From positions 4,854-68,853 of the forward strand of contig JBFLYD010000009.1 in the NCBI GenBank assembly GCA_040756905.1: a stretch of 64,000 nucleotides of DNA, read 5' to 3'. Shown piece by piece: positions 1 through 64,000 of the stretch. The notes under the pieces were generated by a model. It did no database searches, had not been told where the DNA came from, and was given only the letters and a program-made list of their open reading frames with translations. The translations under genes were made by a program, and so were the position numbers. The first letter of the stretch is position 1, and the number at the start of each line of letters is the position of its first letter. This DNA comes from Acidobacteriota bacterium (lineage in GTDB: Bacteria; Acidobacteriota; Aminicenantia; JBFLYD01).

Positions 1-567
1 GTCAGCTGCATCTAAATCTAATCCAACGTAGAAAACTCTTGGTTCTGTTCCCATCTCGGGTTTTATAACATTAACCGGATTGGTGGAAATTGTTTGAGAT
101 ATTAAACTGTTTGGGTCGTTGATATCTCCAAAGATTCTTGCTCTTCCAATACAGGTTTCCACACAGGCAGGAACTAAGCCTACATCAACGCGATGGTGAC
201 AGAAAGTACACTTTTGAACGTATTTTTTTAGCGGGTTTACAAACCTTGCATCATATGGACATGAAGCAATACAATATTTACATCCTATGCATCTGTGCTG
301 ATCTATCATTACAATACCATCCTCTCGTTTCCATGTTGCCTTGACAGGACAGTTTGTAAGACATATAGGCTTTTCACAATTATTGCAGGATAACGGAAGA
401 AAAGAACGGGATACATGGGGAAATTTTCCCTTTTCTATTATTTTAACCCAGGATGCAAAAACTCCTACTGGAAAACTATTTTCAGCTTTACAGGCAACAG
501 AACATGTGTGACAACCGACACATTTTCTCAAATCTATAAGCATTGCATATCTTTTGTTATTTTTCAT
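1..567 (-). CDS. 4Fe-4S ferredoxin-type iron-sulfur subunit of a molybdopterin oxidoreductase (PsrB/HybA/NrfC-like). Partial: the C-terminus runs off the window start.
   Basis: Hand translation of the reverse strand gives MKNNKRYAMLIDLRKCVGCHTCSVACKAEN...CNNCEKPIC..CP...HRCIGCKYCIASCPYDARF...CTFCHHR...C. The four Cys clusters are typical of PsrB/HybA-type four-cluster Fe-S subunits. The start ATG overlaps the upstream gene's TGA (ATGA). The gene is missing from the ORF track because it runs off the edge. Confidence 0.7.
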   Translation of the reverse strand, partial: MKNNKRYAMLIDLRKCVGCHTCSVACKAENSFPVGVFASWVKIIEKGKFPHVSRSFLPLSCNNCEKPICLTNCPVKATWKREDGIVMIDQHRCIGCKYCIASCPYDARFVNPLKKYVQKCTFCHHRVDVGLVPACVETCIGRARIFGDINDPNSLISQTISTNPVNVIKPEMGTEPRVFYVGLDLDAAD

Positions 568-1433
568 TGCTTTCCGGATAAAGCTTCAAGATAAAATTCG
601 AATTCAGAAGACCAGAATGTTAGTTTAAGAAATACTCTCAAAATCACAAGCAATTGCATAATAAAGAAAGCAGACAAAATGGATAAAAATGTTGATGCCC
701 TGGAAATGGGGGATAAAAGATTATAGATAATGATAAAGATTGCGTTGATTAACCCAAGGGTAAAATAAAGATAAAAAGAAGAAAGGAGATTTTTAATTAA
801 AAATATCAATGTATCGAATAATTCTAATAAAATAATTTTCGAGTTATTGTAGACAATTTTTATTTTTGTCAGGTCGAATAAAAAATTGAGGAGAAAAAAT
901 GTTAGTAAGAATAGAATATCCATGCCAATTCTGAAGAAGAAAAATTGTTTCTCGTCCAATTTATAATTTTTTAAAATTAAATCAAAGAGCCATTTTCTTA
1001 TAAGAAAAAATGAGAATGCATAGAATGGAATTGAGATAAGAAAAACTTTAAAAAATCTCCAGAAATAATCATAACATCCTTCGAAAAAAGTTTTCAGGTT
1101 ATATCGTTCTTCTTCTCTAAGGAGAGTTTTTAAAATTCCGCCTGATAAAAATACATGGAATAATAGAAATACGATCCCAGAAATTATCAGGATATTTTTG
1201 TAGAGGGGAAAGAATTTTGGATAATTAAAGTTAAAGTCAATTAGAAATTCCATTGGAAAATCTCGAAGGAATAAATCGCTATAATGAGTTCTTGTTATAA
1301 GAGGTTTCATGATGTAATAAATTGGTGTGACTAAAAAAAGAGAAAACGAAAGATTAATTAAATAGAGCCAGAGTATAATTTTTTTTGACCTGAGACTCCT
1401 CTTAATTCCATAAAATATCGACCTGAAAATCAT
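564..1433 (-). CDS. Polytopic integral membrane protein, function unknown.
   Basis: 289-aa ORF that is very hydrophobic with multiple predicted TM segments. Its stop overlaps the Fe-S gene start by 4 nt, so it is co-operonic with SppA and the Fe-S subunit. It does not look NrfD-like. Confidence 0.5.
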   Translation of the reverse strand: MIFRSIFYGIKRSLRSKKIILWLYLINLSFSLFLVTPIYYIMKPLITRTHYSDLFLRDFPMEFLIDFNFNYPKFFPLYKNILIISGIVFLLFHVFLSGGILKTLLREEERYNLKTFFEGCYDYFWRFFKVFLISIPFYAFSFFLIRKWLFDLILKNYKLDEKQFFFFRIGMDILFLLTFFLLNFLFDLTKIKIVYNNSKIILLELFDTLIFLIKNLLSSFYLYFTLGLINAIFIIIYNLLSPISRASTFLSILSAFFIMQLLVILRVFLKLTFWSSEFEFYLEALSGKQ

Positions 1434-1436
1434 CGA

Positions 1437-3134
1437 TCAATTTATCGATATAATCCATGGCATTATCGCCAATGCTTTTGAATAAACATTCGATTTTAAA
1501 AATGGGATTGCAAAGAAATGTTTCAAATCTACATTGATTAGATGAGTCTCCCCCTCTGAAGAGTTGAAAATAAGCTGCCAGAGAGTTTTTCTTTTTGGAA
1601 AAAATTCAATAACTACCGATTCCTCTTTTGGGATCTTTGCTTTGGATTTTGCAATCTCAATGGCTTTCAAAACACCACCCACCTCATCTATCAATTTTAA
1701 TTTTTTTGCCTGTTCTCCTGTCCAGACTCTTCCCTTTCCAATTTTATCGATCTCATCTATTTTCATATTTCTTGATGTAGAGACCCTTTTCAGGAATGTT
1801 TCATAAATCCATTTCATTTCTTCGATTATTTTCCCTTTTTCTTCTGGTGAAAATTCCCTGTAATCAGAGAAAAGCTCTGCATATTTTCCTCTACTTATGA
1901 TTTCTTTTGTTATTCCTATTTTATCGTAGAATCCCTTCAGATTGAATTTCCCGTAGATAACCCCGATGGAACCGGTAAAAGACCAAGGCTGACTTATAAT
2001 GTAGTCAGAACCAAGCGATATCCAGTATCCTCCAGAGCCCGCTAAATCAGACATTGATACGATGAGAGGCTTTTTTTCTTTTAAAGTAAGCTCAGCCCTT
2101 AAAATTATATCAGAAGCAATGGCTGAGCCTCCTGGAGAGTCAATCCTTAATACTACTGCTTTTATGGATTTATCATCTTTTACCCTATTTAAAATCTTTG
2201 TCATAGTATCCGATCCAATAAGGGGGGCACCGAAAATAGAATCCTTTCCACTTTCTCCTATATCGATAGCACCAAGCCCATAAACAATTGCTATTTTCTT
2301 TTTTCCCGTTAGAGGAAATTTAACTTTTGAATATTTCTTTATATCAATGAAGTCAAACCCTTCTTTTTTTATTTCGTTCAGGATTTCATCCTCATAGGCT
2401 AATCTATCGATAAGTCCATTTTTTAATGTATCTTCAGGAAGATATGGTCCCTCCTCTATTATCTTTTTTATTTCTTTTAAGTCTTTTTTCCTTGAGTTAG
2501 ATATTTCCCTTAGGAATCTTTCATAATAATCATCTAAAAGAGAATTTGCCATTTCTCTATGGGCGTTGGTGAACTTATTTTCAGTAAAAGTATTGGATGC
2601 TGTTTTATAATCTCCTATGTGTTCGAGCTCTGCTTTTATTCCAAGCTTATCAAGAGTATTTTTGAAAAAGATGTATTCTGATGCGAATCCCTTTATCAGT
2701 AGCAATCCAGTGGGCAAAAGATTTACTTTTGAGCAAGAAGCTATAAAATATTCAAGATTTCCTCCTGTCTCGAGGAAAGTTACAATTTTTTTTCCAGAGC
2801 TTGAAAAATCTTCAAGATAATCTCTTATTTCCTGGGCTTTTGCCCATCCAATTCTTAAAGGATATATCTTTAGATAGATTCCTTTAATTTTTTTGTCATC
2901 CTTTGCTTTTTTTATGTTGACCAGTAAATCCTTTATTGTAAGAGGTTTTTCAAATATAGGAAATCCTCCATAATCGATTATTTCTTCAGGAATGTCACCG
3001 CCAATGCTTATAATAAGGTAGCTATCTTTTTTTACCGTTACCTCTTCCTTTAAGCCAATTATTATGAATGATGCGATTGTAGCAATTATTATGATAAAAA
3101 ATATCAAAAAAATTATTAAAATTGGTTTCCTCAT
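1437..3134 (-). CDS. sppA: Signal peptide peptidase SppA (protease IV, 67K type).
   Basis: 565 aa with an N-terminal TM segment and two ClpP/crotonase-like halves. Motifs include VLRIDSPGGSAIASD and SMSDLAGSGGYWISLGSDYIISQPWSFTGSIGV. Confidence 0.8.
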   Translation of the reverse strand: MRKPILIIFLIFFIIIIATIASFIIIGLKEEVTVKKDSYLIISIGGDIPEEIIDYGGFPIFEKPLTIKDLLVNIKKAKDDKKIKGIYLKIYPLRIGWAKAQEIRDYLEDFSSSGKKIVTFLETGGNLEYFIASCSKVNLLPTGLLLIKGFASEYIFFKNTLDKLGIKAELEHIGDYKTASNTFTENKFTNAHREMANSLLDDYYERFLREISNSRKKDLKEIKKIIEEGPYLPEDTLKNGLIDRLAYEDEILNEIKKEGFDFIDIKKYSKVKFPLTGKKKIAIVYGLGAIDIGESGKDSIFGAPLIGSDTMTKILNRVKDDKSIKAVVLRIDSPGGSAIASDIILRAELTLKEKKPLIVSMSDLAGSGGYWISLGSDYIISQPWSFTGSIGVIYGKFNLKGFYDKIGITKEIISRGKYAELFSDYREFSPEEKGKIIEEMKWIYETFLKRVSTSRNMKIDEIDKIGKGRVWTGEQAKKLKLIDEVGGVLKAIEIAKSKAKIPKEESVVIEFFPKRKTLWQLIFNSSEGETHLINVDLKHFFAIPFLKSNVYSKALAIMPWIISIN

Positions 3135-3396
3135 CCAATCCTCCTTTATAAAATATTTTTTAAAAGATAATTCACCAGCTTCCTCTTTTTTATTAGAGTT
3201 TTTAGCAATTAATTATTCTAATTTATTAATACGAATATTTCCATCAAAAGTTTTTCTTACTGACATGATTGAAAAGACTTAACTTCTTTTCTATTTGATT
3301 AATTTATTTATGCAATTAAGTTTATGATGTTAAAAATCAAAGCTGCATTATTTCATTTTCATTTGAGAAAACCCTCAAATAAGCCAGGCACAAGGG

Positions 3397-3514
3397 GGGT
3401 CAGATCTTCATTATTCATTATTTAAATATTTCATTAATCGGATTCAATGTATTTTCCAAAAAAATATGATAAAAAATAATAATTAATTTTAAACGAATAA
3501 TGAAGATCTGACCC
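3397..3514. repeat. 118-bp element bounded by a perfect 20-bp inverted repeat (gggtcagatcttcattattc / gaataatgaagatctgaccc) around a 78-bp AT-rich core.
   Basis: Arms read directly from the sequence at 3397-3416 and 3495-3514. Lies intergenic between sppA and ubiE. Confidence 0.5.
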
Positions 3515-3695
3515 TATAAACATTGGCCTCTTATGACCCTATAATAAACATAAACACCCAGATTGTCCTCTTATTTAAACCAGGGTTTTTGGTTTTCCCT
3601 TCCGGTTTAGAGAGACTGTTTTAATTTCTCCTGTTCGAATCTTTACTTGATTTATTGTAATTTGGTATCCTCTTAGTCTTTGTAAATTTAGAAAG

Positions 3696-4388
3696 ATGAG
3701 AAAGAAAAAAACTGATGAATTGTTTTCTCTAATTGCTGATAAGTATGACCTTTTAAACCATATCCTGAGTCTGAATGCTGATAGAAGGTGGAGAAAGAAA
3801 CTGGCAGAACTTTTAAGCTTTTCTAAATCTTACAAAATACTGGATGTTTGTGCAGGAACATGTGACTTAGCTATTACCCTTGCTAAAAAAGGTCCAAAAG
3901 CAAAGATTATAGGAATTGATATATCTGAAGATATGTTAAAAATAGGCTTGAGAAAGATAGACAACTTAAACCTTTGTCAAAATATAACCCTTCAGAGAAG
4001 TGATGCTTTTAATCTTCCTTTCAGAGATGAAACCTTTGATGCAGTGACCATTGGCTTTGGCTTGAGGAATTTTCTTGATGTAAAAAAAGGCATAGAAGAA
4101 ATGATACGAGTGCTAAAGAAAGGTGGCGTGCTTTTGATCCTTGAGCTCACACTTCCTGAACAAAGTTTTTTAGCAAAAGTTTATAAATTCTATCTTAAAA
4201 AGATTGTCCCATTAATAGGAGGTTTAATTTCTGGCTCAAAAGCTTCCTATGAATATCTTTCATCATCAATAATAGGTTTTTTCGATCGGGAAGAAATTAT
4301 TGAGTTATTAAAAGAAGAGAAATTAAAAAATATTTATTTAAAAAATTTAAGCTCTGGAATCGCCTGCATCCTTAAAGGCGAGAAATAA
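3696..4388 (+). CDS. ubiE: Demethylmenaquinone/ubiquinone C-methyltransferase (UbiE/MenG family, class I SAM methyltransferase).
   Basis: The N-terminal YDLLNHILSLNADRRWRKK signature is characteristic of UbiE/MenG. The SAM motif ILDVCAGTCDL follows, with a motif II/III region. Confidence 0.75.
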   Translation: MRKKKTDELFSLIADKYDLLNHILSLNADRRWRKKLAELLSFSKSYKILDVCAGTCDLAITLAKKGPKAKIIGIDISEDMLKIGLRKIDNLNLCQNITLQRSDAFNLPFRDETFDAVTIGFGLRNFLDVKKGIEEMIRVLKKGGVLLILELTLPEQSFLAKVYKFYLKKIVPLIGGLISGSKASYEYLSSSIIGFFDREEIIELLKEEKLKNIYLKNLSSGIACILKGEK

Positions 4389-4814
4389 ATTATTCATTTT
4401 ATTCAGTTTTGTATTTCTATTTTTTTATTTTTTCATCGTTTGCCTTACTTGTGACCCATTTTTACCTCACAAAAACATGATGCAATTTTCTTCTACATCT
4501 ATTAATTATTTTAAAAATATTTCTTTTCTGCTAAATTCCCTAAATTTATAGATATTGAGAAGGATTTTTCTATTCTTTTAAAAGCATATGAATATGCACA
4601 AAATTCCTATAATTTCTTATAAATTAAAGCTCAGATTATCAACAAAGTCTGTGGGTGCCTGAAAAATAAAGTTGTATTCAAAAATTATATTTTAGAGAGA
4701 ATATTGGAAAATGTTCTTCGCATTGCCAAATTCGGCGAAGAGAATTTTAATGATAGTGTTGCATCTAATAGCGTAAGATATTATCCCCGGCTTATTTTTA
4801 ATTCTTTAATTATA

Positions 4815-5369
4815 TCATCTCAACCTTTTTAATACCGCTTTTTGGATTACGGAAAATCTGTCTTTAGCCATAAAATCTTTGTATAAACTTTCTGTTAAGG
4901 AGCCTTCTGGATAATTGGTTTTCTCTTGTATAGCCATAAGCTCTGTCACGACAAGCAGGAATTCTACAGAAAATTCTCCCACTTTATCTAATTCTTTGAA
5001 TGGTTCGATATGCTCTGCTTTGAAAAACTGAAGGCTTGGTGGAAATGAATTTACAGGTTTTATTTGACTGAGCATTGCCAAGATATGGTCTTTAAGTTTC
5101 AAAGTTAATAAAGAACTATGAGCATGTTTGACATACATCTCTACAATTAAGTGAACATGAGCGGGGGTGCGTTCTCGTTTGTTTGGCTCTTGGAATTTTA
5201 CAATGAAATCGTAAGGGGATTCTGACTTTCTGCCAGGGTAAACTGCAATTTTAATATTTGTTTTTGTAGTATAAACGACTTCATCTTCTTGAAAGCGTCT
5301 AACTCTCCAAATTTTATAAGATGACTTTATGTAATAGTAAATTGCTACCAATAATTTAAATAATTTCAA
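4815..5369 (-). CDS. Hypothetical protein, last gene of the methyltransferase cassette; candidate nuclease.
   Basis: 184-aa ORF whose start overlaps the upstream stop by 4 nt. Possible PD-(D/E)xK-like pattern PYDFIV...HLIVEMYVKH. No firm family recognised. Confidence 0.4.
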   Translation of the reverse strand: MKLFKLLVAIYYYIKSSYKIWRVRRFQEDEVVYTTKTNIKIAVYPGRKSESPYDFIVKFQEPNKRERTPAHVHLIVEMYVKHAHSSLLTLKLKDHILAMLSQIKPVNSFPPSLQFFKAEHIEPFKELDKVGEFSVEFLLVVTELMAIQEKTNYPEGSLTESLYKDFMAKDRFSVIQKAVLKRLR

Positions 5370-5566
5370 TATTTTACCTCCTCTTGTACGGATGAGGGTG
5401 GACAGACCTCAATTTCTGCTCCACATTCATAACAAAACTCGACATTAAAAGTCATGCTACCAGGAATAGGGCACTCATCTAAGTCAATTCGAGATTTACA
5501 TACAGGGCATCTAATATACCATGTACCATTCTTCCTTTCTTTTGCCTTTGCTTTTCTTACTCTCAT
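5366..5566 (-). CDS. Small 4-Cys zinc-ribbon protein.
   Basis: 66 aa with CPVC...C...CYEC...C. Translationally coupled (4-nt overlaps) between the methyltransferase and the 184-aa ORF. Confidence 0.45.
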   Translation of the reverse strand: MRVRKAKAKERKNGTWYIRCPVCKSRIDLDECPIPGSMTFNVEFCYECGAEIEVCPPSSVQEEVKY

Positions 5567-7164
5567 TTTACCACCTCATAAATAAGTAGATATTGATGTG
5601 TTATTTTCAAATTATTATCTTTTTCTACTTCTTTGATTTCATTATCAGTTTTTTGTTCTTCTTGAGCTACAACTACAATTTCTTTTAACCATAAATTGTC
5701 AGAGACGATTAGATCTACTATTCTTTTGCCAAGAGGTTCAATAAATCCATCCATTCTTACATCCTGCGTTTGGACTACTAAAAATCCACCTTTGTTAACA
5801 TTAGGTAAGCTTTGTATCACGGTCTGTCTTATTTCTTCTAAATAGTGCTCAATGTTTGGCTTTAAAGGGTTATTGTTCAAAAATGTTGCTTTTATAAAAA
5901 GCAGGTCTATCTTCTTTTTCCCATCTTCTTTAGTAAAAGATGCCTGATTTTCAAAATTGACATTAAAATTTATAGTTGAGTATTTACCTCCAATTGAATA
6001 CCTATTAATTACATTTTTGTTTAAACGCTCTTCCAAATCTCTCTCAGGAAATAGCCATACCGTGGTAGTTTCAAGTTCATCTATTTTTTTCAAGGGTATT
6101 TTTTCAAATGCAGGAATAACACCTCCATAATCTAAGCTCTCTTCTCTTAAGGCTAAGGAGGGGGCAAGTGACTCGGGTTTTTCAAAAATTGGTAGATATT
6201 CGTGGGCCAAAAGGAGGAAATTATATTTTGTGCTTTTTTCATACCAAAATCCAGTAGTTTTACAATTATGCTGGCGTTTAATCACCAATTCCCTTATTTT
6301 AAACCCTGCTTCTAAAAAAACATTTATTGTTTGAAATCCTATGGGAATAACATGTTTATGTTTTCTGGTATCTCCGATAAGAATTGCGCATTTTCCGCTA
6401 GGTTTAAGGACACGGTAACTTTCACTTGCAACTTTTTTTATCTCCTTTAAAAAATCTTTAACACCAAGCTTTGATAAGTCACCTTCAACGCTAGAACTAT
6501 AATTAATGATTCCTGCATAAGGAGGGTGAGCACAAATAAGGTCAATACTATTATCTGATATATGAGAGAGAGACCTTGCATCACTTACTGAAACATCGGG
6601 TTCATAGATGGAGAAAGGAAATAGTGTTGTTGGAGGTGAAAATTTTAAATTTTCTAAGGTTAAACCTATACATGCTGGGTTGATGTCTCTAGCTATGCAT
6701 CTTCTACCAAGTAACTTCGCCTCTACTGCTGTAGTTCCACCTCCGACGAAATAATCCAAAACAATATCTCCAGGTTTTGAATATTTCAAGATTACATTCC
6801 TTGGTATGTACGGCGCCCAGTTTCCTCTATATCTTCCATCATGCGTTGCCCAATCTCCTCTTTGTTTAAAACTCCAAACAGTTGTAGTATCTTCTCTAAA
6901 ATTTTTAGGTTCCCAATATTTTATCTTCCTGAGTTTTGTGAGAACCGAAATATTGATTCCATATGCTTCGGTGATAATTTCTTCCAGTTGTCTGAAAGTA
7001 ATTCCAAACAATGTGCCAATTTCTGGATCTGGTATTCCTTTCTCTTTCGCCTTCAATACTGATTCCTTAAATTCTTTTTCACTATGTTGAGAACGTATAT
7101 GCTCCCCTAAATTTCCATAATGCGGCTTCTTGCATATAGGACATTCGCTTGTTAATTTTTGCAT
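5563..7164 (-). CDS. DNA methyltransferase of the N6-adenine/N4-cytosine family (PF01555-like) with an N-terminal zinc finger, an HTH region and a C-terminal degenerate methyltransferase-like module.
   Basis: The AdoMet motif VLDYFVGGGTTAVEAKLLGRRCIARDINP (FxGxG) is preceded by TTTVWSF...NWAPYIP. A catalytic-type IDLICAHPPYAG (xPPY) motif and VLKPSGKCAILIGD follow. The N-terminus carries a CPICKKPHYGNLGEHIRSQH C2H2-like finger. Confidence 0.75.
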   Translation of the reverse strand: MQKLTSECPICKKPHYGNLGEHIRSQHSEKEFKESVLKAKEKGIPDPEIGTLFGITFRQLEEIITEAYGINISVLTKLRKIKYWEPKNFREDTTTVWSFKQRGDWATHDGRYRGNWAPYIPRNVILKYSKPGDIVLDYFVGGGTTAVEAKLLGRRCIARDINPACIGLTLENLKFSPPTTLFPFSIYEPDVSVSDARSLSHISDNSIDLICAHPPYAGIINYSSSVEGDLSKLGVKDFLKEIKKVASESYRVLKPSGKCAILIGDTRKHKHVIPIGFQTINVFLEAGFKIRELVIKRQHNCKTTGFWYEKSTKYNFLLLAHEYLPIFEKPESLAPSLALREESLDYGGVIPAFEKIPLKKIDELETTTVWLFPERDLEERLNKNVINRYSIGGKYSTINFNVNFENQASFTKEDGKKKIDLLFIKATFLNNNPLKPNIEHYLEEIRQTVIQSLPNVNKGGFLVVQTQDVRMDGFIEPLGKRIVDLIVSDNLWLKEIVVVAQEEQKTDNEIKEVEKDNNLKITHQYLLIYEVVK

Positions 7165-7706
7165 TTTAATTATAAATATTGCGATTCTATTTAAATACTT
7201 TCATTGCTCGCTGTTTTACCCAATTTATTTATATTTAAACAATTTAGAATACATTTCTTTTTTATAAATATCCACATTAATTTTTTTACTAACTTTATCT
7301 CCCCATGCATCTTCTGCCATACCTTTTCTTTATTTTTATATAATTATTCCTGATTAAAAATCAATTTTTTCTCATTGTCGTTTTTTTAAATCTATTAGCT
7401 CTATCCTCTTTTCTTATACTAAACAGACTAATTAAAAATTAACTAGCCAGCACATTGTTTAAATCTATAGTATAATTACACTGAAGATTTATATTTTTGT
7501 TCTTATATAAATATAAAGCTCAGACATAAAATCATTGTTATAAATTTTACATAATTTTGTTGAAATTATGATAGATTGATACTAAACTCCTTAAAAAAAG
7601 AAAAAATAGTATTGAAGTGATTTTTCTATACTTTTTAAGTTCTTTTAAATTCCTTAAAATTCCTATGATTCCCTACAAATTAATCACACTCATTATGTAT
7701 ATGTCT

Positions 7707-7736
7707 TCGGGATAAAAGTAGTCCCGATATGTCGGG
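7707..7736 (-). terminator. Overlapping hairpins (tcggga-N9-tcccga and cccga-tatg-tcggg) downstream of the 7800-8315 gene; possible terminator.
   Basis: Stem-loops read directly from the sequence. On the minus strand there is only a weak U-rich segment (ACUUUUAU) after the stem. Confidence 0.3.
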
Positions 7737-7799
7737 ATTCGGGTAAATCTTCAATTTCTCTTTTATCCAATGTTAGCCACCGGCGAAATATTATTCCTA

Positions 7800-8315
7800 T
7801 CATGGCTTATTTGTTTCAATCAAAACCTTTCGATAAAGGTCATAAATAGCGTTAATTATAGGTTTCAATTCATATTTATCTCCTCTAAAAGTAAGCGCCC
7901 AAGTCGTATCTTCAAAATTACGAAGAAAATCCTCTGTATCTATTCCAGCTATCATGTTAGATAGACCAATATTTGAATCAACAAAATTATGTCTTTTAGA
8001 TGACATGATCCAAGTTTCTAATCTTTCATCAAAATGTTCAAAATGATTCCTAAAATTCCTTGGATGTATAGGAGAATTATCTTCGATACCTAAACTTTTT
8101 CTCAATTCTTCTCCCCTTTTTTGAGATTCTTTTTTTGATGGCCAAAAAATTTTAGATATATTACCAATAGCTACTAAGAAATTTTGTATCGCATACCAAA
8201 CTATATCGGAATTAATGTTTAATAATCCAGATTTTATTTCATCTATAGCAGTAATTGCAAATTTACATTGTCGCTCAATTTCTATCAGAAATATTTTTAA
8301 AACCATTTTTTCCAT
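7800..8315 (-). CDS. Hypothetical protein with a HEPN-like Rx4H motif (possible RNase, abortive-infection type).
   Basis: 171 aa. HPRNFRNHFEHFDERLE contains RNFRNH and RNHFEH, matching Rx4-6H. An isolated gene flanked by long AT-rich spacers. Confidence 0.4.
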   Translation of the reverse strand: MEKMVLKIFLIEIERQCKFAITAIDEIKSGLLNINSDIVWYAIQNFLVAIGNISKIFWPSKKESQKRGEELRKSLGIEDNSPIHPRNFRNHFEHFDERLETWIMSSKRHNFVDSNIGLSNMIAGIDTEDFLRNFEDTTWALTFRGDKYELKPIINAIYDLYRKVLIETNKP

Positions 8316-8422
8316 TTTAATTATTCCTTATTTTTCGCTATTGCATATCATGATCGGCATAAAAGAAGTTGGAAGAATTTGAGTGAGACTTTTGTGCCAT
8401 GCTAGATGCCGTTTCCGTTTAA

Positions 8423-9133
8423 CTAAAGAAGTTTTCCCAGATGCATTTCACTAGGATATTTAAATATTGGTTTAATTTTAAGTTCTAAAATAGGATGATC
8501 TGGACACGTAATTTCGATTATGCCCCCGGCACCTTGTGGCGTATCTATCTTCCCAAACGCTATGCCCTGACCATTTCCATCATAAAATTTTCCTTGGAAC
8601 TGAACGCGGTTGTCCTTAACTCTAATCTGTAAAACAATATCTCCTGTTTCATCCTTCACTTCTAAAGCATCCTTTGTAAAATTTCGATCAAATGCCTTTT
8701 CCTTTTTTATCTTCCATTCATTAGCTAGAAGTTCTGCAACCACCTCACCCTTTTTATTTCGGATTATGGTAGAAATCTTTAAATTCCCATTTTCTGTCCA
8801 GATAGTAAGACAATTATCTTCAAAGATTTTAAATAAAGGTGATCCCTCAGGGCCTCTATAGTCAAGAATTGCGCCTGAATCACCAAATTCAAATTGAGGG
8901 TATTGCTTTTCTTGCGGGTCTAATAAGATCGTTTTTGATTTATTTTCCAATTTGCCTGCATACTTTGAGATCTCTTTATCCATATATTCCTTTCTCTGAA
9001 TAACAAATTGAATAATTGCTCCTAAAATTATCAGGAATACCATAGCGATTGTGAGCCATGAAGGGATTACCCTCGGTTTAAGCCAGCCGATAATTGCAAT
9101 AATTGCCATGATTACTATTAATAAATATTTCAT
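8423..9133 (-). CDS. Membrane-anchored hypothetical protein.
   Basis: 236 aa with two N-terminal TM helices (LLIVIMAIIAIIGWL and LTIAMVFLIILGAIIQFVI) followed by a globular domain. No family recognised. Confidence 0.5.
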   Translation of the reverse strand: MKYLLIVIMAIIAIIGWLKPRVIPSWLTIAMVFLIILGAIIQFVIQRKEYMDKEISKYAGKLENKSKTILLDPQEKQYPQFEFGDSGAILDYRGPEGSPLFKIFEDNCLTIWTENGNLKISTIIRNKKGEVVAELLANEWKIKKEKAFDRNFTKDALEVKDETGDIVLQIRVKDNRVQFQGKFYDGNGQGIAFGKIDTPQGAGGIIEITCPDHPILELKIKPIFKYPSEMHLGKLL

Positions 9134-9641
9134 CTTGAACTCTTCATTTTTAGGAAATAGCTTTATCTGGGTTTATATTCGAAGTGGTTCAAACATTCCT
9201 CCATTTTTGTGTTATATCCGAATTACTTTGAACAAACATTATGTCTCTCCCTTTCAAGCTATCTTTTCTTTTTTATAATATATTATTCTTTGTTAAAAAA
9301 ATCAATTTTTTTTATCATTTTTTTCAATTTCTCAACTCCGCTCTAATATGTTAAATGTAAGTATCTCTGAGTAATTGACAAAGATTGGTGAGCTAAAAGT
9401 TTTTTTACACATCCTTAGAAATTAAATTTCCTAAAATACAGTGCGGCTTCAATATAACTTTGTATATAAGGAGAAATTTCATTTATATATTTTTGATTAC
9501 TTTGTTATTTTGGAGATGGTATTGTCCTTACATACTAAAAGACCTCCTATTATCCTCCTATTTAAACACGTTGTTTTGAAAATATTTTAAAACGACAATG
9601 ATAAAATAAGCATAATTTTACTTGGTTGAAAAAATATTAAG

Positions 9642-9714
9642 TGGAGCTGAGGGGATTTGAACCCCCGACCTCATGACTGCCAGTCATGCGCGCTCCCAGC
9701 TGCGCTACAGCCCC
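9642..9714 (-). tRNA. tRNA-Ala (anticodon GGC).
   Basis: The reverse complement GGGGCTGTAGCGCAGCTGGGAGCGCGCATGACTGGCAGTCATGAGGTCGGGGGTTCAAATCCCCTCAGCTCCA folds by hand into a cloverleaf. Acceptor 7 bp, D-arm GCGC/GCGC, anticodon stem CATGA/TCATG with loop CTGGCAG, T-arm GGGGG/CCCCT with TTCAAAT. The G3:U70 Ala identity pair is present. CCA is not encoded. Confidence 0.9.
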
Positions 9715-9725
9715 ATTTAATTTAT

Positions 9726-9731
9726 ATTATA
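9726..9731 (-). promoter_or_regulatory. Perfect TATAAT -10 hexamer about 12 nt upstream of the mature tRNA-Ala 5' end.
   Basis: attata on the plus strand is TATAAT on the minus strand. No convincing -35 at canonical spacing. Confidence 0.3.
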
Positions 9732-10031
9732 ATTTTTTTTATTTTTTGCAAATATATAATTCTTTCAAATTTTAATATGCAGCCCTTAAAAATTTGATAG
9801 GCATTAAATAATCCTTCCTTTATAAATGTAAAAGATGAATTTAGAAGATAATAATTGGGTGAAGCATTAAGATATCATTATCTGATGAGAAATCTGCCCT
9901 CTTAAAATTATCTATAAATTGAAAACTGGTGAAGAAGCCATCGTAAAATAGATTTTTGAAAAACTATTTTATGGAAAAATTGACATTTATAAGTTGAAAT
10001 GGATATTATTCAGTGAAAACTTTAAAGATAA

Positions 10032-10811
10032 ATGATTTATGAGTTTGAAGCTGAAATAATAGAGAAAAAAATCTGGTCAAATAAATATTGCTGCTTATCT
10101 TTAAAAATTCCTTTTGATAAAATCGAATTAAAACCAGGGCAATTTTTTATGGTAAAAGTGCAGGAGAATTTTCCTCTTTTAAGAAGACCTCTTGCAGTGA
10201 TGGATTTCGAAGAATCCTCCTTAAAGTTTTTTTTCCAGAGAGTTGGAATTGGAACTGAAATTTTATTTTTTAAAAAAGTAGGAGAAAGGGTTAGAATTCT
10301 CGGTCCATTTGGGAATGGGTTTTCTTATCCTGAAGAAAAGAAAAAGTCAGTTTTATTGATTGCAGGAGGAAGGGGCATATCTCCTATTTTCTATTTGGCT
10401 AAAAAGATGTATGAACATAGAATACCATTTGTGTTAATTTATGGCGGAAAAGCAAAGGAAGATATTCCCTTGATGGAGGAATTAGAAGAAAATAGCTTTA
10501 ATGTTGTCTATGTAACCGAGGACGGCTCCTTCGGGAAAAAAGGCATGGTAATAGATTTCATCGAAGAGATTGTTAAAAAGAAACAAATCTCCTCTATATA
10601 TTCATGTGGACCAGTAGAGATGCTCAAAAAGGTCTCTTATTTTTCTGAAAGAATTGACATAGAAAGCTTAATATCTCTTGAGATTATAATGGGGTGCGGG
10701 TTTGGAGCATGCTGGGGGTGTGCTGTAAGGATTAGAGAAAATGGAAAAGAGTGTTTTAAAAAAGCATGTGTTGATGGACCTGTGTTCAAATCAGAGGAGA
10801 TAGTATGGTAG
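10032..10811 (+). CDS. pyrK: Dihydroorotate dehydrogenase electron-transfer subunit PyrK (FAD/NAD-binding, 2Fe-2S).
   Basis: 259 aa with the C-terminal cluster motif CGFGACWGCAV...C. Overlaps pyrD by 7 nt. Confidence 0.85.
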   Translation: MIYEFEAEIIEKKIWSNKYCCLSLKIPFDKIELKPGQFFMVKVQENFPLLRRPLAVMDFEESSLKFFFQRVGIGTEILFFKKVGERVRILGPFGNGFSYPEEKKKSVLLIAGGRGISPIFYLAKKMYEHRIPFVLIYGGKAKEDIPLMEELEENSFNVVYVTEDGSFGKKGMVIDFIEEIVKKKQISSIYSCGPVEMLKKVSYFSERIDIESLISLEIIMGCGFGACWGCAVRIRENGKECFKKACVDGPVFKSEEIVW

Positions 10812-11728
10812 ATTTATCCGTAGATTTAAAATTTTTAAAGCTTAAAAATCCGATTTTAACTGCGAGTGGAACTTTTGGGTACGGAATCGAATTTTTACCT
10901 TTTTATGACCTCTCAATCCTTGGAGGAGTTATAGTCAAGGGGCTTTTTTTAAATGAAAAGAAAGGGAATCCTCCACCCCGGCTTTCTGAAACTCCCTCTG
11001 GACTTTTAAACTCGATAGGGCTTCAGGGGATTGGAGTCAAGAGATTTTATGAGGAAGTTTTTCCAGAATTAAAAAAATTTAACACAGAAATCCTGATAAA
11101 TGTCTGTGGTGATATTGATGAAGAGTATGCAGAAGTTGTGGATTTCTTTAAAAAAGAGGAAAGAATCTCAGGATTTGAATTGAACATATCATGTCCAAAT
11201 ATAAAAAAAGATGGGATGTGTCCTGCGATGGAACCAGATTGGACTTACAGGGTTGTAAAAATTGTAAGGGAGGTTACAGAAAAGCCAATCATTACAAAAT
11301 TATCACCCAATGCAGGGGATATAAAATCTGTTGCGATTTCCGCAGAGGAGGCTGGCTCTGATGGTATATCTCTTATCAACACAATCCTTGGGATGGCAGT
11401 TGATTGGAAAGAAAAAAAATCCAGGCTTGGCAGTTTATTTGGAGGTTTATCAGGCCCAGCGATTAAGCCAGTAGCTTTGAGGATGGTTTATCAGGTTATA
11501 AATGCAGTACAGATTCCTGTTATTGGTATAGGAGGAATCTTTTCCGGTGAGGATGTTATGGAGTTTTTATGTGTTGGAGCTAAAGCAGTTGAAATAGGAA
11601 CAGCAAACTTAGTAGATCCCTATGCCTGTAAGAGAATTATAGATGAGTTAAAGGAAATTTGTGAAAGAAATTCTGTAGAAAGAATAGAAAATTTCATCGG
11701 GAGTTTTAAAAGTGAAAGAATTGATTAA
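10805..11728 (+). CDS. pyrD: Dihydroorotate dehydrogenase catalytic subunit PyrD (class 1B).
   Basis: LKNPILTASGTFGYG, NISCPN and IGIGGI motifs in the TIM-barrel DHOD family layout. Confidence 0.9.
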   Translation: MVDLSVDLKFLKLKNPILTASGTFGYGIEFLPFYDLSILGGVIVKGLFLNEKKGNPPPRLSETPSGLLNSIGLQGIGVKRFYEEVFPELKKFNTEILINVCGDIDEEYAEVVDFFKKEERISGFELNISCPNIKKDGMCPAMEPDWTYRVVKIVREVTEKPIITKLSPNAGDIKSVAISAEEAGSDGISLINTILGMAVDWKEKKSRLGSLFGGLSGPAIKPVALRMVYQVINAVQIPVIGIGGIFSGEDVMEFLCVGAKAVEIGTANLVDPYACKRIIDELKEICERNSVERIENFIGSFKSERID

Positions 11729-12425
11729 AAGGGTAATCGTAGCTCTTGATGTTGAGAGAATTGAGAGAGCTTTAGAAATCGTTGATTTTCTTGAAGAAAT
11801 CGAAATTTTTAAGGTAGGTCCTGGATTATTCCTTTCCTCAAGAGGAAAAATTATTGAAAAGCTACAGAAAAAAAATAAGAAAATTTTTCTTGATTTGAAA
11901 TTTCATGACATACCAAACACAGTTTTTAATGCAGTAAAAGAAGCAACAAAAATGGGAGTTTCCATGATGACAGTTCATTCGCTCGGAGGAAAAGAAATGC
12001 TTATGAAAGCTTCAGAGGCAGCTCAGAATCAAGCTGAGATTTCAGGAATTCCCAGACCATTGATAATGGCAGTGACAATACTTACGAGCATGGAACAGAA
12101 AAACTTGAAAGAGATCGGAATAGAAAAAGATGTGGGGTCGATGGTTTTAAACCTTGCAAGGATTTCCAAAGAATCAGGTTCAGATGGAGTTATTTCATCA
12201 CCCCTGGAGATTGAAATTATAAAGAAAAATTTAGGAGATGATTTTTTAGTTGCCACCCCTGGGATAAGGATTGAGAAAGTTCCTCAAGATGACCAGAAAA
12301 GAGTTCTTTCTCCTCTTGAGGCAATAGAACTTGGTGCAGATTATATAATTATTGGTAGAACGATAATTGAAAAACCTGAAAAATCTTACAAAGATTTGCT
12401 GAAACTTTTTAATAAAACCTCTTAA
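11712..12425 (+). CDS. pyrF: Orotidine 5'-phosphate decarboxylase PyrF.
   Basis: VIVALDV...LDLKFHDIPNTV...PGI motifs. Overlaps pyrD. Confidence 0.85.
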   Translation: MKELIKRVIVALDVERIERALEIVDFLEEIEIFKVGPGLFLSSRGKIIEKLQKKNKKIFLDLKFHDIPNTVFNAVKEATKMGVSMMTVHSLGGKEMLMKASEAAQNQAEISGIPRPLIMAVTILTSMEQKNLKEIGIEKDVGSMVLNLARISKESGSDGVISSPLEIEIIKKNLGDDFLVATPGIRIEKVPQDDQKRVLSPLEAIELGADYIIIGRTIIEKPEKSYKDLLKLFNKTS

Positions 12426-13002
12426 CTGAGTAAAAAGAAGCGCCTATTGCTCCCACTACAATTCCTACAATTACAAAAACTACAATTGAAATTAGTATCA
12501 CAACAATTGTGTAACCAAGAGCTTTTTCTTTCGGAGTTTCCATAAGAGAAGGAATTCCTAAATATAGAAGATAAAGTCCATAAAGAGCTATAAGTAAACC
12601 AATGGGTGAAAGTTGAGGTATTATGTTAAAAATCCCTCCAATCCATGCGGGAGTGAATGAAAAAATTGCAATTTTCATTGCATTTAAACTATTCTGGATT
12701 GAGCTAAAACTTGGTGCCAGTAAGTTAATTATCGATCCGATTATGTAAACACCGATCAATCCTATTATGTAAGAGAAGATCATTATAAGAAAAGCTGAAC
12801 CTACAGGAACTCTGTATTTTAATCCCAGGAATGAATATCCGATCAATGAGGAACCTATAAAAGTTGCCACAGCCGGGATCGCAGCTAAAATAACCGCATA
12901 ACTTGTAAATAACTGTGATATAGTAATCTGCTCTTCTTTAATTTTTATCCATGTGTCTTTAGGCTTAAAAAGAACTTCCTGAACCCTATCTATCAAGTTC
13001 AT
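12409..13002 (-). CDS. Yip1-family integral membrane protein.
   Basis: 197 aa with five predicted TM helices after a 35-aa N-terminal cytoplasmic segment, in the bacterial Yip1/DUF1282-like layout. Confidence 0.55.
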   Translation of the reverse strand: MNLIDRVQEVLFKPKDTWIKIKEEQITISQLFTSYAVILAAIPAVATFIGSSLIGYSFLGLKYRVPVGSAFLIMIFSYIIGLIGVYIIGSIINLLAPSFSSIQNSLNAMKIAIFSFTPAWIGGIFNIIPQLSPIGLLIALYGLYLLYLGIPSLMETPKEKALGYTIVVILISIVVFVIVGIVVGAIGASFYSVKRFY

Positions 13003-13071
13003 TTTTACCTCCTAAAAAAGTTTTAAAGAGTATAAAAACATATTGCACTAATGTCAAGAAAAATTAAAAGC

Positions 13072-13107
13072 GATTTAGATGCTCGTCGATTTATCGCTCA
13101 AGGAACC
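13072..13107 (+). repeat. Fragment related to repeat family R1 (the internal segment tagatgctcgtcgatttatcgctca).
   Basis: 27-nt match with one mismatch to 44934-44960 inside the R1 copy at 44698-45013. Confidence 0.45.
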
Positions 13108-13118
13108 ATTGTCTCATT

Positions 13119-14027
13119 TTAAAAGACATAGGAGAGGGCAAAGCCTGTTTGGGCAAAGAACATCATCATATACATGTGTTTCCATGATATATGGTTTTCC
13201 TCGATGGCTAATTCTTCAGGTTTTTTAAGAATTAGATAATCTACATAAAATCCCCATAGGACAAGGGAAAACCCAAGAATAGTTAAAAGAAAAGGATTTC
13301 CTGTGAGTACCCTAAATTTTGCTCCGAGCGGGATTAAAAAGAAGGGAAGTATGAAGAAAGGCGATATCATCCATGCTGCCTTTTTAACGCCATATTTAAC
13401 TGGAAGAGTTATGCAGTTGTTTTTTTTATCCCCTTCGATATCAGCGAAGTCTTTTGTTGATGTTGCTCCTAACAAAAAAAGTCCAAATATAAGGCCTATG
13501 AACCAGGGTTCCACTCCAATTATCGATTTTACAGAGGACCAGCCAGCTACTTTAAGAAGGATTCCCCTCGGGAGAGCAATCGTTATGTTGGCTGGAATTC
13601 CCCATCTTTTTGTTCTGAATGGATAACCTGAATAAATATAAGTCATCGAAGCAGCAATTAAGACCAGGATAAAGCATTCTTTTCTGCCTTCAGGGGATAC
13701 GTACCATGCCATTATAAATGCAAGGATGTAAAGGAAAACTGAAAATACATAAGCTTCTTTTAATGATAGTCTTCCCGATGGGAGCGGTCTTTTTGGCTTG
13801 TTAATCCTGTCTATTTCTATATCAAAAATCTGATTCAACCCATTTGATGCTCCATTTAATATTGCTGCCATAAACGAGCCCAGAATTAAATAAAATAAAT
13901 AACTCCATTGAAAAGGAGTCTTAGGATAGGCTCCCCAGGAGCAAATTCCTCCAGAAAGAAAACCCAAAAATGGAGCTATTAAGGTAAAGGGTCTCATAAA
14001 CTCTAAGTAGAGTTTTATTTTTTTCAT
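13119..14027 (-). CDS. UbiA-family prenyltransferase (DGGGPS/chlorophyll-synthase-like).
   Basis: Two Asp-rich motifs, NQIFDIEIDRINKPKRPLPSG and DFADIEGDKK. About 8 TM segments. Confidence 0.8.
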   Translation of the reverse strand: MKKIKLYLEFMRPFTLIAPFLGFLSGGICSWGAYPKTPFQWSYLFYLILGSFMAAILNGASNGLNQIFDIEIDRINKPKRPLPSGRLSLKEAYVFSVFLYILAFIMAWYVSPEGRKECFILVLIAASMTYIYSGYPFRTKRWGIPANITIALPRGILLKVAGWSSVKSIIGVEPWFIGLIFGLFLLGATSTKDFADIEGDKKNNCITLPVKYGVKKAAWMISPFFILPFFLIPLGAKFRVLTGNPFLLTILGFSLVLWGFYVDYLILKKPEELAIEENHISWKHMYMMMFFAQTGFALSYVF

Positions 14028-15364
14028 TTGACAAGAGAGAAAATGAAAATTGAAATCAAACCACCAGAAAGTGTGTTTATAAAGTTTGTTATTTCATTTG
14101 AAATTATTCCCTTTACCTCAATGGTTGAGCTTATAATGTTTTCAAAAAAATTTGCTAAAAGACAGGATATAAGAACGATTAGAATTGAAATGCTATTGAT
14201 GAGTCCAATGTAAAAAGATACAAAAGAAATCAGTAAGGCAGAGAAAATTCCAAAGAGAGTCCCCTCCAATGAGAATCCTCCTGGTTCACCTGCCGTGACT
14301 TTTTTTAAACTTAAAATTGAATAGGTCTCTTTTCCAAATACTTTTCCGAGTTCAGATGATGCGGTATCAAAAGTCCCTGTGGCAAGAGATGATACAAATG
14401 CTATGGAAAACAGATCTTTTGAATAAGAAAATGCTAAATAACTGAAAAAAAGGGGAGCAAATCCCTTTCCGAAAACATTTTTGAAGGACCTTGCACCTTT
14501 TCTTTCTTCAGCTATGTGTAATTTTTCCTTTTTTTTAAGTCCTATCTTTGTTGATACTGTTCCGATAAGAAAAAATAAAAGGAGAATTAAAAACCCTGAA
14601 AAACCTAAAAATGTATAAATGCCAGTCCCAACAAAAATTCCAGATATAAAGCCGGAAATACTCACACCTCTGATTGCAATTCCTAAAATTGCGAAAATTA
14701 AATTAATGAATATCCCAGTTAAAAAATTAGAGATTAAAATGTCTTTCTTCAGAGAAAAAATAAAAGGGTCGGCTAAAAGCAGAACATACAGAAATATTCC
14801 AGATGAAATGGGTATCAGTAGGTTATCGTTAATTCTGATGGGAAGAGATTCAATGAATGAGGCAAAAATCGCCCCTAAAAAAGGAACAATGAACAAAGAA
14901 TAACTGTTTAAAACTCCTTCATATCTTGCTCCAACCCACCATATAAAAAAACTCATTCCAGCGAACCCGAATATAAAACAGATAATAGTTCCTAAATAGC
15001 TTTTCTCTTTATTCCAGGGGATTTTTTTCTTACCGAAGTGAATTCCAATTAAAGTGGCCATTCCATCCCCTAAAGCCATCATTGCCCATCCAGCTGCTGC
15101 TATGTGAAGATGATTTCTAAAAAGGATGATTAAGATAAACACCGAGAGAGGATAAAATATAATCCCTCCTATTCCTTTTAACTCTTCTTTTCTGAAAATT
15201 TTATCTTTTCCTATTTTTTTTAATATGGTGAGATTAAACCCTAAAGCGACCAGAGCAAGAAATGCTGCCTGATACCATTCCAGCCATCTTAGCAATAATG
15301 CGAAGCCTCCCATTGTTATGTGGATTATTTTTCTTAGATCTTCTGAAAATTTAGCGTTCATCAT
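14024..15364 (-). CDS. Fusion membrane protein with an N-terminal CTP-dependent polyprenol kinase-like domain (dolichol kinase/VTE5/CdsA superfamily) and a C-terminal DUF92 domain (TMEM19/VTE6-like).
   Basis: The N-terminal half has GDGMATLIGIHFGKKKIPWNKEKSYLGT, matching the GDxxAxxxGxxxGxxK signature. The C-terminal half has TGTFDTASSELGKVFGK, the DUF92 DTxxSExG signature. Overlaps UbiA by 4 nt. Confidence 0.6.
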   Translation of the reverse strand: MMNAKFSEDLRKIIHITMGGFALLLRWLEWYQAAFLALVALGFNLTILKKIGKDKIFRKEELKGIGGIIFYPLSVFILIILFRNHLHIAAAGWAMMALGDGMATLIGIHFGKKKIPWNKEKSYLGTIICFIFGFAGMSFFIWWVGARYEGVLNSYSLFIVPFLGAIFASFIESLPIRINDNLLIPISSGIFLYVLLLADPFIFSLKKDILISNFLTGIFINLIFAILGIAIRGVSISGFISGIFVGTGIYTFLGFSGFLILLLFFLIGTVSTKIGLKKKEKLHIAEERKGARSFKNVFGKGFAPLFFSYLAFSYSKDLFSIAFVSSLATGTFDTASSELGKVFGKETYSILSLKKVTAGEPGGFSLEGTLFGIFSALLISFVSFYIGLINSISILIVLISCLLANFFENIISSTIEVKGIISNEITNFINTLSGGLISIFIFSLVK

Positions 15365-16367
15365 TAAGTTTAATCACCTCGTCTTGAATCCATTCAATTG
15401 TATCTTTCAAGCCCTCTTCAAGCGATCTCCATTTATAGTCAAGCAATTTTTCAGCTTTTTCAGAAGAATAAGCCCAATTTTTTGTCAACAGTTTAACATC
15501 CCTGTGGATAAATTTTGGCTGTTTGTTTGTTATTTCTGAATAAAGATACTGAACGATACCAAAGGAATAGGCAATTGCTGGAGGAATTTTCAATTTAGGA
15601 GGTTTTATTCCTGTATATTTTTCTAATATTTCAAACACATTTTTATTTAACGTATTTTCTCCTCCCAGGATGAATTCTTCCCCAAATTTTTCCTTTTCCC
15701 ATGCTGAAATTATTCCCTCCACAACATCATCCACATAAACAAAGTTCCACAAATATTTGCCCTTTCCTATCATTCCAGGAAGATTTCCCTGTATATGGTC
15801 TAAAATCAGTTTTACGATAAAATTGCCGTCGGTAAGCTCTCCGGGTCCGTATATAATTCCAGGGAAAACAATGATTATTGGGTTTCCTTTTTTTTTATGT
15901 ATTTTTGAAATCTCATATCCCAGATATTTTGTTCTTTCATATTCGTTGAAAAATTTAACTCTTTCTTTGAAATCATCTTCATTGAAAATTTTATCTCCTG
16001 TTGGTCCGGATACGAAAAAAGTTGACACATAAAGGAACTTTAATTTTTTTTGTTCACAGATGTTCAATAAATTTTGCAATGCTTGGACATTTATTTCATA
16101 GTATTCCTTTTTGTTCTTTACCCAGCTCTTCACAAGAGCTGCGAGGTGTAATATCCCATCGATTCCATCGATTGTTTTATTTATTATTTCCCTATCCCGA
16201 ATATCTCCAAAAACAATTTCCAATTCTTCAGGAAAGTCTTTTATTTTTGTTATATCCCTAGCTACAATTCTTAATTTATATCCTTTTCTGTGTAAAGCAA
16301 AGCACAATCTTTTTCCTAAAAAACCAGTTCCTCCTGTGACGAGGAGTTTCACACTATAACTCGCCAC
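15351..16367 (-). CDS. NAD-dependent epimerase/dehydratase family protein (extended SDR).
   Basis: N-terminal LLVTGGTGFLGKRL, a YxxxK region and 338 aa overall. Confidence 0.7.
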   Translation of the reverse strand: MASYSVKLLVTGGTGFLGKRLCFALHRKGYKLRIVARDITKIKDFPEELEIVFGDIRDREIINKTIDGIDGILHLAALVKSWVKNKKEYYEINVQALQNLLNICEQKKLKFLYVSTFFVSGPTGDKIFNEDDFKERVKFFNEYERTKYLGYEISKIHKKKGNPIIIVFPGIIYGPGELTDGNFIVKLILDHIQGNLPGMIGKGKYLWNFVYVDDVVEGIISAWEKEKFGEEFILGGENTLNKNVFEILEKYTGIKPPKLKIPPAIAYSFGIVQYLYSEITNKQPKFIHRDVKLLTKNWAYSSEKAEKLLDYKWRSLEEGLKDTIEWIQDEVIKLNDER

Positions 16368-17293
16368 CAGTTGATTAAATCCAGTAATGTTTTTTCAATT
16401 GGAATTTCAGGTTTCCAGCCTGTATCTTTTCTCAATTTATTGAAATCCCCATGGAGAACAGGTATGTCATGCTTTCTCTTTTTCTTCGTGTCTTCTATTA
16501 TTCTTATTTTTTTATCTGTATAAGATAGGAGTATTTCAAGAATTTCTCTTATTCTGTAAGTTTTACCAGAGCATGTTTGGTAGATTTCTCCTCTTTTCCC
16601 TTTGGTGAGTATAAGATAGTAAGCTTTGATTACATCTCTAACATCAGAAAAATCTCTTTTAATTTCTAAATTTCCTGTTTTTATAACAGGAGGAGATAAT
16701 CCTTTCTCAATAAATATAATCTGTCTGGCAAGGTCAGAACAAACAAAATTTTCGCTCTGTCCAGGTCCTGTATAGTTAAATGATCTTACAAAATACACGT
16801 TGAGTCCTTCTCCATTAAGATAGAGTTTGCCAAGGAGTTCTTGGGCTGCTTTTGATGTGGCATATGGATTTACCGGATTTATCGGGAATTTTTCATTTAT
16901 GGGTTGTTTAACTTGTGGAACATTTCCATACATTTCTGCTGATCCAACAAGAAGAATCTTTGAATCAGGTGAAGTATGCTTGATTGCTTCGAGGAGGTTA
17001 AGGGTTCCAAAAAAATTGGTTTGAAAGGTTAACCTTTTATTCAGCCAGCTTTTACTTACATTTGATATGGCAGCAAAGTGGAATACAAGGTCTGGTTTTA
17101 AATCTTTAATAATTGCTTTTAAAGATTTAAATTTTCTGATATCAAGAACATAAATTCCCTTCTTGTCGGAGGGGAACTTTGGATCTGCAATTCCGAATAC
17201 ATCGATATATTTTTTTCTTAAAAATTCTTTTAAGTGGCCTCCAGCAAAGCCAGTAATCCCTGTGATAAGAGCTCTCAAATTCTTTCTCTCCAC
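16349..17293 (-). CDS. GDP-mannose 4,6-dehydratase/Rmd-like NDP-sugar dehydratase or reductase (extended SDR).
   Basis: ALITGITGFAGGHLKEFL, SKAAQELL and NYTGPGQSENFVCSDLARQI. A paralogue of the next gene. Confidence 0.7.
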   Translation of the reverse strand: MERKNLRALITGITGFAGGHLKEFLRKKYIDVFGIADPKFPSDKKGIYVLDIRKFKSLKAIIKDLKPDLVFHFAAISNVSKSWLNKRLTFQTNFFGTLNLLEAIKHTSPDSKILLVGSAEMYGNVPQVKQPINEKFPINPVNPYATSKAAQELLGKLYLNGEGLNVYFVRSFNYTGPGQSENFVCSDLARQIIFIEKGLSPPVIKTGNLEIKRDFSDVRDVIKAYYLILTKGKRGEIYQTCSGKTYRIREILEILLSYTDKKIRIIEDTKKKRKHDIPVLHGDFNKLRKDTGWKPEIPIEKTLLDLINWWRVIV

Positions 17294-18231
17294 CAGTTAA
17301 GCAGATCTTGAAGTGTCTGTTCAAATGGAATTTCTGGTTTCCATTTTGTTTTTTCTCTAAATTTTGTGCTATCCCCAATAAGAAGCATGACATCCGAAGG
17401 TCTTAATCTTTCCTCGTCCAGCTTAATTTCAATTTTTTTATTTGTGTATCTCAGAAGTATATTAAGCACCTCTTTTATTGAATAGGCCTTGCCAGAACTT
17501 ATGTTATAGACCTCTCCTTCATCTCCCTTTTCTAATGAAAGCCAGTAGGCTTTTACTGTGTCTCTTACATCAGTAAAATCTCTCCTTGCATCAAGATTTC
17601 CAGTGAATATTACAGGGTCTCTTTCTCCTCTTTCTATTTCAGCTATCTGTTTTGAAAAATTTGAAGTTACAAAAACTAAACCTCTACGAGGACCTGTGTG
17701 ATTGAATGCCCTGGTTCTTACTGTTCTTAACCTATAACTCTTAAAGTACTGATATGCGAGTAAATCCTGGGAAACTTTGCTAACTGCATAGGGACTCAGA
17801 GGTCTGAGAGGATTTGTTTCTTTTATCGGAATTTCTTCTTCATAAACTAATCCGTACTCTTCGCTGGAGCCTGCAATGTGAATTTTAGGATCCAATTTTA
17901 AATCTAAAATTGCTTCAAAGAGATTTATCTCGCCTATTACATTTATTGCGAATGTTTCTGCTGGTAATTTCCATGATGCTGGAACAAAGCTCTGGGCTGC
18001 TAAATGGAATATCCAGTCTGGTTTAACATTTTTCAGTACATGTTTAATGGAAGAGAGATCCTTCAAATCACCTTCAATTAGATTGATTTTATTTAAGATT
18101 CCCCTGATGTTATCTAAAGAACTCCTCCATCTTCCCAATCCCCATATTTCAACTCCAGGCTGATTGTTTAGCACATACTCTGCCAAATGACTTCCTACAA
18201 ACCCTGTGATGCCAGTAATTAGAATTCTCAT
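17275..18231 (-). CDS. GDP-mannose 4,6-dehydratase/Rmd-like NDP-sugar dehydratase or reductase (extended SDR).
   Basis: ILITGITGFVGSHLAEYVL, PYAVSKVSQDLL and FNHTGPRRGLVFVTSNFSKQIAEIE, resembling the Gmd/Rmd NHxxPRRG...FVTRKI signature. Confidence 0.7.
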   Translation of the reverse strand: MRILITGITGFVGSHLAEYVLNNQPGVEIWGLGRWRSSLDNIRGILNKINLIEGDLKDLSSIKHVLKNVKPDWIFHLAAQSFVPASWKLPAETFAINVIGEINLFEAILDLKLDPKIHIAGSSEEYGLVYEEEIPIKETNPLRPLSPYAVSKVSQDLLAYQYFKSYRLRTVRTRAFNHTGPRRGLVFVTSNFSKQIAEIERGERDPVIFTGNLDARRDFTDVRDTVKAYWLSLEKGDEGEVYNISSGKAYSIKEVLNILLRYTNKKIEIKLDEERLRPSDVMLLIGDSTKFREKTKWKPEIPFEQTLQDLLNWWRERI

Positions 18232-19271
18232 TTCACCTCCTCATAATAGCTTTTATAAAACTTCTTGAATTCATCAGACTCTTCTTTTATTTTTCTCCAC
18301 CAGGAAACGTTTTCTCTATACCACTTGATTGTCAGCTTTAATCCCTCATTTATAGAAATTTCAGGCTGCCAGCCCAATTTTTTTATCTTCTCCCATTTCA
18401 AAGAGTATCTTTTGTCGTGTCCTGGTCTGTCCTTTACGAATTTTATTAGAGAGTCAGGTTTATTGAGCAACTCTAAAATCTTATTTGCTATATAAACGTT
18501 TGGAAATTCCTGAGATGCAGCAATGTTATAAACTTCTCCTATTTCTCCTTTTTTTATTATAAGGTCTATCGCTCCACAGCAATCTGATACATACAGCCAA
18601 TCCCTTATGTTTTGTCCATCTCCGTAAAGCGGGAGCTCCCTGTCTTCTAAAGCATTGGTTATAAACAATGGAATTAGTTTTTCCGGGAATTGATGGGGGC
18701 CATAATTATTACATGGTCTTAAAATTATAACTGGAAGGTTAAAAGTTTTAAAGTAAGAATATGCCAACCTGTCACCTCCTGCCTTACTTGCTGAATAAGG
18801 AGATGAAGGCATTAAAGGGTCATCTTCGGAGAATGAACCATTTTCAATGCTTCCATACACTTCATCGGTTGATACATGGATGAATAATTTATCTTTAAAC
18901 TTTTTTAATTCATCCAGAAGGGTGAAAGTTCCAAGGACATCTGTAAGTATAAATTCTTCAGGGAAAAGTATCGATCTATCCACATGGGTTTCAGCAGCAA
19001 AATTTACTATGACATCAGATTCAGTCAATAATTTTCTTATTAATTCACGGTCTCTTATATCACCCTTGTAGAATTTGTATCTTTCATCGTTTTCAATTTC
19101 TTTCAGATTTTCTAAATTTCCTGCATAAGTTAATTTATCTATATTTAAAATCTTAATGTCAGGGTATTTTTTTAAAAGATGTTTTATAAAATTTGAGCCA
19201 ATGAATCCAGCTCCTCCTGTAATGAGAAATTTTTTACCCATCCTTTCTGCTCCAATCATATGGAATATCAT
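18228..19271 (-). CDS. rfbB: dTDP-glucose 4,6-dehydratase (RmlB).
   Basis: KFLITGGAGFIGSNFIKHLL, the STDEVYG region and PYSASKAGGD. Confidence 0.85.
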   Translation of the reverse strand: MIFHMIGAERMGKKFLITGGAGFIGSNFIKHLLKKYPDIKILNIDKLTYAGNLENLKEIENDERYKFYKGDIRDRELIRKLLTESDVIVNFAAETHVDRSILFPEEFILTDVLGTFTLLDELKKFKDKLFIHVSTDEVYGSIENGSFSEDDPLMPSSPYSASKAGGDRLAYSYFKTFNLPVIILRPCNNYGPHQFPEKLIPLFITNALEDRELPLYGDGQNIRDWLYVSDCCGAIDLIIKKGEIGEVYNIAASQEFPNVYIANKILELLNKPDSLIKFVKDRPGHDKRYSLKWEKIKKLGWQPEISINEGLKLTIKWYRENVSWWRKIKEESDEFKKFYKSYYEEVK

Positions 19272-19689
19272 TCTTATGGGGGTCTATCCTTATTTCATCA
19301 GGATTATCGTATTTGTAAGGCTCTGTGGGAATGTTCATTACAATTGCTTCCTCCTCTCCGATACATTTCCATCCATGGAAAACATTGGGTGGAATCTGAA
19401 CAAGTTGGGGGTTATAATTTCCAAGAAAAAACTCGTTTAATTCATTGAACGTGGGAGAGTTTTTTCTGCTGTCATAGAGAACCAGTTTTATCATTCCATA
19501 TAAACAAACAATGTTGTCGAACTGTTCTTCATGAAGATGCCATGCTTTTACAACTCCTGGATAAGTAGTTGATACATATACCTGCCCAAATTTTTTGAAT
19601 AATTTTTCATCACATCTGAGTATTTCCATAAGCCTTCCTCTCTCATCAGGGATTACCCTTAAATTCTTTATCTCAACTCCTTGTATCAT
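19234..19689 (-). CDS. rfbC: dTDP-4-dehydrorhamnose 3,5-epimerase-like cupin (RmlC family, short form).
   Basis: 151 aa with DERGRLMEI...KAWHLH...VPPNVFHGW, the cupin core of the RmlC family. Confidence 0.7.
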   Translation of the reverse strand: MIQGVEIKNLRVIPDERGRLMEILRCDEKLFKKFGQVYVSTTYPGVVKAWHLHEEQFDNIVCLYGMIKLVLYDSRKNSPTFNELNEFFLGNYNPQLVQIPPNVFHGWKCIGEEEAIVMNIPTEPYKYDNPDEIRIDPHKNDIPYDWSRKDG

Positions 19690-19697
19690 CTTCCCTC

Positions 19698-20762
19698 CTA
19701 TTTAATTCCGATTTCAGAATTTTCTCCGATCATAAATCTATATGCTTCTGGCTTTTTCAAATCTTTTTTTATTTTGGAAAATCTCCCGATGAGGCTTTCT
19801 TCAATTTTGCTCTTTATGCCATCGATTATACTTCCCTCCAAGACAATGCTATTTTCTATCTCGGTATCTTTTATGTATGAATTTTTTTCTATCGAGGTAA
19901 AAGGACCTATGTAGGAATTAATTATTTTGCATCTTTCACCGATTATTGCAGGACCCCTTATTACACTTTCTTTCAGTTCTACATCTTTTTCAATTTGCAC
20001 TCTTCCTTCTATTTTTGACTGATTTTCTATTTGAATTTCTATTTTACTTTCGATTGTCTCCAAAATAAGTCTGTTAGCTTCGAGTATATCCTCAAGTTTG
20101 CCCGTATCTTTCCACCATCCGCTAACAAGATGCGATTTTACGTTATACCCATTATCTATTAAATACTGAATTGCATCGGTAATTTCTAGTTCATTTCTCC
20201 ATGAAGGTTTTAGTGATTTAACAGCTTTGAAAATGTTTTCATCGAAAATATATACACCAACAAGGGCTAAATTTGATGGAGGAGTTTTAGGTTTTTCTAT
20301 AAGTCTTATGACTTTCTCTCCATCCAGCTCAGCCACTCCAAATTGTTCTGGATTAGGAACAGGACATAATAGTATGAGGGAATTTGGCTTTTCTTTTAAA
20401 AATTCTTCATAAAAAGATTTTATTCCACTCTTTAAAATGTTGTCCCCCAAATACATGATGAATGGCTCATTCTTTAAAAAACTCTCAGAAATCAATACAG
20501 CATGGGCAAGTCCCAATGGTTCTGGCTGATCAATGTATGTAACCTTAACATTCCATCTGGAACCATCTCCAAGAGCTTCGACTATATCCTTTTTTGTTTC
20601 TCCGACTATTATTCCGATTTCTTTTATTCCAACTTCTGAAAGAGCTTCCAAACCGTAGAAAAGAACAGGCTTGTTGGCAACTGGAACCAATTGTTTTGCC
20701 TGGCTGTAAGTTAAAGGTCTTAACCTTGTTCCCTTTCCCCCACTTAAAATCAATCCTTTCAT
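19698..20762 (-). CDS. rfbA: Glucose-1-phosphate thymidylyltransferase-like NDP-sugar pyrophosphorylase (RmlA, long form with a C-terminal left-handed beta-helix).
   Basis: MKGLILSGGKGTRLRPLT...AKQL nucleotidyltransferase motif. The C-terminal hexapeptide-repeat region gives 354 aa. Confidence 0.8.
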   Translation of the reverse strand: MKGLILSGGKGTRLRPLTYSQAKQLVPVANKPVLFYGLEALSEVGIKEIGIIVGETKKDIVEALGDGSRWNVKVTYIDQPEPLGLAHAVLISESFLKNEPFIMYLGDNILKSGIKSFYEEFLKEKPNSLILLCPVPNPEQFGVAELDGEKVIRLIEKPKTPPSNLALVGVYIFDENIFKAVKSLKPSWRNELEITDAIQYLIDNGYNVKSHLVSGWWKDTGKLEDILEANRLILETIESKIEIQIENQSKIEGRVQIEKDVELKESVIRGPAIIGERCKIINSYIGPFTSIEKNSYIKDTEIENSIVLEGSIIDGIKSKIEESLIGRFSKIKKDLKKPEAYRFMIGENSEIGIK

Positions 20763-22925
20763 TTAAAACCCCCTTCCACCGAGTAAATCCTGAGCTAAGC
20801 CCAGATTTGCTAATCCTATGTTAAACCTTATTTGGTGTTCTTTCCTGTTGATATATCTCGTCAAATCTATACGTAAATATTGAAATGAGAAATTGAGGCA
20901 CTGGTAATCAAAGCCGAATTTTATCGATGTGAACTGCCTTATTTTTAAGACAAAATCATAATCCACCTCACCGGTAAAATCAATTGGTGTATAGGGTATT
21001 TTTAAATGGGTGTAAATTCTCAGCTGGTTATAATATCTTTCAGATTTTGTTTCAGTTATTATATTGGAGATAGACCAGGAGATGTTCAAATCTGCATTCT
21101 TAGAAGGAGAATTAAACCCGACCCCAAGACTGACATCTTTAAATCTTCTGAGATAATCATAGTTTATTCTGAAATGGGCATTATAGTGTTGAGTTGGAGA
21201 GAATCTTAAATAAGAACCCCAGTTAGGTTTTAAGGGTTTTTTAGTTTTCATGTTTAAATATCTATATTGGTAAAGAGAAAACGAAAATATTTCGACGGGT
21301 GTCAATTGTTCTCCTCCGAGATTGCGCTTTGCCAAAATTCTATTTGTTAGCATGAACGATATTTGGTTTGGAATTGAATAATGAAAATAATACCAGTAAT
21401 ACCATGATTCACTGAAATCCACCTCTGGCACTCTATATATGATTTTTGACATCTCTTCGAACTGGAAAGTTTTATTATAAACAATTCTTGGTTCTATGAT
21501 GTGTTTAAATTTGGGCGAAAAGGAAAAATTCGGAGTGTTAAAGATTCTGTTGAAAATTGGCCCAACCACTTCAATACTAAATTGAGGCATTTTTATGTGG
21601 ATTGGATCATCGCTGAGTATCATCTTCCCTTTTTCTATTCTGTAACTTTTGAAATAAATTGAATTACTCATGTTAAACTCGGGAGAGACCGATAACCAGG
21701 GAAAAGGTGATAAGGGAAGGGAAAATGATGGATTAAAAATAAAACGATTTAAAAGCAGAGGTTGTCCACCAGGAATTTTTCTTTTTAACCTTCCGAATGA
21801 TGAATTTAAAGAGAAATAAAGGGGAAGAGAAAATACTCTTGATTTTGTTTTATAAAATTGAAACTCAGGTAATCTATAACCTGCGAAGGAATAATCCGAG
21901 CCTAAGAAAAAAGTTTCAGACCTGTCAGCTCTTAGATAAAAACTATAATTCTTATATGTTTTTGAAAGATAAAATATAGAGTTTAGAGTTCCTATTGTGA
22001 TGAGATTAAAATTGTTTTCAAAATTCTGAAGAAAATTAACTGTACTCTGGTAATTAACACTCGCTCTTGCATATATATCCCAGAATAATCTATGCCTTGC
22101 ATCTCCTATTATCAAATAATCACTCTGTCTGTTTAAGATCTGGTCTTTTTTGTAGAAAAAATTGTAGAGTTTAATGTTTCCGTAATTCCCATGGTTCAAA
22201 ACCCATCTTATCTCCGCTCCTTGTCCGTTCCCTTTCTTTGAATAGATATCGTAATTAAAAGTTATATCAGCGCTTCTCCCAAGGGCTAAGAAGAAAGATT
22301 GGTTTAGAATAGTTCCTTTAATGCTTGAATGTCCAATTTGAGGGATCAAGAATCCTGACTTGCGACCTTCTTTTGGGAGAGGATACCGGATATAGGGGAT
22401 GTAAAATACAGGAATTCCTTTTAACCAGAAAGTTGCATTCCACATATCCACATAATTTTCTCTTTTAATTTTTCCTCCAGAAGTGGAAATCTTCCATCGA
22501 GGGTTGGGTTGCAAACAGGAGGTGAAAGATGCCTTTTTAAACAGATAGACATCTTCATCTGTTTTTTTTGAATGCTTTGCTAAAAAGAAAAGACCTGGTT
22601 CAACGATGCCAAATGTATTCCACATTTCACCTCGTTCATTCTCCAGATTCATAACAATCTTTTCAGCTGAAATACTTTGATTTGTTAATTCTAAAACTAC
22701 ATTTCCTTCTGCTTTAAGGATAATATTTTTACTGTCGAACTCAATTCGGTCTGCAAAAATTTTTACATCTCTGAAAGCAATTTCCACATCTCCCCAGGCG
22801 ATATAGGTATCTTTTATTCTTTCATGGTTTTTCGCAATTATTTTTGGGAATTCGCTCACTGGAAATTCTTCCTGAGAGAAAAGGTTAAATGAAATCAATA
22901 AGATGAGAAAAATTTTATATTTCAT
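20763..22925 (-). CDS. lptD: LPS-assembly outer-membrane protein LptD (OstA family).
   Basis: Signal peptide, an N-terminal OstA-like beta-jellyroll (FADRIEFDSKNIILKAEGNVVL) and a large C-terminal beta-barrel region. 720 aa. Confidence 0.7.
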   Translation of the reverse strand: MKYKIFLILLISFNLFSQEEFPVSEFPKIIAKNHERIKDTYIAWGDVEIAFRDVKIFADRIEFDSKNIILKAEGNVVLELTNQSISAEKIVMNLENERGEMWNTFGIVEPGLFFLAKHSKKTDEDVYLFKKASFTSCLQPNPRWKISTSGGKIKRENYVDMWNATFWLKGIPVFYIPYIRYPLPKEGRKSGFLIPQIGHSSIKGTILNQSFFLALGRSADITFNYDIYSKKGNGQGAEIRWVLNHGNYGNIKLYNFFYKKDQILNRQSDYLIIGDARHRLFWDIYARASVNYQSTVNFLQNFENNFNLITIGTLNSIFYLSKTYKNYSFYLRADRSETFFLGSDYSFAGYRLPEFQFYKTKSRVFSLPLYFSLNSSFGRLKRKIPGGQPLLLNRFIFNPSFSLPLSPFPWLSVSPEFNMSNSIYFKSYRIEKGKMILSDDPIHIKMPQFSIEVVGPIFNRIFNTPNFSFSPKFKHIIEPRIVYNKTFQFEEMSKIIYRVPEVDFSESWYYWYYFHYSIPNQISFMLTNRILAKRNLGGEQLTPVEIFSFSLYQYRYLNMKTKKPLKPNWGSYLRFSPTQHYNAHFRINYDYLRRFKDVSLGVGFNSPSKNADLNISWSISNIITETKSERYYNQLRIYTHLKIPYTPIDFTGEVDYDFVLKIRQFTSIKFGFDYQCLNFSFQYLRIDLTRYINRKEHQIRFNIGLANLGLAQDLLGGRGF

Positions 22926-23000
22926 ACTTTAGAAAATCTAACACAAAAAATTTAGGTTATCAAGGAATCAGACTCTTTTCCTCTCTTTTTCTATCTAATT

Positions 23001-23061
23001 CTATGAGCAGAAAGGGTGGCGAGAAACCGAAGGTTCCTGAAAACCGTCACGAATGCGGAGC
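23001..23061 (-). repeat. Right-end fragment of repeat family R1 in inverted orientation.
   Basis: The reverse complement gctccgcattcgtgacggttttc[aggaaccttcggtt]tctcgccaccctttctgctca matches 41745-41797 and 42826-42867. Confidence 0.6.
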
Positions 23062-23070
23062 CCTATTTTG

Positions 23071-23829
23071 TTAAATACGTGATCTATCTTTTAATTCTGA
23101 AATTGTTATAGATCCATTTATTGTTGATAACTTTATAGGGATTCCTCCATCACCTAATGTAGCCCTCAGTTTTCTTGAATGGAAATAAAAGTCTTTCAAG
23201 GTTATTGAGAGATCTGATGAGATTTTTCCATTTATTGTATTTACTTCCAATTCGCCATCTATATTTAATGGGATGGATAAATCTATGCTTCCATTGACAG
23301 TATTAATATCTACATAATTTTTTATATAATTTAGAGATGCATCAATCGAACCATTTACAGTATTTGCTTTAAGGCTTCCACCGCAGTTTACAATCGATAT
23401 TCTTCCATTAACAGTGGCTGTTTCTATATCACCCTGGAGATTTTCTAAATGAATTTCCCCATTTACATTTTTTATACTCTTTAGGTCAAATTTTTGTGGA
23501 ACTTTTACTGAATAATCAACCCATGCTCTATCTCCATCTAAGAATAAAAATTTTTTTCTATATTCGGTTTTAATCTTTAGCAAATCTCCATCCACTTCCA
23601 TCACAACTTCTACTCTTTCAAGAGCTTCATGGTTCCATTTTGTTTTTTTTACAGCTAAGACTTCAATTTTATTTTTTTCCCAGGATTGGATAGAAATTTC
23701 TCCATTGACATTACTTAGCCTCATCCTGCTTATCTCAGGATAGTCAAAGGATTTTTTTATCTCCTGTTTAACTTCTGGATAAACAAAAAGGGGAAATATA
23801 GAAAATATTAAAATAAAAACCTTTCTCAT
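23071..23829 (-). CDS. Secreted DUF4097-like (putative adhesin, beta-helical repeat) protein.
   Basis: Signal peptide and repeated VNG(E/S)I..., TVNGSIDLS and TINGKISS beta-strand repeats. Confidence 0.55.
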   Translation of the reverse strand: MRKVFILIFSIFPLFVYPEVKQEIKKSFDYPEISRMRLSNVNGEISIQSWEKNKIEVLAVKKTKWNHEALERVEVVMEVDGDLLKIKTEYRKKFLFLDGDRAWVDYSVKVPQKFDLKSIKNVNGEIHLENLQGDIETATVNGRISIVNCGGSLKANTVNGSIDASLNYIKNYVDINTVNGSIDLSIPLNIDGELEVNTINGKISSDLSITLKDFYFHSRKLRATLGDGGIPIKLSTINGSITISELKDRSRI

Positions 23830-23889
23830 TTATTCCTCCTTAATTGTTAACGAAAATTTTTTTTTAAATGTTCCAAAAAAGAGCCTTAT

Positions 23890-24531
23890 TCAGAGGTAAA
23901 TTTCAAAATTAACTTTTACAGTATGCCAGCATGCTATATTTCTTTCTATTTCCTTTTTCCATTTCCATAAAATTTTCTTTTCAATTTTTTTAAAAGATAA
24001 TATTTCATCTCTTCTGACATCAAGACAATTTTTACCTTCAATTAGATGATCGGAATAATTTATTGAGGGTTTGATAAATTCATATCCATAGAATTGAATA
24101 GGAGGAATGGATTTGATCTGAGGAATCCGAGCTCCCGATTTTGAAAGAAAGCATATTTTAAAAATAAAAAAGAGTTTTTCATCCCTGGGTAGAATTATCC
24201 CCTCTTCAATTAATGGTGTTATTTCCTCTGAGACATCATTGATTTTTTCCCCTTTTTTTTGAGTAACTTTCCATGAAATTAATCTTTCTCCCATTTTACT
24301 ATTTTCTTCTTTGTGCCCCACCAATGAAAAATCTCCATTATCCTTTACCATCCATCCATTCCAGATCATATGGAGATAGTAATTTCCTGATTCAACAATA
24401 GAATTTTCATAGATTTTCCATTCTCCTTTGCATTCCATTTCTAAAGTCAAGTTCCATGTTGGTTCGTCTTTAACCTGTCCTGAGATAATAAAAAATTTTA
24501 AAAAAAGTATTAATAGAAGATTATCAAGCAT
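23890..24531 (-). CDS. Hypothetical secreted protein.
   Basis: 213-aa ORF with an N-terminal hydrophobic leader. No family recognised. Confidence 0.45.
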   Translation of the reverse strand: MLDNLLLILFLKFFIISGQVKDEPTWNLTLEMECKGEWKIYENSIVESGNYYLHMIWNGWMVKDNGDFSLVGHKEENSKMGERLISWKVTQKKGEKINDVSEEITPLIEEGIILPRDEKLFFIFKICFLSKSGARIPQIKSIPPIQFYGYEFIKPSINYSDHLIEGKNCLDVRRDEILSFKKIEKKILWKWKKEIERNIACWHTVKVNFEIYL

Positions 24532-24532
24532 C

Positions 24533-25633
24533 TTATTCCATAATCTGTATGAATATTTCCACAGTTTTAGGACAGAATTGAATTCTTGAATATTCTTTAA
24601 GAATATTTAGGGCAACTTTTTTTGAAAATGCCTTTCTATAAGGTCTATCTGTAGTAAGAGCATCAAAGGTATCAGCAACTGAAATTATTCTTGCCAGAAC
24701 TGGAATTTCTTCTTCTTTTAATCCTGATGGATATCCACTCCCATTATACCATTCATGGTGATGTTTTATTCCAATTACTGCATCTTCCAATCCTTTTATT
24801 TTTTCTAATATTTCAGCTCCGAATTGGGAATGTTTTTTTATAAACTCAAATTCTCCTTTGGTAAGCTTTCCTTTTTTTGTAAGAATTCTATCAGGGATAC
24901 CAATTTTCCCCACATCATGGAGGATTGATGCAATTCTTAAATTTTCATTTTCTTTTTTGGATAAATTCATTTTTTCAGAAATTTTAAGGGAATAATCAAG
25001 AACACGTTTTGTGTGTCCTCCAGTATACGGATCTCTCTTTTCTATAGCTGTTGCCAGAGCGAAAGAAGTTTGGATGAAGATATCTTTAATTTTTTGGTAA
25101 AGCCTTGCATTTTCAAGGGCTATTGAAATAGGTGAAGCTAAACCCATTATCTTTTCTTCATCGGAATGGGTAAAATTTTCACCACCTTTTTTATTAAGCA
25201 GTTGAAGAACTCCTATTAATTTTTCCTTAGCTATAAGGGGGACTGTGAGGATTGACTTCGTTATGAAATGGGATTCTCTGTCAAAATATTTATTCCATCT
25301 AAGATCTTTCTTTACATCCTCAACTATAAGAGGTTTTTTTGTGGAAGCAACCCATCCTGCTATTCCCTGTCCCATTTTTAACCTTTTTTTCTTGATTTTT
25401 TCTGCTTTTTCTCCTCTGACCATTCTAAAAAATAATTCATTTTCTTCCTCATCCAGTTCCCATATAGAGCTTGTCTCTGCATTCAGGGTTTTCTCTGCTA
25501 TCTCCATTGCTTTTTCAAGAACATCTTCAATTTCCAGCGATTTACCAAGAAGTTGAGCTGCGTTCAATAGATTTTTTAGTACTCTGTTTTCTTTTTCTAA
25601 TATCTTAAAAGAATTTTCCATTTCTCTAATCAT
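24533..25633 (-). CDS. GAF domain plus HD-GYP domain protein (putative c-di-GMP phosphodiesterase).
   Basis: HDVGKIGIPDRIL and HHEWYNGSGYP (HD...GYP) in the C-terminal half. The N-terminal GAF-like region is predicted from its position only; it is roughly 150 aa long. Confidence 0.8.
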   Translation of the reverse strand: MIREMENSFKILEKENRVLKNLLNAAQLLGKSLEIEDVLEKAMEIAEKTLNAETSSIWELDEEENELFFRMVRGEKAEKIKKKRLKMGQGIAGWVASTKKPLIVEDVKKDLRWNKYFDRESHFITKSILTVPLIAKEKLIGVLQLLNKKGGENFTHSDEEKIMGLASPISIALENARLYQKIKDIFIQTSFALATAIEKRDPYTGGHTKRVLDYSLKISEKMNLSKKENENLRIASILHDVGKIGIPDRILTKKGKLTKGEFEFIKKHSQFGAEILEKIKGLEDAVIGIKHHHEWYNGSGYPSGLKEEEIPVLARIISVADTFDALTTDRPYRKAFSKKVALNILKEYSRIQFCPKTVEIFIQIME

Positions 25634-26271
25634 TTAAAATACTCGTCAGCTTCTCTATCAAGAAGAACCATTTTTTCCTCTAATTCTTTTCTCAGTTCTT
25701 CTATTTGGGAGTCATTCAAATTATCTGGAACTTTAAATCTCTCTCCATAAAAAATTGCACATTTGTTAAAGGGTGAAAATATCAAATGTTTATCCCATCC
25801 CTTTAAGATTTTTTTTATTTTGCAGGAAAATGTTAATGGAATAATCGAAGAGCCTGTTTGCTTTGCTAAGTAAAGGGCTCCTGGTTTAAGTTTCCTCCCT
25901 GGACCTCGTGGGCCATCTGGAATTATAGCAATGATATTTTGAAATACTTTATCTTTCATCGCTTTAAAAGCTTCAATTCCCCCTCTTGAACTCGATCCTC
26001 TTATAGGAATATATCCAAATCTTTTTAAAACCACTGCAGCCAGATCTCCATCTTTACTGAGGCTAACAAGAGGCATTATGCTTTGTTTTCTGTGGACATA
26101 AATAGGAAGGATTATCCTTCCATGCCATAACAAAAGAATAACTTTTTCTCCACTTCTTTTTAAGTTTTCAAAATTCTCTCTTCTCACAAATTTTATTTTT
26201 GAAGTTTTTGAGATAAAAATAATGATAAAAAAAATCAACTCTTTCAGAATGAAAAGAAACAATTTCCTCAT
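25630..26271 (-). CDS. DUF374/lysophospholipid-acyltransferase-like protein.
   Basis: 213 aa with an N-terminal TM. LLWHGRIILP...SLSKDGDLAA...RGSSSRGG resembles the DUF374 family. Low certainty. Confidence 0.45.
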   Translation of the reverse strand: MRKLFLFILKELIFFIIIFISKTSKIKFVRRENFENLKRSGEKVILLLWHGRIILPIYVHRKQSIMPLVSLSKDGDLAAVVLKRFGYIPIRGSSSRGGIEAFKAMKDKVFQNIIAIIPDGPRGPGRKLKPGALYLAKQTGSSIIPLTFSCKIKKILKGWDKHLIFSPFNKCAIFYGERFKVPDNLNDSQIEELRKELEEKMVLLDREADEYFK

Positions 26272-26315
26272 TAATATAAATTTTCTATGATTTCCCCTTT
26301 TATTGTCAATTAATT

Positions 26316-26741
26316 CTAATCAGTAATTTTTATTCTTCCTGTAATAGCAAGGGTTATTTTTATCTGACCTGCTTTGTTGCTGAGAATTATGGTGCACATA
26401 CTGGTAATTTTTGCATCAGGATGGAAGACAGGGTTGTTGTTGGATTTTATGCTTACATTCTCTGTATGGTAAATTCTTCCATCGATTTCCCAGGTCTTTT
26501 TCTCGTTTATATATTTTTCAAGATAGTATGAATTATGTTGAAAGTTTATTCTGTATTTTGTCCCTGAAAAAATTGCCTTGCATTTTGCCAGGTTTAAGCT
26601 CATGGAGATTTGAGAAGAAGTAAACTTTAGCTGTTTTAAAGGAATCCAGGTTGAATAAACAGGAACTACTATAATAAGAGTTAACATAAAAATAGAAAGA
26701 GTAATGATTATTTCCAGAAGGTTGAAGCCCCTTTCTTTCAT
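26316..26741 (-). CDS. Prepilin-type N-terminal cleavage/methylation domain protein (pseudopilin).
   Basis: MKERGFNLLEIIITLSIFML: G|F-x-L-x-E class III signal followed by a hydrophobic helix. Confidence 0.6.
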   Translation of the reverse strand: MKERGFNLLEIIITLSIFMLTLIIVVPVYSTWIPLKQLKFTSSQISMSLNLAKCKAIFSGTKYRINFQHNSYYLEKYINEKKTWEIDGRIYHTENVSIKSNNNPVFHPDAKITSMCTIILSNKAGQIKITLAITGRIKITD

Positions 26742-28213
26742 ATTTGCGAATTCCTCCAGTATAAAAATTGAAAAGAAGATAAATATAACAATCTTTTTGG
26801 ACTTATTGGGAAGAATTTTGGATAATTCCTTGTTAAATCATAGGGAAAAATTTCAATTTTAAATGGAGAATTTATTTCATGCCCCTGAATGCTACCAATT
26901 AATTTGGTTTCATTTTCAAAAATGATTTTTTCAGATATTAAATTTGCATCTACAGTGGTCTTTCCTTTTTCATTCTCTATTTTTATAATACCCTCTTTCT
27001 TTTCGAAGTTAAAAAAGTCCCTTCCTGACACAAATATCCCCAGGATACCCTTACTCTTATCATAGAAAGGAAAATCCTTTTCCCATCTTAATCCTTTTCC
27101 CGTTATGTCGGATTTTATTGTAATTTTGTCAGAGGCAGCTATTGTAATATTTGAGTCCTGAGTTAAAGATTCTATTGGCTCGTCTTGATAAAAAACAGGA
27201 ATTCCTTGGGGATTTATGGTACCTCCACCCAGAGCATTTACTTTTCCATTAATTATGATTATTTCTTCAGGCACTCCATTTAATTCTGCCCTGGTTGCGG
27301 GTTCAGAAAAGATTGTTTTATTTTCCTTTTTACTGTATTTTAAAACCCAGATTTTATCTTTTTGAAAAAATCCTATTACCTGGAATGACTCGTCAATGGC
27401 AAGAATTATCGAATCAAGATCCCCTTCGCAGAATATTCCTCCCATTCCATCCTGATTTTCAATCAGATAAACTCCTTCCTCTGGAGGAGCATCTATTTCT
27501 TCCATTCCCAGGATCTTTCTTATCGTTCTATAATCTATGGATTCGGGAGAATTAATTTTTTTTATTTTAAGACAATTAAGGAGTTGAAAAGATGCATCTT
27601 CTGGTATAAATTTTTCTTCAAAATAAAATTTTTCTGTAAGAATTTTTTGAGGAGCTCTTATTGAAATGTTTTCATAATTTTGATGCAGATTTTTTGTGTC
27701 TTTTAAAGTAGAAAATGGAAGAAAGGAAAGAGGAATTTTTCCATCGAAAAGAATGAAAAAGCCTTTTGTCTCCCATTGAGCATTAAAGGAGAGATTCTTC
27801 CAGGATGATTTCGAGATCGATTTAAATTCGATTGTATATTGATTGAAAATCTCATTCCTTTCTTTATTTTTTGTTTTTAACTCTTGTGAACAATCCCACC
27901 TTCCCTCTCTCCATGCCTGGGAATTATGGTTTGGAAACTTTTCTCCTAAAATGCCCTCCAACAATATTACAGGATCATCGATCTCCGCTTGGTCATTTAG
28001 TTCATGGAGATTGATCTTTTCCAGATTTTGTATAAATTTATCCAGTGTATACTTCATTCCTGCTTCAGAAAGGAAATTTAAGATTGTTGAAGATTTTTTG
28101 AGAGAGGTGGCTTTAAACAATAAAAAAGAAGAGAATAGAGAGATTAAAATAATTGATGAAAAAAATAGAATGAATAATAAAATTAATATGTTTATCGATC
28201 CTCTTTCTCTCAT
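26738..28213 (-). CDS. Large membrane-anchored protein in the pseudopilin operon (GspK-like position).
   Basis: 491 aa with an N-terminal TM (ILILLFILFFSSIILISLF) and no cleavage motif. The gene overlaps both neighbouring pseudopilin genes. Confidence 0.45.
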   Translation of the reverse strand: MRERGSINILILLFILFFSSIILISLFSSFLLFKATSLKKSSTILNFLSEAGMKYTLDKFIQNLEKINLHELNDQAEIDDPVILLEGILGEKFPNHNSQAWREGRWDCSQELKTKNKERNEIFNQYTIEFKSISKSSWKNLSFNAQWETKGFFILFDGKIPLSFLPFSTLKDTKNLHQNYENISIRAPQKILTEKFYFEEKFIPEDASFQLLNCLKIKKINSPESIDYRTIRKILGMEEIDAPPEEGVYLIENQDGMGGIFCEGDLDSIILAIDESFQVIGFFQKDKIWVLKYSKKENKTIFSEPATRAELNGVPEEIIIINGKVNALGGGTINPQGIPVFYQDEPIESLTQDSNITIAASDKITIKSDITGKGLRWEKDFPFYDKSKGILGIFVSGRDFFNFEKKEGIIKIENEKGKTTVDANLISEKIIFENETKLIGSIQGHEINSPFKIEIFPYDLTRNYPKFFPISPKRLLYLSSFQFLYWRNSQI

Positions 28214-28905
28214 TAATATCTTTCCTTTGAAAGAAAAAGATTTTTTGCGAAGTAAGTAAATTTTAATGATTCTGAAGGATTGATAGTTATTTTTACACTT
28301 AACAATTTAAAATCTTCATTGAACTCAAAAATAGCCTCTTCAATGTTTTCTATAAGTGGTTGGAAATATCCACCATTTTCCGAATATTTCAAAACTTTCT
28401 GATCTTGATAAAATTTGTAATCTATCGTTTCAATGAGAAATATCTCCGCTGTGCTTTTTAAGTAAGTATTTTTCAAATTATCGTATAATATTAAAAAATT
28501 TTTTCCTTTTGATTTTATTTTATTTATTTCTCTATTGAGAAAATCATATATTAATATTTCTCTATTTTCTTTAAAAAATGATGAATCCTCCACGTAGATT
28601 ATGTTCTGACCTGAGAGAATTTCTCTGGAAGGAAAAGTAGAATATTCAGCAAATTTTATTTTTAATGATTTTTTTTCTACGGAGAGAGAACCATCGGAAT
28701 ATCTTAAATTCATTCCAGCCTTTGATACATCAAGTTTTATTTTTTCGAGGGAGAGAAATAAAGAAGAATTTTTTTCTTCATTCTTTTTTATCAAACTTAG
28801 ATTTTTTATGGAAAAATTAATGAAAGTTGAAAAAAGATAGAAAATGAAAATTGAGATTGAAAATGAGACTAAAAGCTCTAAGAGACTAAAACCTTTCTGT
28901 TTCAT
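28213..28905 (-). CDS. Prepilin-type N-terminal domain protein (minor pseudopilin).
   Basis: MKQKGFSLLELLVSFSISIFIF. Confidence 0.55.
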   Translation of the reverse strand: MKQKGFSLLELLVSFSISIFIFYLFSTFINFSIKNLSLIKKNEEKNSSLFLSLEKIKLDVSKAGMNLRYSDGSLSVEKKSLKIKFAEYSTFPSREILSGQNIIYVEDSSFFKENREILIYDFLNREINKIKSKGKNFLILYDNLKNTYLKSTAEIFLIETIDYKFYQDQKVLKYSENGGYFQPLIENIEEAIFEFNEDFKLLSVKITINPSESLKFTYFAKNLFLSKERY

Positions 28906-29310
28906 TTAGAATCCTATATTTTTTGAGATATATTTCATCAATAAAACTTTTCTTTCTTCTGATTTTTCTGGAAATGCCTCAACTTCTATCATTATTAGAT
29001 TTTCATCCAATTGTTTGATTTTTATCCTATTGATGATGGGACATTTAAATGAAAATATACTTAATTTTTCGATTTCTTCTGATTTTTCAAGTATGGGAGA
29101 GCCTATCTGTATTTCTTCAATTTTATTTCTTGCGCATTCTAAAAGAAAAAGATTTTCTTTTGAATTTTTTTCGATTAATTTGTTATGAGCAATTGTTCTT
29201 AAAAAAACGAGAAAACAGATGATAAATAAAGAAAATACCATAAGAGTTTCAATTAAACTAAATCCTTTCTTATTTCCCATCATATTTTTTAAAAGCAAAG
29301 AAGATGCCAT
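28906..29310 (-). CDS. Prepilin-type N-terminal domain protein (minor pseudopilin).
   Basis: KKGFSLIETLMVFSLFIICFLVFL. Confidence 0.6.
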   Translation of the reverse strand: MASSLLLKNMMGNKKGFSLIETLMVFSLFIICFLVFLRTIAHNKLIEKNSKENLFLLECARNKIEEIQIGSPILEKSEEIEKLSIFSFKCPIINRIKIKQLDENLIMIEVEAFPEKSEERKVLLMKYISKNIGF

Positions 29311-29383
29311 TTTGTAATTTGCTGATATATAAGTATTTATTAAATTAAGGTTAGAATTTTAAGTTAACTTTTGTTAACCTAGG

Positions 29384-29427
29384 GTCGTGTCACTTAGTCT
29401 CCTTTTGTTGCTCTTTTGTGACACGAC
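29384..29427 (-). terminator. Perfect 10-bp inverted repeat (gtcgtgtcac / gtgacacgac) with a 24-nt loop between convergent ends of adjacent minus-strand genes; possible terminator or regulatory hairpin.
   Basis: Read directly from the sequence. No clear U-tract follows. Confidence 0.3.
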
Positions 29428-29436
29428 ACTTGATTA

Positions 29437-29982
29437 TTATCTTATCCATCCCGGAAGTGCCCCAGCTTTTCTCGCCTTTTCCGGGAGTTCATCGAGTTCT
29501 TTTTTTGCTTTCGCTAAATCATCCTTTGCTTTTTCCAATTTTTCTGTTGTTTCCTGAATTCTGAATTGAACCTGTTCTCTCTGGTAAGGGTCGTCCAAAG
29601 CATAGAAATCCATCCAGAGGCTGTTCAACTTTGTTTGGAGTAAATCTGCATATTCTTGAGCTTTTCGATATTTTTCTTCAAGCTCTTTTTTCAGGTTTCT
29701 CCAGTAAGCTTCATCCTTTTTTTCCGATTGATTTTCTTGAGATTCTTTTGTTTCTTCTTTTATTCCATAAATTTCTAAATTCTGATAGATATTTTGAATT
29801 ATATTGATTTCCCTTTTTGATTCTCTCTTTAAAATTTCATTCGTGATTATTCTGGCTTTTTCTTTGACTTTCTCCCTTCGCTCTTTTTCATTTTTTGCCA
29901 CATCAACAATGCTTTGAGAAAAGAGGAGAGCTGGGGCTATAAAGCCAAAAAATATCCTTAAAGAAAAATTCTTAAATTTCAT
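29437..29982 (-). CDS. Secreted coiled-coil protein, function unknown.
   Basis: Signal peptide followed by K/E-rich heptad-like sequence. 181 aa. Confidence 0.5.
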   Translation of the reverse strand: MKFKNFSLRIFFGFIAPALLFSQSIVDVAKNEKERREKVKEKARIITNEILKRESKREINIIQNIYQNLEIYGIKEETKESQENQSEKKDEAYWRNLKKELEEKYRKAQEYADLLQTKLNSLWMDFYALDDPYQREQVQFRIQETTEKLEKAKDDLAKAKKELDELPEKARKAGALPGWIR

Positions 29983-30012
29983 TCAAAAGAATTATCCAAA
30001 AAATATTTTATC

Positions 30013-30255
30013 CTATTTAATATTCAGGAGTTCATCGAGTTTTTTTCTGTCAAATCCTATTATTGGCTGGCTATTAACAACAATAACGGGAACCCCCGTC
30101 TGGTTCGTCATTCTTATCATCTCCATTGCTCCATTTCTATCCCGGCTCACATCAACTTCTGTGAAAGAAATGTTATTTTTCTTAAGATAATCCTTGGCCG
30201 CTGTACAAAAAGGGCATGTTGGAGTTGTGTATATCTTTACATTCTTTTCACCCAT
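30013..30255 (-). CDS. Glutaredoxin-like protein.
   Basis: 80 aa with YTTPTCPFCTAAKDYL, a CPFC thioredoxin-fold active site. Confidence 0.75.
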   Translation of the reverse strand: MGEKNVKIYTTPTCPFCTAAKDYLKKNNISFTEVDVSRDRNGAMEMIRMTNQTGVPVIVVNSQPIIGFDRKKLDELLNIK

Positions 30256-30315
30256 TTCTTCTCCTCTTATTATTTTACATTTTTATCTGGGATTTTCAAA
30301 TAGATTATTGTTATT

Positions 30316-32187
30316 TCATGGCGATAATTTATAAAGGGCTAAGAAATCTGAAATTGCCTTTTCCTTTATTTCTTCTAAAAGATCTATTCTTTCTTTATTT
30401 TCATTCGTTGATTTTAGAAATAAGATTTCATGATTAAGATAATAAATAGCCTCCTGAAATGCTGAATGATAATTTTCTCCTCTTAAATGGTCTAAAAAAG
30501 TCGATGAAACATTTCGAAGTTCAGGTTTGACAGAAGGATTCAGAAGAGAATGTAAATATTCACTCTTTGGTATTTCGTAGGCTACAATTTTATGGGTAAA
30601 TTCTGGAAATCCATCTGTTTCAAAACCCCACAAGATTCTTATCCTGTCAAAGAGGTTATTGTTTTTTATCCTTTCAAAAGCCTCAGTCCCTGGATATGGG
30701 ATAAGGAACGGGCTATTCGGGAGAATGAAAAAAGTCTCTTTAAATCTCAGTTTCATTTTCAGGATGAAGTGAAATTCTTGAAGGAATTCCCCCCAATCCG
30801 ATTCCATGTCTGAAAGTATCCAGTAATGATAATTAAGGATTTTTTTTCTATCGAGATGATTAAGAAGCCCTTCGATAATTTTTTGATTTCTTATGGATTT
30901 ATTAAGTCTTTTTGCCCGACTTTCAATAAACACATCTGTTCCAATCCACAAAAGAGGATTTTCTTTAAAATATAATTTTTTATCTGAAAGAATTTCAATC
31001 AGTTTTTTATCTGGTTCATGTCTTCTTATTAATGAGCTGATTGAAGTCTGGATCCCCCAGAGAGAAAACCCTCTTTTTTTTATTTCTTCTATAACATTTA
31101 GGAAATGGTCTAAATTCAAAAGGATGTCATCATCGTTAATGTTAACTGTGAATGCCTGAGGGTTTACTATATTCATTTTTTTTAGTCTTTCTAAAAAATT
31201 GTCGATCCATCTTCCAACTTTTTCTGTAGTAATTGGCTTAAATTTTTTTCCATGGACATGGCTGCAGAAAATGCAGCTTCTCGGGCATCCTCTTGAAGTA
31301 TTGAGCTCAAGCCCATAATTTAAAAGTTCCTCTGGGATTTCCTCCACAGATATATCAACATTTTTCAGGTTTGGTTTGTTTATTTCGGAGAATGAGGATG
31401 AGATTAAGAGGTTTTCATTCCTGTAGAGATAACCCTTTAAATTTAAAAGATTTGATGCATTCTCCTCAGGATAGTCTAAAAATGATAGAACCTCAGGAAA
31501 TGCTTCCTCTGCTTCTCCTCTTATGATTAAATTTGCTTCTTGAAGATGGGAAGACACTGCTAAGGGAGAAAGAGTTGCCATAGGTCCTCCAACAGCGATT
31601 TTATTTTTAAATCTTCTCTTTAAATGGGAAATTGCTTTTGAGACAGGAAAAAAAAGGTCATCGTAAAGAGGAAAACCTATCCAGTCAAAATTATTGAGTG
31701 TATCCTCTTCGATTGAAAATCTGGGATAGGGTTCGTATAAAATCTCTGAAAGAGTGATTTTTACATTGTGCCCTTTTTTGTTCAGAGAATCTGCTAAAAA
31801 AAGAAGTCCAGGAGGAGCACTCATCGACCTCCATCTAAAATCAGTTTTTAGATAAGGAAAAATTAATAGGATGTTTTTGTTTGTCTTAATTGGACTGTTA
31901 GTTTTAAAAATATCATTTTCAATTTTTTCTGTTTTTATAGAAAGTTCATTAACAAATTGAGTTAATTTGTTTAGAGGTAATCTGGCACGCTCAAGAGGGA
32001 TTTTTAATCTTATAAATTTTTGAGATGAAATTACTTCTGGAGAATCCTTTTCACATATAATGATATTCCCATGGACAGGAAGATTTTCTTTGAATATGTT
32101 GTTTAAAGCTAAAAGTATCCTTAATGGAATACAATGGTGAACTCTGATTTTTTCCCATTTTATAATCCATTTTCCATGGAATGCCAT
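30316..32187 (-). CDS. B12-binding domain radical SAM protein.
   Basis: Radical SAM cluster motif TSRGCPRSCIFCSH (CxxxCxxC) and an upstream B12-binding-like region (ILLIFPY...SAPPGLLFLADSL). 623 aa. Confidence 0.7.
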   Translation of the reverse strand: MAFHGKWIIKWEKIRVHHCIPLRILLALNNIFKENLPVHGNIIICEKDSPEVISSQKFIRLKIPLERARLPLNKLTQFVNELSIKTEKIENDIFKTNSPIKTNKNILLIFPYLKTDFRWRSMSAPPGLLFLADSLNKKGHNVKITLSEILYEPYPRFSIEEDTLNNFDWIGFPLYDDLFFPVSKAISHLKRRFKNKIAVGGPMATLSPLAVSSHLQEANLIIRGEAEEAFPEVLSFLDYPEENASNLLNLKGYLYRNENLLISSSFSEINKPNLKNVDISVEEIPEELLNYGLELNTSRGCPRSCIFCSHVHGKKFKPITTEKVGRWIDNFLERLKKMNIVNPQAFTVNINDDDILLNLDHFLNVIEEIKKRGFSLWGIQTSISSLIRRHEPDKKLIEILSDKKLYFKENPLLWIGTDVFIESRAKRLNKSIRNQKIIEGLLNHLDRKKILNYHYWILSDMESDWGEFLQEFHFILKMKLRFKETFFILPNSPFLIPYPGTEAFERIKNNNLFDRIRILWGFETDGFPEFTHKIVAYEIPKSEYLHSLLNPSVKPELRNVSSTFLDHLRGENYHSAFQEAIYYLNHEILFLKSTNENKERIDLLEEIKEKAISDFLALYKLSP

Positions 32188-33236
32188 TAATTTTTAATGA
32201 TGTATTCAATAATAGCATCTGTCATTTCTTCTGTTCCAACGAAATTCTCTGGGTTTATATCTTTTGTTACCTTTTTACCCTCTTTCAATACTGATAAAAC
32301 AGCATTTTCAATTTTTTTTGATGCTTCAATTTCACCTAAATATTCCAGCATCATCGATGATGCCAAAATCATTGCACATGGGTTTGCGATATTTTTCCCG
32401 GCTATGTCAGGAGCACTTCCATGGGCTGTCTCAAAAATAGCAATTTCATATCCAATGTTAGCTCCAGGTGCAAAACCCAGGCCTCCGATCAGGCCAGCAG
32501 CTAAATCAGAGAGAATATCTCCGAAAAGATTTGTGGTAACTATGACATCAAATTGATTCGGGTTCAAAACCATCTGCATACACATGTTGTCAATAATTTT
32601 ATCTTCGCATTCGATTTCTGGGTAGTCTTTGCAAATGTTTTTAGCTATCTCGAGGAAAAGTCCGCTTGTAAATTTAAGTATGTTTGCCTTATGGACAATC
32701 GTTACTTTTTTTCTTTGTTTTTTTCTTGCGTAATCATAAGCAGCTTTTATGATTCTTTCTGAGCCTGTTCTTGTTACAATTCCAATTGTTTCTGCAGCGC
32801 TTCGAGCTGCATCGATGTAATGTTCAACTCCACTGTAAAACTCTTCTGTATTCTCCCGGAATATGACAAGGTCAACATTTTCATACCTGCTTTTTACTCC
32901 CTGAAATGATTTAACAGGCCTCAAATTAATAAAGAGGTCAAGTTCTTTTCTTAAAGCTACATTGGCGCTTCTAAACCCTGAACCAACCGGAGTTGTAAGA
33001 GGTCCTTTCAGAGCTACTTTGTTTCTTTTAATGGATTCAAGTGTTTCTTCTGGTAATGGGTCTTTATGTCTTTCTATTCCTTGAATTCCTGCTTCAACTA
33101 CTTCCCAGTCTATCTTAACACCAGTGGCTTCAATAACTCTCTTTGCTGCATCGGTTATACTCGGTCCGATGCCATCTCCCGGGATTAAAGTAACAATAGT
33201 CATCTTCTCTCCTTTTTCAAATTTTATAGCTTCCAA
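32187..33236 (-). CDS. Isocitrate/homoisocitrate/3-isopropylmalate dehydrogenase family enzyme (NAD-dependent beta-decarboxylating dehydrogenase).
   Basis: IPGDGIGPSI, NLFGDILSDLAAGLIGGLGFAPGANIG and the HGSAPDIAGK signature motifs. Confidence 0.8.
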   Translation of the reverse strand: MEAIKFEKGEKMTIVTLIPGDGIGPSITDAAKRVIEATGVKIDWEVVEAGIQGIERHKDPLPEETLESIKRNKVALKGPLTTPVGSGFRSANVALRKELDLFINLRPVKSFQGVKSRYENVDLVIFRENTEEFYSGVEHYIDAARSAAETIGIVTRTGSERIIKAAYDYARKKQRKKVTIVHKANILKFTSGLFLEIAKNICKDYPEIECEDKIIDNMCMQMVLNPNQFDVIVTTNLFGDILSDLAAGLIGGLGFAPGANIGYEIAIFETAHGSAPDIAGKNIANPCAMILASSMMLEYLGEIEASKKIENAVLSVLKEGKKVTKDINPENFVGTEEMTDAIIEYIIKN

Positions 33237-33329
33237 ATGTATTTATCAATTATTTAGGATTGGTTGACCATCTATTATTTTTATGTTAATGGACTATTTA
33301 GAGGAAAATTAAAGAGAAAAAAATAGAAA

Positions 33330-34982
33330 ATGGATAAAAATTTCAATTCAGAGAAGAGAAAATCCTTAAATTTTCTTTTAAATAAAAAATACAAACATAA
33401 AATTGTAATAATTCTTTCAATCCTTTGCTTTCTTTATTTTTGCCCTGGAATTATCTACTCAGAAGAGAAGAAAACCCTTCCACCAAAATACAAAAAATGG
33501 CTCGATGAGGAAGTAGTTTACATTATAACACCAAAGGAGAGGGAGATATTTTTAAAACTTGAATCTGATGAAATGAGGGATAAATTTATTGAGGAGTTCT
33601 GGAGACAGAGAGACCCAACATCTGGAACTCCAAAGAATGAATTTAAAGAGGAACATTACAGAAGAATAGATTATGCAAATAAATGGTTTGGAAGGCACGC
33701 CTCAAGACCTGGATGGATGACTGACCAGGGAAGAATATATATAATATTGGGAGAACCAATTGAGAGGAAAAGGTTCGATGCAGAACAAGAGGTTTATCCG
33801 TGCGAGTTATGGTTTTACTCTGGAGATGTAAGACTTGGTCTTGAACCTTTCTTTTATATACTTTTTTATAGAAGATTTGGAGCAGGAGAATATAAACTTT
33901 ACAGCCCAACGGTCGATGGAAGAGAAAGATTGATTAAAGATGAAATCTTGTTAACAGAACCGGTTCTAACAAAGTTAAAACGCGATTTCGATCCCTTACA
34001 TAAAATAGATTATGACCTCTATTTAGCATCACTATCTCTTATACCACAACCAGGAGGAAAGATAAAAAGTCCTATGGAATCGGATAAATTGCTAGCAAAC
34101 ATTCCACTTTATCCTCATAAGCTCATAAAAGATGAATATGTAGATGAATTCTTAAAGACTGAAGGAAAGGTGGAGGTAGATTACTCAGTAAATTTAATCT
34201 CAGGAACACTTCAAACAGAAATGATAGAAGATGAAAAAGGAAACTATTTTCTCCACTACTCATTTTCCCCAAAATCCCTCTCTTTAATCTCCTATGAGGA
34301 TAAATACTCCGCCCACTGGAGAGTAAACGGAACAATTAAAACTCAGGATGGAAAAACAACATACCAGATAGATGAAGAATCTTCAATTGAGCTTACAAAA
34401 AAAGACATAAAAATAGCAAGAACACATCCTTTCTCCTATGAAAGTTTTCTGCCCCTTTCTCCGGGAAAATATATACTGAATATTCTCTTTCAGAACACAG
34501 TCTCAAAAGAATTTGTTCCCTTTGAAAGGGTAATCCTCATAGAGGATAAAGAAGAAAGAATAAACAACTTGGTATTAGGATATGATATAAAAAAAGATAC
34601 TGAAAAGGATGTAAAAAAACCATTTAAAATAGATAATCAGAGAATCTATCCTTCAATTGAAAATTTATTTTCAGAGAAAGATAAACTCATCATATTCACC
34701 CAGCTAAGGAAAAAAGAAGGATATGAGGAGAACTTGAAATTAGTGCTTAAGATAAACAAATCTGATGAGGCTTTATGGAGAAAAGATTTAGAGATCTGGG
34801 ATACTCCTTCTCTTTTAAATGTATTTGAATCGCTCTCTCTTGAGAAATTCTCTCCTGGAAAATACACAATAATTGTAACTTTTTTTAAAAAAGAAAAGGT
34901 AATTGATTCAAAGGAGGAGGAGTTTTCAATACAGAAAGAAAGAGTTCCCAGACAGTGGATAATTTCAAAAATCTGGAAATAA
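33330..34982 (+). CDS. GWxTD domain-containing protein.
   Basis: N-terminal TM/signal, then WRQRDP...RPGWMTDQGRIYIILGEP containing the GWxTD motif. 550 aa. Confidence 0.65.
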   Translation: MDKNFNSEKRKSLNFLLNKKYKHKIVIILSILCFLYFCPGIIYSEEKKTLPPKYKKWLDEEVVYIITPKEREIFLKLESDEMRDKFIEEFWRQRDPTSGTPKNEFKEEHYRRIDYANKWFGRHASRPGWMTDQGRIYIILGEPIERKRFDAEQEVYPCELWFYSGDVRLGLEPFFYILFYRRFGAGEYKLYSPTVDGRERLIKDEILLTEPVLTKLKRDFDPLHKIDYDLYLASLSLIPQPGGKIKSPMESDKLLANIPLYPHKLIKDEYVDEFLKTEGKVEVDYSVNLISGTLQTEMIEDEKGNYFLHYSFSPKSLSLISYEDKYSAHWRVNGTIKTQDGKTTYQIDEESSIELTKKDIKIARTHPFSYESFLPLSPGKYILNILFQNTVSKEFVPFERVILIEDKEERINNLVLGYDIKKDTEKDVKKPFKIDNQRIYPSIENLFSEKDKLIIFTQLRKKEGYEENLKLVLKINKSDEALWRKDLEIWDTPSLLNVFESLSLEKFSPGKYTIIVTFFKKEKVIDSKEEEFSIQKERVPRQWIISKIWK

Positions 34983-35057
34983 ATTCTTAAATTTTCTTTA
35001 AATGTGTGATACTATTTTATTGCGTTATGAAATGACAGAGGAACAAGACAAAACAAA

Positions 35058-35453
35058 TTATTTTTTGTGAACGGAGACATAAACTTTTCTTGTGCGTGGA
35101 CCATCGAATTCGCAAAGAAAAATTCCCTGCCATGTTCCAAGCGCCAGCTTGCCATCTTTGACCAAAATAATTTCAGATTGACCTAGAATGCTTGCTTTTA
35201 TATGGGCTGGAGAATTTCCTTCTCCATGGCTGTATGGAGCATTGTCAGGAACAATTTTTCTAAGACCATAGAGAATATCCCTTACAACATCAGGGTCAGC
35301 ATTTTCATTTATCGTAATCCCTGCAGTTGTATGAGGTATAAATACTATACAGAGTCCTTCCTTAACCTCATCTTCTGAAATTGCTTTCTGGACAAGAGGA
35401 GTTATATCCACAAACTCTTCTTTTGCCCTTGTTTTGACTTCAAGTATTTTCAT
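35058..35453 (-). CDS. YjbQ-family protein (UPF0047; secondary thiamine-phosphate synthase-like).
   Basis: 131 aa with CIVFIPHTTAGITINENADPDV...HIKASILGQS, typical of YjbQ. Confidence 0.8.
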   Translation of the reverse strand: MKILEVKTRAKEEFVDITPLVQKAISEDEVKEGLCIVFIPHTTAGITINENADPDVVRDILYGLRKIVPDNAPYSHGEGNSPAHIKASILGQSEIILVKDGKLALGTWQGIFLCEFDGPRTRKVYVSVHKK

Positions 35454-35587
35454 CTGTCAATAATTTTAATTTTTTTCACTTCATTAATAAATTATATCTC
35501 CTGAAATACAATTAAGTACCCTTTGATAAAAAAATTTTATATGAATATTTCTAAAAAATGAAGTTTTAATTAATATTTTTATGTTTA

Positions 35588-35616
35588 TTGACATCAATTT
35601 TTTGCTTTGATAAAGA
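35588..35616 (+). promoter_or_regulatory. Candidate sigma70-type promoter for the aldehyde dehydrogenase gene.
   Basis: TTGACA, 17 nt spacer, TAAAGA. A GGAGGAGGA RBS sits before the ATG at 35653. Confidence 0.3.
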
Positions 35617-35652
35617 CTAAATATGTAATCTCCCTTTAGAGGAGGAGGATAA

Positions 35653-37017
35653 ATGATCCTGCAATCTATTAATCCTGCTAATGGAAAATTAATTGCTACC
35701 TTTGAGGAACATTCTTTAGATGAGATAAGAGAAAGTACAGGAAAGACCTGGGAGGCATTTCTTCTATGGAAAGAAACATCTTTCAGGGAGCGAAGCAATT
35801 TAATGAAAAAAGTTGCGTATCAATTAAGAACACATGGGGAGCATTATGGAAGAATTATAACCGAGGAGATGGGTAAACCCATTATCCAGTCCATTGCTGA
35901 GGTAGAAAAATGCGCCTGGGTGTGTGAGTACTATGCAGAGAATGCAGAAAGATTTTTAAAGGATGAACTGATAGAAACTGATGCGAGCAAGAGTTACGTT
36001 TGTTTTGAACCCCTGGGTGTTATTCTTGCTATAATGCCATGGAATTTCCCTTTCTGGCAGGTATTCAGGTTCGCAGCGCCGGCATTGATGGCTGGCAATG
36101 TGGCCCTTTTAAAGCATTCTTCTAACGTCCCGCGTTGTTCTTTAGCCATAGAAGAAGTATTCCAGAAAGCTGGCTTTCCACCCCATCTCTTTACAACTTT
36201 GTTGATAAGTTCAGAGAAGGTAGGAGATGTCATAAAGGATGATAAGATCAAAGCAGTAACTCTTACTGGCAGTGAAGATGCTGGAAGTAAGGTAGCAGAA
36301 ATAGCAGGCAGGGAGATTAAGAAAACTGTTCTGGAATTAGGGGGAAGCGATCCGTTCATAATCCTTCATGATGCAGATGTTAATGTTTGTGCCAGTGTAG
36401 GGACTCAGGCCAGAACGACCAATACAGGACAGAGTTGCATCGCTGCCAAGAGATTTATTGTAGTTGAAGAACAGGCCAAAGAGTTTGAAAGACTACTTAC
36501 CGAGAATATTGAAAAGTTAAAGGTTGGTGACCCTCTGGATAAAAATACTCAGATTGGACCCCTTGCCCGGAAAGACCTGCTACTGGAGTTAGATAAACAA
36601 GTCCAGGATTCCATAGCTCAAGGAGCAAAACTCCTGACCGGAGGAAAAAGGTTGGATAGACCTGGATTCTATTATGCTCCTACAGTTCTGACAGATGTAA
36701 GGGAAGGTATGCCGGTTTATAGAGAGGAAACCTTCGGTCCAGTTGCGGCTGTTATCAAGGTAAGGGATGAAGAGGAAGCTATCAGGATAGCTAACGCCAC
36801 ACGGTTTGGCCTGGGAGCCAGTCTATGGACAAAAGACTTGAAAAAGGCTGAAGAGTTAGCAAGGAAGATTGATTCAGGAATGGTTTTTATTAATGCTATG
36901 GTAAAATCAGACCCACGCCTGCCCTTTGGTGGAGTTAAGAAATCAGGCTATGGCCGGGAATTGTCCCATTATGGGATTAAAGAATTTGTAAACATTAAGT
37001 CAGTATGGATTGCTTAA
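35653..37017 (+). CDS. NAD(P)-dependent succinate-semialdehyde dehydrogenase (Sad/YneI-type aldehyde dehydrogenase).
   Basis: 454 aa collinear with E. coli YneI as recalled: MPWNFPFWQV, VLELGGSDPFI, catalytic Cys in QSCIAAKRF, and EETFGPVAAV. Also NTGQSC and GGVKKSGYGRELS. Confidence 0.85.
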   Translation: MILQSINPANGKLIATFEEHSLDEIRESTGKTWEAFLLWKETSFRERSNLMKKVAYQLRTHGEHYGRIITEEMGKPIIQSIAEVEKCAWVCEYYAENAERFLKDELIETDASKSYVCFEPLGVILAIMPWNFPFWQVFRFAAPALMAGNVALLKHSSNVPRCSLAIEEVFQKAGFPPHLFTTLLISSEKVGDVIKDDKIKAVTLTGSEDAGSKVAEIAGREIKKTVLELGGSDPFIILHDADVNVCASVGTQARTTNTGQSCIAAKRFIVVEEQAKEFERLLTENIEKLKVGDPLDKNTQIGPLARKDLLLELDKQVQDSIAQGAKLLTGGKRLDRPGFYYAPTVLTDVREGMPVYREETFGPVAAVIKVRDEEEAIRIANATRFGLGASLWTKDLKKAEELARKIDSGMVFINAMVKSDPRLPFGGVKKSGYGRELSHYGIKEFVNIKSVWIA

Positions 37018-37043
37018 CCTTTATACCTTATCGTCAACTTTTT

Positions 37044-37092
37044 TGACAATGAGCCGATGATTCCTTGACAATGAATTTTATCAGGTTATATC
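37044..37092 (+). promoter_or_regulatory. Candidate promoter with duplicated TTGACAATGA boxes upstream of the amidohydrolase operon.
   Basis: ttgacaatga at 37044 and at 37065, then a 16-nt spacer and TATATC. RBS AAGGAGGGGG before the ATG at 37146. Confidence 0.35.
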
Positions 37093-37145
37093 ATTATTTT
37101 TTTTCATACTTTATATTTAATGCAAAATCTTAAGAAGGAGGGGGT

Positions 37146-38897
37146 ATGAAGATTCCTTCATATATAAAAATGTTAGTTCTTTTGTGTATTTGTTTTTTTA
37201 TTTTAGTTAATGGCTATTCAGCCCGAGCAGACGAGGTAATAGCTATTAAAGGTGGAAAAATTTTTACTGTGACAAAAGGAATATTAGAAGATGGAACTGT
37301 AATTTTGAAGAATGGGTTGATTGAAGCTGTTGGAAAGGACATTCCTATCCCTGCTGGAGCCAAAATAATAGAAGCAAAAGATTTATACGTATATCCAGGA
37401 TTGATTGATTCCCATTCCACAATTGGAATCTCAGAGATAAAACCAAAGGCAGAAGAGGTTCCACCTTCTGGTCAGCCAATTGAAGAGAGAGAAAAAATAG
37501 AACCTTTGAATGCAGATAAGTTTGTAATTGACAGTTTGAACCCAAAAGCTCCGAACATATCAACAGCAAGAAATTTAGGTATTACAACAACGTTGTCAGC
37601 ATTAGCCCAGGGAGTTTTCACGGGTCAGAGCGCGATAATAAATTTAGCTGGAGAAACTCCTGGAGAAATGCTTCTAAAATCTCCTGCAGGTATTAATCTT
37701 GAATTTAACATGTTAAGAGGGGCGTACCCTTCAACATTGATGGGTGTTTTAGCTTTTATCAGACAGACTTTTATTGATGCTGATTATTATCAGAAAGAAT
37801 GGGAGTATTACAACAAATACAAAAAAGGGATAAGAAGACCTGTTTATAACAAACCTCTTGAGTCTCTTCAATCAGCTTTAAACAGAAAAATGCCAATAAT
37901 TTTTTCAGTAAACAAAGAAAATGACATAAAAAGATCTATCAAAATTGCGAAGGAATTCAATTTAAACTATCTATTGAGCGGAGTTACAGAGGGGTGGAGA
38001 GTTTTAGATTTATTAAAGAAAGAGAAAAGACCTGTATTGTTAAGCCTTAATTTTCCAGAACCAAAAGATACAACTGGATACAGTTTTCTTTTGAAGGTTG
38101 ACCTTCCGATTGAAAAAGAGGAAAAGCCAAAAGAAGAAAAAAAGCCTTCCATAAAGAAAGAGGCAAAGGAGGAGAAAAAAGAAGAGGAGAAGAAAGAAGA
38201 CGAGGAAATTTGGAAGCTTATTTATGGAAATGCAGCTTCCCTTCACAAAGCAGGGATTAAGTTCGCCTTTACTGGATATGGGTTAAAACAGTACGGAGAT
38301 ATCATGAAGAATGTGTCAAAGGCAATCGAGAATGGATTGCCTGCGGAAGAAGCTCTTAAAGCATTTACAATTTATCCAGCTGAGATATTCGGAATCTCTG
38401 ACCAGGTTGGAAGCATTGAAAAAGGGAAGATAGCAAACATAGTGGTTACAAAGGGAGAGTTGTTTCAAAAAGATACAACTTTAAAATATTTATTTATCGA
38501 TGGAAAAGAGATTGAAGTTAAAGAAGCCGTGAAAAAAGAGGGAATCAAGCCACCCACGGTTGATGTAACAGGAACATGGAATGTTTCAATAATGTCCCCA
38601 GGGGGTGAGATGTCTGCTACGATGACTCTTACTCAATCAGGGTCTGATGTATCAGGAGAGTTTAAAAGTCAGATGGGAATAACACAGATAAGTAATGGAG
38701 TTGTGAGCGGAAATGAAATCAGTTTTTCAATACTTATTCCAACGACTGACCCACCGATGGAAGTTTTTTTCTCTGGAAAAGTAGAGGGAAATTCTATAAC
38801 TGGGACGATAGACCTTGGACCAATGGGCACTGCAGAATGGAAAGCAACCCGTCCAGGCAATTTAAATTTACTTTTTGAAAGTGCTGGAAATAATTAA
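37146..38897 (+). CDS. Secreted amidohydrolase-family protein with an internal K/E-rich insertion and an extra C-terminal domain.
   Basis: Signal peptide, then IKGGKIFTVTKG...ILKNGLIEAVGKD...PGLIDSHS (metal-binding HxH region). [32 protein letters not shown] insertion. The C-terminal roughly 130 aa are not present in the two paralogues. Confidence 0.7.
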   Translation: MKIPSYIKMLVLLCICFFILVNGYSARADEVIAIKGGKIFTVTKGILEDGTVILKNGLIEAVGKDIPIPAGAKIIEAKDLYVYPGLIDSHSTIGISEIKPKAEEVPPSGQPIEEREKIEPLNADKFVIDSLNPKAPNISTARNLGITTTLSALAQGVFTGQSAIINLAGETPGEMLLKSPAGINLEFNMLRGAYPSTLMGVLAFIRQTFIDADYYQKEWEYYNKYKKGIRRPVYNKPLESLQSALNRKMPIIFSVNKENDIKRSIKIAKEFNLNYLLSGVTEGWRVLDLLKKEKRPVLLSLNFPEPKDTTGYSFLLKVDLPIEKEEKPKEEKKPSIKKEAKEEKKEEEKKEDEEIWKLIYGNAASLHKAGIKFAFTGYGLKQYGDIMKNVSKAIENGLPAEEALKAFTIYPAEIFGISDQVGSIEKGKIANIVVTKGELFQKDTTLKYLFIDGKEIEVKEAVKKEGIKPPTVDVTGTWNVSIMSPGGEMSATMTLTQSGSDVSGEFKSQMGITQISNGVVSGNEISFSILIPTTDPPMEVFFSGKVEGNSITGTIDLGPMGTAEWKATRPGNLNLLFESAGNN

Positions 38898-38905
38898 AAG
38901 GAGAG

Positions 38906-40237
38906 ATGAAAATGGGAAAAAATAAATCAAAATATATTTTATTTATTGTATTTATTTTATTTTCATTTTTTTGGGTAAGAGCAGAAGAAAAATCAGCCGG
39001 TGATAACCTTTTTATTTCTAAGGGGACTATTCTTACGATTACAAAGGGAAAGATTGAAGGTGGTTCTATTTTGATAAAGAATGGAAAAATCTTTGCAGTT
39101 GGTAAAGATTTAAAGCCACCTGAGGGAATTAAAATTATCGATGCAACAGGTAAGTATGTAATGCCAGGCATAATCGATTCCCATTCTCACATGGCAATCG
39201 ACAGAGGAATAAATGAATCAACTTCTCAGGTAACTCCCCAGGTAAACATTCAGGATGTGATAAAACATGATGACATTGCGATATACAGAGCACTGGCAGG
39301 AGGAACCACCTGCGTTCAACCTCTTCATGGAAGTGCAAATGTAATTGGAGGACATAATGCTGTTATAAAACTAAAATGGGGGAAGCCGCCTGAAGAACTT
39401 TTAGTTAAAGATTCAATGCAGGGAATAAAATTTGCCCTCGGAGAAAATCCAAAGAAGTCTAATTTTCCTATGCCCAGAGGCCCTGAATTTCCCAATACAA
39501 GAATGGGGATAGAATTTGTTATAAGAGATTCTTTCAATCATGCTTTAGAGTACATGAAAAAATGGGATGAATACCAGAAGAAAAAGTCATCTTTAAAGAA
39601 GGGAGAAATTCCACCCCTTCCCCCAAAAAGAGATTTAAAATTAGAAGCACTGGCTGATATATTAAAAAGAAACCTTGGGATCGTTTGCCATGGATACAGA
39701 GCTGATGAACTTTTGATGATGCTTAAAACTGCAGATGAGTATGGAGCAAAGGTTGTCTCTTTTGAACATTGTCTTGAAGGATACAAAGTTGCCGATGAGA
39801 TTGCAAAACATGGAACAGTTGCCTCGATATTTGCTGATAACTGGGCTTATAAAATCGAAGCTTTTGATGCAATTCCCTTCAATGCAGCCATTCTTACAGA
39901 AAGAGGAGTTGCTGTAACAGTTAATTCAGATTCAGATGAAAGAGTGAGGAGACTCTATCAGGATGCGGCAAAAACCATGAAGTATGGAGGATTAAGTGAA
40001 GAAGAGGCTCTCAAAACAATTACAATAAATCCTGCAAAGATGCTCGGAATTGACCACAGATGTGGAAGTATTGAGGTTGGGAAAGATGGAGATTTGGCTA
40101 TTTTTAATGGACATCCCTTGAGCGTCTATTCAAAAGTTTTGATGACGATAATTGAGGGAGAGGTTTATTTTGACATAGAAAAAGCTATAACCGCTGAAAA
40201 AGCCCTTGCGATGGCTAAAGAAAAAGAGAAAAAGTGA
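38906..40237 (+). CDS. Secreted amidohydrolase-family protein (paralogue).
   Basis: KGTILTITKGKIEGGSILIKNGKIFAVGKDL...PGIIDSHSHMAIDRG. 443 aa. Confidence 0.75.
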   Translation: MKMGKNKSKYILFIVFILFSFFWVRAEEKSAGDNLFISKGTILTITKGKIEGGSILIKNGKIFAVGKDLKPPEGIKIIDATGKYVMPGIIDSHSHMAIDRGINESTSQVTPQVNIQDVIKHDDIAIYRALAGGTTCVQPLHGSANVIGGHNAVIKLKWGKPPEELLVKDSMQGIKFALGENPKKSNFPMPRGPEFPNTRMGIEFVIRDSFNHALEYMKKWDEYQKKKSSLKKGEIPPLPPKRDLKLEALADILKRNLGIVCHGYRADELLMMLKTADEYGAKVVSFEHCLEGYKVADEIAKHGTVASIFADNWAYKIEAFDAIPFNAAILTERGVAVTVNSDSDERVRRLYQDAAKTMKYGGLSEEEALKTITINPAKMLGIDHRCGSIEVGKDGDLAIFNGHPLSVYSKVLMTIIEGEVYFDIEKAITAEKALAMAKEKEKK

Positions 40238-41559
40238 GGTGGAAGATGAAAGGAAAAATTTCTATTAAATTCATTGGATTATTATGCTTTCTTTTAATAC
40301 TGATAAATTATGTTTATTCGGAAGGCAATAAGGGATATGCGATTGTAAATGCATATATTTTCCCGGTGACATCGGCTCCGATTGAAAATGGTATATTGCT
40401 TATTAAAGACGACAAAATTGAAGCAATAGGAAAGGATTTGGAAGTTCCAGAAGGGTATGAAATAATAAATGCAAAAGGTCTATATGTTTATCCAGGGCTA
40501 ATTGATTCCTCCTCTTTTCTCGGTCTTTCTGAAATAGGTTCTGTTCGAGCAACAGTTGATACCTTTGAAATTGGAAATTTTAAGCCCCATATAAAAGCTG
40601 AGGTTGCGATAAATCCCCATAGTGAGTTAATTCCAGTTACAAGGGTTAATGGAATTGCAACTGTTCTTGTTTCTCCGAGAGGAGGCACGATAGCAGGACA
40701 GAGCGCTCTTGTAAACTTAATAGGCTGGACTCCTGAAGAGATGGTGTTGAAATCTCCAGCTGCCATTCACATTTCATATCCAAGAGTTATTGAGAGAAGG
40801 AGATTCGGAGCTCCAGGAGAAAAGCCCCAGGACGAAGCAGTGGCTCAAAAGCAATTGAAAGAATTGAAAGAATTTCTGGATAGAACAAAAAGATACATTG
40901 AAATCTGGGAAGCATACAATAAGGATAAAAAAGGCTCAATTCCTGAAAAAGACTTGATCCTGGAAGCTATGGCTCCTGCGTTAAAAGGAGAAATTCCTGT
41001 TGTAATTTCTGCAGATAAAGTAAAGGAGATAAAAGGAGCAATAGAACTTGCTGATGGATATAAAATGAAGCTCATTCTGAGTGGGGCATCTGAAGGCTGG
41101 AAGTGTGCAAAATTTATAGGAGAAAAAGGTGTTCCGGTGATACTCAGCTCTCTATTTTCTCTTCCGGGAGAAAAGGAACCTTATGATGCAATATACGCCA
41201 ATGCATCAATTCTTAATAAAGCAGGGGTAAAGGTAGTATTTTCCACTGAAAGCGCAAGCGATGTAAGAAATCTTCCCTATCAGGCTGGAACTGCCTCTGC
41301 CTATGGGCTTCCAAAAGAAGAAGCCCTGAAGGGCATAACGATATATCCTGCTGAAATTTTCGGGGTTCAGGATAAAATTGGGAGCTTGGAGAAAGGGAAA
41401 ATAGCCAACATAATTTTGACAGATGGAGACCCTCTGGAGATGAGAACACAAACAAAACATCTTTTTATAAAAGGGCAGAAACTTCCTCTTACAAGCAAGC
41501 ATATCGAACTGTATGAGAAATTCAGAAAAAGACCTTCCATAAAGTTTTTTAGCCGATAA
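40234..41559 (+). CDS. Secreted amidohydrolase-family protein (paralogue).
   Basis: AYIFPVTSAPIENGILLIKDDKIEAIGKDL...PGLIDSSS. 441 aa. Overlaps the previous gene by 4 nt. Confidence 0.7.
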   Translation: MRWKMKGKISIKFIGLLCFLLILINYVYSEGNKGYAIVNAYIFPVTSAPIENGILLIKDDKIEAIGKDLEVPEGYEIINAKGLYVYPGLIDSSSFLGLSEIGSVRATVDTFEIGNFKPHIKAEVAINPHSELIPVTRVNGIATVLVSPRGGTIAGQSALVNLIGWTPEEMVLKSPAAIHISYPRVIERRRFGAPGEKPQDEAVAQKQLKELKEFLDRTKRYIEIWEAYNKDKKGSIPEKDLILEAMAPALKGEIPVVISADKVKEIKGAIELADGYKMKLILSGASEGWKCAKFIGEKGVPVILSSLFSLPGEKEPYDAIYANASILNKAGVKVVFSTESASDVRNLPYQAGTASAYGLPKEEALKGITIYPAEIFGVQDKIGSLEKGKIANIILTDGDPLEMRTQTKHLFIKGQKLPLTSKHIELYEKFRKRPSIKFFSR

Positions 41560-41797
41560 AAAATTTGAGCAGCAAGAGTGACTTCGAAAACACGCTGTAT
41601 TTTCCCCAGTCCCGCACTAACTTATTATTACCTAAGTTAAGGAATTCATAATATCTCTACTCCCATCACTTAATTTTTTTGGAATAAATACAGTTAGTGC
41701 GGGAGCATTCATGCTTCGCTCTTCTCCTGAGTAAACTCAGGAGAAACCATGCCCGCTCCACATTCGTGACGGTTTTCTCGCCACCCTTGCTGCTCAG
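41560..41797 (+). mobile_element. Repeat family R1, full copy (about 238 bp), MITE-like, with roughly 25-bp imperfect terminal inverted repeats (GCAGCAAGRGTGACTTCGAAAAC ... GTTTTCTCGCCACCCTTGCTGC) and internal palindromes.
   Basis: Left end aaaaatttgagcagcaagagtgacttcgaaaacac and right end cgtgacggttttctcgccacccttgctgctca. Internal cccgcactaact/agttagtgcggg and ctcctgagtaaactcaggag palindromes. Copies and fragments at 44698-45013, 42826-42867, 23001-23061 and 13072-13107. Confidence 0.6.
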
Positions 41798-41899
41798 TAA
41801 AATTAGAGTAATTTCTGGTATATAATGAAATAATTGATTCCATTTTTTTATCATAAAATAAAATTGACGGAGGGAAGATAACACAGGTAAAATTGCAGG

Positions 41900-42817
41900 A
41901 TGGGAGAATGGCTGAGAGGAGATTTATTAGCTGAAGAAATTAAGGCAGAAATTCAGAGAGGATTAGAATCCTATAAGGAAAAAATCAAAAGGCCTCCTTA
42001 TTTAGTTGGAATTTTAATAGGTGAGAACCCCTCATCAAAAATTTATCTTAACATAAAAAAAAGGGAATGCGAGAAAATTGGAATCAAGTCAGAGATTGTA
42101 AAATTTTCTGAAGATGAAACAAGGGAAAATATATTAAATAAAATCAATGAATTGAATGATAATAGAGCGATAGATGGAATTCTGGTTCAGCTTCCAATCC
42201 CTTCTCATCTTGATACCCTTGAAATAATAAGTGCTTTAAGCCCTGATAAAGATGTGGATGGTTTTCACCCTGATAATGTTAGTAGAATATTCTATGCAAA
42301 GCCAGGGTTCAGACCTTGCACTCCTTTTGGAATTTTAGAGCTATTGAAAAGAAACAACATAAAGATAGAAGGAAAGAGGGCAGTTATAATAGGAAGGAGC
42401 TTTATCGTTGGAAAACCTTTAGGGTTGATGTTACTAAATGAGAACGCCACTTTGACTTTCTGCCATTCAAAGACAGAGAACTTAAAAGATGTGACAAGTT
42501 CTGCTGATATATTAATTGTGGCAATCGGGAAACCATGCTTTGTCAGAAAAGATTTTGTTAAACAGGGTGCTGTTGTTGTAGATGTCGGAATTAATCAGAT
42601 AACAGATTTGGCTGAGTTTAAAAGAATTTGTGGAGATAATGAGAAAAAAGAAGTTCAGATTAAAGAAAAAGGCAGCACTCTTGTTGGAGATGTTCACCCT
42701 GAGGTGATAGAAAAAGCTTCATTCCTTACCCCTGTTCCAGGAGGAGTTGGACCTTTAACAGTTGCAATGCTTTTAAAAAATACCTGGGAATCCTTTAGAA
42801 AAAGAGAAAATTTATAA
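41900..42817 (+). CDS. folD: Bifunctional methylenetetrahydrofolate dehydrogenase/methenyl-THF cyclohydrolase FolD.
   Basis: N-terminal YLVGILIGENPSSKIY, GILVQLPIP and PVPGGVGPLTVAMLL. Confidence 0.85.
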   Translation: MGEWLRGDLLAEEIKAEIQRGLESYKEKIKRPPYLVGILIGENPSSKIYLNIKKRECEKIGIKSEIVKFSEDETRENILNKINELNDNRAIDGILVQLPIPSHLDTLEIISALSPDKDVDGFHPDNVSRIFYAKPGFRPCTPFGILELLKRNNIKIEGKRAVIIGRSFIVGKPLGLMLLNENATLTFCHSKTENLKDVTSSADILIVAIGKPCFVRKDFVKQGAVVVDVGINQITDLAEFKRICGDNEKKEVQIKEKGSTLVGDVHPEVIEKASFLTPVPGGVGPLTVAMLLKNTWESFRKRENL

Positions 42818-42825
42818 ATTCTGAA

Positions 42826-42867
42826 GTGGCGGTTCTCAGGAACCTTCGGTTTCTCCGCCACCCTTCC
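42826..42867 (+). repeat. Repeat family R1 right-end fragment (hairpin gtggcgg-N22-ccgccac) immediately after the folD stop.
   Basis: gtggcggttctcaggaaccttcggtttctccgccacccttcc matches 23001-23061 (reverse complement) and the R1 right ends. Confidence 0.55.
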
Positions 42868-42878
42868 TTCTCACCTAA

Positions 42879-43028
42879 TACAAACGCAATAAATAATTTG
42901 TAGGGCAACCCTTCAGAGCCTGCCCCAAACCTTGCCCTGAACTTGTTTCATGGGTTGATTCGGGGGTTGCTTAATGCAAGGTTAAAGCCTTGCCCTACAT
43001 GTCAATTTATTTAATTCGTTTGTATTAA
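42879..43028 (+). mobile_element. Repeat family R2, longest copy (about 150 bp), MITE-like, with roughly 30-bp terminal inverted repeats (TACAAACGCAATAAATAATTTGTAGGGCAA ... TTGCCCTACATGTCAATTTATTTAATTCGTTTGTA).
   Basis: Shorter copies at 59447-59533 and 58652-58724 share the tgtagggcaa...ttgccctacatg palindromic core. Confidence 0.6.
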
Positions 43029-43054
43029 TAATTGTAGGAGAAAAGAGAGGGCAT

Positions 43055-43912
43055 TTAGATTCTCGGATTGGCGTAGCAATAAATACATGCATTCGGGCAT
43101 GGTTGAGTATAGCTACCTATGTCTATTGAAACAGTACAACCGCATTCTTTTCTTTGAGATGGGTCTTTTTTCGTAATAGCCTGTTTTTTTTCAGGGTGGA
43201 TTTTGCTAAGAAAATTTCCATCGATGCAGGAAGATTTTTTTATAAAAGAGATTTTTTCCAAAAATGGTTGGGAACAGGAGAAAATATTAATATTGTATTT
43301 ATATACTGTTTCCTCAATTTCATAGATGTCCTTTAACTTTTCTTCTTCAGGAGGATCTACATAATCTAAATTTAATTTTTTAGCTCTTTTGATACACTTT
43401 GGATAATATTGAACAAAACTCAGTCTTATATCTTTTATTCCAAATTTTGAAATTTCAGATATAATTTTTTCAAAATAAGTAAGATTGCTTTTTACTCCTC
43501 CATCTTCTCTCCAGTAAATTATCGGGTCGAACCTTATAGATATTCTTTCAGGAAGCTGAGAAATTTCTACCAATCTATCAATCTGGGCTAAAGCTTCACA
43601 CAAAGGAATAACTCCAGGTTCAATTCTGGTGCCTCCAAGACCAGTAATTGTAAAAAGAAAATACAGTTGGGCATATTCTTTTAATAAATCTAATAAGTTA
43701 TGCCTATTTTCGATAAGATTTTTAAAATTTTTGCTCCAGAGAACTATTGTATGGGTATTCGAGGGATTTAGATCTACAACATAAGAGTATTTGTAGGGTC
43801 CTATTACAATCGCTTTTCTATTTTTTAATGAATTTACTAACCAATCAGGGAAATGAGCAATTAAATCAGTTCTTCTTGAAGCGCTTATAATTCTATGTTC
43901 CTTGACTTTCAT
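43055..43912 (-). CDS. DUF1848-like protein.
   Basis: 285 aa. N-terminal IISASRRTDLIAHFPDWL and a C-terminal Cys cluster (CPNACIYC) resemble the DUF1848 family. Low certainty. Confidence 0.5.
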   Translation of the reverse strand: MKVKEHRIISASRRTDLIAHFPDWLVNSLKNRKAIVIGPYKYSYVVDLNPSNTHTIVLWSKNFKNLIENRHNLLDLLKEYAQLYFLFTITGLGGTRIEPGVIPLCEALAQIDRLVEISQLPERISIRFDPIIYWREDGGVKSNLTYFEKIISEISKFGIKDIRLSFVQYYPKCIKRAKKLNLDYVDPPEEEKLKDIYEIEETVYKYNINIFSCSQPFLEKISFIKKSSCIDGNFLSKIHPEKKQAITKKDPSQRKECGCTVSIDIGSYTQPCPNACIYCYANPRI

Positions 43913-43956
43913 TCTACTTCTTCTTATGATTTTAGATTATAAAGTAAAGGTTTTCA

Positions 43957-44691
43957 ATGTCAAAGCTTAATGCAAAAAATTTAGTTAAGAATTTTTCTGG
44001 CAGAAGGGTTGTCAACAATGTAAGCTTAGAGATAAATTCAGGTGAGGTTGTAGGGTTTTTAGGAAGAAACGGAGCAGGTAAAACAACTGTATTTCAAATT
44101 ATTGTCGGGCTGATAAAGCCCGATTTTGGGAAGATTTATGTGGATGAAGAAGATTATACTTATCTTCCATCGAGTTTGAGAGCAAGAAAGGGATTGGTTT
44201 ATCTTCCCCAGGAACATTCTGTTTTTTTAAAAGCAACAGTGGAAGAAAATCTTGAAATGATATTTCAAACAGTTAAACTTTCTTACATATCAAAGATTGA
44301 GAAGAAAAAAAATCTGATAAGAGATTTTAATTTAGGAGATATTTTACAACAGCCTGCTTTTACTCTTTCTGGTGGGGAAAAGAGAAGACTTGAGACAGCA
44401 AGAGCATTAATATTGAACCCTGTTTTTCTCTTTCTTGATGAGCCATTTTCAGGTATAGATCCCCTTACAGTTACAGAGATCCAGAAAATTATTCTTTTTC
44501 TAAAGGAGAAAGGAATAGGGGTGATTATTTCTGACCATAACGTGAGAGATACATTTGAAGTTACTGATAGAGCTTATATTATTCATGAGGGAGAGGTTGT
44601 AGTTTCAGGAATGCCTGAAGAACTATCCAAGAATAAAGAAGCAAAGAAAATATTTCTCGGCGAAAATTTCAAACTCGGCCAGGAAATATAA
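43957..44691 (+). CDS. lptB: LPS export ABC transporter ATP-binding protein LptB-like.
   Basis: Walker A GRNGAGKTT, LSGGEKRRLETARAL signature and Walker B LFLDEPFSGIDP. 244 aa. The RARKGLVYLPQE region is typical of LptB. Confidence 0.7.
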   Translation: MSKLNAKNLVKNFSGRRVVNNVSLEINSGEVVGFLGRNGAGKTTVFQIIVGLIKPDFGKIYVDEEDYTYLPSSLRARKGLVYLPQEHSVFLKATVEENLEMIFQTVKLSYISKIEKKKNLIRDFNLGDILQQPAFTLSGGEKRRLETARALILNPVFLFLDEPFSGIDPLTVTEIQKIILFLKEKGIGVIISDHNVRDTFEVTDRAYIIHEGEVVVSGMPEELSKNKEAKKIFLGENFKLGQEI

Positions 44692-44697
44692 ATCGTT

Positions 44698-45013
44698 TAA
44701 AAATTTGGGCAGCAAGGGTGACTTCGAAAACACTTATTAAGAAGGCAACCATCCCCTTCGCTCAGGATCTCCTCGCATCAAAATCTAAGCTCGTTCGCTC
44801 AAATAATCTCCTATCCCTTAGAGTCTTATCTTCTCTCATCTTTTAAATCCTCTCTCGCTCCCGTTCATTTCATCATTTCTCTTCCATTGATCTAAAATAT
44901 AGGAGATTATTCTCACTCACTTCGCAGATTTTTAGATGCTCGTCGATATATCGCTCAGAAGATGGTTGCCTTCTTTTTTTAATTAAGTTTTCTTCGCCAC
45001 CCTTGCTGCCCAT
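44698..45013 (+). mobile_element. Repeat family R1, second full copy (about 316 bp), inserted immediately after the lptB stop codon.
   Basis: Left end aaaaatttgggcagcaagggtgacttcgaaaacac and right end ttttcttcgccacccttgctgccca. Internal 13-bp perfect inverted repeat gaaggcaaccatc (44748) / gatggttgccttc (44961). Confidence 0.6.
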
Positions 45014-45041
45014 AATTATACTTGGTTAATCTTTTCTAATG

Positions 45042-45758
45042 CTAACTGTATATTTTGAAGGAAAGAATTGTTGTGATACTCAAAATTGCCAGTCTTAAAA
45101 GAAAAATTATCCCGAGAATTATCAGGGATTTTTTAAGAGAAAATTTCGTAAATTTAGAAACCCCAAAAGAGAGCACTATATATGACCATATTGTAAAAAA
45201 ATCTATAAAGGTTAAAACATGATAGATGGGGTCTTTGTATGTAAGTGCTGGGAAAAAAATCGAAATTCCTGTTGAAACAGTGAGATAAGTTTTCTTTAGC
45301 ATGACGAGAGCAGATTTAACCCCGCTTCCTAAAAAGTAGTCTATATAACTGGAATAAAGAGTAGCACACCAGAATTCTTTAAAACTTCCCTCACCTCCAA
45401 GCATCTTAATTATTATCGTTAATGTACCTGTGAAGATTAGAAATGGAAATATTAAAGCTATAAGTGAATTTATCAGAGTTTGAATGATTCTACTTTTCTC
45501 TCCTGGATTTGCTATCTTTTCCAGCTGTTCCTCAGTAATTCTTTGCGATAGTTTTGTGCTACTTTTTATCATTTCTACCCTGTCTTTAACCTGGATGGGA
45601 AAGGTGATGTAAGCAAAAATAATTGAAGTAATCAAGATTACTATAAATGGTTCATACCAGGGTGATTTTTCATGAAGTCTCTGCATTGTTTTTACAGGTT
45701 CAAAAAAAATTCCCATAAATCGAGAGAATCCATTGTTCATTCTTTTTTTTCTCCTCAA
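45042..45758 (-). CDS. Yip1-like polytopic membrane protein, last gene of the HlyD-ABC operon.
   Basis: 238 aa with six predicted TM helices after a roughly 38-aa N-terminal region. Confidence 0.5.
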   Translation of the reverse strand: MRRKKRMNNGFSRFMGIFFEPVKTMQRLHEKSPWYEPFIVILITSIIFAYITFPIQVKDRVEMIKSSTKLSQRITEEQLEKIANPGEKSRIIQTLINSLIALIFPFLIFTGTLTIIIKMLGGEGSFKEFWCATLYSSYIDYFLGSGVKSALVMLKKTYLTVSTGISIFFPALTYKDPIYHVLTFIDFFTIWSYIVLSFGVSKFTKFSLKKSLIILGIIFLLRLAILSITTILSFKIYS

Positions 45759-45763
45759 TATAT

Positions 45764-46456
45764 TTAAATTTGATTGAGAACTTCTTTTTCTATTTTTCCG
45801 TCTCTTATATATACGATTCTTTGGGCCTCAGAGGCAACATAATTTTCATGGGTGACTACAATGATTGTGTTCCCAATCTGGTGAAGCTTTTTGAATACTT
45901 TCAGTATTTCTTGACCCGAAACTGAATCTAAATTTCCTGTTGGTTCATCAGCCAGGATGATAGACGGATTGTTAACGAGTGCCCTTGCTATTGCTACTTT
46001 TTGTCTCTGTCCTCCTGAGAGTTCTGAAGGTCTGTGATTTTTTCTATCAAGTAAATCAACCATTTTTAATGCGTTGATGACTTTTTCCGTTCTTTCTTTT
46101 TTTGGTGTTCCATTGTAGATAAGAGGCAATTCTACATTATGAAATGCGTTTGCATTTGGAAGAAGATTAAAAACCTGAAATACAAATCCAATTTCTTTAT
46201 TTCTTATTAATGCAAGTTCTTCCTCATTTAATGAGCTTACTAACTTTCCATTCAGGTAATATTCACCTTTTGTTGGTCTGTCGAGACATCCAAGAATGTT
46301 CATAAGAGTTGATTTACCAGAACCAGAAGGTCCAATAACTGCTATGTATTCATTTCTTTTGATATTTAAGGAAATTCCCCTTAAAGCCTGGACCTCTTCT
46401 TTTCCGATTTTATAAATCTTCCATATGTTCTCTGTGGTTATTAAATGATCATTCAT
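45764..46456 (-). CDS. ABC transporter ATP-binding protein (MacB/LolD/FtsE-type ATPase).
   Basis: Walker [25 protein letters not shown] and Walker [12 protein letters not shown]. 230 aa. Confidence 0.85.
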
Positions 46457-46469
46457 ACCTGATAATTCT

Positions 46470-47645
46470 TTATTTTTTCTTGATTTTTACTCTATCTCCA
46501 TCTTTCAATTCTCTTAAAGATTTATAAGGTCCCACAACTATTGTATCTCCTTCTCTAAGCCCGGATAAAATCTCAACTCTCATTTCTCCCATTACACCCC
46601 TTTCTGCTTTCTGGAAAAAAACTTGAGAATCTTTAATAACAAAAATGCCTTCCTCCTCTTTTTTTTCTTCTTTTTTTTCTCTTACCACAACAGAGGATAT
46701 AGGGATCGTCAGCACTCCATTTCTAATGGCAGTGATTATATCAACCGATGAGGAGAGGCCGGGTTTTAATTGTTCGGGAGGATTTTTTAAAGTTATAACT
46801 ACCTTGAAATCTTTTGCCTCTTTTGTGGAAGTGCCCAATCCTTTCTCGATTGCAGAGCTTCCAATTTCTGTGACAAATCCCCTTAATTTTTTATCCGGCA
46901 AAGCATCAACTGTGATTTCGGTCTCATGACCTGCTCTTATTCCAACTATATCAGTTTCATCAACTTCAACTTCAACCTCCATTTCTGAAAGGTCTGCTAT
47001 TGTTAAAAGAACTGTTCCTGGGTTGTTCATGGTTCCTATAACTGCCACTTCTCCCTCTTCTACTTTGAGACTTGTTACCACACCGTTCAAAGGAGATTTG
47101 ATTATCGTTTTTTCAAAATTATCTTTTGAGCTTTTAAGGGAAGCCCTTGCCTGTTCAATTTTATATTTTAAGCTTTTTACCTGGGCAAGGTTCATTTCAT
47201 ACTGAGCTTTTGCATTTTCTAATTGTTCATCTGAGATAAGTTTTTCTTTGTGAAGTTGAGTGTACCTTTCAAAGGTATTTTTAGTTTTTTCCAGATTAAT
47301 CATTGTCTGGCGAAGGTCTTCTTCAAAGGAAAGAATGAGAGCTTTGTCCCGTTCAACATTTGCCTCGTACTGAGTTGAGTCGAGTTTCATCAGAATAGAA
47401 TTTTCACTTACCTTCTCTCCCTCTTTTACGTAGATTTTTTCAATCCTCCCTGGAATATGGGCAGAAATGTTAACATATTTTTTAGGTTTGATGGTTCCAG
47501 AAGCAGATACTTTTGAGATAAGGTTACTCTTTGTTACTTTCTCTGTTTCCACCTCAATAGGAGGTTTTCCCCGCCTAATGTTTAATAAAATTATGACAGA
47601 TATAACGACCATTACTACTGCAATGATTATTGTTTTCTTCTTCAT
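46470..47645 (-). CDS. HlyD/MacA-family periplasmic adaptor (membrane fusion protein).
   Basis: N-terminal TM, a coiled-coil hairpin region ([12 protein letters not shown]...[14 protein letters not shown]), then beta-barrel/lipoyl-like segments. 391 aa. Confidence 0.8.
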
Positions 47646-47714
47646 TTCTTTTCTCCGTTATCTTTCACTAAGATTATACGATATAATGTATTAAAAGTTT
47701 AAGATTATTTATTT

Positions 47715-47741
47715 TTGACAAAATTTTAGATAGAATATAAA
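47715..47741 (+). promoter_or_regulatory. Candidate promoter for the DUF465 gene.
   Basis: TTGACA, a spacer of 15-16 nt, then TATAAA. GGGGGT RBS before the ATG at 47822. Confidence 0.3.
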
Positions 47742-47821
47742 ATTCGATAAGTGAAAGAAATCTTAAACTTAGACAAGAGAAACAGGAAATTTCAAAATCA
47801 ATTGATAAATAAGGGGGTAAA

Positions 47822-48049
47822 ATGAAAGAAGAAGAAATTAAGAAGGTTCTTTTGAGTGAAAATGAAGAATTTAAAAAGCTGTATGACTCTCATCAAAAAT
47901 ATGAGAAAGAATTACAAGAATTATCATCAAAAAAATTTTTAACCGATGATGAGAGATTAGAGATTAAAAGGATTAAAAAAGAAAAATTGATCTTAAAAGA
48001 TAAAATGCAGTTGATTATGGAGCAATATCAAACATCGCTTAAAAAATAA
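47822..48049 (+). CDS. DUF465 (YdcH-like) small protein.
   Basis: 75 aa with EEFKKLYDSHQKYEKELQEL...LTDDERLEIKRIKKEKLILKD, typical of DUF465. Confidence 0.6.
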   Translation: MKEEEIKKVLLSENEEFKKLYDSHQKYEKELQELSSKKFLTDDERLEIKRIKKEKLILKDKMQLIMEQYQTSLKK

Positions 48050-48058
48050 GAATAAAAA

Positions 48059-48682
48059 ATGGCAAAAGAAGGCATCTTTATCATCATAATTCTAATGCTA
48101 ATTGCGTCTATATTTATTTTGATTTTCAACAAATTAACTATTTTAATAATTTTTATTCTCATTGCAGCTTTTGTCGGGTTTTTCTTCAGAGATCCAGAAA
48201 GAATTCCTTTTTTAGAAAAAGGTGTGATACTTTCTCCTGCAGATGGAAAAATGATAAAGGTTGAAAAAATAAATGACAATTCTTTTGCAAATGAAAATTC
48301 TATTAAAATAAGCATATTTTTATCTTTGTATGATGTTCATGTAAACAGGTCTCCTGTAGAAGGAATAGTGGAAAAAATAGTCTATAAAAAAGGAAAGTTT
48401 TTTCCAGCGTATAAGGGTAATGCCTCAGATTTAAATGAACAGAATGTTATACATATAAAGGGTGAAAAAGAGAGGATAATTCTGAAACAGATTGCAGGAA
48501 TATTAGCAAGAAGAATAAAGTGTTATTTAAAGGAAAATCAGAAAGTTTTACCAGGGGAGAGAATAGGTCTTATCATGTTCGGATCAAGGGTGGAACTTTT
48601 CCTTCCTGCGAGTGTCAACCTGCTTGTAAAAGAGGGGGATAAAGTTAAAGGAGGAAAGACAATAATAGGGAGATTTGAATGA
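48059..48682 (+). CDS. psd: Phosphatidylserine decarboxylase proenzyme (short archaeal-type Psd).
   Basis: N-terminal TM, then RSPVEGIV and LIMFGSRVELFLP, the self-cleavage GS(T/R) region. Confidence 0.8.
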   Translation: MAKEGIFIIIILMLIASIFILIFNKLTILIIFILIAAFVGFFFRDPERIPFLEKGVILSPADGKMIKVEKINDNSFANENSIKISIFLSLYDVHVNRSPVEGIVEKIVYKKGKFFPAYKGNASDLNEQNVIHIKGEKERIILKQIAGILARRIKCYLKENQKVLPGERIGLIMFGSRVELFLPASVNLLVKEGDKVKGGKTIIGRFE

Positions 48683-49461
48683 TAAGAAAACGCATCAGAA
48701 GAAAAAGAACAAAACTAAGAAAAAGAATTGAAGGACTCCATCTTATTCCTGCAGTACTTACAATTGCCAATTTATTTTTTGGCTTTCTCGCAATAAAAAA
48801 TGTCATTTCTGAAAAATTTAAAATAGCTGCTCTAATGATTATTATTTCATGGATTCTGGATATACTCGATGGAAGAATTGCGAGGATTACAAAATCCGCA
48901 TCACACTTTGGAATTCAGATTGATTCTCTTGCAGATGCAATTTCCTTTGGCATAGCTCCTTCTTTACTGATTTATTACTGGGCTTTGAAAAACTTTTATC
49001 ATATTGGATGGGTGTTTGGATTTATATATTTAATGGCAGGAGTTTTGAGACTTGCAAGGTTTAATATAACTGCAGTTCCAGGAGAGGAGAAGAAGTATTT
49101 TATCGGATTACCAATCCCTGCCGCAGCAGTCTCAATTGCTGGCTTTGTTCTGTATAACAACAAAGTTGTGGAAGACAAACTGATTTTAATTCTACTAACA
49201 ATTTACATTCTATTTATTTCTTTGTTGATGATAAGCAATCTGAAATATACAAGCTATGAAAAATTGAATTTTAAGATTACAAAAAATTTCTGGATATTTT
49301 TGGTCTTGGCTATGTTTTTTGGGGTGTTTTATTTTTACTCTCAAATATCTGTTCTTTTAATCATTGTGCCATATATTTTTTATGCTCCATTTTTGTTGCT
49401 TCGGAAAAAGATGTTGACATTAATTAAAAAGAGAGAAAGAGAAGTTCTCGATGCCCAATAG
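48679..49461 (+). CDS. pssA: CDP-diacylglycerol--serine O-phosphatidyltransferase (PssA, CDP-alcohol phosphatidyltransferase family).
   Basis: DILDGRIARITKSASHFGIQIDSLADAISFG, matching DxxDGxxAR...GxxxDxxxD. Multi-TM. Confidence 0.8.
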   Translation: MIRKRIRRKRTKLRKRIEGLHLIPAVLTIANLFFGFLAIKNVISEKFKIAALMIIISWILDILDGRIARITKSASHFGIQIDSLADAISFGIAPSLLIYYWALKNFYHIGWVFGFIYLMAGVLRLARFNITAVPGEEKKYFIGLPIPAAAVSIAGFVLYNNKVVEDKLILILLTIYILFISLLMISNLKYTSYEKLNFKITKNFWIFLVLAMFFGVFYFYSQISVLLIIVPYIFYAPFLLLRKKMLTLIKKREREVLDAQ

Positions 49462-50464
49462 AAATTACAATTTAGCCATCCTTGGAGCAAATTCGTTTAG
49501 AGGCAAAGAGATTAAGAATCTGATAGAAAAGGCGGCTTTTCCATTGCGAAATATTGAATTTTTTGATTTCTCAGTAAAAGAGGAATGGAGCTTGTTAACA
49601 GAATTCAAAAATGAGGCAAAAATTGTAAGATATCCAGATGAAAATTATTTAGAGGATATCGATCTAATTTTTTTAGTCTCGGATACAGAATTCAATAAAG
49701 AATGGGGCAAGAAGGCAAAAAAAAAGAAAATTTTCGCAATCGACCTTGAATTTACCTTTAATGAAGAAGAGAACATTCCTTTAATAGTTGATGGAGTTAA
49801 CGAAGAACTATTGAAATTTGATGATTATATAGTTGCTAATCCCCATCCTATTGCTATTATTCTAAGCCTGGTTTTTAATTTTTTTGAAAAAAATTTTAAG
49901 ATAAAAAAAGCAATATCCATTTTTTATCAACCAGTATCAGAGTATCAGGATGAAGGAATAAAAGAATTTATTTCTCAAACGGTGGGAGTCTTAAACCTTA
50001 CTCAAATTCCTAAATCGATCTTTAAAGAACAGGTCGCCTTCAACATTATATCTCAGGTAGGGAAAGTTTCAGAGGATGGTATCACAGATCTCGAAAAAAA
50101 GATAATAAAAGAGACTGAAAGAATTTTGAGAAGAAGCGAGTTCTTTTCTCTTTCAATCATTCAAGTTCCAGTTTTTCATTCTTATTCTTCAATGATTTAT
50201 GTTGAATTTCCAGAAGAGATCCCATTTGAAGAAATTGAAAACCGGATGAAAAAAGTTCCCTTTTTTAAAATATTTCCATTAAAATCCGATCCTCCCACTC
50301 CTGTATCAGCATCAGGAGAAGATCGTATCTTTATCAAACTGAAGAAGGACCCTAATTTTCCTAATTGTTATTGGATATGGCTTGTTGCTGATAATTTAAG
50401 AAGAGGATGCACCTTAAATGCAATTCAAATTGCAAAAAATTTGTTGAATAGATTTCTTGTATGA
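49451..50464 (+). CDS. Asd/ArgC-like semialdehyde dehydrogenase-fold protein; the catalytic Cys and the GxxGxxG motif appear to be absent.
   Basis: Collinear with aspartate-semialdehyde dehydrogenase as recalled. ILGANSFRG occupies the Rossmann position, IVANPHPIAIILSLV replaces ANPNCSTI, and QVPVFHSYSSMIYVEF resembles RVPVFxGHSEAVxVEF. Confidence 0.5.
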   Translation: MPNRNYNLAILGANSFRGKEIKNLIEKAAFPLRNIEFFDFSVKEEWSLLTEFKNEAKIVRYPDENYLEDIDLIFLVSDTEFNKEWGKKAKKKKIFAIDLEFTFNEEENIPLIVDGVNEELLKFDDYIVANPHPIAIILSLVFNFFEKNFKIKKAISIFYQPVSEYQDEGIKEFISQTVGVLNLTQIPKSIFKEQVAFNIISQVGKVSEDGITDLEKKIIKETERILRRSEFFSLSIIQVPVFHSYSSMIYVEFPEEIPFEEIENRMKKVPFFKIFPLKSDPPTPVSASGEDRIFIKLKKDPNFPNCYWIWLVADNLRRGCTLNAIQIAKNLLNRFLV

Positions 50465-52266
50465 ATGATTATATAAAATTATTTTCCCTTATAAGCAAAA
50501 ACTGGAAAAAGATCGGTATCGCAATTTTTTCAATGGCGATGGTTGCTTTTTTTACAGCTACATTTACCCTCCTCATTCAACCAATCATGGATCATCTCTT
50601 TTTAAAAGGTTCAAAGGAAGCCCCTGTTGCATTTATTCCAAGAGATTTATTTTTGAAAATATTCCACATTCAAGAAACTCAACTTGAAGGTCTTCTACCA
50701 TTCCTTTTAGTTATGGTTTTTCTTGGAAAAGGATTTTTTACATTTTTATCCTCGTACAAAATGACTTCAATAGGCTTGACTGTTGTAAAATCCCTTAGAG
50801 ATAAACTTTATTCTCATCTCATAGATCAACCGATAAATTTTTTTATCAATAGGCCCACAGGAGAATTAATATCAAGGGTTACCAATGATATTGATAGAAT
50901 TCAGACAGCTCTTTCTGAAACTCTTGGAGATCTAATAAGAGAATCTTTTACTTTGATAGGTCTTCTATTTGTAATATTTTATCAGGACTGGAAATTAGCT
51001 TTCATATCATTACTTTTAATTCCAATGGCATCGATTCCCATAATCGGATTCGGTAAGAAGCTTAAGAGAAAAGGGCTTCTCGGTCAGAAAAAGATGGCTG
51101 ATATTTCAAATATTATTTTTGAAACTGTTAAAGGAAACAGAATAGTCAAAGCTTTTAACATGGAGAAGTTTGAAAAGAAAAAGTTTTTAAAATTAACAGA
51201 TGATCATTTCAAAGTTCATCTGAAAATGTCTCGAATTAGCTCATTTAACTCACCTTTCATGGAGTTTTTAGGAGCCTTCGTTGCTGCGTTTATTCTTTGG
51301 GTGGGAACGAGGAAGATAGTATCAGGAGCTGTAACCCCTGGACAATTTACTTCTTTTCTCACGGCGATGTTTTTAATGTATGCTCCAGTAAAAAGGTTAA
51401 GCAAGGTTAATTTTAATATTCAACAAGCTCTTGTTGGATTGGAAAGAATAGAAGAAATTATGAAAGAGCAACCCGAAGTTAAAGAAAGGGGTGGATTATT
51501 AACTCTTCCAAGAGTTAAAGGTTTACTGGAGTTTAGAAATGTAAGCTTTTCATATAGCGATAAAAATTTTGTTCTGAAAGATGTGAGTTTTAAAGCTGAA
51601 CCTGGTGAGTTAGTAGCAATTGTTGGATTGAGTGGAGCAGGTAAAACAACTTTGATAAACCTCATTCCGAGATTTTATGAAATGAACTTGGGTGAGATAA
51701 CGATTGATAATTATGATATAAGAAGTATTACTCTAAGTTCTTTAAGAGCTCAGATTGGGTTGGTTACCCAGGATATAATTCTTTTTAACGATACAGTTAA
51801 GAACAATATTGTCTATGGATTAGAGAACATATCCGAAGTAAAGATTGTTGAATCCGCAAAAGCAGCGATGGCTCATGATTTTATAATGAATCTTTCAGAT
51901 GGATATGAAACTGTGATAGGCGAGGGTGGCCAGATTCTTTCCCTTGGACAAAGACAGAGAATAGCAATTGCAAGGGCGATATTAAAAGACCCTCCAATTC
52001 TTATCCTTGATGAAGCCACATCCCAGCTTGATTCTGAATCTGAGAGAGCTATCCAGATGGCCCTTGAAAATTTAATGAAGAATCGAACAACCATTGTTAT
52101 AGCTCATAGACTTTCCACGATTAGGAAAGCTGACAAGATATTGGTAATAGATAAAGGAACTATCGTTGAGCAAGGCACTCATGAAAGTTTATTGAAAAAG
52201 AGGGGAATATATGCCCATCTTTATGTCCTGCAATTTCCTGAATTACTCAACGAGCAACAGGCATGA
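50461..52266 (+). CDS. msbA: Lipid A/lipid export ABC transporter, fused permease-ATPase (MsbA-like).
   Basis: Six-TM N-terminal domain. Walker A GLSGAGKTT, LSLGQRQRIAIARAIL, Walker B ILILDEATSQLD and the H-loop IAHRLST. Confidence 0.85.
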   Translation: MNDYIKLFSLISKNWKKIGIAIFSMAMVAFFTATFTLLIQPIMDHLFLKGSKEAPVAFIPRDLFLKIFHIQETQLEGLLPFLLVMVFLGKGFFTFLSSYKMTSIGLTVVKSLRDKLYSHLIDQPINFFINRPTGELISRVTNDIDRIQTALSETLGDLIRESFTLIGLLFVIFYQDWKLAFISLLLIPMASIPIIGFGKKLKRKGLLGQKKMADISNIIFETVKGNRIVKAFNMEKFEKKKFLKLTDDHFKVHLKMSRISSFNSPFMEFLGAFVAAFILWVGTRKIVSGAVTPGQFTSFLTAMFLMYAPVKRLSKVNFNIQQALVGLERIEEIMKEQPEVKERGGLLTLPRVKGLLEFRNVSFSYSDKNFVLKDVSFKAEPGELVAIVGLSGAGKTTLINLIPRFYEMNLGEITIDNYDIRSITLSSLRAQIGLVTQDIILFNDTVKNNIVYGLENISEVKIVESAKAAMAHDFIMNLSDGYETVIGEGGQILSLGQRQRIAIARAILKDPPILILDEATSQLDSESERAIQMALENLMKNRTTIVIAHRLSTIRKADKILVIDKGTIVEQGTHESLLKKRGIYAHLYVLQFPELLNEQQA

Positions 52267-53117
52267 TAAACAGTATGACAGGTTATGCTCAAAAGAGGTT
52301 TTTTTATCCTGGTCTCGACTTTTTTATTTCGTTGAAATCAGAAAATCATAGATATTTTGAATGGGAGTTTAGATCCAATCCTCAAATTGTTGAACTTGAA
52401 AAGAGAATTTTAAAAATAGTAAAAAAGGAGATTTTTAGAGGAAAGATATATATAAATTTTGAAATAAATTTTTTAAATTCAGATAGATGGAAAATTAATT
52501 TTAACGCATTTCTTTTTGATAAAATTTTGAATCACTATCCATTGCTGAAAAATGAGGTCATCAAGTTCCCAGAGATATTTTCTCTTAAGCTAAATGAGTC
52601 AGCTATATCTAATGAAGACTGGAGAAAATTCGAGAAAGGATTCAGAGAAGTCCTGAATATGATCCTCAAGGAAAGAAAAAAGGAGGGGAAGTTTATCGAA
52701 AAAAATTTGAAAGCCTCCATAGGGAAAATTGAATTTTCTTTAAACAATATAGAAAAAAATGTCTCATGGCATTCAGAAGAAGTAAAAAGAAATCTCAGTT
52801 CAAAGATAGAAAAAATGCTTGATCGATCACCCGAAGATAAAGGTAGATTTTTTGAGGAAATTGCGTATTTATCCCAGAGAATGGATATTTCTGAAGAAAT
52901 AACAAGGATAAAATCGCATGTAAATGCTTTAAGAAAAATTATCGAAATAAAAAACAAAATTTCTAAGGGTAAAAACATGGATTTTCTGGTTCAGGAGATT
53001 CTAAGAGAAGTAAACACAATAAATTCAAAGACTGAAAATATTAAGATAATAAGGGAAGGATTGAAGATAAAGGCAGAGGTTGATAAAATTAGAGAACAGG
53101 CAAGGAATGTAGAATGA
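52263..53117 (+). CDS. yicC: YicC-family protein.
   Basis: N-terminal MINSMTGYAQ (the MTGFG-like start). 284 aa with a C-terminal DUF1732-like coiled region. Confidence 0.7.
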   Translation: MINSMTGYAQKRFFYPGLDFFISLKSENHRYFEWEFRSNPQIVELEKRILKIVKKEIFRGKIYINFEINFLNSDRWKINFNAFLFDKILNHYPLLKNEVIKFPEIFSLKLNESAISNEDWRKFEKGFREVLNMILKERKKEGKFIEKNLKASIGKIEFSLNNIEKNVSWHSEEVKRNLSSKIEKMLDRSPEDKGRFFEEIAYLSQRMDISEEITRIKSHVNALRKIIEIKNKISKGKNMDFLVQEILREVNTINSKTENIKIIREGLKIKAEVDKIREQARNVE

Positions 53118-53725
53118 AAGGTTCGATTGTATTTGTAATTACAGGACCATCTGGTTCAGGAAAGTCCACCCTTGTTAAACTATTACTGAATTCTATCCCG
53201 GATATTTATTTTACAGTTTCTCATACCACCAGAGAATCTCGGCCGAATGAATTGAATGGAACCGATTATTATTTTGTTTCAGAAGAAAAATTTAAAAAAA
53301 TGATAAATCAGGAAAAATTTCTGGAATGGGCTATAGTTCATGGAAATTATTATGGCACCTCTCATTCAGAGATAAACAGGGGTATTAAAAAAGGGATTGA
53401 CCTCCTGTTAGATCTTGATATACAGGGTGCTATGAATATAAGGAAGAAACTCAAGAATTGTGTATTTATATTTGTAGTTCCACCTTCAATCAATGAGATA
53501 AAAAAAAGGATTATTTTAAGGGGTACTGAAGATGAATCAGAGATTGGAAAAAGATTAAAGAATGCAAAGAATGAGATTAAAAAATGGAAATCATTTGAAT
53601 ACATTGTAATTAATGATAGCCTTAAAAGAGCGGTTTATGAACTCCAATCAATAATAAATGCGGAAAGGGCAAAAAGATTTAGAAGGGAAGAAAAAATAAA
53701 AGAGCTATTCTTAAATTTTTATTAA
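53114..53725 (+). CDS. gmk: Guanylate kinase.
   Basis: [29 protein letters not shown](L)NGTDYYFVS and WAIVHGNYYGTS. Confidence 0.9.
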   Translation: MKGSIVFVITGPSGSGKSTLVKLLLNSIPDIYFTVSHTTRESRPNELNGTDYYFVSEEKFKKMINQEKFLEWAIVHGNYYGTSHSEINRGIKKGIDLLLDLDIQGAMNIRKKLKNCVFIFVVPPSINEIKKRIILRGTEDESEIGKRLKNAKNEIKKWKSFEYIVINDSLKRAVYELQSIINAERAKRFRREEKIKELFLNFY

Positions 53726-53728
53726 AAA

Positions 53729-54907
53729 ATGAAGATTGCATTAGGAGTTTGTTCATCAATCAGTGCTTATAAATCTGTGGAGATAATGCGGGAATTTCAA
53801 AAAAAGAATGTCGAAGTAGAGGTTATAATGACAAAGAATGCTACTAAGCTGATTTCGCCCCTTACCTTTCAGGTTCTCTCCAGAAAAAAAGTCTATGTGG
53901 AACAGTTTGATGAAATAGAAACAGAAGTAGCCCACATAAAACTTTCTAAGGAAATTTCCCTTTTGGTGGTTGCTCCTGCCACTGCTAACATTATTTCAAA
54001 ATTTGCTTCTGGAATAGCAGATGATTTTTTAAGCACACTATTCATTTCAGTTAAATGCCCTGTTCTTATAGCTCCAGCCATGCATTCAGAGATGTATAAT
54101 AACCCTATAATACAGCAGAATATGGAGAAGCTGAAATTGATGGGTGTTCATTTTGTAGAGCCATCATTTGGATATCTTGCCTCTGGAGATGAAGGCATTG
54201 GAAGGCTGGCTGATCCTCATTGTATAGTTGATAAGGCCATGGAAATTTTAAACATCAAGCAATCTTTAAAAGGAAAGAAAATAATGGTGACTGCAGGACC
54301 AACTCAGGAAAGTATAGACCCTGTGAGGATAATCACTAATAGGTCTTCTGGAAAAATGGGGATTTTTCTTGCTGAAGAGGCAGAAAAAAGGGGTGCTGCA
54401 GTAAAGTTAATATTGGGTCCTACATTGCAAAAGGCCAACATAAGAGGTGAATTGATAAATGTGGAAACAACATTAGATATGGAAAAAGAATGTCTCAAAC
54501 ATTGGAATGAAACTGATATAGGAATAATGGCAGCCGCACCTTCTGATTATAGACCAACTGAATATTTTAGAGATAAGATAAAAAAGGAGAATGAAAAAAT
54601 AAGTTTAGAGTTCCTACGAAATCCGGATATATTAAAACAGATGGGCGAGAAAAAGGGTGATAAAATTCTCATTGGATTTGCTGCAGAATCAGAAAATAAA
54701 ATAAATAATGCAAAGAAGAAATTGATGGAAAAAAATTTGGATTTTATAGTTTTAAACGATATTACTAAAAAGGGGATAGGGTTTGGGTCTGATTTTAATG
54801 AGATATCGATAATCCATAGAAATGGAAGAATATTAAAATCCGGAAGGAAAACTAAAAGAGAAATTGCATCACTTATAATCGATGAAATAGAAAAAATCAT
54901 AAAATAA
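53729..54907 (+). CDS. coaBC: Bifunctional phosphopantothenoylcysteine decarboxylase/phosphopantothenate--cysteine ligase CoaBC.
   Basis: N-terminal flavoprotein region (IALGVCSSISAYKSVEIMR...PAMHSEMY) and a C-terminal ligase region (KIMVTAGPTQE...NRSSGKMG). 392 aa. Confidence 0.9.
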   Translation: MKIALGVCSSISAYKSVEIMREFQKKNVEVEVIMTKNATKLISPLTFQVLSRKKVYVEQFDEIETEVAHIKLSKEISLLVVAPATANIISKFASGIADDFLSTLFISVKCPVLIAPAMHSEMYNNPIIQQNMEKLKLMGVHFVEPSFGYLASGDEGIGRLADPHCIVDKAMEILNIKQSLKGKKIMVTAGPTQESIDPVRIITNRSSGKMGIFLAEEAEKRGAAVKLILGPTLQKANIRGELINVETTLDMEKECLKHWNETDIGIMAAAPSDYRPTEYFRDKIKKENEKISLEFLRNPDILKQMGEKKGDKILIGFAAESENKINNAKKKLMEKNLDFIVLNDITKKGIGFGSDFNEISIIHRNGRILKSGRKTKREIASLIIDEIEKIIK

Positions 54908-54927
54908 TTCTTTTCCCATTCTTCAAA

Positions 54928-55572
54928 ATGAAAAAAGAGATTTTAAACTGGCTTAAATTTTTTCAGGAAATTGATGTGGAAAATTTAAATTTAAAAAAAA
55001 ATCTAAAGAAGGAAAAACTATGGGAGTTGGAAAAAGATGTTTTGAATTGCAAAGCATGCCCTCTTCATGAAGTAAAAATTAACTATGTTTTTGGTGAAGG
55101 AAATCCTGGTGCAGAAATTTTATTTGTTGGAGAAGCTCCTGGTGAAGATGAAGATATACAGGGAAGACCTTTTGTGGGAGAGGCTGGAAAACTATTAACG
55201 AAGATAATAGAAGGGATGAAATTCAACAGAGATGATGTTTACATTGCAAATGTTCTCAAATGCAGACCACCGAATAATAGAAATCCAAAAGCTCCAGAGA
55301 TTGAACAATGTAAAAAATATTTAATAAAGCAGATAGAGATTATAAATCCAAAAGTTATCATAGCTTTGGGAAAAATAGCGTCGAGTACACTTTCGGGAGA
55401 AAACATTTCAATTTTATCAAGAAGGGGGGAAATACTCTATTTTAAAAACATTCCATTGATTCCTACCTTTCATCCTGCATTCATTCTAAGAAATAGACAT
55501 CAGGAGAAAATGCTCAAAAAACTTGTTTGGAAAGATATAAAAACAGCTTTGAAAATAATCAACAGGGTCTAA
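54928..55572 (+). CDS. Uracil-DNA glycosylase, family 4 (Fe-S containing).
   Basis: CKACPLHE, GEGNPGAEILFVGEAPGEDEDIQGRPFVGEAGKLL and ANVLKCRPPNNRNP. Confidence 0.85.
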   Translation: MKKEILNWLKFFQEIDVENLNLKKNLKKEKLWELEKDVLNCKACPLHEVKINYVFGEGNPGAEILFVGEAPGEDEDIQGRPFVGEAGKLLTKIIEGMKFNRDDVYIANVLKCRPPNNRNPKAPEIEQCKKYLIKQIEIINPKVIIALGKIASSTLSGENISILSRRGEILYFKNIPLIPTFHPAFILRNRHQEKMLKKLVWKDIKTALKIINRV

Positions 55573-57465
55573 ATGAATAATCAACTCGTTGAAGTTGCCC
55601 TTCCTTTACCAATAATAAATAATTTCATATATAAAGTGCCTGAAGATTTAAGGGATAAAGTTTCAACAGGAAAAAGGGTGAGGGTTTCTTTTAAGAACAG
55701 GCATTATACAGGATTCATAGTGAATTCCTCACCAGAACAGACCATCTCAGGAGAAATAAAAGAAGTGGAAGAAATCATAGATGATGAGGTATTGATAACA
55801 GAGGATGTTTTTCTTATGTGTAAAAAAGTTTCAGAGTATTTTTTTTGCAGCTTAGGAGAATTGTTATCTTCGATACCTTTGTCTAATAGAAAGGCAGAGT
55901 TTAAAGACCTTTCCAGATCAGAAAATCTCGAACTTAAAAGAATTCCAGATATTTTAATAGAATTTCTTAAGGAAAAAAAACCTTTATTAATAAAGGGGTC
56001 TCGGGATGAAAGAATAAATATGTATATAGCCCTTGCAATTAATGAAGTAGAAAAAGGGAAAAATGTCTTGATCCTATTTCCTGAGGTTTCTGATCTTGAA
56101 TACTTTGAAGAAATAATTAGACCTCAAAGACTCAAGACTTCATTTATTTCCGGAAAATTAAGCAAGAGGAAAAAAGAAATTGAATGGGTTGAGATAAAAA
56201 ATGGAATGAGAACCATTATTTCAGGAACATTTCCTGTTCTTTTTTATTCTATCCCAAATTTATCTCTGATAATAATCGATGGAGAAGAGGGTCTTTCTTA
56301 CATAAAACAGAACAGTCCAAAATATAATATAAAAGAAGTTGCTTTTATTAAAGCTCAGCTTATGAACTCCTCAATTATCCTCGGCTCTGATTCACCTTCT
56401 GTGGAATCCATTTTTAAAGTAAAAAGAAAAGATTTTTCTTTCTACGAGCTTGACAATGACAGAAAGAAATCTTTAAGGGTCAAATTTTTGAGGTCTAAAA
56501 AAGTAATATCTGATGAATTAAAAAACGAAATAGATAAAAATCTTAAGCAAAAAAATAAGATGATTTTTTTTGTTAACAGGAAGGGCTTGGGAAGTTTTTT
56601 GGTCTGCAATAATTGTGGTTTCATAAAGAATTGTAAAAATTGTAATATTCCCCTTCGTTTTCATCAGGAGAATTTATTAATATGTCATTTTTGTGGATAT
56701 TCAGAAAATGTGGAGAGATTATGTCCTGGATGTAAATCAAAATTGAGAGCAGTTGGATGGTTTGGAACTGAGAGGGTCTACCATGAATTGAAATCAATTT
56801 ATCCGGAAAAGAAAATAGAAATTTTAGACCTCGAAAGATGTAGAAGTAAGAAAGCTCAGAACAAGATATGGCAAGAATTTCTTTACAATAATACAGAGAT
56901 AATGATTGGAACTCAATTAATTTTAAGTTATAAGCATTTTGATAGGATTAGAATTCCTCTATTAGTGCTCCTGAATCCTGAATCAAGTCTATCTTTTCCA
57001 GATTATAGGTTTTCAGAAAATACTTTTCATATAATTGATAAATTACTTCTTTCAGTTGAAGATGAAGGAAAGGTAATAGTCCAGAGCAGTGGACATCTTC
57101 ATTACAGTATAATTTCTCCTCTTTCATTCAACAATGATTTATTTTATAAAGAAGAGTTATTATATAGAGAAATTATGCAGTATCCTCCCTTTTTCTCAAT
57201 TGTCAAATTATTAATTCCAGGAAGGAAAAGGAGAAGTATTGGCACAAAAGCCAGAAAAATATTGGAAACAATAAAAATACATGAAAATGGGTTTAAAGTT
57301 TATGGTCCAAATTTCGCTCCGATTTCCAAATTAAAAGGATTATGGAGGGTTCAGCTGATTTTAAAAGGAGATATAACTGAGATAAGGAAATTTCTCAGAG
57401 AGAACATCGATGTATTCTTAAAGGAAAAAATCAACATCGAGATAAATCCTCTCTCCACTCTCTGA
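55573..57465 (+). CDS. priA: Primosomal protein N' (PriA) homologue with degenerate ATPase/helicase motifs.
   Basis: Collinear with PriA. N-terminal 3' DNA-binding-like region and an intact Cys-rich zinc motif (CNNCGFIKNCKNCNIP...CHFCGY...CPGCKS). Walker A GVTGSGKT is replaced by IKGSRDER, DEEH by DGEE, SAT by SDS, and QxxGRAGR by QSSGHLH. Confidence 0.7.
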   Translation: MNNQLVEVALPLPIINNFIYKVPEDLRDKVSTGKRVRVSFKNRHYTGFIVNSSPEQTISGEIKEVEEIIDDEVLITEDVFLMCKKVSEYFFCSLGELLSSIPLSNRKAEFKDLSRSENLELKRIPDILIEFLKEKKPLLIKGSRDERINMYIALAINEVEKGKNVLILFPEVSDLEYFEEIIRPQRLKTSFISGKLSKRKKEIEWVEIKNGMRTIISGTFPVLFYSIPNLSLIIIDGEEGLSYIKQNSPKYNIKEVAFIKAQLMNSSIILGSDSPSVESIFKVKRKDFSFYELDNDRKKSLRVKFLRSKKVISDELKNEIDKNLKQKNKMIFFVNRKGLGSFLVCNNCGFIKNCKNCNIPLRFHQENLLICHFCGYSENVERLCPGCKSKLRAVGWFGTERVYHELKSIYPEKKIEILDLERCRSKKAQNKIWQEFLYNNTEIMIGTQLILSYKHFDRIRIPLLVLLNPESSLSFPDYRFSENTFHIIDKLLLSVEDEGKVIVQSSGHLHYSIISPLSFNNDLFYKEELLYREIMQYPPFFSIVKLLIPGRKRRSIGTKARKILETIKIHENGFKVYGPNFAPISKLKGLWRVQLILKGDITEIRKFLRENIDVFLKEKINIEINPLSTL

Positions 57466-57494
57466 TACACTTTTTTCAGATAAAATTTTTAAAT

Positions 57495-58565
57495 TTAGGT
57501 TTTAGATAATTTTATTTGTATTTCCTCTGATATTTTTTTCCATACCTCTAAATCTACGGATAAGAAAGCTTCAATAATTTTAGGGTCAAATTGAGTTCCG
57601 GAGTTTTTCTTAATTTCCTCTCTGGCATATTCAAAAGAGTAAGCCTTTCTGTAGGGCCTATCCGAAGTTAATGCATCTAAAGCATCGGCTACAGCAAAAA
57701 TTCTCGCCCCTAAGGGAATTTCATCGTTTTTCTTTCCATAAGGATACCCTGTTCCATCATAATTTTCATGATGGTAAAGAACTATGATCGAAGCGGGTTG
57801 AAGGAATTTAACTTTCCTCATCATGTTATAACCAATCTCTGAGTGTGTTTTCATTGTTTCCCATTCTTCCGGGGATAACTTCTCTGGCTTTCTGAGGATA
57901 TAATCTGGAATCGCAATCTTACCAATGTCGTGCAATAAAGCTGCTCTTCGAAGAGTGATAAGTTCATCTTTATCTTCAATACCATAAGATTCAGCTATTT
58001 TTATTGCATATTCAGTTACTCTATTGGAATGACCATGGGTCTCAGTATCTCTGAAATCAAGAGCAAGTATCAAGGAATTTAAAGTTTCATTGTATGTCTC
58101 GTTTAGTTCCTCTAACGCTTTTTTTAATTCATTTGTTCTCTCCTCAACCATCTCCTCCAGATGTTTCTGGTATCTTAGATTCTCCAGAACAAGCCTTCTT
58201 TTTTCAAGACCTCTTTTTACATTTATTACAACTTCTGAGAGTTTAAATGGTTTTATCACGTAATCATAAGCACCAAGAGTCATTGCATCTATAGCAATGT
58301 TGATATCTTTAAGAGCTGACATCATAATAATTCCCATGTGAGGGTCAATCTCCTTTAGCTCTTTGAGCAGTTCAAGGCCGCTTTTGCCTGGCATTCTTAT
58401 ATCAGTAATTAGTAAAGAAAAATTATTTTCTCCCTTAAAAATTTTTAGAGCCTCTTCAGCATTAGATGCTGTAACACATTCATAACCTTGGCCTTCAAGA
58501 AATTCTAAAAGTAACTCTCTTATTGTTTCTTCATCATCAACTATCAAGATTTTTTCTTTCTCCAT
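57495..58565 (-). CDS. Response-regulator receiver plus HD-GYP domain protein (RpfG-like c-di-GMP phosphodiesterase).
   Basis: Receiver ILIVDDEETIRELL...D(54-like)IRMPGKSGLEL. HD-GYP HDIGKIAIPD...HHENYDGTGYP. Confidence 0.85.
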   Translation of the reverse strand: MEKEKILIVDDEETIRELLLEFLEGQGYECVTASNAEEALKIFKGENNFSLLITDIRMPGKSGLELLKELKEIDPHMGIIMMSALKDINIAIDAMTLGAYDYVIKPFKLSEVVINVKRGLEKRRLVLENLRYQKHLEEMVEERTNELKKALEELNETYNETLNSLILALDFRDTETHGHSNRVTEYAIKIAESYGIEDKDELITLRRAALLHDIGKIAIPDYILRKPEKLSPEEWETMKTHSEIGYNMMRKVKFLQPASIIVLYHHENYDGTGYPYGKKNDEIPLGARIFAVADALDALTSDRPYRKAYSFEYAREEIKKNSGTQFDPKIIEAFLSVDLEVWKKISEEIQIKLSKT

Positions 58566-58651
58566 AGGACAGATATTATATTTATTTTATTTTTATTTGT
58601 AAATTAATATGATTATCATTAGTGTTTATTATACTTATACCAATAATTAAT

Positions 58652-58724
58652 ATGTAGGGCAAGCCTTTAGGCTTGCTTATTTTGCAGGGCTAAAGCCCTG
58701 CCCTACATGAGTTTATTTATTGCC
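58652..58724 (+). repeat. Repeat family R2, short copy (about 73 bp).
   Basis: atgtagggcaagcctttaggcttgc...gcagggctaaagccctgccctacatga, a nested palindrome. Confidence 0.55.
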
Positions 58725-58756
58725 ATTAGTATAATAAAAAAGATAAACGTTATAAT

Positions 58757-59440
58757 TCAATTGGTTAATATATTCAAAATTTCAAAAGGGGTGTTAAAAA
58801 GATAATCAGGGTTTGCTTCCATTAATTTTTTCTTGCTCATAGTTCCCCATAAGGCTCCTCCTGTCACGACTCCTGCTAATCTTCCTGATGTAATGTCTAA
58901 AAAAGAATCTCCAACATGAAGCACATTTGAGGGAGAAATTTGAAGTTCTTTACATAATTTCAAAACTCCCTCAGGGCTTGGTTTTGGATTTTTTAAATCT
59001 TCACTTGAAACAAGAGAATCTATGTGTTCAGCTAATCCCTTCTCTTTGATTAAAAATAAGGAAAGCTCCCTTCCCCTTCCTGTAAATATTCCAATTTTCT
59101 TGTTTCTCCTCTTTATTTCAATGATTGTATCTGGGAATCCATCATATAAGTTTATTTCATCCAATCTATCCATAAACATTTTGAGATATTCATTGAAGCA
59201 TTTTTCTAAATCATCTTTTCTTACAAAATCTGAAAATATTTTCTTCTCAGAAGGTCCGAGGAGAAGATATATTTCATCGGGAGTGAAATCCCGCTTTCCC
59301 CATTTCTTTAAAACTTTTATAAAGGCATCTATCGTCACAGGGTAAGAATCAATTATGGTTCCATCGAGGTCAAATATAATTCCTTCAAATTTCATAGAGA
59401 AATATTTATTAAATATATAGTGCTCCTCATATAAAAACAA
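58757..59440 (-). CDS. HAD-superfamily hydrolase (subfamily IA, phosphatase-like).
   Basis: Motif I IIFDLDGTIIDS, motif II-like FTGRGRE, and a VGDS...D C-terminal motif. Confidence 0.75.
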   Translation of the reverse strand: MFLYEEHYIFNKYFSMKFEGIIFDLDGTIIDSYPVTIDAFIKVLKKWGKRDFTPDEIYLLLGPSEKKIFSDFVRKDDLEKCFNEYLKMFMDRLDEINLYDGFPDTIIEIKRRNKKIGIFTGRGRELSLFLIKEKGLAEHIDSLVSSEDLKNPKPSPEGVLKLCKELQISPSNVLHVGDSFLDITSGRLAGVVTGGALWGTMSKKKLMEANPDYLFNTPFEILNILTN

Positions 59441-59446
59441 TAAATA

Positions 59447-59533
59447 ATTTGTAGGGCAACCCTTTAGGGTTGCTTAATGCAAGGCTAAAGCCATGCCCTA
59501 CATGTCAACTTATTTAATTCGTTTGTATTAAAT
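59447..59533 (+). repeat. Repeat family R2, short copy (about 87 bp).
   Basis: acaataaataatttgtagggcaaccctttagggttgcttaatgcaaggctaaagccatgccctacatgtcaacttatttaattcgtttgtatta matches R2 at 42879-43028 with the central segment deleted. Confidence 0.6.
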
Positions 59534-59536
59534 AAT

Positions 59537-60376
59537 TTAATATCCAAATCCGAACAATATAACTCCTATGAGGAGTCCTATAATTATATTAAAAAATTTA
59601 ATATAAAAGAAATCTTTTATTGAATACGATAACATCGGAAGCATGCCATGACCATCCTGCGCAAAAGCACTTACAAAGAGAACTGAGAAAGGTATCATTC
59701 CCTTTGAGAACATCATAACAAATATTAAATGGGGTCCAGATTCAGGTAGTATTGCAAGAGCTGCAGCAAATAGAAATACAAGTAATAGATTATTTTTTAC
59801 AAATGTCTCAAGATTCCAGAATTTCATAAGAAACTCAATCGACAGAAGAGTTAAGAATGTCCAGATAAATAATTTCCACAGATGCTTTTTTAACAGATGG
59901 TCCCAAACGTGGACTTTTAGATAATGAGAAAAAGAAAAATCCTCAGCATGATATTCTTGAAGAACACATTCAGTGCAGGGCTTTATCTTAAATAGGGGGT
60001 AGATATAATCTATGAGAATTCCAAAGATAATCCCAGAAATAAATAAAAGTAGAAATAAAAAAAGAGCTTTTTTGGGAAATAATGAAATCATTACAAATGC
60101 TTCATCTCCTGATGAGGCAATCATTCCTCCAGTAATCGCTCCAAAACTTATAAGTCTGTGTATATAAAGGGAAACATTCGTAAATCCACCAAAACATCCA
60201 GGTATAGTTCCCAGAAAAGAGGCTGTAACATATTGCATGTATTTTTTATTTTTTAAAAATTCATCAAGCTTTCCTTTCGTAAACACTGAAACAACATCTA
60301 TGGTAATCATCGTCAATAAAACCAGGAATGTGATCTCCAGTGTTTCTTTAATTACTTCAGGGAAAAGTTCACTCAT
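59537..60376 (-). CDS. Polytopic membrane protein, function unknown (possible small-molecule transporter).
   Basis: 279 aa with eight predicted TM helices; the roughly 40-aa central loop carries a CxxC pair (CTEC). Confidence 0.5.
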   Translation of the reverse strand: MSELFPEVIKETLEITFLVLLTMITIDVVSVFTKGKLDEFLKNKKYMQYVTASFLGTIPGCFGGFTNVSLYIHRLISFGAITGGMIASSGDEAFVMISLFPKKALFLFLLLFISGIIFGILIDYIYPLFKIKPCTECVLQEYHAEDFSFSHYLKVHVWDHLLKKHLWKLFIWTFLTLLSIEFLMKFWNLETFVKNNLLLVFLFAAALAILPESGPHLIFVMMFSKGMIPFSVLFVSAFAQDGHGMLPMLSYSIKDFFYIKFFNIIIGLLIGVILFGFGY

Positions 60377-61347
60377 CTCCCTGACCTCACATAATTTGCA
60401 ATCGTCTCATGGGTTGCAAACCATACATTTTGAAAAGAGATTATATACTGAATAAGTTTCTCAAGCATTAAAATCCTTGACCTGTGTCCGATTATTTGAG
60501 GATGCATGGTTAGAACAAAAGTGATTCCTTCATCATATGCCTTTGCAAATTCTCCTTTCCAAATTGAAAGAACATCATCAGGGGTAGAATGGGGTCTTAT
60601 AGGGGAGAATCTGTCCATTCCAAAATAGGGATAATCATCCAGAATCCATTCAACAGGAATCTCTACTATTCCAGAAGACTTCCCTTCATAAAGAATCTCA
60701 TAGGGCTTGTCATCAGCCATTAAACTGCTGTCATAGATCAATCCCAATTCCATTATTATTTTAAGTGTTGATGGGCTGAAATCCCATGAAGGAGTTCTTA
60801 TACCAGAAGGAGCTTTTCCAGTTATTTCCTTCAAGGTTTCATAAGCTTTTTTCATCACTTCTCTTTCATCTTCCTCGGATAGTAAGGAATTTCTTTCATG
60901 AATCCATCCATGCATTCCAATCTCATGCCTTTTTTTATTCATTATAGCTTTTATTTCCGTCGGATGTAGTTTTGCACTTATGGCAGGTATAAAAAAAGAT
61001 ACAGGAATTCCGTATTTATCCAAGAGATTAAGAATTCGATAAATCCCTGTTCTTGCTCCATATTCTCCCTGGGAAAGAAGAGAGGGAGAGGTTCTATTAT
61101 CCCTTAAAGCTATTGTTTCAGTGTCAAAATCAAAAGATAATGCCACAGCTACTTTAGCTCCATTCGGCCAGTATTTCGGGTTTAAATCCTTGCCGGCTCT
61201 TACTTTGTTGACTATATTCTGAACTTTATCGAATGGAAATTTCCATGGAATTTCCTCCTGTTGAGCTGAAACTTTAATAAAAGCAAAGAAGATTATAAAA
61301 ATAATACTCAGAATTAAGAGAAAATTTTTTAAAGTTAAATATTTCAT
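60373..61347 (-). CDS. Secreted polysaccharide deacetylase (NodB-homology domain).
   Basis: Signal peptide. VALSFDFDTET...FFIPA...HEIGMHGWIHE (the TFDDG-like and H-x-H motif regions of PF01522). Confidence 0.8.
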   Translation of the reverse strand: MKYLTLKNFLLILSIIFIIFFAFIKVSAQQEEIPWKFPFDKVQNIVNKVRAGKDLNPKYWPNGAKVAVALSFDFDTETIALRDNRTSPSLLSQGEYGARTGIYRILNLLDKYGIPVSFFIPAISAKLHPTEIKAIMNKKRHEIGMHGWIHERNSLLSEEDEREVMKKAYETLKEITGKAPSGIRTPSWDFSPSTLKIIMELGLIYDSSLMADDKPYEILYEGKSSGIVEIPVEWILDDYPYFGMDRFSPIRPHSTPDDVLSIWKGEFAKAYDEGITFVLTMHPQIIGHRSRILMLEKLIQYIISFQNVWFATHETIANYVRSGR

Positions 61348-61556
61348 TTATTCCTCCAGATTAATTAGATTTTAAGATTGGATTTTATATAAGATTTGTA
61401 AACGATGCAACAAATGGTTGGTTTTTATATTTTTCAAAAAGATTTAGTTTAATTTTGATGAGAAAAATTAGATAAAATTATTTTTATATATTGTATAATT
61501 TTTAAAGTTTAATTAAATTATCCAATATATGGAATTAATAGCAATGCGAGGAAAGG

Positions 61557-62906
61557 ATGATTAGAAAAGTTAAAAATAAAATAATTTTTACAAGTGCTTT
61601 GATATTCATAGTAAGTATTTGTATTTTAGTTTTAGTCGCATTTGCAAGCAAGAATATAAAAAACGTGGTTGTTTCAGAGAAACAAAAAAGAGTAAAACCT
61701 GGAGTGGAAGTTTTTCTTGAGAACAATTTAGCTCTTGTTAAAGGTAAAAAAGTGGGGTTGATAACAAATCCAACTGGAGTGGATAGTAATTTACAAAGTA
61801 TAATTGAGCTTTTTTACAATAACCCAGAAATTAATCTTGTGGCTTTGTATGGCCCTGAGCACGGAGTAAGAGGAAATGCCCAGGCTGGAGAATATGTTCC
61901 TTTTTACATGGATGAAAAATATAAACTCCCTGTATTCAGCCTTTACGGACAATCCATGAAACCTGAGCCAGGAATGCTAAAAAATATAGATGAATACATG
62001 CGCTCGTTCGATACCACAAAGACAGGGAAGATTCCTGAAAGTTCAATGGTTAAAAGAATAGATGTGATGATTTTTGACATTCAGGATGTAGGTACGAGAG
62101 TTTATACATACATTGCAACGATGGCTTATTGCATGCAGGCCTGCGCTGAAAATGGGATTGATTTTATAGTTTTAGATAGACCAAATCCTATAAATGGGTT
62201 AAATATTGAAGGCCCAATACTGGAGTATCCAGAATTTAGTTCTTTTGTGGGTCTTTATCCGATACCTGTAAGACATGGAATGACTGTCGGAGAATTGGCA
62301 AAATTTTTCAACGATAAATTTTTTGAAAAAAAGGTAAATTTAACGGTTATTCCAATGAAAGGATGGAGAAGGGAGATGTGGTATGATGATACATCTCTTC
62401 CCTGGGTGATTCCATCCCCAAACATGCCCACACTTGATACAGCAACTGTCTACCCTGGTCAGGTTTTCTTGGAAGGTACAAACATATCTGAAGGTAGAGG
62501 AACAACAAAGCCCTTTGAAATTTTTGGTGCTCCATGGATTGATGGATATGAGCTAATTAAAAAACTCAATGAGCTAAATCTTTCAGGAATAAAGTTCAGG
62601 GAAGCTTGGTTTAAACCTACATTTTCAAAGTATCAAGGAGAATTATGCGGAGGAGCACAGATATATGTAACTGACAGAAATCAATATAAACCGTTTGAAT
62701 CCACACTTTACATAATAAAAACAATAATGGATATGTATCCGAATAATTTCAGATTCCATAAGGACTACTTTGATAAAATAATGGGAAACCCAAAGATAGG
62801 AGAAGCTCTTGAAAAAGGTATTGATGTAAAAGAGATGATAAAAAGTTATAAAAAAGATTTAGATAATTTTTATAAGCTGAGGGAATCTTATTTACTGTAT
62901 GAATGA
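61557..62906 (+). CDS. DUF1343 domain protein (NamZ/YbbC-like exo-beta-N-acetylmuramidase family).
   Basis: N-terminal TM, then GLITNPTGVDSNLQSIIELF...LVALYGPEHGVRG, typical of DUF1343. Confidence 0.7.
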   Translation: MIRKVKNKIIFTSALIFIVSICILVLVAFASKNIKNVVVSEKQKRVKPGVEVFLENNLALVKGKKVGLITNPTGVDSNLQSIIELFYNNPEINLVALYGPEHGVRGNAQAGEYVPFYMDEKYKLPVFSLYGQSMKPEPGMLKNIDEYMRSFDTTKTGKIPESSMVKRIDVMIFDIQDVGTRVYTYIATMAYCMQACAENGIDFIVLDRPNPINGLNIEGPILEYPEFSSFVGLYPIPVRHGMTVGELAKFFNDKFFEKKVNLTVIPMKGWRREMWYDDTSLPWVIPSPNMPTLDTATVYPGQVFLEGTNISEGRGTTKPFEIFGAPWIDGYELIKKLNELNLSGIKFREAWFKPTFSKYQGELCGGAQIYVTDRNQYKPFESTLYIIKTIMDMYPNNFRFHKDYFDKIMGNPKIGEALEKGIDVKEMIKSYKKDLDNFYKLRESYLLYE

Positions 62907-63071
62907 GGTGAAAAATTGTTAAAAAATAAATCCATAAGATTTAGCTTTATAACTTTTCTTATTTTTTTATCGATTTTAGTGGGTTATTTCATGAATATCT
63001 TCCCAGCCAATCAACTTTTTCTAAATCCTATTATCTTGTCAAAATTTTATTTTAAGAGGAGTTTTAGGGAT

Positions 63072-64000
63072 ATGGCACTAACGTCTTCAAAAGGGAAGGA
63101 GAGCTATATTTTAAAATTGCTTAGAATAAAACCTTCAGAACAATCTTTAGACTATGTTAAAAATAAAAAGGAATTTCATCTCCATAACCTCATTACAGAA
63201 CAGAGGCATCCTAAAACCTGGAGTTTAAGCTTTAGGATAAAATCCGATACCTCAGCTGGGCTGGAAATGCTTTTCTCTGTGGATAAAGATATATCTGCGA
63301 AGATCCTTGAGCTTTCTGAAAACAGTGAGAAAATTGAGCAAGCAGTTGAAGCTGTAGAAAAAGCAATTATTGAAAAAAGAAAAATATATATTTATGGATG
63401 TGGAGCAACAGGAAGGTTAGCCAAGCAAATGGAGAGTACTTTCTGGAGGCCATTCTGGAGAAAACTTAAATCAAGCCCTCTATGGGAAAAAATAAAAATT
63501 CATTTGGCTGAGGGTGTTGAAGAGCAGCTTATAGGTGAGATGACAGGGGGGGACAGGGCATTGATTAGCTCTTTAGAGGGATTTGAAGATTTACAATTGA
63601 TAGGATATCTTCAGTTAAAAGACAGGGGTATTGAGAAAGGAGATGTTGTTTTCTGTGTAACAGAAGGAGGGGAAACTTCCTCTGTGATAGGTACAATACT
63701 TGCTGCCCTCAATCAGTATGGAAAATTGGATAAAGAGAAAATAGAAGTTGCGAGAAAAAATCTTTATTTTATTTACAATAACCCTGATGAAGTTTTGATT
63801 CCTTTTGAAAGAAGCAGGGCTGTGATTGAAAATCCGGCCATAACAAAGATAAATTTAGCTACAGGACATCAGGCAATTACCGGCTCCACCCGAATGCAGG
63901 CAACTACCATCGAGACTTTTGTAATGGGTATTATACTGGAAGAGGCTATCTATCTCGTATTACAAAGATTTCTGACTGAATCAGAGATGTTTCAGCTCGG
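63072..64000 (+). CDS. murQ: N-acetylmuramic acid 6-phosphate etherase MurQ (SIS domain). Partial: the 3' end runs off the window.
   Basis: AGGAG RBS 10 nt upstream of the ATG at 63072 (an in-frame alternative ATG lies at 62991). LITEQRHPKTWSL, ATGHQAITGSTRMQATT (the GSTRMK SIS motif) and IYIYGCGATGRLA. Not in the ORF track because no stop falls within the window. Confidence 0.8.
   Translation, partial: MALTSSKGKESYILKLLRIKPSEQSLDYVKNKKEFHLHNLITEQRHPKTWSLSFRIKSDTSAGLEMLFSVDKDISAKILELSENSEKIEQAVEAVEKAIIEKRKIYIYGCGATGRLAKQMESTFWRPFWRKLKSSPLWEKIKIHLAEGVEEQLIGEMTGGDRALISSLEGFEDLQLIGYLQLKDRGIEKGDVVFCVTEGGETSSVIGTILAALNQYGKLDKEKIEVARKNLYFIYNNPDEVLIPFERSRAVIENPAITKINLATGHQAITGSTRMQATTIETFVMGIILEEAIYLVLQRFLTESEMFQL

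Follow-up and report, generated by a model that had tools for sequence, protein, structure and literature searches.

Repeats downstream of four genes

The window, by which we mean the whole 64-kb stretch of DNA that was analysed, contains four sites of a repeat family that we call R1. Two of the sites are complete (c1 and c2) and two are partial (S3 and F4), and each lies just behind the stop codon of a gene. The genes and the copies are located as follows.

23071–23073, − strand: stop codon of the DUF4097 gene, with F4 6–9 nt on
23004–23064, − strand: F4, a one-armed inverted remnant of R1 without the left arm
41557–41559: stop codon of the amidohydrolase gene, upstream of c1
41566–41796, + strand: c1, long copy of R1, 231 nt, TG...CA
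42815–42817: stop codon of the FolD gene, with S3 beginning 5 nt on
42823–42873, + strand: S3, short copy of R1, right end only
44689–44691: stop codon of the LptB gene (TIGR04406, 307.7 bits), upstream of c2
44706–45012, + strand: c2, long copy of R1, 307 nt, TG...CA

The original prediction described a dispersed repeat with terminal inverted repeats, and searches for the two ends of the element bear this out. The left-end motif GCAGCAAGRGTGACTTCGAAAAC had exactly two matches, at 41569–41591 and 44709–44731, where 100 shuffles gave an expectation of 0. The right-end pattern TTTCTN{0,1}CGCCACCCTTNCTKCYCA had four matches in the window, again with 0 expected:

23004–23026, − strand: right end of F4
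41774–41796, + strand: right end of c1
42850–42873, + strand: right end of S3
44989–45012, + strand: right end of c2

When the four right ends were combined into an nhmmer profile, it recovered these same sites together with both left arms, the latter as inverted matches, and gave no other match in the 64-kb window. The right-end fragments that had been reported after folD (+ strand) and, inverted, after the DUF4097 gene were thus confirmed by both the pattern and the profile. The long copies contain only short ORFs, none of which is conserved between c1 and c2, and in the NCBI numbering a single gene separates FolD (MEW6455298) from LptB (MEW6455300), leaving no room for a CDS in R1. We conclude that R1 is a real, dispersed family of non-coding repeats with terminal inverted repeats.

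Ends and interiors of the long copies

The ~25-bp imperfect inverted repeat that had been predicted is present in c1 and c2, but it reaches further outward, to TG...CA (41566/41796 in c1 and 44706/45012 in c2). The arms and the sequence adjoining them on the left are:

41554–41565, + strand: left flank of c1 common to c2, CGATAAAAAATT
41566–41591, + strand: left arm of c1, TGAGCAGCAAGAGTGACTTCGAAAAC
41772–41796, + strand: right arm of c1, GTTTTCTCGCCACCCTTGCTGCTCA
44694–44705: left flank of c2 common to c1, CGTTTAAAAATT
44706–44731, + strand: left arm of c2, TGGGCAGCAAGGGTGACTTCGAAAAC
44987–45012, + strand: right arm of c2, GTTTTCTTCGCCACCCTTGCTGCCCA

The arms are 26 nt and pair on the − strand as a 17-bp stem and a 6-bp stem; read on that strand, the unit runs TGRGCAGCAAGGGTGGCGAGAAAAC ... 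GTTTTCGAAGTCACYCTTGCTGCYCA. Only three substitutions distinguish the arms of c1 from those of c2. Two of them make up a compensatory pair (A41568-T41794 in c1, G44708-C45010 in c2), and the third is an A.C mismatch on the + strand that reads G.U on the − strand. On the left side the two copies are alike at 90% over 40 nt, which include the 12 nt of A/T-rich flank and, in c1, the amidohydrolase stop codon lying within that flank. On the right side BLAST aligned 26 nt at 92%.

Between the ends, c1 and c2 are unrelated. The 238-bp sequence at c1 had been taken as the repeated unit, and the second copy had been described as having a 'partly different' interior. We found that only ~26–35 nt at each end are common to the two copies; even at a word size of 7, BLAST aligned the ends only, and the spacers (180 nt and 255 nt) show no relation to each other, the interior of the second copy being entirely different. 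The conserved R1 unit is thus a pair of inverted ends of ~26 nt each. The features within the spacers, and one related fragment elsewhere, are:

13072–13118, + strand: one-ended fragment of R3, not of R1, matching the c2 interior only
41611–41744, + strand: hairpin modules of the c1 interior, not found in c2
41611–41703: hairpin 1 of c1, 93 nt, closed by CCCGCACTAACT/AGTTAGTGCGGG (41611–41622/41692–41703)
41723–41744: hairpin 2 of c1, TCTCCTGAG/CTCAGGAGA
44739–44975, no strand: R3, a separate long imperfect palindrome between the R1 arms of c2

The palindromes listed earlier for the interior of c1 are present and correspond to the closing stem of hairpin 1 and to hairpin 2. The outer stem of R3 measures 19 bp (AAGAAGGCAACCATCTTCT), and the stems inside it 14 and 9 bp. 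The centre of c2 and R3 (44808–44885, 78 nt) contains 28 C and 4 G, and ranks second in the window for C over G on the + strand. The fragment at 13 kb had been assigned to R1 as an internal segment at 13072–13107; it matches c2 interior sequence alone (27 nt at 96% to 44931–44957, with a looser likeness up to 13118) and belongs to R3. Its end is flush with the stop codon of a UbiA-family gene (13119–13121, − strand). R3 therefore occurs independently of R1. The long copies c1 and c2 are mosaics in which the same ends surround unrelated hairpin modules, a pattern that fits elements inserting into one another.

One-ended copies and an adjoining repeat family

S3 has a 7-bp GC stem (GTGGCGG/CCGCCAC) whose loop contains an insert of 16 nt, AGGAACCTTCGGTTTC, as well as the R1 3′ tail CCTTCCTTCTCA. 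Over 48 nt, F4 agrees with S3 at 89.6% identity, and it has the same 16-nt insert in a small hairpin beside the right end; in common with c1 it has GCTCCRCATTCGTGACGG plus the right end. The left arm is absent from both short copies, and among the R1 ends the local hairpin (GTGRCGG...CGCCAC) is seen only at the right end. S3 and F4 are decayed, one-ended 'singlets' that have retained the right end.

A second repeat family, R2, adjoins S3 with zero gap. Its three copies and the R3 fragment all lie 0–21 nt from stop codons. R2 has two occurrences, in inverted orientation, of GTAG with a hairpin after it, and is closer to a REPIN than R1 is.

Placement after stop codons

The proximity to stop codons stated in the original prediction for the amidohydrolase, lptB, folD and DUF4097 genes was found in 4/4 cases, each R1 copy beginning 5–14 nt after the stop. 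The polarity relative to the upstream gene is also the same in all four, although with four copies this corresponds to p = 0.125 only.

Three of the four copies fall within 3.5 kb. Such clustering is in line with local duplication and decay, in which one ancestral hairpin was copied by recombination in a 22-kb neighbourhood with neither mobility nor function; so is the lack of a copy in the public collections searched (the source MAG not among them) and of a target-site duplication or transposase, as detailed below. Against this explanation, the fourth copy is 18 kb away and inverted, the four upstream genes (amidohydrolase, FolD, LptB and DUF4097) are unrelated, and flanking sequence was not duplicated along with the repeat. 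The unrelated upstream genes show that the copies did not arise by segmental duplication, and the placement shared by R2 and R3 suggests a general process. We therefore give local duplication hardly any weight.

Cumulative GC skew turns at ~33 kb, where gene direction also switches. The turn may be a simple consequence of the switch in gene orientation. The products of the ORFs at this point include an aldehyde dehydrogenase and a GWxTD protein but not DnaA, and a tie between R1 polarity and a replication origin there was not supported. As gene direction and GC skew change together, polarity with respect to genes and polarity with respect to replication are inseparable in this window.

Folding, strand composition and RNA signals

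The long copies fold far beyond their dinucleotide shuffles on both strands. The minimum free energy of c1 was −77.7 kcal/mol on the + strand (z −7.9) and −99.5 kcal/mol on the − strand (z −8.9); that of c2 was −92 kcal/mol (z −9.3) and −123.7 kcal/mol (z −10.9), respectively. S3 folds at −19.1 kcal/mol on the + strand (z −3.6), and F4 showed no significant fold (z about 0).

Taking the direction of the upstream gene as sense, every one of the four copies has C>G and T>A on its sense strand. Their sense-strand GC skew ranges from −0.18 to −0.38, opposite to that of the flanking genes (+0.17 to +0.24). GC content is 41–44% in the long copies and 56–57% in the short ones, in a window of ~33%.

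The original prediction raised the possibility that the element supplies terminator hairpins. The long copies indeed fold strongly, yet there is no sense-strand U-tract after the closing stem, which is followed by GTAAAATTAG in c1 and TAATTATACT in c2. A terminator scan returned no match for the R1 closing stems; its sole match in R1 was the small loop hairpin of S3 (42831–42844). R1 does not therefore qualify as an intrinsic terminator or SPRITE-like element, in which a T tract on the transcribed strand would come straight after a GC-rich hairpin. The R1 stem-loop is thus not a classical hairpin-plus-U-tract terminator. Such terminators are not enriched in this region (12 found vs 9.3 expected), and the majority of gene ends in the window are without a strong hairpin.

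Several of these observations would also be accounted for if R1 were a module at the 3′ end of the sense transcript that is selected by the host as a read-through barrier, an mRNA stabiliser or a Rho-loading site, its repetitiveness being secondary. The uniform placement and polarity behind stop codons, the excess of C over G on the sense strand of every copy, the C-rich centre of c2 carried as a loop on a long stem, the scarcity of strong hairpins at other gene ends and a promoter-like site for folD at 41864–41893, downstream of c1, all agree with such a role. On the other hand, the stem lacks a sense-strand U-tract, and Rho normally needs unstructured RNA, whereas R1 is heavily paired. F4 keeps its sequence despite its lack of significant structure, and both short copies keep the 3′ tail of the right arm without its pairing partner, which points to shared descent over structural selection. 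We consider a host-selected 3′-end module quite unlikely.

The − strand of the long copies folds 21–31 kcal/mol better than the + strand, with 12 G.U pairs vs 1, and in both long copies the 17-bp closing stem is directly followed on this strand by AAATTTTT(T). This could mean that the functional strand is the antisense one, whether as a structured antisense RNA, as a terminator for the opposite direction or as single-stranded DNA through which a strand-specific transposition would proceed. Read in this orientation, c2 and S3 have a convergent − strand gene upstream of them. However, shuffled − strands also fold 13–18 kcal/mol better and z-scores are alike on both strands, so the energy difference is mostly compositional. 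The control family R2 tilts likewise, more mildly (an arm-to-arm count of 10:5 vs 14:4 for R1), and selection for the antisense-strand fold was rejected on these two grounds. Moreover, S3 and F4 show no preference for the − strand, and c1 and F4 lack any gene or promoter-like site that could drive antisense transcription. A functional antisense strand is in our view very unlikely.

The further suggestion of a structured small RNA was not borne out. At gathering thresholds, Rfam matched only tRNA-Ala (9642–9714) in the whole window; at E<10 over 41500–45100 it gave chance-level matches only, far below threshold, and R1 was rejected as a member of an Rfam family, with no match on either strand even at E<10. 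No clear promoter for such an RNA was found.

Flanking sequences, mobility and distribution

Repeats in the sequences flanking the long copies were evaluated against pairs of intergenic 12-mers. AAAATT occurs on both sides of c1 (p about 0.03), and AATT on both sides of c2 (p about 0.37). Their lengths and positions are inconsistent, and neither c1 nor c2 has a convincing target-site duplication. A partner transposase was likewise absent from the window: a Pfam scan of 57 ORFs revealed no transposase, integrase or RAYT (Y1_Tnp). A RAYT, being single-copy, could still be encoded in another part of the genome.

These results bear on the reading of R1 as a classical MITE, in which c1 and c2 would be whole mobile units of 238 bp and 316 bp, derived from an insertion sequence (IS) by internal deletion and moved by a DDE transposase that recognises the TG...CA ends. 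Terminal inverted repeats of 23–26 nt with TG...CA termini, a length below 500 bp and the non-coding sequence are all as expected, and the AAAATT flanks of c1 would be compatible with a duplicated target. Type II MITEs have only the inverted repeats in common with the parent IS (PMC10969869). In opposition to this reading, the flanks of c2 share AATT only, the window holds no transposase, and the interiors are palindromic, one of them being an independent repeat, properties not expected of what internal deletion leaves of a transposase gene. R1 also exceeds the genome in GC content, where AT-richness would be typical of a MITE (PMC10969869). Overall we regard a classical MITE as unlikely.

One class of such elements, the TIMEs, has 38-bp Tn3-family inverted repeats and a 5–6 bp AT-rich target duplication (PMC4133298). 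We rejected a Tn3-derived TIME: alignment of the R1 arms with four Tn3-family inverted repeats gave z ≤2.2, a value without significance given that 16 comparisons were made, and a 5-bp duplication is absent, the 5-nt flanks being AATTT/AGTAA in c1 and AATTT/ATAAT in c2.

Outside the window no copy of R1 was found. The exact left end had 0 matches in the genome and metagenome contig collections (the source MAG not among them). A loose right-end pattern had three matches in metagenomes, all GC-rich, unrelated to R1 and probably due to chance. Two scans of viral collections and a blastn search against plasmids and phages gave 0 R1 matches. All seven proteins of the source MAG that were looked up are singletons at 90% identity, and the closest FolD has 49% identity in GTDB and 65–66% across the collections searched. 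R1, R2 and R3 are absent from seven contigs of relatives, the nearest of which are those at 65–66% FolD identity. These contigs are not syntenic with the window, folD there following purA, and therefore offer no usable empty site. The mobility of R1 is thus wholly inferred. The R1 repeats, palindromic and non-coding, form a family specific to their lineage.

Comparison with known repeat families

REPINs are REP doublets that form hairpins and depend for their movement on RAYT transposases (Bertels and Rainey 2011, PMC3116915). Their two ends are conserved and inverted, whereas all that is conserved of the spacer between them is that it can form a hairpin; compensatory changes occur, some copies have decayed to singlets, and elements insert into existing ones or next to them (PMC3116915). 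This is the architecture closest to R1, which likewise has inverted conserved ends, a pairing spacer, a compensatory change across the stem and one-ended singlets, occurs inside or next to other elements, is extragenic and is predicted to form a hairpin in single-stranded DNA or mRNA. The likeness is incomplete. The spacer of R1 consists of 180–255 nt of unrelated modules, unlike the short spacer of fixed length in REPINs, and each REPIN end is a short palindrome, whereas R1 has a local hairpin at the right end only. The ends of REPs and REPINs have a layout of GTAG plus a hairpin. R1 ends lack this layout, and no RAYT gene was seen in the window.

In pneumococci, BOX, RUP and SPRITE repeats occur in clusters, where one may be inserted in another (Croucher et al. 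2011, PMC3049150). BOX elements are modular and of variable length (67–637 bp), and SPRITEs are enriched at the 3′ ends of CDSs and have no definable target-site duplication (PMC3049150). R1 resembles these repeats in being small, non-coding, clustered and apparently inserted together with other repeats, with strong predicted folds, and resembles SPRITEs in its position near gene 3′ ends. It has no sequence similarity to them and belongs to a host of another phylum; SPRITEs are moreover AT-rich and terminator-like, with a long T tract, while R1 is relatively GC-rich and has no T tract on the sense strand.

BIMEs of E. coli are mosaics of palindromic units and other motifs in 3′ untranslated regions, in which alternating REPs and defined linker motifs are arrayed in tandem. 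R1 would share with them the mosaic composition and the 3′ untranslated position, but is a nested foldback instead of a tandem array.

Bacterial MITEs such as Correia, ERIC, QMITE and Chunjie are non-coding, shorter than 500 bp and bounded by terminal inverted repeats of 4–30 bp (PMC10969869). Their transcripts form stable stem-loops, copies that have lost an end resemble REPs, and ERIC copies at gene 3′ ends have orientation-dependent effects on mRNA (PMC10969869). R1 agrees with MITEs in size, terminal inverted repeats and non-coding status. It differs from them in having no demonstrable direct repeats, no related IS in the window or among the plasmids and phages searched and no AT-rich composition, and in that even members of the one family have no more than the ends in common.

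Integron attC sites have the core sites RYYYAAC...GTTRRRY at their outer ends, are ~57–141 bp in length and have intI nearby. With R1 they share only the placement after an ORF in fixed polarity. We rejected attC as an identification: the outer ends of R1 are TGRGCAGC.../...GCTGCYCA and contain no RYYYAAC/GTTRRRY cores, the only AAC...GTT in R1 is internal (CGAAAAC/GTTTTCT) and without the YYY/RRR pattern, the long copies, at 231 and 307 nt, have the wrong length, the window contains no integrase, and flanking genes such as those for FolD and LptB are housekeeping genes.

Both the kind of element and its placement therefore have published precedents, and R1 has the look of an ordinary bacterial selfish repeat rather than of a new kind of system.

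Proposed origin and role of R1

With somewhat more confidence than doubt, we read R1 as a mosaic repeat of the REPIN/MITE type that is moved in trans, sits at gene 3′ ends and is co-transcribed as a 3′-UTR hairpin. Copies would have spread at the DNA level with the help of an enzyme whose gene is in another part of the genome, and would persist just after stop codons either because this is the preferred target or because insertion is tolerated there. R1 would then be transcribed together with the upstream gene as a large stem-loop in the 3′-UTR, which may slow read-through or protect the 3′ end of the mRNA.

Counting against this reading are the small number of copies in the window, the fact that neither a clear target-site duplication nor a transposase in the window nor outside copies in the collections searched were found, a spacer (180–255 nt) far longer than in the REPINs described so far, and the modest p = 0.125 for a shared polarity.

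Only the polarity and the pyrimidine-rich sense strand could make R1 more than ordinary. They would do so if R1 were a strand-specific element inserted or selected right after stop codons in fixed polarity, through transposition of single-stranded DNA at gene 3′ ends or as an undescribed transcription insulator of Acidobacteriota, a reading that we hold to be a long shot. If it were true, the sense-strand pyrimidine bias and the better antisense fold would reflect transposition or insulation; for an insulator in particular, a C-rich loop would be displayed on a long stem in a genome largely without classical terminators.

Read as a mosaic REPIN/MITE-type repeat, R1 leaves current understanding unchanged. 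Small palindromic repeats are poorly catalogued beyond cultured model bacteria, and R1 provides an example of REPIN/MITE-like nested mosaics at gene 3′ ends in an Acidobacteriota lineage known from a single MAG. Repeats of this type may shape 3′-UTR structure where classical terminators look rare. They also break assemblies and can serve as strain markers.

A second repeat family resembling REPINs

Besides R1, the palindromic non-coding repeat family, the window holds a second family, R2, whose copies are 107–160 nt long, and a third, R3.

Copies of R2 and R3 in the window
42874–43033, R2 copy (R2a), directly abutting the short R1 copy
58628–58740, R2 copy
59425–59531, R2 copy
44739–44975, R3, a long palindrome inside the second long R1 copy
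13072–13118, R3 fragment, one-ended, directly adjoining the stop codon of a gene for a UbiA-family prenyltransferase

R2 has AT-rich terminal inverted repeats (TAATACAAACG.AAT.AAATAA) and a core made of a pair of inverted units, in each of which a small hairpin comes after a GTAG (TGTAGGGCAACCCTTTAGGGTTGC ... GCAAGGCTAAAGCCATGCCCTACA). Between copies, these hairpins differ by compensatory changes (GCAACCC/GGGTTGC versus GCAAGCC/GGCTTGC). As GTAG plus a hairpin is the signature of REP/RAYT systems, R2 looks like a true REPIN, that is, two inverted REP units forming a hairpin. Every R2 copy lies 5–21 nt from the stop of a minus-strand gene, and the gap between R2a and the short R1 copy is zero. 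R3 is likewise placed by stop codons, as are the other repeat families.

Hairpins at gene 3′ ends

Across all gene ends in the window, most 3′ ends lack a strong hairpin, and the strongest 3′-end structures are those supplied by the repeat families. Classical terminators consisting of a hairpin plus a T-run are not enriched between 36000 and 50000 (12 observed, 9.3 expected from shuffles). One more hairpin flush with a stop codon was seen at 29311–29436, beginning 1 nt past the stop of the minus-strand ORF 29437..29982; it has a perfect 10-bp stem (GTGTCGTGTCAC...GTGACACGAC) and a 24-nt loop, and no T tract.

Gene order and GC skew

Upstream of folD (41900–42817) three amidohydrolase paralogues stand in tandem (37146–41559), whereas purA directly precedes folD in the closest relatives, whose FolD is 65% identical. 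The gene order adjoining the repeats has thus been rearranged.

The cumulative GC skew reaches its minimum at ∼33 kb, where the genes turn from minus to plus orientation. No dnaA was found near this minimum (about 32000–35000); the ORFs there code for an aldehyde dehydrogenase, a GWxTD protein and a UPF0047 protein. Coding-strand purine bias may be all that lies behind the turn.

Other intergenic repeats

The divergent intergenic region 3135–3695 (561 nt) contains an inverted repeat (3397–3419/3492–3514; GGGTCAGATCTTCATTATTCATT...) with 23-nt arms, 96% complementarity and a spacing of 72 nt. The unusually long, AT-rich intergenic stretches flanking a DNA methylase gene and tRNA-Ala resemble one another at 61–66% identity (7228–7561 and 9172–9506; 4503–4627 and 7552–7683). 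Finally, the divergent intergenic region that separates the HlyD-family gene from the phosphatidylserine decarboxylase gene contains ∼220 nt of AT-rich sequence (47627–47844), self-complementary at 62.7% over its full length.

Follow-up and report, generated by a model that had tools for sequence, protein, structure and literature searches.

The question raised by this locus is what kind of element R2 is. R2 is a short palindromic repeat with A/T-rich ends that lies just after folD in the 64,000-nucleotide stretch of Acidobacteriota DNA analysed here (the window), and two relatives of it occur further along. Such repeats may be mobile, may be kept by the host for some function, or may resemble each other by chance. 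The explanation favoured here, which is probable, is that the R2 copies are non-coding, non-autonomous transposable elements (MITEs) of 104 bp, of the TA-duplicating type with terminal inverted repeats (TIRs), and with a REP doublet as their core.

Three copies in the window

Searched with a covariance model of 74 copies, taken from other genomes plus copy C, the 64-kb window contains exactly three R2 matches, with no other below E = 0.5, and all three are intergenic. Copy C (59427-59530) scores 90.8 bits (E 2e-16), copy B (58629-58734) 70 bits (E 4e-12), and copy A, with a model match at 42885-43018, 63.5 bits (E 9e-11). The head sequence TGTAGGGCAA, allowing at most 1 mismatch, is present seven times in the window against 2.3 expected, a number reached in 0 of 100 shuffles, and six of these seven matches are the paired heads of copies A, B and C. 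The resemblance between the three is thus far beyond chance, and they are situated where the earlier note had placed them, A after folD, and B and C on either side of a HAD hydrolase gene.

Copy A (+ strand) is a full element of 152 bp with a 48-nt secondary insertion. The repeat that had been described at 42879-43028 is real, while its limits, as given by the termini, are 42876-43027. It is located between the 3' ends of two convergent genes, folD (41900-42817, +) and a DUF1848 gene (43055-43912, -), with a C before the left TA and an A after the right one (C-TA...TA-A). The short arm TAATACAAACGCAATAAATAATT (42876-42898, +) has an intact 12-bp terminus. It is followed by the first REP-type unit (42899-42970, +), which has a T-GTAG-G head and then a stem in which GCAACCC (42905-42911) pairs with GGGTTGC (42964-42970). 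The loop of this hairpin is broken by the secondary insertion (42916-42963, +), itself a small nested palindrome, GCCCC...GGGGG around CCCTGAACTTGTTTCATGGG, of which the CCTGAACTTGTTTCA portion is found again in other loci. The second unit (42976-42999, +) is inverted, GCAAGGT-TAAA-GCCTTGC then C-CTAC-A, and leads into the long arm TGTCAATTTATTTAATTCGTTTGTATTA (43000-43027, +). With the insertion left out, copy A is 88.5% identical to the metagenome consensus.

Copies B and C, about 800 bp apart, bracket the HAD hydrolase gene and sit between co-directional genes. Copy B (58629-58734, +, 106 bp) shows 76.9% identity to the consensus, and its surroundings are the stop of the HAD gene (58757) and a promoter-like site upstream of a response-regulator/HD gene (start 58565). 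Its arms, TTATACTTATACCAATAATTAATA ... AGTTTATTTATTGCCATTAGTATAA, are diverged and similar to the copy in an Elusimicrobiota MAG (L024). The core (58653-58707, +) reads TGTAGG-GCAAGCC-TTTA-GGCTTGC ... GCAGGGC-TAAA-GCCCTGC-CCTACA, and each of its hairpins shows compensatory changes when set against copies A and C. Copy C (59427-59530, +, 104 bp; 85.6% identity to the consensus) is found between the stop of an ArsP_2-family gene (59537) and the start of the HAD gene (59395). Its left terminus has decayed, with TCATATAAAAAC in place of TAATACAAACGC, the right terminus is intact, and the core (59450-59502, +) reads TGTAGG-GCAACCC-TTTA-GGGTTGC TTAAT GCAAGGC-TAAA-GCCATGC-CCTACA.

Judged by their 77-89% identity to the consensus, the window copies are old and partly decayed, and they are passive residents of intergenic spacers. 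The genome they belong to is without a close relative in the collections searched: exact look-ups of the FolD, response-regulator, ABC ATPase and PriA proteins retrieved no record, the sole 100% match to the window PriA is MEW6455313.1, from an Acidobacteriota MAG, and the next relative is 31% identical.

The 104-bp unit and its distribution

The length of R2 is narrowly fixed: 82 of 103 full copies are exactly 104 bp long and 95 are within 103-105 bp, and an alignment of 74 copies has a mean column identity of 87%. Since the canonical unit is 104 bp, copies B and C are full-length elements with decayed arms, and copy A is a unit plus an insertion. This reverses the earlier picture, in which B and C measured 73 and 87 bp and were internal deletions of the long copy. 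The termini, TAATACAAACGC...GCGTTTGTATTA, are the ends of A/T-rich inverted arms of 23 and 28 nt, and in the outer helix the first 12 pairs (1-12) are each standard in 63-73 of the 74 copies, so that these are terminal inverted repeats. Inside the arms are two inverted REP-type units, in each of which a GTAG head precedes a G+C-rich stem of 7 bp with a 4-nt loop; only 4-6 nt separate the two hairpins. A short G+C-rich stem-loop with GTAG at one of its ends is REP anatomy, and the arrangement of two inverted units in a larger hairpin, head to head with the GTAG ends outward and heterodimeric, is that of a REPIN; the REP-like core suggested by the earlier note is confirmed in these features (PMC3733652). 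The size (<300 bp) and the lack of coding capacity, with stop codons in all six frames, are those of a MITE. An R2-coded peptide was considered and dropped, as no frame stays open for more than a few codons from the ends.

On both strands the consensus is predicted to fold into a Y (-31 kcal/mol as DNA, -45 to -47 as RNA; z-scores -7.6 to -9.4). On the outside is an A/T stem, next comes a GTAG/CTAC stem, and within it are two distinct 7-bp hairpins with unlike inner bases, rather than the perfect nested palindromes that had been proposed. The pairing is well kept across the alignment, where 90.5% of the cells are paired vs 32-45% with partners slid. Where cores were selected by their heads only, 27 of the 44 core sequences listed, which include two loci in both orientations, have perfect hairpins of at least 6 bp after both GTAG heads, and about a dozen different stem sequences occur among them with complementarity kept. 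Of the two collection scans, one required the GTAG heads and the other an arm plus one head, so the conservation of these parts is partly imposed by the searches themselves.

The core pattern occurs at 43 loci in GTDB-representative genomes, and the arm-plus-head pattern in at least 120 metagenome contigs. The earlier suspicion of a dispersed family of the MITE/REP kind is supported by the finding of R2 at 88 distinct insertion sites in other genomes and metagenomes; near-identical at these sites in many genomes, the 104-bp unit as a whole is shown to be what multiplies. By their MAG binning, which supplies the phylum labels, full copies with 82-99% identity occur in Deltaproteobacteria, Syntrophaceae and Nitrospirae, and more divergent or partial matches in Planctomycetia and Elusimicrobiota. 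Beside the MAG of the window, those with full copies include JAGXTA01, CAYMTD01, JACRON01, JACRHK01 and MGPS01. The flanking G+C of the copies elsewhere is 38-64%, and the window is part of a 33% G+C Acidobacteriota MAG. R2 is abundant in groundwater, sediment and bioreactor-type metagenomes. The R2 arms accompany the core in only 7-9 of the core-selected genome loci, and in L124 (488-611) R2 termini are combined with different hairpins. Plasmid and phage collections gave no R2 match, and the one match among viral contigs has a Clostridia-type core. All-against-all clustering of the genes next to R2 returned unrelated housekeeping families only, such as ABC transporters, histidine kinases, epimerases, acyl-CoA dehydrogenases and ATP synthase. 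One R2 copy carries an insertion of a different MITE, the sole presence/absence case among the loci. Searches of the accessible literature with strings of the R2 sequence retrieved unrelated primers only, and the family seems to be undescribed so far.

Insertion sites and position relative to genes

Essentially all R2 copies have TA at both ends, in the context C/T-TA-G/A. At the 88 sites the flank classes are T..G (32), C..A (29), C..G (19) and T..A (3); the preferred targets are CTAA/TTAG, next comes CTAG, and TTAA is rare. The two mirror-image classes are equally frequent (32 to 29), and the flank classes are independent of element subfamily, therefore deriving from the target. In three tandem R2 pairs, one TA is common to both members. 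Two comparisons with R2-free relatives (L097 vs L109, L154 vs L124) give gapless alignments with one dinucleotide at the junction; as these empty sites are related or paralogous sequences of 82-89% identity, the TA might, in formal terms, belong to the element and not be duplicated. Duplications of 3 or 4 bp (TAA/TTA, YTAR, TTAA) were rejected, the left and right flanks being reverse complements and not direct repeats, and TTAA is found on both sides at only 2-3 sites. A duplicated TA is the hallmark of IS630/Tc1-mariner transposition and has been established biochemically for ISY100 (PMC2170065). The R2 flanks and the CTAA/TTAG/CTAG context fit TA insertion of this type, in which the TA would be duplicated.

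Nearly all R2 copies are intergenic and favour the 3' side of genes, at a median of 37 nt past the upstream stop codon. The 57 gene contexts comprise 39 tandem, 11 convergent and 7 divergent ones; in 7-8 of the 39 co-directional contexts the first TAA of the element is the stop codon of the upstream gene. Relative to the flanking genes, R2 has the same orientation in 16 cases and the opposite one in 23, which gives no sign of a function tied to one strand.

The bias towards 3' sides, the intergenic location and the smaller number of copies between divergent genes (7/57) would suit an element kept for host work instead of mobility, as a bidirectional terminator, a stabiliser of mRNA 3' ends or a site for a nucleoid- or gyrase-type protein. 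The very stable fold predicted for either strand agrees with this, and such effects are on record for REPs and MITEs (PMC3733652; PMC10969869). As the explanation of R2 it is nevertheless improbable. An intrinsic terminator, one of the roles put forward by the earlier note, is contradicted by the hairpins, none of which is followed by a T-tract (TTTAA or ATGTAAAA is there instead), and by a terminator scan that flagged other sites and none of the R2 copies. Host work also fails to explain identical, TA-bounded units at unrelated sites and in different phyla, and purifying selection on the window copies is made less likely by their decay, seen as a lost terminus, diverged arms and a nested insertion. 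Such work is compatible with R2 being a MITE: any effect on neighbouring genes, for example the stabilising of mRNA 3' ends via the hairpins, would be secondary. Very little credence can be given to R2 as a structured small RNA or cis-regulatory RNA motif. The stable predicted fold and some compensatory changes are what such an RNA would display, but no family of Rfam 15, searched to E <= 5, reaches its gathering threshold (best E >= 0.7, to unrelated miRNA families), a promoter scan associates no promoter-like site with the copies, and R2 is randomly oriented (16 to 23) to neighbours that are functionally unrelated. The equal fold of both strands is expected of symmetry at the DNA level, since R2 is near-palindromic. 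From the window by itself, where three copies are visible and two of them are neighbours at 800 bp, one might suspect that a hairpin was duplicated locally or that the likeness is due to chance, and the earlier note had allowed for the duplication of a terminator. The probability of either is now practically nil: the model of other genomes plus copy C gives E-values from 1e-10 to 1e-16, and more than 100 further copies exist elsewhere within unrelated flanks, so that the genome and metagenome loci together with the covariance-model matches refute it.

Mobilisation and known systems

In the window, motif regexes and phmmer detected no RAYT, TIRYT or IS200-type gene, and the same methods detected no RAYT or TIRYT in 164 loci (~1 Mb, around some 130 R2 copies); the phmmer queries were 13 published RAYT/TIRYT sequences and the E. 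coli RayT, IS200 and IS608 TnpA sequences. No RAYT flanked by arm-plus-REP ends, which the arm-plus-head pattern ought to pick up, is present among the 128 arm-plus-head matches listed. The 164 loci include two IS200-type genes only, which are independent of R2 and were rejected as mobilisers. The one in L156 belongs to an IS200 that has inserted into an R2 arm and has its own, unrelated hairpins CCCAGCTCTGCTGGGG, and that in L066 lies ~700 bp off, beyond a gene, again with unrelated hairpins. The link to IS200/IS605 or RAYT elements that the earlier note had suggested was accordingly not borne out by these searches. Neither a DDE transposase nor an autonomous element with R2 termini was found in the window or in the ~1 Mb of loci, and lone R2 termini, considered as the possible ends of such an element, proved to be truncated copies or chance matches. 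Because neither RAYT nor DDE transposase was found in the window or in the ~1 Mb of related loci, the mobilising enzyme is one that we infer. In the mechanism proposed, R2 would insert at a TA dinucleotide and duplicate it, in the fashion of IS630/Tc1-mariner elements, and the transposase that moves it, acting in trans, would recognise its 12-13-bp termini. The REP doublet would be a core module, one that probably also exists alone, without R2 arms, in many other bacteria.

A different enzyme is implied if R2 is a REPIN, that is, a REP doublet moved as single-stranded DNA by a RAYT (HUH/Y1) that recognises the GTAG heads and hairpins. On this view the A/T arms would be no more than conserved flanking sequence, or else a palindromic site favoured for landing, and a RAYT gene flanked by GTAGGGCAA hairpins should exist. 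This is unlikely, though with a real share of the probability, and much of the anatomy agrees with it. A GTAG head with a short G+C hairpin defines a REP, inverted units with their heads outward are the commonest ('HH') dimer, and heterodimers are common; in Anabaena variabilis, GTAG dimers are embedded in long A/T-rich palindromes, and composite inverted repeats that combine a degenerate GTAG unit with an unrelated stem-loop can flank RAYT genes (PMC3733652). Most core-selected genomes also have the core without R2 arms, and two truncated copies break precisely at the arm/GTAG boundary. What weighs against it, beside the absence of RAYT/TIRYT homologues from the window and the 164 loci, is a set of features not reported for Y1/RAYT elements: symmetric TA flanks, a palindromic target preference, a TA common to tandem copies and a fixed 104-bp unit with 12-bp TIRs. 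Moreover, R2 is near-identical across genomes of 33-64% G+C with different phylum labels. This is not the lineage-specific, vertical inheritance of REPINs, which are described as inherited vertically within lineages (10.1101/2024.10.14.618302).

A TIR-type MITE moved by a TA-targeting transposase remains the preferred reading, and the REP anatomy has a place within it. Because R2-type arms can carry other hairpins, the arms may be seen as chassis and the hairpins as cargo. Against this reading stands that GTAG-headed hairpins are exactly what RAYT (Y1) enzymes recognise, so that such an enzyme may instead move the core or even the whole unit. It is a doubtful but conceivable extension that the cargo is a captured REP/REPIN doublet on a TA-targeting TIR chassis, open to both DDE and HUH/Y1 enzymes and spread horizontally between phyla of co-habiting anaerobes. 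If so, REP doublets, normally tied to a single-copy RAYT and vertical, spread horizontally across phyla, and one element can be acted upon by two unrelated transposase classes, DDE and HUH/Y1. For the window there is little consequence, as the copies are decaying passengers that leave the interpretation of folD, the HAD hydrolase gene and the genes around them as it was. R2 is a new family of the ordinary genomic-parasite kind. It can conveniently serve to trace horizontal DNA exchange between uncultured anaerobes, is a likely cause of assembly breaks and spurious small ORFs in MAGs, and, because one 104-bp unit bears both signatures, offers a test case for the relation between REP-type hairpins and TIR-type MITEs.

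The core of R2 has the layout of the GTAG-tagged head-head REP heterodimers (PMC3733652), which are REPINs in the sense of Bertels & Rainey. In both, GTAG stands beside a G+C-rich stem of 6-9 bp with a short loop, the units form an inverted pair whose GTAG ends point outward, and the doublets are intergenic, mostly between co-directional or convergent genes. As the stems of the two partners differ, neither the GTAG REP nor the R2 doublet is one perfect long palindrome. The GTAG-15 dimers of A. variabilis are inside long A/T-rich palindromes that start with TATAGGA and end with TCCTATA (PMC3733652), and the layout of R2 is the same. R2 differs in its TIRs of 12-13 bp, TA at both ends and target preference, none of them reported for REPs or REPINs, and in its short spacer of 4-6 nt between the hairpins. 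No RAYT was found nearby, and its near-identical copies stand under several phylum labels, whereas REPINs are described as vertical.

With the miniatures of IS200/IS605 (PATEs), and with the ends of IS200/IS605 themselves, R2 has in common sub-terminal hairpins of the kind recognised as single-stranded DNA. These elements have no TIRs, make no target duplication, and integrate in a single orientation, 3' of a fixed tetra- or pentanucleotide, whereas R2 has inverted termini, symmetric TA flanks and a random orientation to asymmetric targets (29 to 32), and is thus not a PATE.

A further likeness in form is to the IS630/Tc1-mariner-linked MITEs, such as RUP of Streptococcus pneumoniae, and to the Correia elements of Neisseria. 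Like R2, these are non-coding, about 100-150 bp long, provided with TIRs and flanked by TA, and they are intergenic, with nested insertions, tandem copies and a strong hairpin fold. Correia and RUP elements duplicate a TA target. Judged by their termini, R2 is not known to have sequence similarity to either. R2 differs from both in having a REP doublet at its centre rather than IS remnants, and in being, so far, without a parent IS; its host range is apparently across phyla, that of RUP or Correia one genus.

Copies of R2 in the window

The three places that the earlier note had assigned to R2, a palindromic repeat family, share a TGTAGGGCAA...TTGCCCTACATG motif. With one mismatch allowed, this 10-mer occurs seven times in the window against 2.3 expected, a count reached in no shuffle, and six of the seven matches are the paired heads (GTAG motifs) of three R2 elements, whose similarity continues into the A/T-rich flanks (direct-repeat detection and three-way alignment). 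A covariance model of 74 copies (copy C and 73 from other genomes) gives exactly three significant matches within the 64 kb, all scoring higher on the + strand: copy C at 59427–59530 (90.8 bits), copy B at 58629–58734 (70 bits) and copy A at 42885–43018 (63.5 bits; 42876–43027 by its termini). All other scores have E ≥ 0.5. The 10-mer count and the model show that the three related copies are real, while the limits first proposed for them are wrong: B and C, 76.9% and 85.6% identical to the consensus, are full-length with decayed arms (the A/T-rich inverted ends). The suggestion that the short copies arose from the long one by deletion must be reversed, as the canonical unit is 104 bp and copy A is the consensus (88.5% identity) plus a 48-nt insert in the loop of hairpin 1 (42916–42963), a nested palindrome whose middle part, CCTGAACTTGTTTCA, is found again in other loci. 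The window copies are decaying.

All three are intergenic. Copy A lies between the convergent folD (41900–42817) and a DUF1848 gene (43055–43912). Copy B has the stop codon of a HAD hydrolase gene (58757–59395, minus strand) on one side and a promoter-like site of a response-regulator/HD gene on the other, and copy C lies at the other end of the HAD gene, in the spacer that its start shares with the stop codon of an ArsP_2-family gene. The promoter-like site (58575–58603, minus strand) is of sigma-70 type and near consensus (TTTACA, 17-nt spacer, TATAAT; 11 of 12 matches). It separates copy B from the response-regulator/HD start, so that copy B, upstream of the likely promoter, leaves it uninterrupted. 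The HAD gene, bracketed by the co-oriented copies B and C, resembles a composite transposon (58629–59530), but the two copies differ considerably (77% vs 86% to the consensus), which makes a mobile gene cassette less likely than two independent insertions, one in each spacer.

Past the folD stop codon, an R1 fragment (GTGGCGGTTCTCAGGAACCTTCGGTTTCTCCGCCACCCTTCCTTCTCA, 42818–42876), holding a hairpin GTGGCGG...CCGCCAC, directly adjoins copy A. A second R1 copy near 23012–23046 (23010–23060, minus strand) has ∼94% identity to it across 36 nt and 83% across ∼80 aligned columns. R1 is a repeat family separate from R2, and copy A is inserted right beside its fragment. The window also holds a 40-nt box, AAAAATTTGRGCAGCAAGRGTGACTTCGAAAACAC, in two copies (41554–41593 and 44694–44733; 90% identical) at the 3' ends of unrelated genes, for an amidohydrolase (40234–41559) and an ABC ATPase (43957–44691). 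One box straddles the stop codon and the other begins just past it; their likeness ends at the box edges. In a PriA homologue of 630 aa (55573–57465, + strand), the 3'-DNA-binding, zinc-ribbon and C-terminal domains of PriA were matched, but DEAD/Helicase_C was not. Its distant homologues all have both helicase domains, and identity to the nearest relative among 5.8 billion proteins is only 31%, so either its helicase core is very divergent or its lineage is very isolated.

Anatomy and insertion site

Read on the + strand, R2 begins with a short arm of 23 nt (5' end TAATACAAACGC), followed by T-GTAG-G and a hairpin with a 7-bp stem and 4-nt loop (GCAACCC-TTTA-GGGTTGC), a spacer of 4–6 nt, a second hairpin (GCAAGGC-TAAA-GCCTTGC) with C-CTAC-A, and a long arm of 28 nt (3' end GCGTTTGTATTA). 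One unit type, GTAG head plus hairpin, thus occurs twice in inverted orientation. Three inner stem bases differ between the two hairpins (CCC vs GGC), and therefore each pairs perfectly with itself and imperfectly with its partner. The consensus is predicted to fold into a Y on either strand (−31 kcal/mol as DNA, −45 to −47 as RNA; z-scores −7.6 to −9.4), with similar predicted folds for the window copies. In the 74-copy alignment, standard pairs fill 90.5% of the structure cells, against 32–45% when the partners are slid, and both hairpins of copy B carry compensatory changes (GCAAGCC/GGCTTGC and GCAGGGC/GCCCTGC).

Among the matches listed, the length is exactly 104 bp in 82 of 103 full copies and 103–105 bp in 95. 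Longer copies have gained small palindromes, which lie in a hairpin loop (L143, L051 and L086, loci outside the window; copy A is of this class) or between the hairpins (L123, L060), and in some copies an unrelated hairpin, CCCGC-TATTA-GCGGG, takes the place of hairpin 2 (L075, L087, L108, L118, L130). In L164 (about 1362–1501), a different MITE of ∼140 bp (termini GATGGTCTCGTAAAAAGTCG...CGACTTTTTACGAATTTGTC) lies inside hairpin 1 of an R2 copy, accompanied by a duplication of 8 bp, CAACCCTT; in contig L122, near-identical apart from this, R2 is uninterrupted. R2 copies also serve as targets of other small elements.

Essentially every R2 copy is bordered by TA. The bases next to it, at 88 distinct sites among the matches listed, are T..G at 32 (implied target TTAG), C..A at 29 (CTAA), C..G at 19 (CTAG), T..A at 3 (TTAA) and others at 5; further outward, A is favoured at the left and T at the right. 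With one TA restored, CTAA/TTAG and CTAG are the preferred targets and TTAA is avoided. These classes are evenly distributed across R2 subfamilies and are therefore a property of the target, not of R2, while the equal frequency of the mirror-image classes indicates random orientation. The members of three tandem pairs have a single TA in common (GTAT-TA-ATAC), and none has TATA. When the flanks of the L097 copy are joined by one TA, they align without gaps to an R2-free relative in L109 (GGAGTTCG-TA-GTTCGG), and where R2 interrupts another small element in L154, the intact paralogue in L124 shows two bases at the matching point. Target duplications of 3 or 4 bp were rejected because the flanks are reverse complements, not direct repeats. 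Between co-directional genes, R2 lies at a median of 37 nt past the upstream stop codon. In 7–8 of 39 cases the upstream gene ends on the first TAA of R2 itself, which would be expected where insertion into a stop-codon TA restores a stop.

Distribution outside the window

A genome scan (two heads with a 25–55-nt gap, one genome per species) found 43 loci, against a rough estimate of ∼8 by chance if base composition is uniform. Nearly all matches have the two-hairpin layout, though the pattern left the hairpins unspecified. Perfect stems of at least 6 bp follow both heads in 27 of 44 core sequences (two loci listed in both orientations), with about a dozen stem sequences, including GCAAGGC, GCAACCC, GCAAACC, GCAAGGGC, GCAACGG, GCAGGGC, GCAAGAT, GCAATTT and GCAAGCG. 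The full element with R2 arms occurs at seven loci (80–117 bits by the covariance model): three in two MAGs labelled Deltaproteobacteria, two in one labelled Syntrophaceae, and the others in two labelled Nitrospirae (42% and 64% G+C over the fetched stretch). Weaker whole-model matches were found in a Planctomycetia and an Elusimicrobiota MAG (62 and 72 bits), the latter with arms similar to the arms in copy B. At all other loci, the match to the model is confined to the core or absent. In a metagenome scan with one arm and one head, at least 120 contigs matched, and the matches listed are all R2 copies except for about five chance matches. The %G+C is 33 in the window, whose exact PriA match places it in an NCBI MAG labelled Acidobacteriota, and 38–64 around other copies. 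R2 had no match among sequenced plasmids and phages; one viral contig has a Clostridia-type core. With copies in other genomes and a hairpin doublet, the initial view of R2 as a dispersed MITE- or REP-like element was right in kind.

Mobilisation, host effects and known relatives

For IS630/Tc1-mariner transposases it is established that they insert at TA and duplicate 2 bp (Feng & Colloms 2007, PMC2170065). As no autonomous R2 element was found in the window or in 164 loci (∼1 Mb), we can only infer, from ends and target, that a DDE/IS630-type enzyme would mobilise R2. In the window, R2-type termini are confined to the R2 copies and no Y1 transposase is encoded. Lone termini considered as ends of autonomous elements proved to be truncated copies or chance matches. 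Recurrent proteins near the copies are housekeeping enzymes. When the 164 loci were searched for RAYT/Y1 enzymes with 13 published sequences of the RAYT/TIRYT type, together with E. coli RayT and the TnpA of IS200 and of IS608, two IS200-type genes only were found. One, in L066, has a gene standing between it and R2. The other belongs to a complete IS200 (L156, 3665–4198; tnpA 3701–4171) with its own end hairpins, CCCAGCTCTGCTGGGG and CCCCGCAGCTCTGCTGCGGGG, which interrupts an R2 copy in its long arm, precisely after ...ATTATTTAT; L046 and L154 represent the uninterrupted form of this subfamily.

A terminator role, also raised in the earlier note, does not fit: no T-run follows the hairpins, and a terminator scan of the window flags sites other than the copies. 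R2 matched no Rfam family, and its orientation relative to adjacent genes is random (16 vs 23). Spacers between divergent genes are under-represented (7 of 57 sites), which fits selection against promoter insertion as well as any positive role. For these reasons, and with the window copies decaying, host effects are possible as side-effects only.

GTAG-tagged REPs form head-head dimers, often heterodimers, some within long A/T-rich palindromes (A. variabilis), and RAYT genes with composite repeats on their flanks have been reported (Di Nocera et al. 2013, PMC3733652). The R2 arms are missing from most doublets in the core-selected genome set, and R2 termini surround quite different hairpins in L124 (488–611; GTCATTCC...GGAATGAC and ATGCTGAAC-TAG-TTTCAGCAT) and another internal hairpin, GTCATTGCGAGG..., in L085 (4308–4435); one terminal “chassis” appears to carry differing palindromic cargo. 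Arms and doublet therefore behave as separable modules, a terminal-inverted-repeat chassis and a REP cargo. In Scalindua/Brocadiaceae (anammox-type) MAGs (L006, L010, L011), the GTAG doublet is armless; a conserved sequence, TAACCCGAAC(G/A)AGTCGGAA(A/G)AGAAA, precedes it on one side, and the whole looks like another composite on the GTAG core.

That the whole R2 unit is a REPIN mobilised by a RAYT (REP-associated tyrosine transposase) is unlikely, despite the REP-type core: its TA flanks are symmetric, its terminal repeats are fixed, and no RAYT with arm-plus-head ends is present among the 128 pattern matches listed. In addition, REPINs are described as vertically inherited (10.1101/2024.10.14.618302), whereas the one unusual trait of R2, read from MAG labels and from searches with part of the sequence fixed, is the presence of near-identical copies under several phylum labels of uncultured bacteria. 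The R2 hairpin doublet has exactly the architecture of the GTAG-tagged REPs of Di Nocera et al. (PMC3733652), and R2 adds a new family to an element type already known.

What the first reader, a model, noticed from the sequence alone, without database searches (positions are those of the whole stretch)
55573..57465. PriA homologue with systematically degenerate helicase/ATPase motifs but an intact zinc-binding region
The protein is collinear with PriA along its whole length, yet every ATPase determinant is altered. Walker A GVTGSGKT becomes IKGSRDER and Walker B/DExH DEEH becomes DGEE. Motif III SAT becomes SDS, and the arginine-finger motif QxxGRAGR becomes QSSGHLH. The Cys4-type zinc motifs (CNNC...CKNC...CHFC...CPGC) are preserved. 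This pattern argues for a replication-restart scaffold that binds forks but cannot unwind. I recall that the Deinococcus radiodurans PriA is similarly reported to lack helicase motifs; if so, this would be an independent case in a different lineage. It raises the question of which helicase is loaded.
Basis: partly seen in the sequence, partly recalled or inferred. Interest (0 to 1): 0.6.

Follow-up and report, generated by a model that had tools for sequence, protein, structure and literature searches.

The report
ATPase-dead PriA restart protein, Aminicenantia
This gene encodes an intact, well-folded copy of the replication-restart protein PriA whose ATP-burning motor site has been destroyed; the same loss is shared by a whole uncultured bacterial class (Aminicenantia) and kept under selection, giving a second lineage-wide example, after Deinococcus-Thermus, of a PriA "pseudohelicase".

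Summary
The ORF 55573..57465(+) is real, 630 aa, and is a PriA (TIGR00595 301 bits, cut-off 230; Pfam 3'BD, Cys-rich Zn ribbon and CTD above threshold; AlphaFold pLDDT 90, TM 0.86 to E. coli PriA). The ATP site is gone. The Walker A loop is one residue short and reads G-SRDERI, so E. coli K230 is Arg147. DEEH is DGEE and SAT is SDS. Motif VI (QxxGRxGR) is KLLLS plus a 3-residue deletion, with no arginine. All eight CRR cysteines are present.

This is not an isolated case. All 21 Ca. Aminicenantes genome loci recovered, and a 632-aa sister subclade, share the P-loop deletion, the Lys-to-Arg change (100% Arg) and the loss of both motif VI arginines. The 58 PriAs from other taxa in the same scan, including two other Acidobacteriota-labelled MAGs, are canonical. 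The window shares the Asd-ABC-YicC-Gmk-CoaBC-UDG-PriA gene order with Aminicenantes, so this is the orthologous priA. Close Aminicenantes pairs give dN/dS of 0.15-0.22, like their neighbours.

Best reading: a selected, helicase-dead fork-recognition and helicase-loading scaffold. It is a new member of the pseudohelicase kind established biochemically for Deinococcus radiodurans PriA. Biochemistry is untested.

The parts
55573..57465 (+). priA orthologue, 630 aa, ATPase-dead ('pseudohelicase') form
   Evidence: ORF; TIGR00595 301 bits > 230 cut-off; PDB PriA E=7e-55; AF2 pLDDT 90.1, TM 0.86 to 8FAK chain H
55591..55872 (+). 3' DNA-binding domain (aa 7-100); pocket Tyr20 and Lys63 kept, E. coli Asp17 position is Ile19, Gly37 position absent
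   Evidence: PF17764 E=6.5e-22; alignment to E. coli 4-103; pocket residues from PMC5778457
55873..55947 (+). short flexible linker (aa 101-125) in place of the winged-helix domain
   Evidence: large deletion relative to long-form PriAs; pLDDT <50 at aa 112-118
55996..56016 (+). remnant of Walker A / motif I: G142-S-R-D-E-R147-I148, one residue shorter than GxxGxGKT; Arg147 at the E. coli K230 position
   Evidence: K 100% in 58 canonical PriAs, R 100% in 21 dead-clade sequences
56278..56289 (+). remnant of Walker B / motif II: DGEE instead of DEEH
56386..56394 (+). remnant of motif III: SDS instead of SAT
56605..56733 (+). Cys-rich region, four CxxC pairs (two Zn sites), all eight Cys intact
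   Evidence: PF18319 30.4 bits > 26; invariant in A2/A4 and in all 80 loci
57040..57057 (+). true motif VI position: K490-LLL-S494-V495 with a 3-residue deletion; both arginine fingers absent
57082..57102 (+).
57187..57450 (+). PriA C-terminal domain (aa 539-626)
   Evidence: PF18074 38.6 bits > 26.9; pLDDT about 90
49451..55572 (+). co-directional upstream block Asd (49451-50464), ABC exporter (50461-52266), YicC (52263-53117), Gmk (53114-53725), CoaBC (53729-54907), family-4 UDG (54928-55572), whose order marks this priA as the positional orthologue of Aminicenantes priA
   Evidence: Pfam; same order in L003, L006-L008, L010-L014, L016, L017, L019, L020, L022, L066

Best explanation
The gene is the single, orthologous priA of an Aminicenantia-related bacterium (Acidobacteriota). 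It encodes a PriA that keeps the PriA architecture without the winged helix: 3' end-binding domain, two RecA-like lobes, two-zinc Cys-rich region and C-terminal domain. It can no longer bind or hydrolyse ATP, so it is a pseudohelicase.

Proposed mechanism (inferred). It recognises abandoned forks or D-loops through the 3'BD, the retained DNA-contact motifs of the lobes (Ia PE, IV NRxG, V GTQ), the CRR and the CTD. It then serves as a static platform that recruits the replicative helicase, either directly as shown for D. radiodurans PriA-DnaB or through an unknown adaptor. It does not unwind the lagging-strand arm itself. Restart should therefore be limited to forks that already expose lagging-strand ssDNA, or should depend on another helicase or on SSB remodelling.

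Shown here: family membership, the motif states, clade-wide sharing of the loss, conserved synteny, purifying selection in the clade, and a confident PriA-like fold.

Inferred: loss of ATPase/helicase activity (from E. coli K230R and D. radiodurans), retained fork binding, and the helicase-loading role.

The ancestor of the clade lost the P-loop (one-residue deletion plus Lys to Arg) and the arginine fingers. Other ATP-site residues then decayed independently in the sublineages. The window's protein is the most eroded version seen.
For: PriA identity.

ATP-site loss at aligned positions, against 91-100% conservation in 58 canonical PriAs.

Retained residues: motif Ia PE, IV N335/G338 (R337 to K in the query), V G446-T447-Q448, D477/R479, 8 Cys, Y20, K63.

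Clade-wide trait: all 21 Ca. Aminicenantes species-representative loci are dead, while all 58 loci from other taxa, including two Acidobacteriota-labelled MAGs (L021, L025), are canonical. The 631-632-aa sister subclade P0024/P0197-P0207 (P0207 labelled Ca. Aminicenantia) shares the WH loss and the motif VI deletion with the query. P0108/P0320 are Ca. Aminicenantes single-cell genomes.

Orthology: identical Asd-ABC-YicC-Gmk-CoaBC-UDG-PriA order.

Selection: NG86 dN/dS for PriA is 0.15 (L002/L014, dS 0.36) and 0.22 (L004/L011, dS 0.81), against 0.11-0.26 for neighbouring genes. Every domain, including both lobes, gives 0.07-0.26; only the 35-codon linker is higher (0.26-0.49). R147 is 100% Arg in the clade.

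Independent decay: the query keeps K454, E482, T399, D419 and P626, which the long forms lost, and has lost H193, S194, R220-A222, E237 and D240, which they keep.

Precedents: E. coli priA300 (K230R) abolishes ATPase/helicase yet supports PriA-PriB restart (PMC5778457). D. radiodurans PriA has no ATPase or helicase activity but binds ssDNA and forks and interacts with DnaB (PMC4504706).
Against: No biochemical data exist for any member of this clade.

The window protein itself is a singleton (nearest relative 35% identical). Purifying selection was therefore measured only on its relatives, not on this gene.

It is the fastest-evolving gene of the syntenic block: 30.5% median identity against 33-53% for the neighbours. 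It has also lost lobe-1 DNA-contact residues (motif Ib/Ic) and the Asp17 and Gly37 positions of the 3'-end pocket. DNA binding could be weakened or altered.

The rest of the genome could not be searched, so a second, canonical priA or a replacement restart system cannot be excluded.

A weak second nucleotide site has been proposed for E. coli PriA (PMC5778457) and cannot be assessed here.
Confidence: 0.72

Rival explanations
1. Decaying pseudogene. The gene has lost its function altogether and is on the way to disappearing in a streamlined, AT-rich genome.
For: It is the most divergent gene of its operon. It has extra losses beyond those of its relatives, in motif Ib/Ic, motif II Glu237 and the 3'BD Asp17 position. 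It is a singleton cluster in 5.8 billion proteins.
Against: The reading frame is open for 630 codons (P about 9e-22 by chance at 32% GC) and abuts the upstream gene's stop codon. All eight Zn-ligand Cys and 39 of 54 clade-retained PriA signature residues are kept. AlphaFold gives pLDDT 90 and pTM 0.89. The same dead state has persisted across an entire class, with dN/dS 0.15-0.22 in every domain.
Confidence: 0.05
2. Still an enzyme. The protein binds and hydrolyses ATP through a non-canonical or relocated site, with the conserved Arg147 substituting for Lys, and remains a helicase or translocase.
For: Arg147 is 100% conserved in the clade, and D236 and E238 of motif II are retained. Both lobes are under purifying selection. 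A second weak nucleotide site has been proposed for E. coli PriA.
Against: The P-loop is one residue short and lacks the Gly before the Lys position and the Ser/Thr after it. The conserved Gln of the upstream LxxEQ element, the motif III Thr and both motif VI arginines are gone, and the query also lacks the catalytic Glu of DExH. The single K230R change is enough to abolish ATPase and helicase activity in E. coli PriA, and the K-to-R-bearing D. radiodurans PriA has no measurable ATPase.
Confidence: 0.06
3. Neofunctionalised copy. A canonical priA elsewhere in the genome performs restart, and this protein has a different job, for example a DNA-structure sensor linked to the adjacent uracil-DNA glycosylase.
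For: Only 64 kb of the genome is visible. The UDG-PriA adjacency is tight and conserved. The short-form sister subclade sits in a different gene context.
Against: The gene occupies the ancestral priA position. The Gmk-CoaBC-priA linkage is also seen with canonical PriAs in Bacillota loci L068 and L075, and UDG-PriA with the canonical PriA of L021. There is no second priA in the window or within 8 kb of any of the 21 Aminicenantes loci.
Confidence: 0.12

Closest known systems
Deinococcus radiodurans PriA (Deinococcus-Thermus PriA pseudohelicases; Lopper, Boone & Morrow 2015, PMC4504706)
   Same: It is a full-length PriA homologue with poor matches to Walker A and B. The catalytic Lys of GKT is replaced by Arg, and the CRR is retained. 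The loss is lineage-wide rather than sporadic. The presumed role is a restart scaffold without unwinding.
   Different: The phylum is different: the loss here is nested inside Acidobacteriota, where two other MAGs keep canonical motifs. Here the P-loop also carries a one-residue deletion, motif VI has lost both arginines, and in the window protein 3 residues of motif VI and the winged-helix domain are missing. The Deinococcus protein has been shown biochemically to lack ATPase and helicase activity, to bind ssDNA and forks, and to interact with DnaB; nothing has been measured for this clade. I could not obtain a Deinococcus-Thermus sequence to align, so common descent by transfer is not formally excluded.
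E. coli PriA K230R (priA300)
   Same: The same substitution sits at the same position (query R147 = E. coli K230). The mutant shows that a PriA without ATPase, helicase or translocase activity can still assemble a primosome and support near-wild-type growth (PMC5778457).
   Different: It is an engineered point mutant in an otherwise canonical enzyme, and it depends on PriB because the PriA-PriC route needs the helicase. The natural protein has lost the whole ATP site, and no PriB or DnaT is known or visible for this lineage.
Canonical PriA (E. coli / K. pneumoniae; PDB 4NL4, 6DGD, 8FAK)
   Same: Domain order and fold match (TM 0.86 to 8FAK chain H). The 3'BD, CRR with two Zn sites, CTD and DNA-contact motifs Ia, IV and V are shared.
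   Different: The query lacks a working Walker A, DExH, motif III and motif VI, has no winged-helix domain, and shows 24% identity in the structural alignment.
E. coli PriA with the winged-helix domain deleted (PDB 6DCR)
   Same: The architecture is the same without the WH domain. Many natural canonical PriAs of 610-670 aa also lack it (for example P0007, P0008, P0020).
   Different: 6DCR is an engineered, ATPase-competent construct.

Membership tests
PriA (primosomal protein N' / replication restart protein; TIGR00595) | Whole-protein match to the curated equivalog model above its cut-off | tested here: met
   TIGR00595 301.2 bits against a cut-off of 230.35, aa 149-625. The narrower NF0040xx and NF0114xx equivalogs are far below their cut-offs.
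PriA (primosomal protein N' / replication restart protein; TIGR00595) | N-terminal 3' DNA-binding domain | tested here: met
   PF17764 77.6 bits > 22.7. Tyr20 and Lys63 of the pocket are kept, while the Asp17 position is Ile and the Gly37 position is missing.
PriA (primosomal protein N' / replication restart protein; TIGR00595) | Cys-rich region CxxC x4 binding two Zn, inserted in helicase lobe 2 | tested here: met
   PF18319 30.4 bits > 26. All 8 Cys are present and invariant in the clade. Zinc binding itself was not tested.
PriA (primosomal protein N' / replication restart protein; TIGR00595) | PriA C-terminal (S10-like) domain | tested here: met
   PF18074 38.6 bits > 26.9.
PriA (primosomal protein N' / replication restart protein; TIGR00595) | Two RecA-like SF2 lobes in the PriA arrangement | tested here: met
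   AF2 pLDDT 90.1. The top nine PDB matches are all PriA chains (TM 0.67-0.86); the next family, Mfd, reaches TM 0.45 at most. No Pfam DEAD, ResIII or Helicase_C model reaches its threshold.
PriA (primosomal protein N' / replication restart protein; TIGR00595) | SF2 ATPase motifs I (GxxGxGKT), II (DExH), III (SAT) and VI (QxxGRxGR) | tested here: not met
   G-SRDERI, DGEE, SDS and KLLLS plus a 3-aa deletion. It is therefore a PriA by descent and architecture but not a PriA helicase.
PriA (primosomal protein N' / replication restart protein; TIGR00595) | Winged-helix domain between the 3'BD and lobe 1 | tested here: not met
   It is absent. This feature is variable in the family, since canonical short PriAs also lack it, so its absence does not exclude membership.
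PriA pseudohelicase (kind defined on D. radiodurans PriA) | Walker A Lys replaced (Lys to Arg), with poor Walker A/B matches in an otherwise PriA-like protein | tested here: met
   R147 sits at the K230 position, and motif II is DGEE. The definition is taken from PMC4504706.
PriA pseudohelicase (kind defined on D. radiodurans PriA) | No ATP hydrolysis and no duplex unwinding in vitro | not testable with these tools
   Needs purified protein. It is predicted from the motif states and from the E. coli K230R precedent.
PriA pseudohelicase (kind defined on D. radiodurans PriA) | Retained ssDNA and fork binding, and interaction with the cognate DnaB | not testable with these tools
   The only indirect evidence is conservation of the 3'BD, CRR, CTD and motifs Ia, IV and V, and purifying selection.
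PriA pseudohelicase (kind defined on D. radiodurans PriA) | Belongs phylogenetically to the Deinococcus-Thermus PriA clade | not tested
The synteny and the canonical PriAs in other Acidobacteriota MAGs argue for a separate origin.

The most novel reading that the evidence does not exclude
Loss of the PriA motor is not a Deinococcus curiosity. It may be a recurrent, positively maintained state in several deep, mostly uncultured lineages: all of Aminicenantia, plus cases in Omnitrophota, CPR Peribacteraceae and others. In this reading the remnant P-loop has been re-used, with the strictly conserved Arg147 acting with D236/E238 as an inter-lobe latch or a DNA-phosphate contact. That would hold PriA in one conformation and make restart in these organisms depend on a different remodeller or loader from any characterised pathway.
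Probability: 0.25. Interest if true: 0.6.

Novelty: new member of a known kind. Interest (0 to 1): 0.4.

Why it matters
[quoted passage not shown] The present data show that an entire class of Acidobacteriota carries an ATPase-dead PriA at the ancestral locus and under purifying selection. That includes 21 species-level genomes, a sister subclade and this window. Unrelated lineages show similar losses.

This turns a one-phylum exception into a pattern. It gives a natural, independently evolved counterpart to the E. coli K230R experiment. It also provides a comparative data set showing which residues survive when the motor is gone: the CRR, 3'BD, CTD and motifs Ia, IV and V. Those are the residues likely to matter for PriA's non-enzymatic, fork-recognition and loading functions. 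It sharpens the open question of how DnaB is reloaded in bacteria that lack PriB, DnaT and PriC.

The practical consequence is small: current annotation as "replication restart helicase PriA" overstates the activity.

Tried and rejected
1. Conformational-state idea. The AF2 model of the query matches fork/PriB-bound E. coli PriA (8FAK, TM 0.86, rmsd 4.4) better than the apo and ADP forms (TM 0.75-0.77, rmsd about 7). That suggested a constitutively 'CRR-up' scaffold. A control model of a canonical, ATPase-competent WH-less PriA (P0008) shows the same preference (0.86 against 0.72). The effect is generic to AlphaFold and PriA, so I dropped the idea.

2. The first genome-contig scan, with the window protein alone, found no relative. 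The scan with the tighter alignment A3 worked.

3. The search for homologous proteins with the clade profile A2 returned only the sequences already known, so that search was wasted.

4. The look-up of encoding contigs for the window protein itself returned nothing on record.

5. Literature searches for PriA with Aminicenantes, for actinobacterial PriA motif loss, and for Rv1402 found no report of degenerate motifs outside Deinococcus-Thermus. Rocha et al. 2005 only call the actinobacterial PriA 'smaller and very divergent'. From memory, and unverified here, UniProt flags the M. tuberculosis PriA as lacking detectable helicase domains. If that is right, it lowers the novelty further.

6. The NJ tree places almost all dead PriAs on one side. 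I do not take this as evidence of a single origin for all of them, because long-branch attraction among fast-evolving sequences is likely. Only the Aminicenantia grouping is backed by taxon labels, shared indels and synteny.

7. Entropy comparisons between the dead clade and pan-bacterial canonical PriAs are confounded by taxonomic breadth. I used only the position-wise kept/lost lists and dN/dS.

8. The split priA in the complete Aminicenantes chromosome (L066) looked like a pseudogene, but the frameshift lies in a G-homopolymer of a long-read assembly. I treat it as a probable sequencing error.
Full report
WHAT IS THERE. The window has an uninterrupted ORF at 55573..57465 on the + strand, 630 aa. 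Its ATG follows the TAA of the upstream gene without a gap. It is the last gene of a tightly packed co-directional block: phosphatidylserine decarboxylase, CDP-alcohol phosphatidyltransferase, Asd, an ABC exporter, YicC, Gmk, CoaBC and a family-4 uracil-DNA glycosylase. A convergent HD-GYP response regulator follows. The window is AT-rich (about 32% GC), and the gene itself is 31% GC.

FAMILY. Pfam finds the PriA 3' DNA-binding domain (aa 7-100, E=6.5e-22), the PriA Cys-rich zinc ribbon (aa 354-378) and the PriA C-terminal domain (aa 539-626). All three are above their gathering scores. No DEAD, ResIII or Helicase_C model passes. NCBIfam TIGR00595 (priA) scores 301 bits against a cut-off of 230. 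The best solved relatives are E. coli and K. pneumoniae PriA (E=7e-55 to 9e-53), collinear over aa 6-106 and 147-598. An AlphaFold2 model built on a 44-sequence alignment is confident (mean pLDDT 90.1, pTM 0.89). Only residues 112-118 fall below 50. Its nine best PDB matches are all PriA chains (TM 0.67-0.86), and the next family, Mfd, reaches only 0.45. So the protein is a PriA by sequence, domain order and predicted fold.

I placed the motifs by alignment to canonical PriAs.
- Walker A: canonical F-L-L-H-G-V-T-G-S-G-K-T-E-V-Y aligns to L-L-I-K-G-(gap)-S-R-D-E-R-I-N-M-Y. The loop is one residue short. The Gly preceding the Lys is Glu146, the Lys is Arg147 and the Thr is Ile148.
- The HMMER alignment to 8FAK chain H puts query residue 147 opposite residue 230, the catalytic K230 of E. 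coli PriA.
- Motif II DEEH is D236-G-E-E239.
- Motif III SAT is S272-D-S274.
- Motif VI QxxGRxGR corresponds to K490-L-L-L-S494 followed by a three-residue deletion, with no arginine.
It aligns to the conserved QT(Y/x)xPxH that follows it, and Q504 is invariant across PriAs.

The winged-helix domain (E. coli 109-181) is replaced by a linker of about 25 residues. The Gln of the LxxEQ element upstream of Walker A is gone. I take this element to be the SF2 Q-motif position, from general knowledge of SF2 helicases. K244 next to motif II, at the start of the aromatic-rich loop region, is lost, as are R296, R417 and the lobe-1 motifs HS and GxRSA.

IT IS A CLADE, NOT A ONE-OFF. An exhaustive phmmer search of 1.84 billion representatives found 16,896 PriA relatives. 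The nearest (P0024) is only 35% identical but collinear over 3-628. Scoring motif states by aligned column in the best 171 sequences showed that 40 lack a functional Walker A. Across all 172 aligned sequences, 26 have Arg at the Lys position. The query sits inside a group of 20-25 such sequences. Taxon labels place this group:
- P0049's cluster includes 'Candidatus Aminicenantes bacterium'.
- P0108 and P0320 are Ca. Aminicenantes single-cell and composite genomes.
- P0207, in the query's sister subclade, is 'Candidatus Aminicenantia bacterium'.
- The window protein itself is deposited as 'MAG: Acidobacteriota bacterium'.

A scan of one genome per GTDB species, using the 716-aa subgroup as query, returned 80 loci. 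I extracted the PriA ORF from each locus and aligned them.
- All 21 loci of the Aminicenantes group (L001-L020, L022; some carry other automatic labels), plus the frameshifted L066, have the one-residue P-loop deletion with Arg at the Lys position where those columns are readable (e.g. FYLHA-SRQKREAIY). L019 (truncated) and L066 (frameshifted) are each unreadable for part of the motifs. They have also lost both motif VI arginines and keep all eight cysteines.
- All 58 other loci are canonical (GxxGSGKT, DEE[HQ], S/T-A-T, QxxGRxGR). These come from Zixibacteria, Krumholzibacteriia, Latescibacterota, Desulfobacterota, Chloroflexota, Bacillota, Proteobacteria and others. They include two MAGs labelled Acidobacteriota, L021 and L025.

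ORTHOLOGY. I used the window's own proteins as probes. The order Asd-ABC-YicC-Gmk-CoaBC-UDG-PriA is identical in the window and in the Aminicenantes loci long enough to show it. UDG-PriA adjacency also occurs in L021, which has a canonical PriA. YicC-Gmk-(CoaBC)-PriA occurs in Bacillota loci L024, L039, L068 and L075. The window gene is therefore the positional orthologue of an ancestrally canonical priA, and the ATP site was lost in situ within the Acidobacteriota. There is no other PriA-like sequence in the 64-kb window (tblastn) or in the flanks of those loci. No replication partner gene is visible in the window.

SELECTION.
- Between the window and the Aminicenantes loci, PriA is the most diverged gene of the block. 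Median identities are PriA 30.5%, YicC 33%, Asd 41%, UDG 47%, Gmk 48%, CoaBC 51% and ABC 53%.
- It is not drifting, however. Nei-Gojobori dN/dS for the two least saturated Aminicenantes pairs is 0.15 (dS 0.36) and 0.22 (dS 0.81), inside the 0.11-0.26 range of the neighbouring genes.
- Per domain, the 3'BD, WH region, both RecA-like lobes, the CRR and the CTD all give 0.07-0.26.
- Of 87 positions at least 90% conserved in canonical PriAs, 54 are retained in the long-form Aminicenantes. These include motif Ia P-E-I, HS, W205, GxRSA, D236, E238, Y243, G271/S272/P275, N335/R337/G338 of motif IV, the eight Cys, G446/T447 of motif V, D477/R479, Q504/T505, R532, P538/P539 and R592.
- The 33 lost positions are concentrated in the ATP site.
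- Arg147 is 100% Arg in the clade and 100% Lys outside it.

POSITION OF THE WINDOW PROTEIN IN THE CLADE. The window protein keeps 39 of the 54 retained positions. It is still canonical at 13 positions the long forms have lost, for example K454, E482, T399, D419 and P626. That pattern fits one ancestral inactivation followed by independent erosion. The window protein shares the WH deletion and the three-residue motif VI deletion with the 631-632-aa subclade P0024/P0197-P0207. That subclade sits in a different gene context, after an 814-aa radical-SAM gene. For the window gene itself no close relative exists, so dN/dS could not be computed. The supporting evidence is the open frame (P about 9e-22 by chance), the retained signature residues and the confident fold.

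MECHANISM. Established knowledge of the family:
- E. coli PriA K230R (priA300) has no ATPase, helicase or translocase activity. It still assembles primosomes in vitro and behaves nearly like wild type in vivo, but it depends on PriB (PMC5778457).
- D. radiodurans PriA naturally carries Lys to Arg. It has no measurable ATPase or unwinding, binds ssDNA (Kd about 215 nM) and forks (about 109 nM), and interacts with DnaB (PMC4504706).
- In E. coli the CRR rotates to encircle at least 9-11 nt of lagging-strand ssDNA and exposes the partner-binding surface. A duplex lagging arm has to be unwound first (PMC13594977).

On this basis I infer that the window protein is a static fork-recognition and helicase-recruitment platform. 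The 3'BD, the CRR, the CTD and the retained DNA-contact motifs of the lobes position it on an abandoned fork or D-loop. The CRR, and possibly lobe 2 and the CTD, would present the docking surface for DnaB or an adaptor. Exposure of lagging-strand ssDNA would have to come from the fork structure itself, from SSB displacement or from another helicase.

The strict conservation of Arg147, together with D236 and E238, suggests a structural role for the dead P-loop, but I could not test this. The extra losses in the window protein (motif Ib/Ic, and the Asp17 and Gly37 positions of the 3'-end pocket) mean its DNA binding may differ from that of canonical PriA.

RIVALS. I considered three alternatives.
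- A decaying pseudogene is unlikely given the open frame, conserved cysteines, confident fold and clade-level purifying selection.
- Residual enzymatic activity is unlikely, because every ATP-contacting element is gone and K230R alone kills the E. coli enzyme.
- A neofunctionalised copy alongside a canonical priA cannot be excluded without the rest of the genome. Synteny argues against it, as does the absence of any canonical Aminicenantes PriA among the loci recovered.

COMPARISON AND NOVELTY. The kind, a PriA pseudohelicase, is known from Deinococcus-Thermus. The review literature treats that phylum as the sole exception. My searches of the held literature found no mention of Aminicenantes or Acidobacteriota PriA. 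This gene is therefore a new member of a known kind, and the lineage-wide loss in Aminicenantia appears to be unreported. Dead PriAs also occur in an Omnitrophota cluster (P0107), in a CPR Peribacteraceae MAG (P0023) and at isolated tips inside canonical clades (P0133, P0169). These cases suggest recurrent loss.

I could not align a Deinococcus-Thermus sequence. Independence from that phylum therefore rests on the nested phylogenetic position and the synteny, not on a joint tree. One idea was tested and rejected: the apparent 'fork-bound' conformation of the model is also produced for a canonical control.

VERDICT. The interest is moderate. A replication-restart specialist would not be astonished, given Deinococcus and priA300. 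Even so, a second, class-wide, selection-maintained loss broadens the picture and supplies useful comparative data.

Noticed in passing
window 54928-55572 / 55573; loci L001-L022, L021, L047: A family-4 uracil-DNA glycosylase gene directly abuts priA (stop 55570-55572, ATG 55573). The UDG-to-PriA adjacency recurs in all Aminicenantes loci, in an Acidobacteriota MAG with a canonical PriA (L021) and in an Exilispira MAG (L047). This may indicate a functional link between uracil excision at forks and restart.
   Followed up: partly
proteins P0107 (Ca. Omnitrophota cluster), P0023 (Ca. Peribacteraceae, CPR), P0027, P0133, P0169 and others: ATPase-dead PriAs also occur outside Aminicenantia. About 40 of the 171 closest PriA representatives lack a working Walker A, and many have Arg at the Lys position. 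P0023 has additionally lost several CRR cysteines in alignment A1. This suggests recurrent, independent loss of the PriA motor in uncultured lineages.
   Followed up: partly
L066 7950-10150 (OY969762.1, complete Ca. Aminicenantes chromosome): priA is split into two overlapping ORFs. The frameshift lies in a G-homopolymer (ccgccggggggagcgg, about L066 9246-9261) of a long-read assembly, so it is probably a sequencing error and not a true pseudogene.
   Followed up: partly
L081 7564-11896, L082 4749-9084: The 631-632-aa short-form Aminicenantia PriA subclade (P0206) is not in the Gmk-CoaBC-UDG block. It overlaps the end of an 814-aa radical-SAM (DUF2344) gene, so priA has been relocated in that sublineage.
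   Followed up: no
window 35653-41559: This stretch has higher GC (0.37-0.39 against about 0.32) and positive GC skew. It carries an aldehyde dehydrogenase and three consecutive amidohydrolase-family genes, and may be an acquired catabolic island.
   Followed up: no
window 20763-22925(-), 26738-28213(-), 564-1433(-), 4815-5369(-), 7800-8315(-), 8423-9133(-): Six ORFs of 171-720 aa have no Pfam match at E<=1e-5. The group at 4.8-9.1 kb flanks a 533-aa N6/N4 DNA methylase (5563-7164) and a tRNA gene (9642-9714), which resembles a small mobile or restriction-modification region.
   Followed up: no
window 57495-58565(-) and 24533-25633(-): There are two HD-GYP-type (HD_5) proteins, one fused to a response-regulator receiver and one to a GAF domain, which points to cyclic-di-GMP turnover signalling in this organism.
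   Followed up: no
locus titles (L004, L005, L007, L008, L012-L020): Many loci with Aminicenantes-type PriA and Aminicenantes synteny are deposited as 'uncultured Eubacteriales' or 'Clostridiales bacterium'. The labels look like automatic mis-assignments.
   Followed up: no
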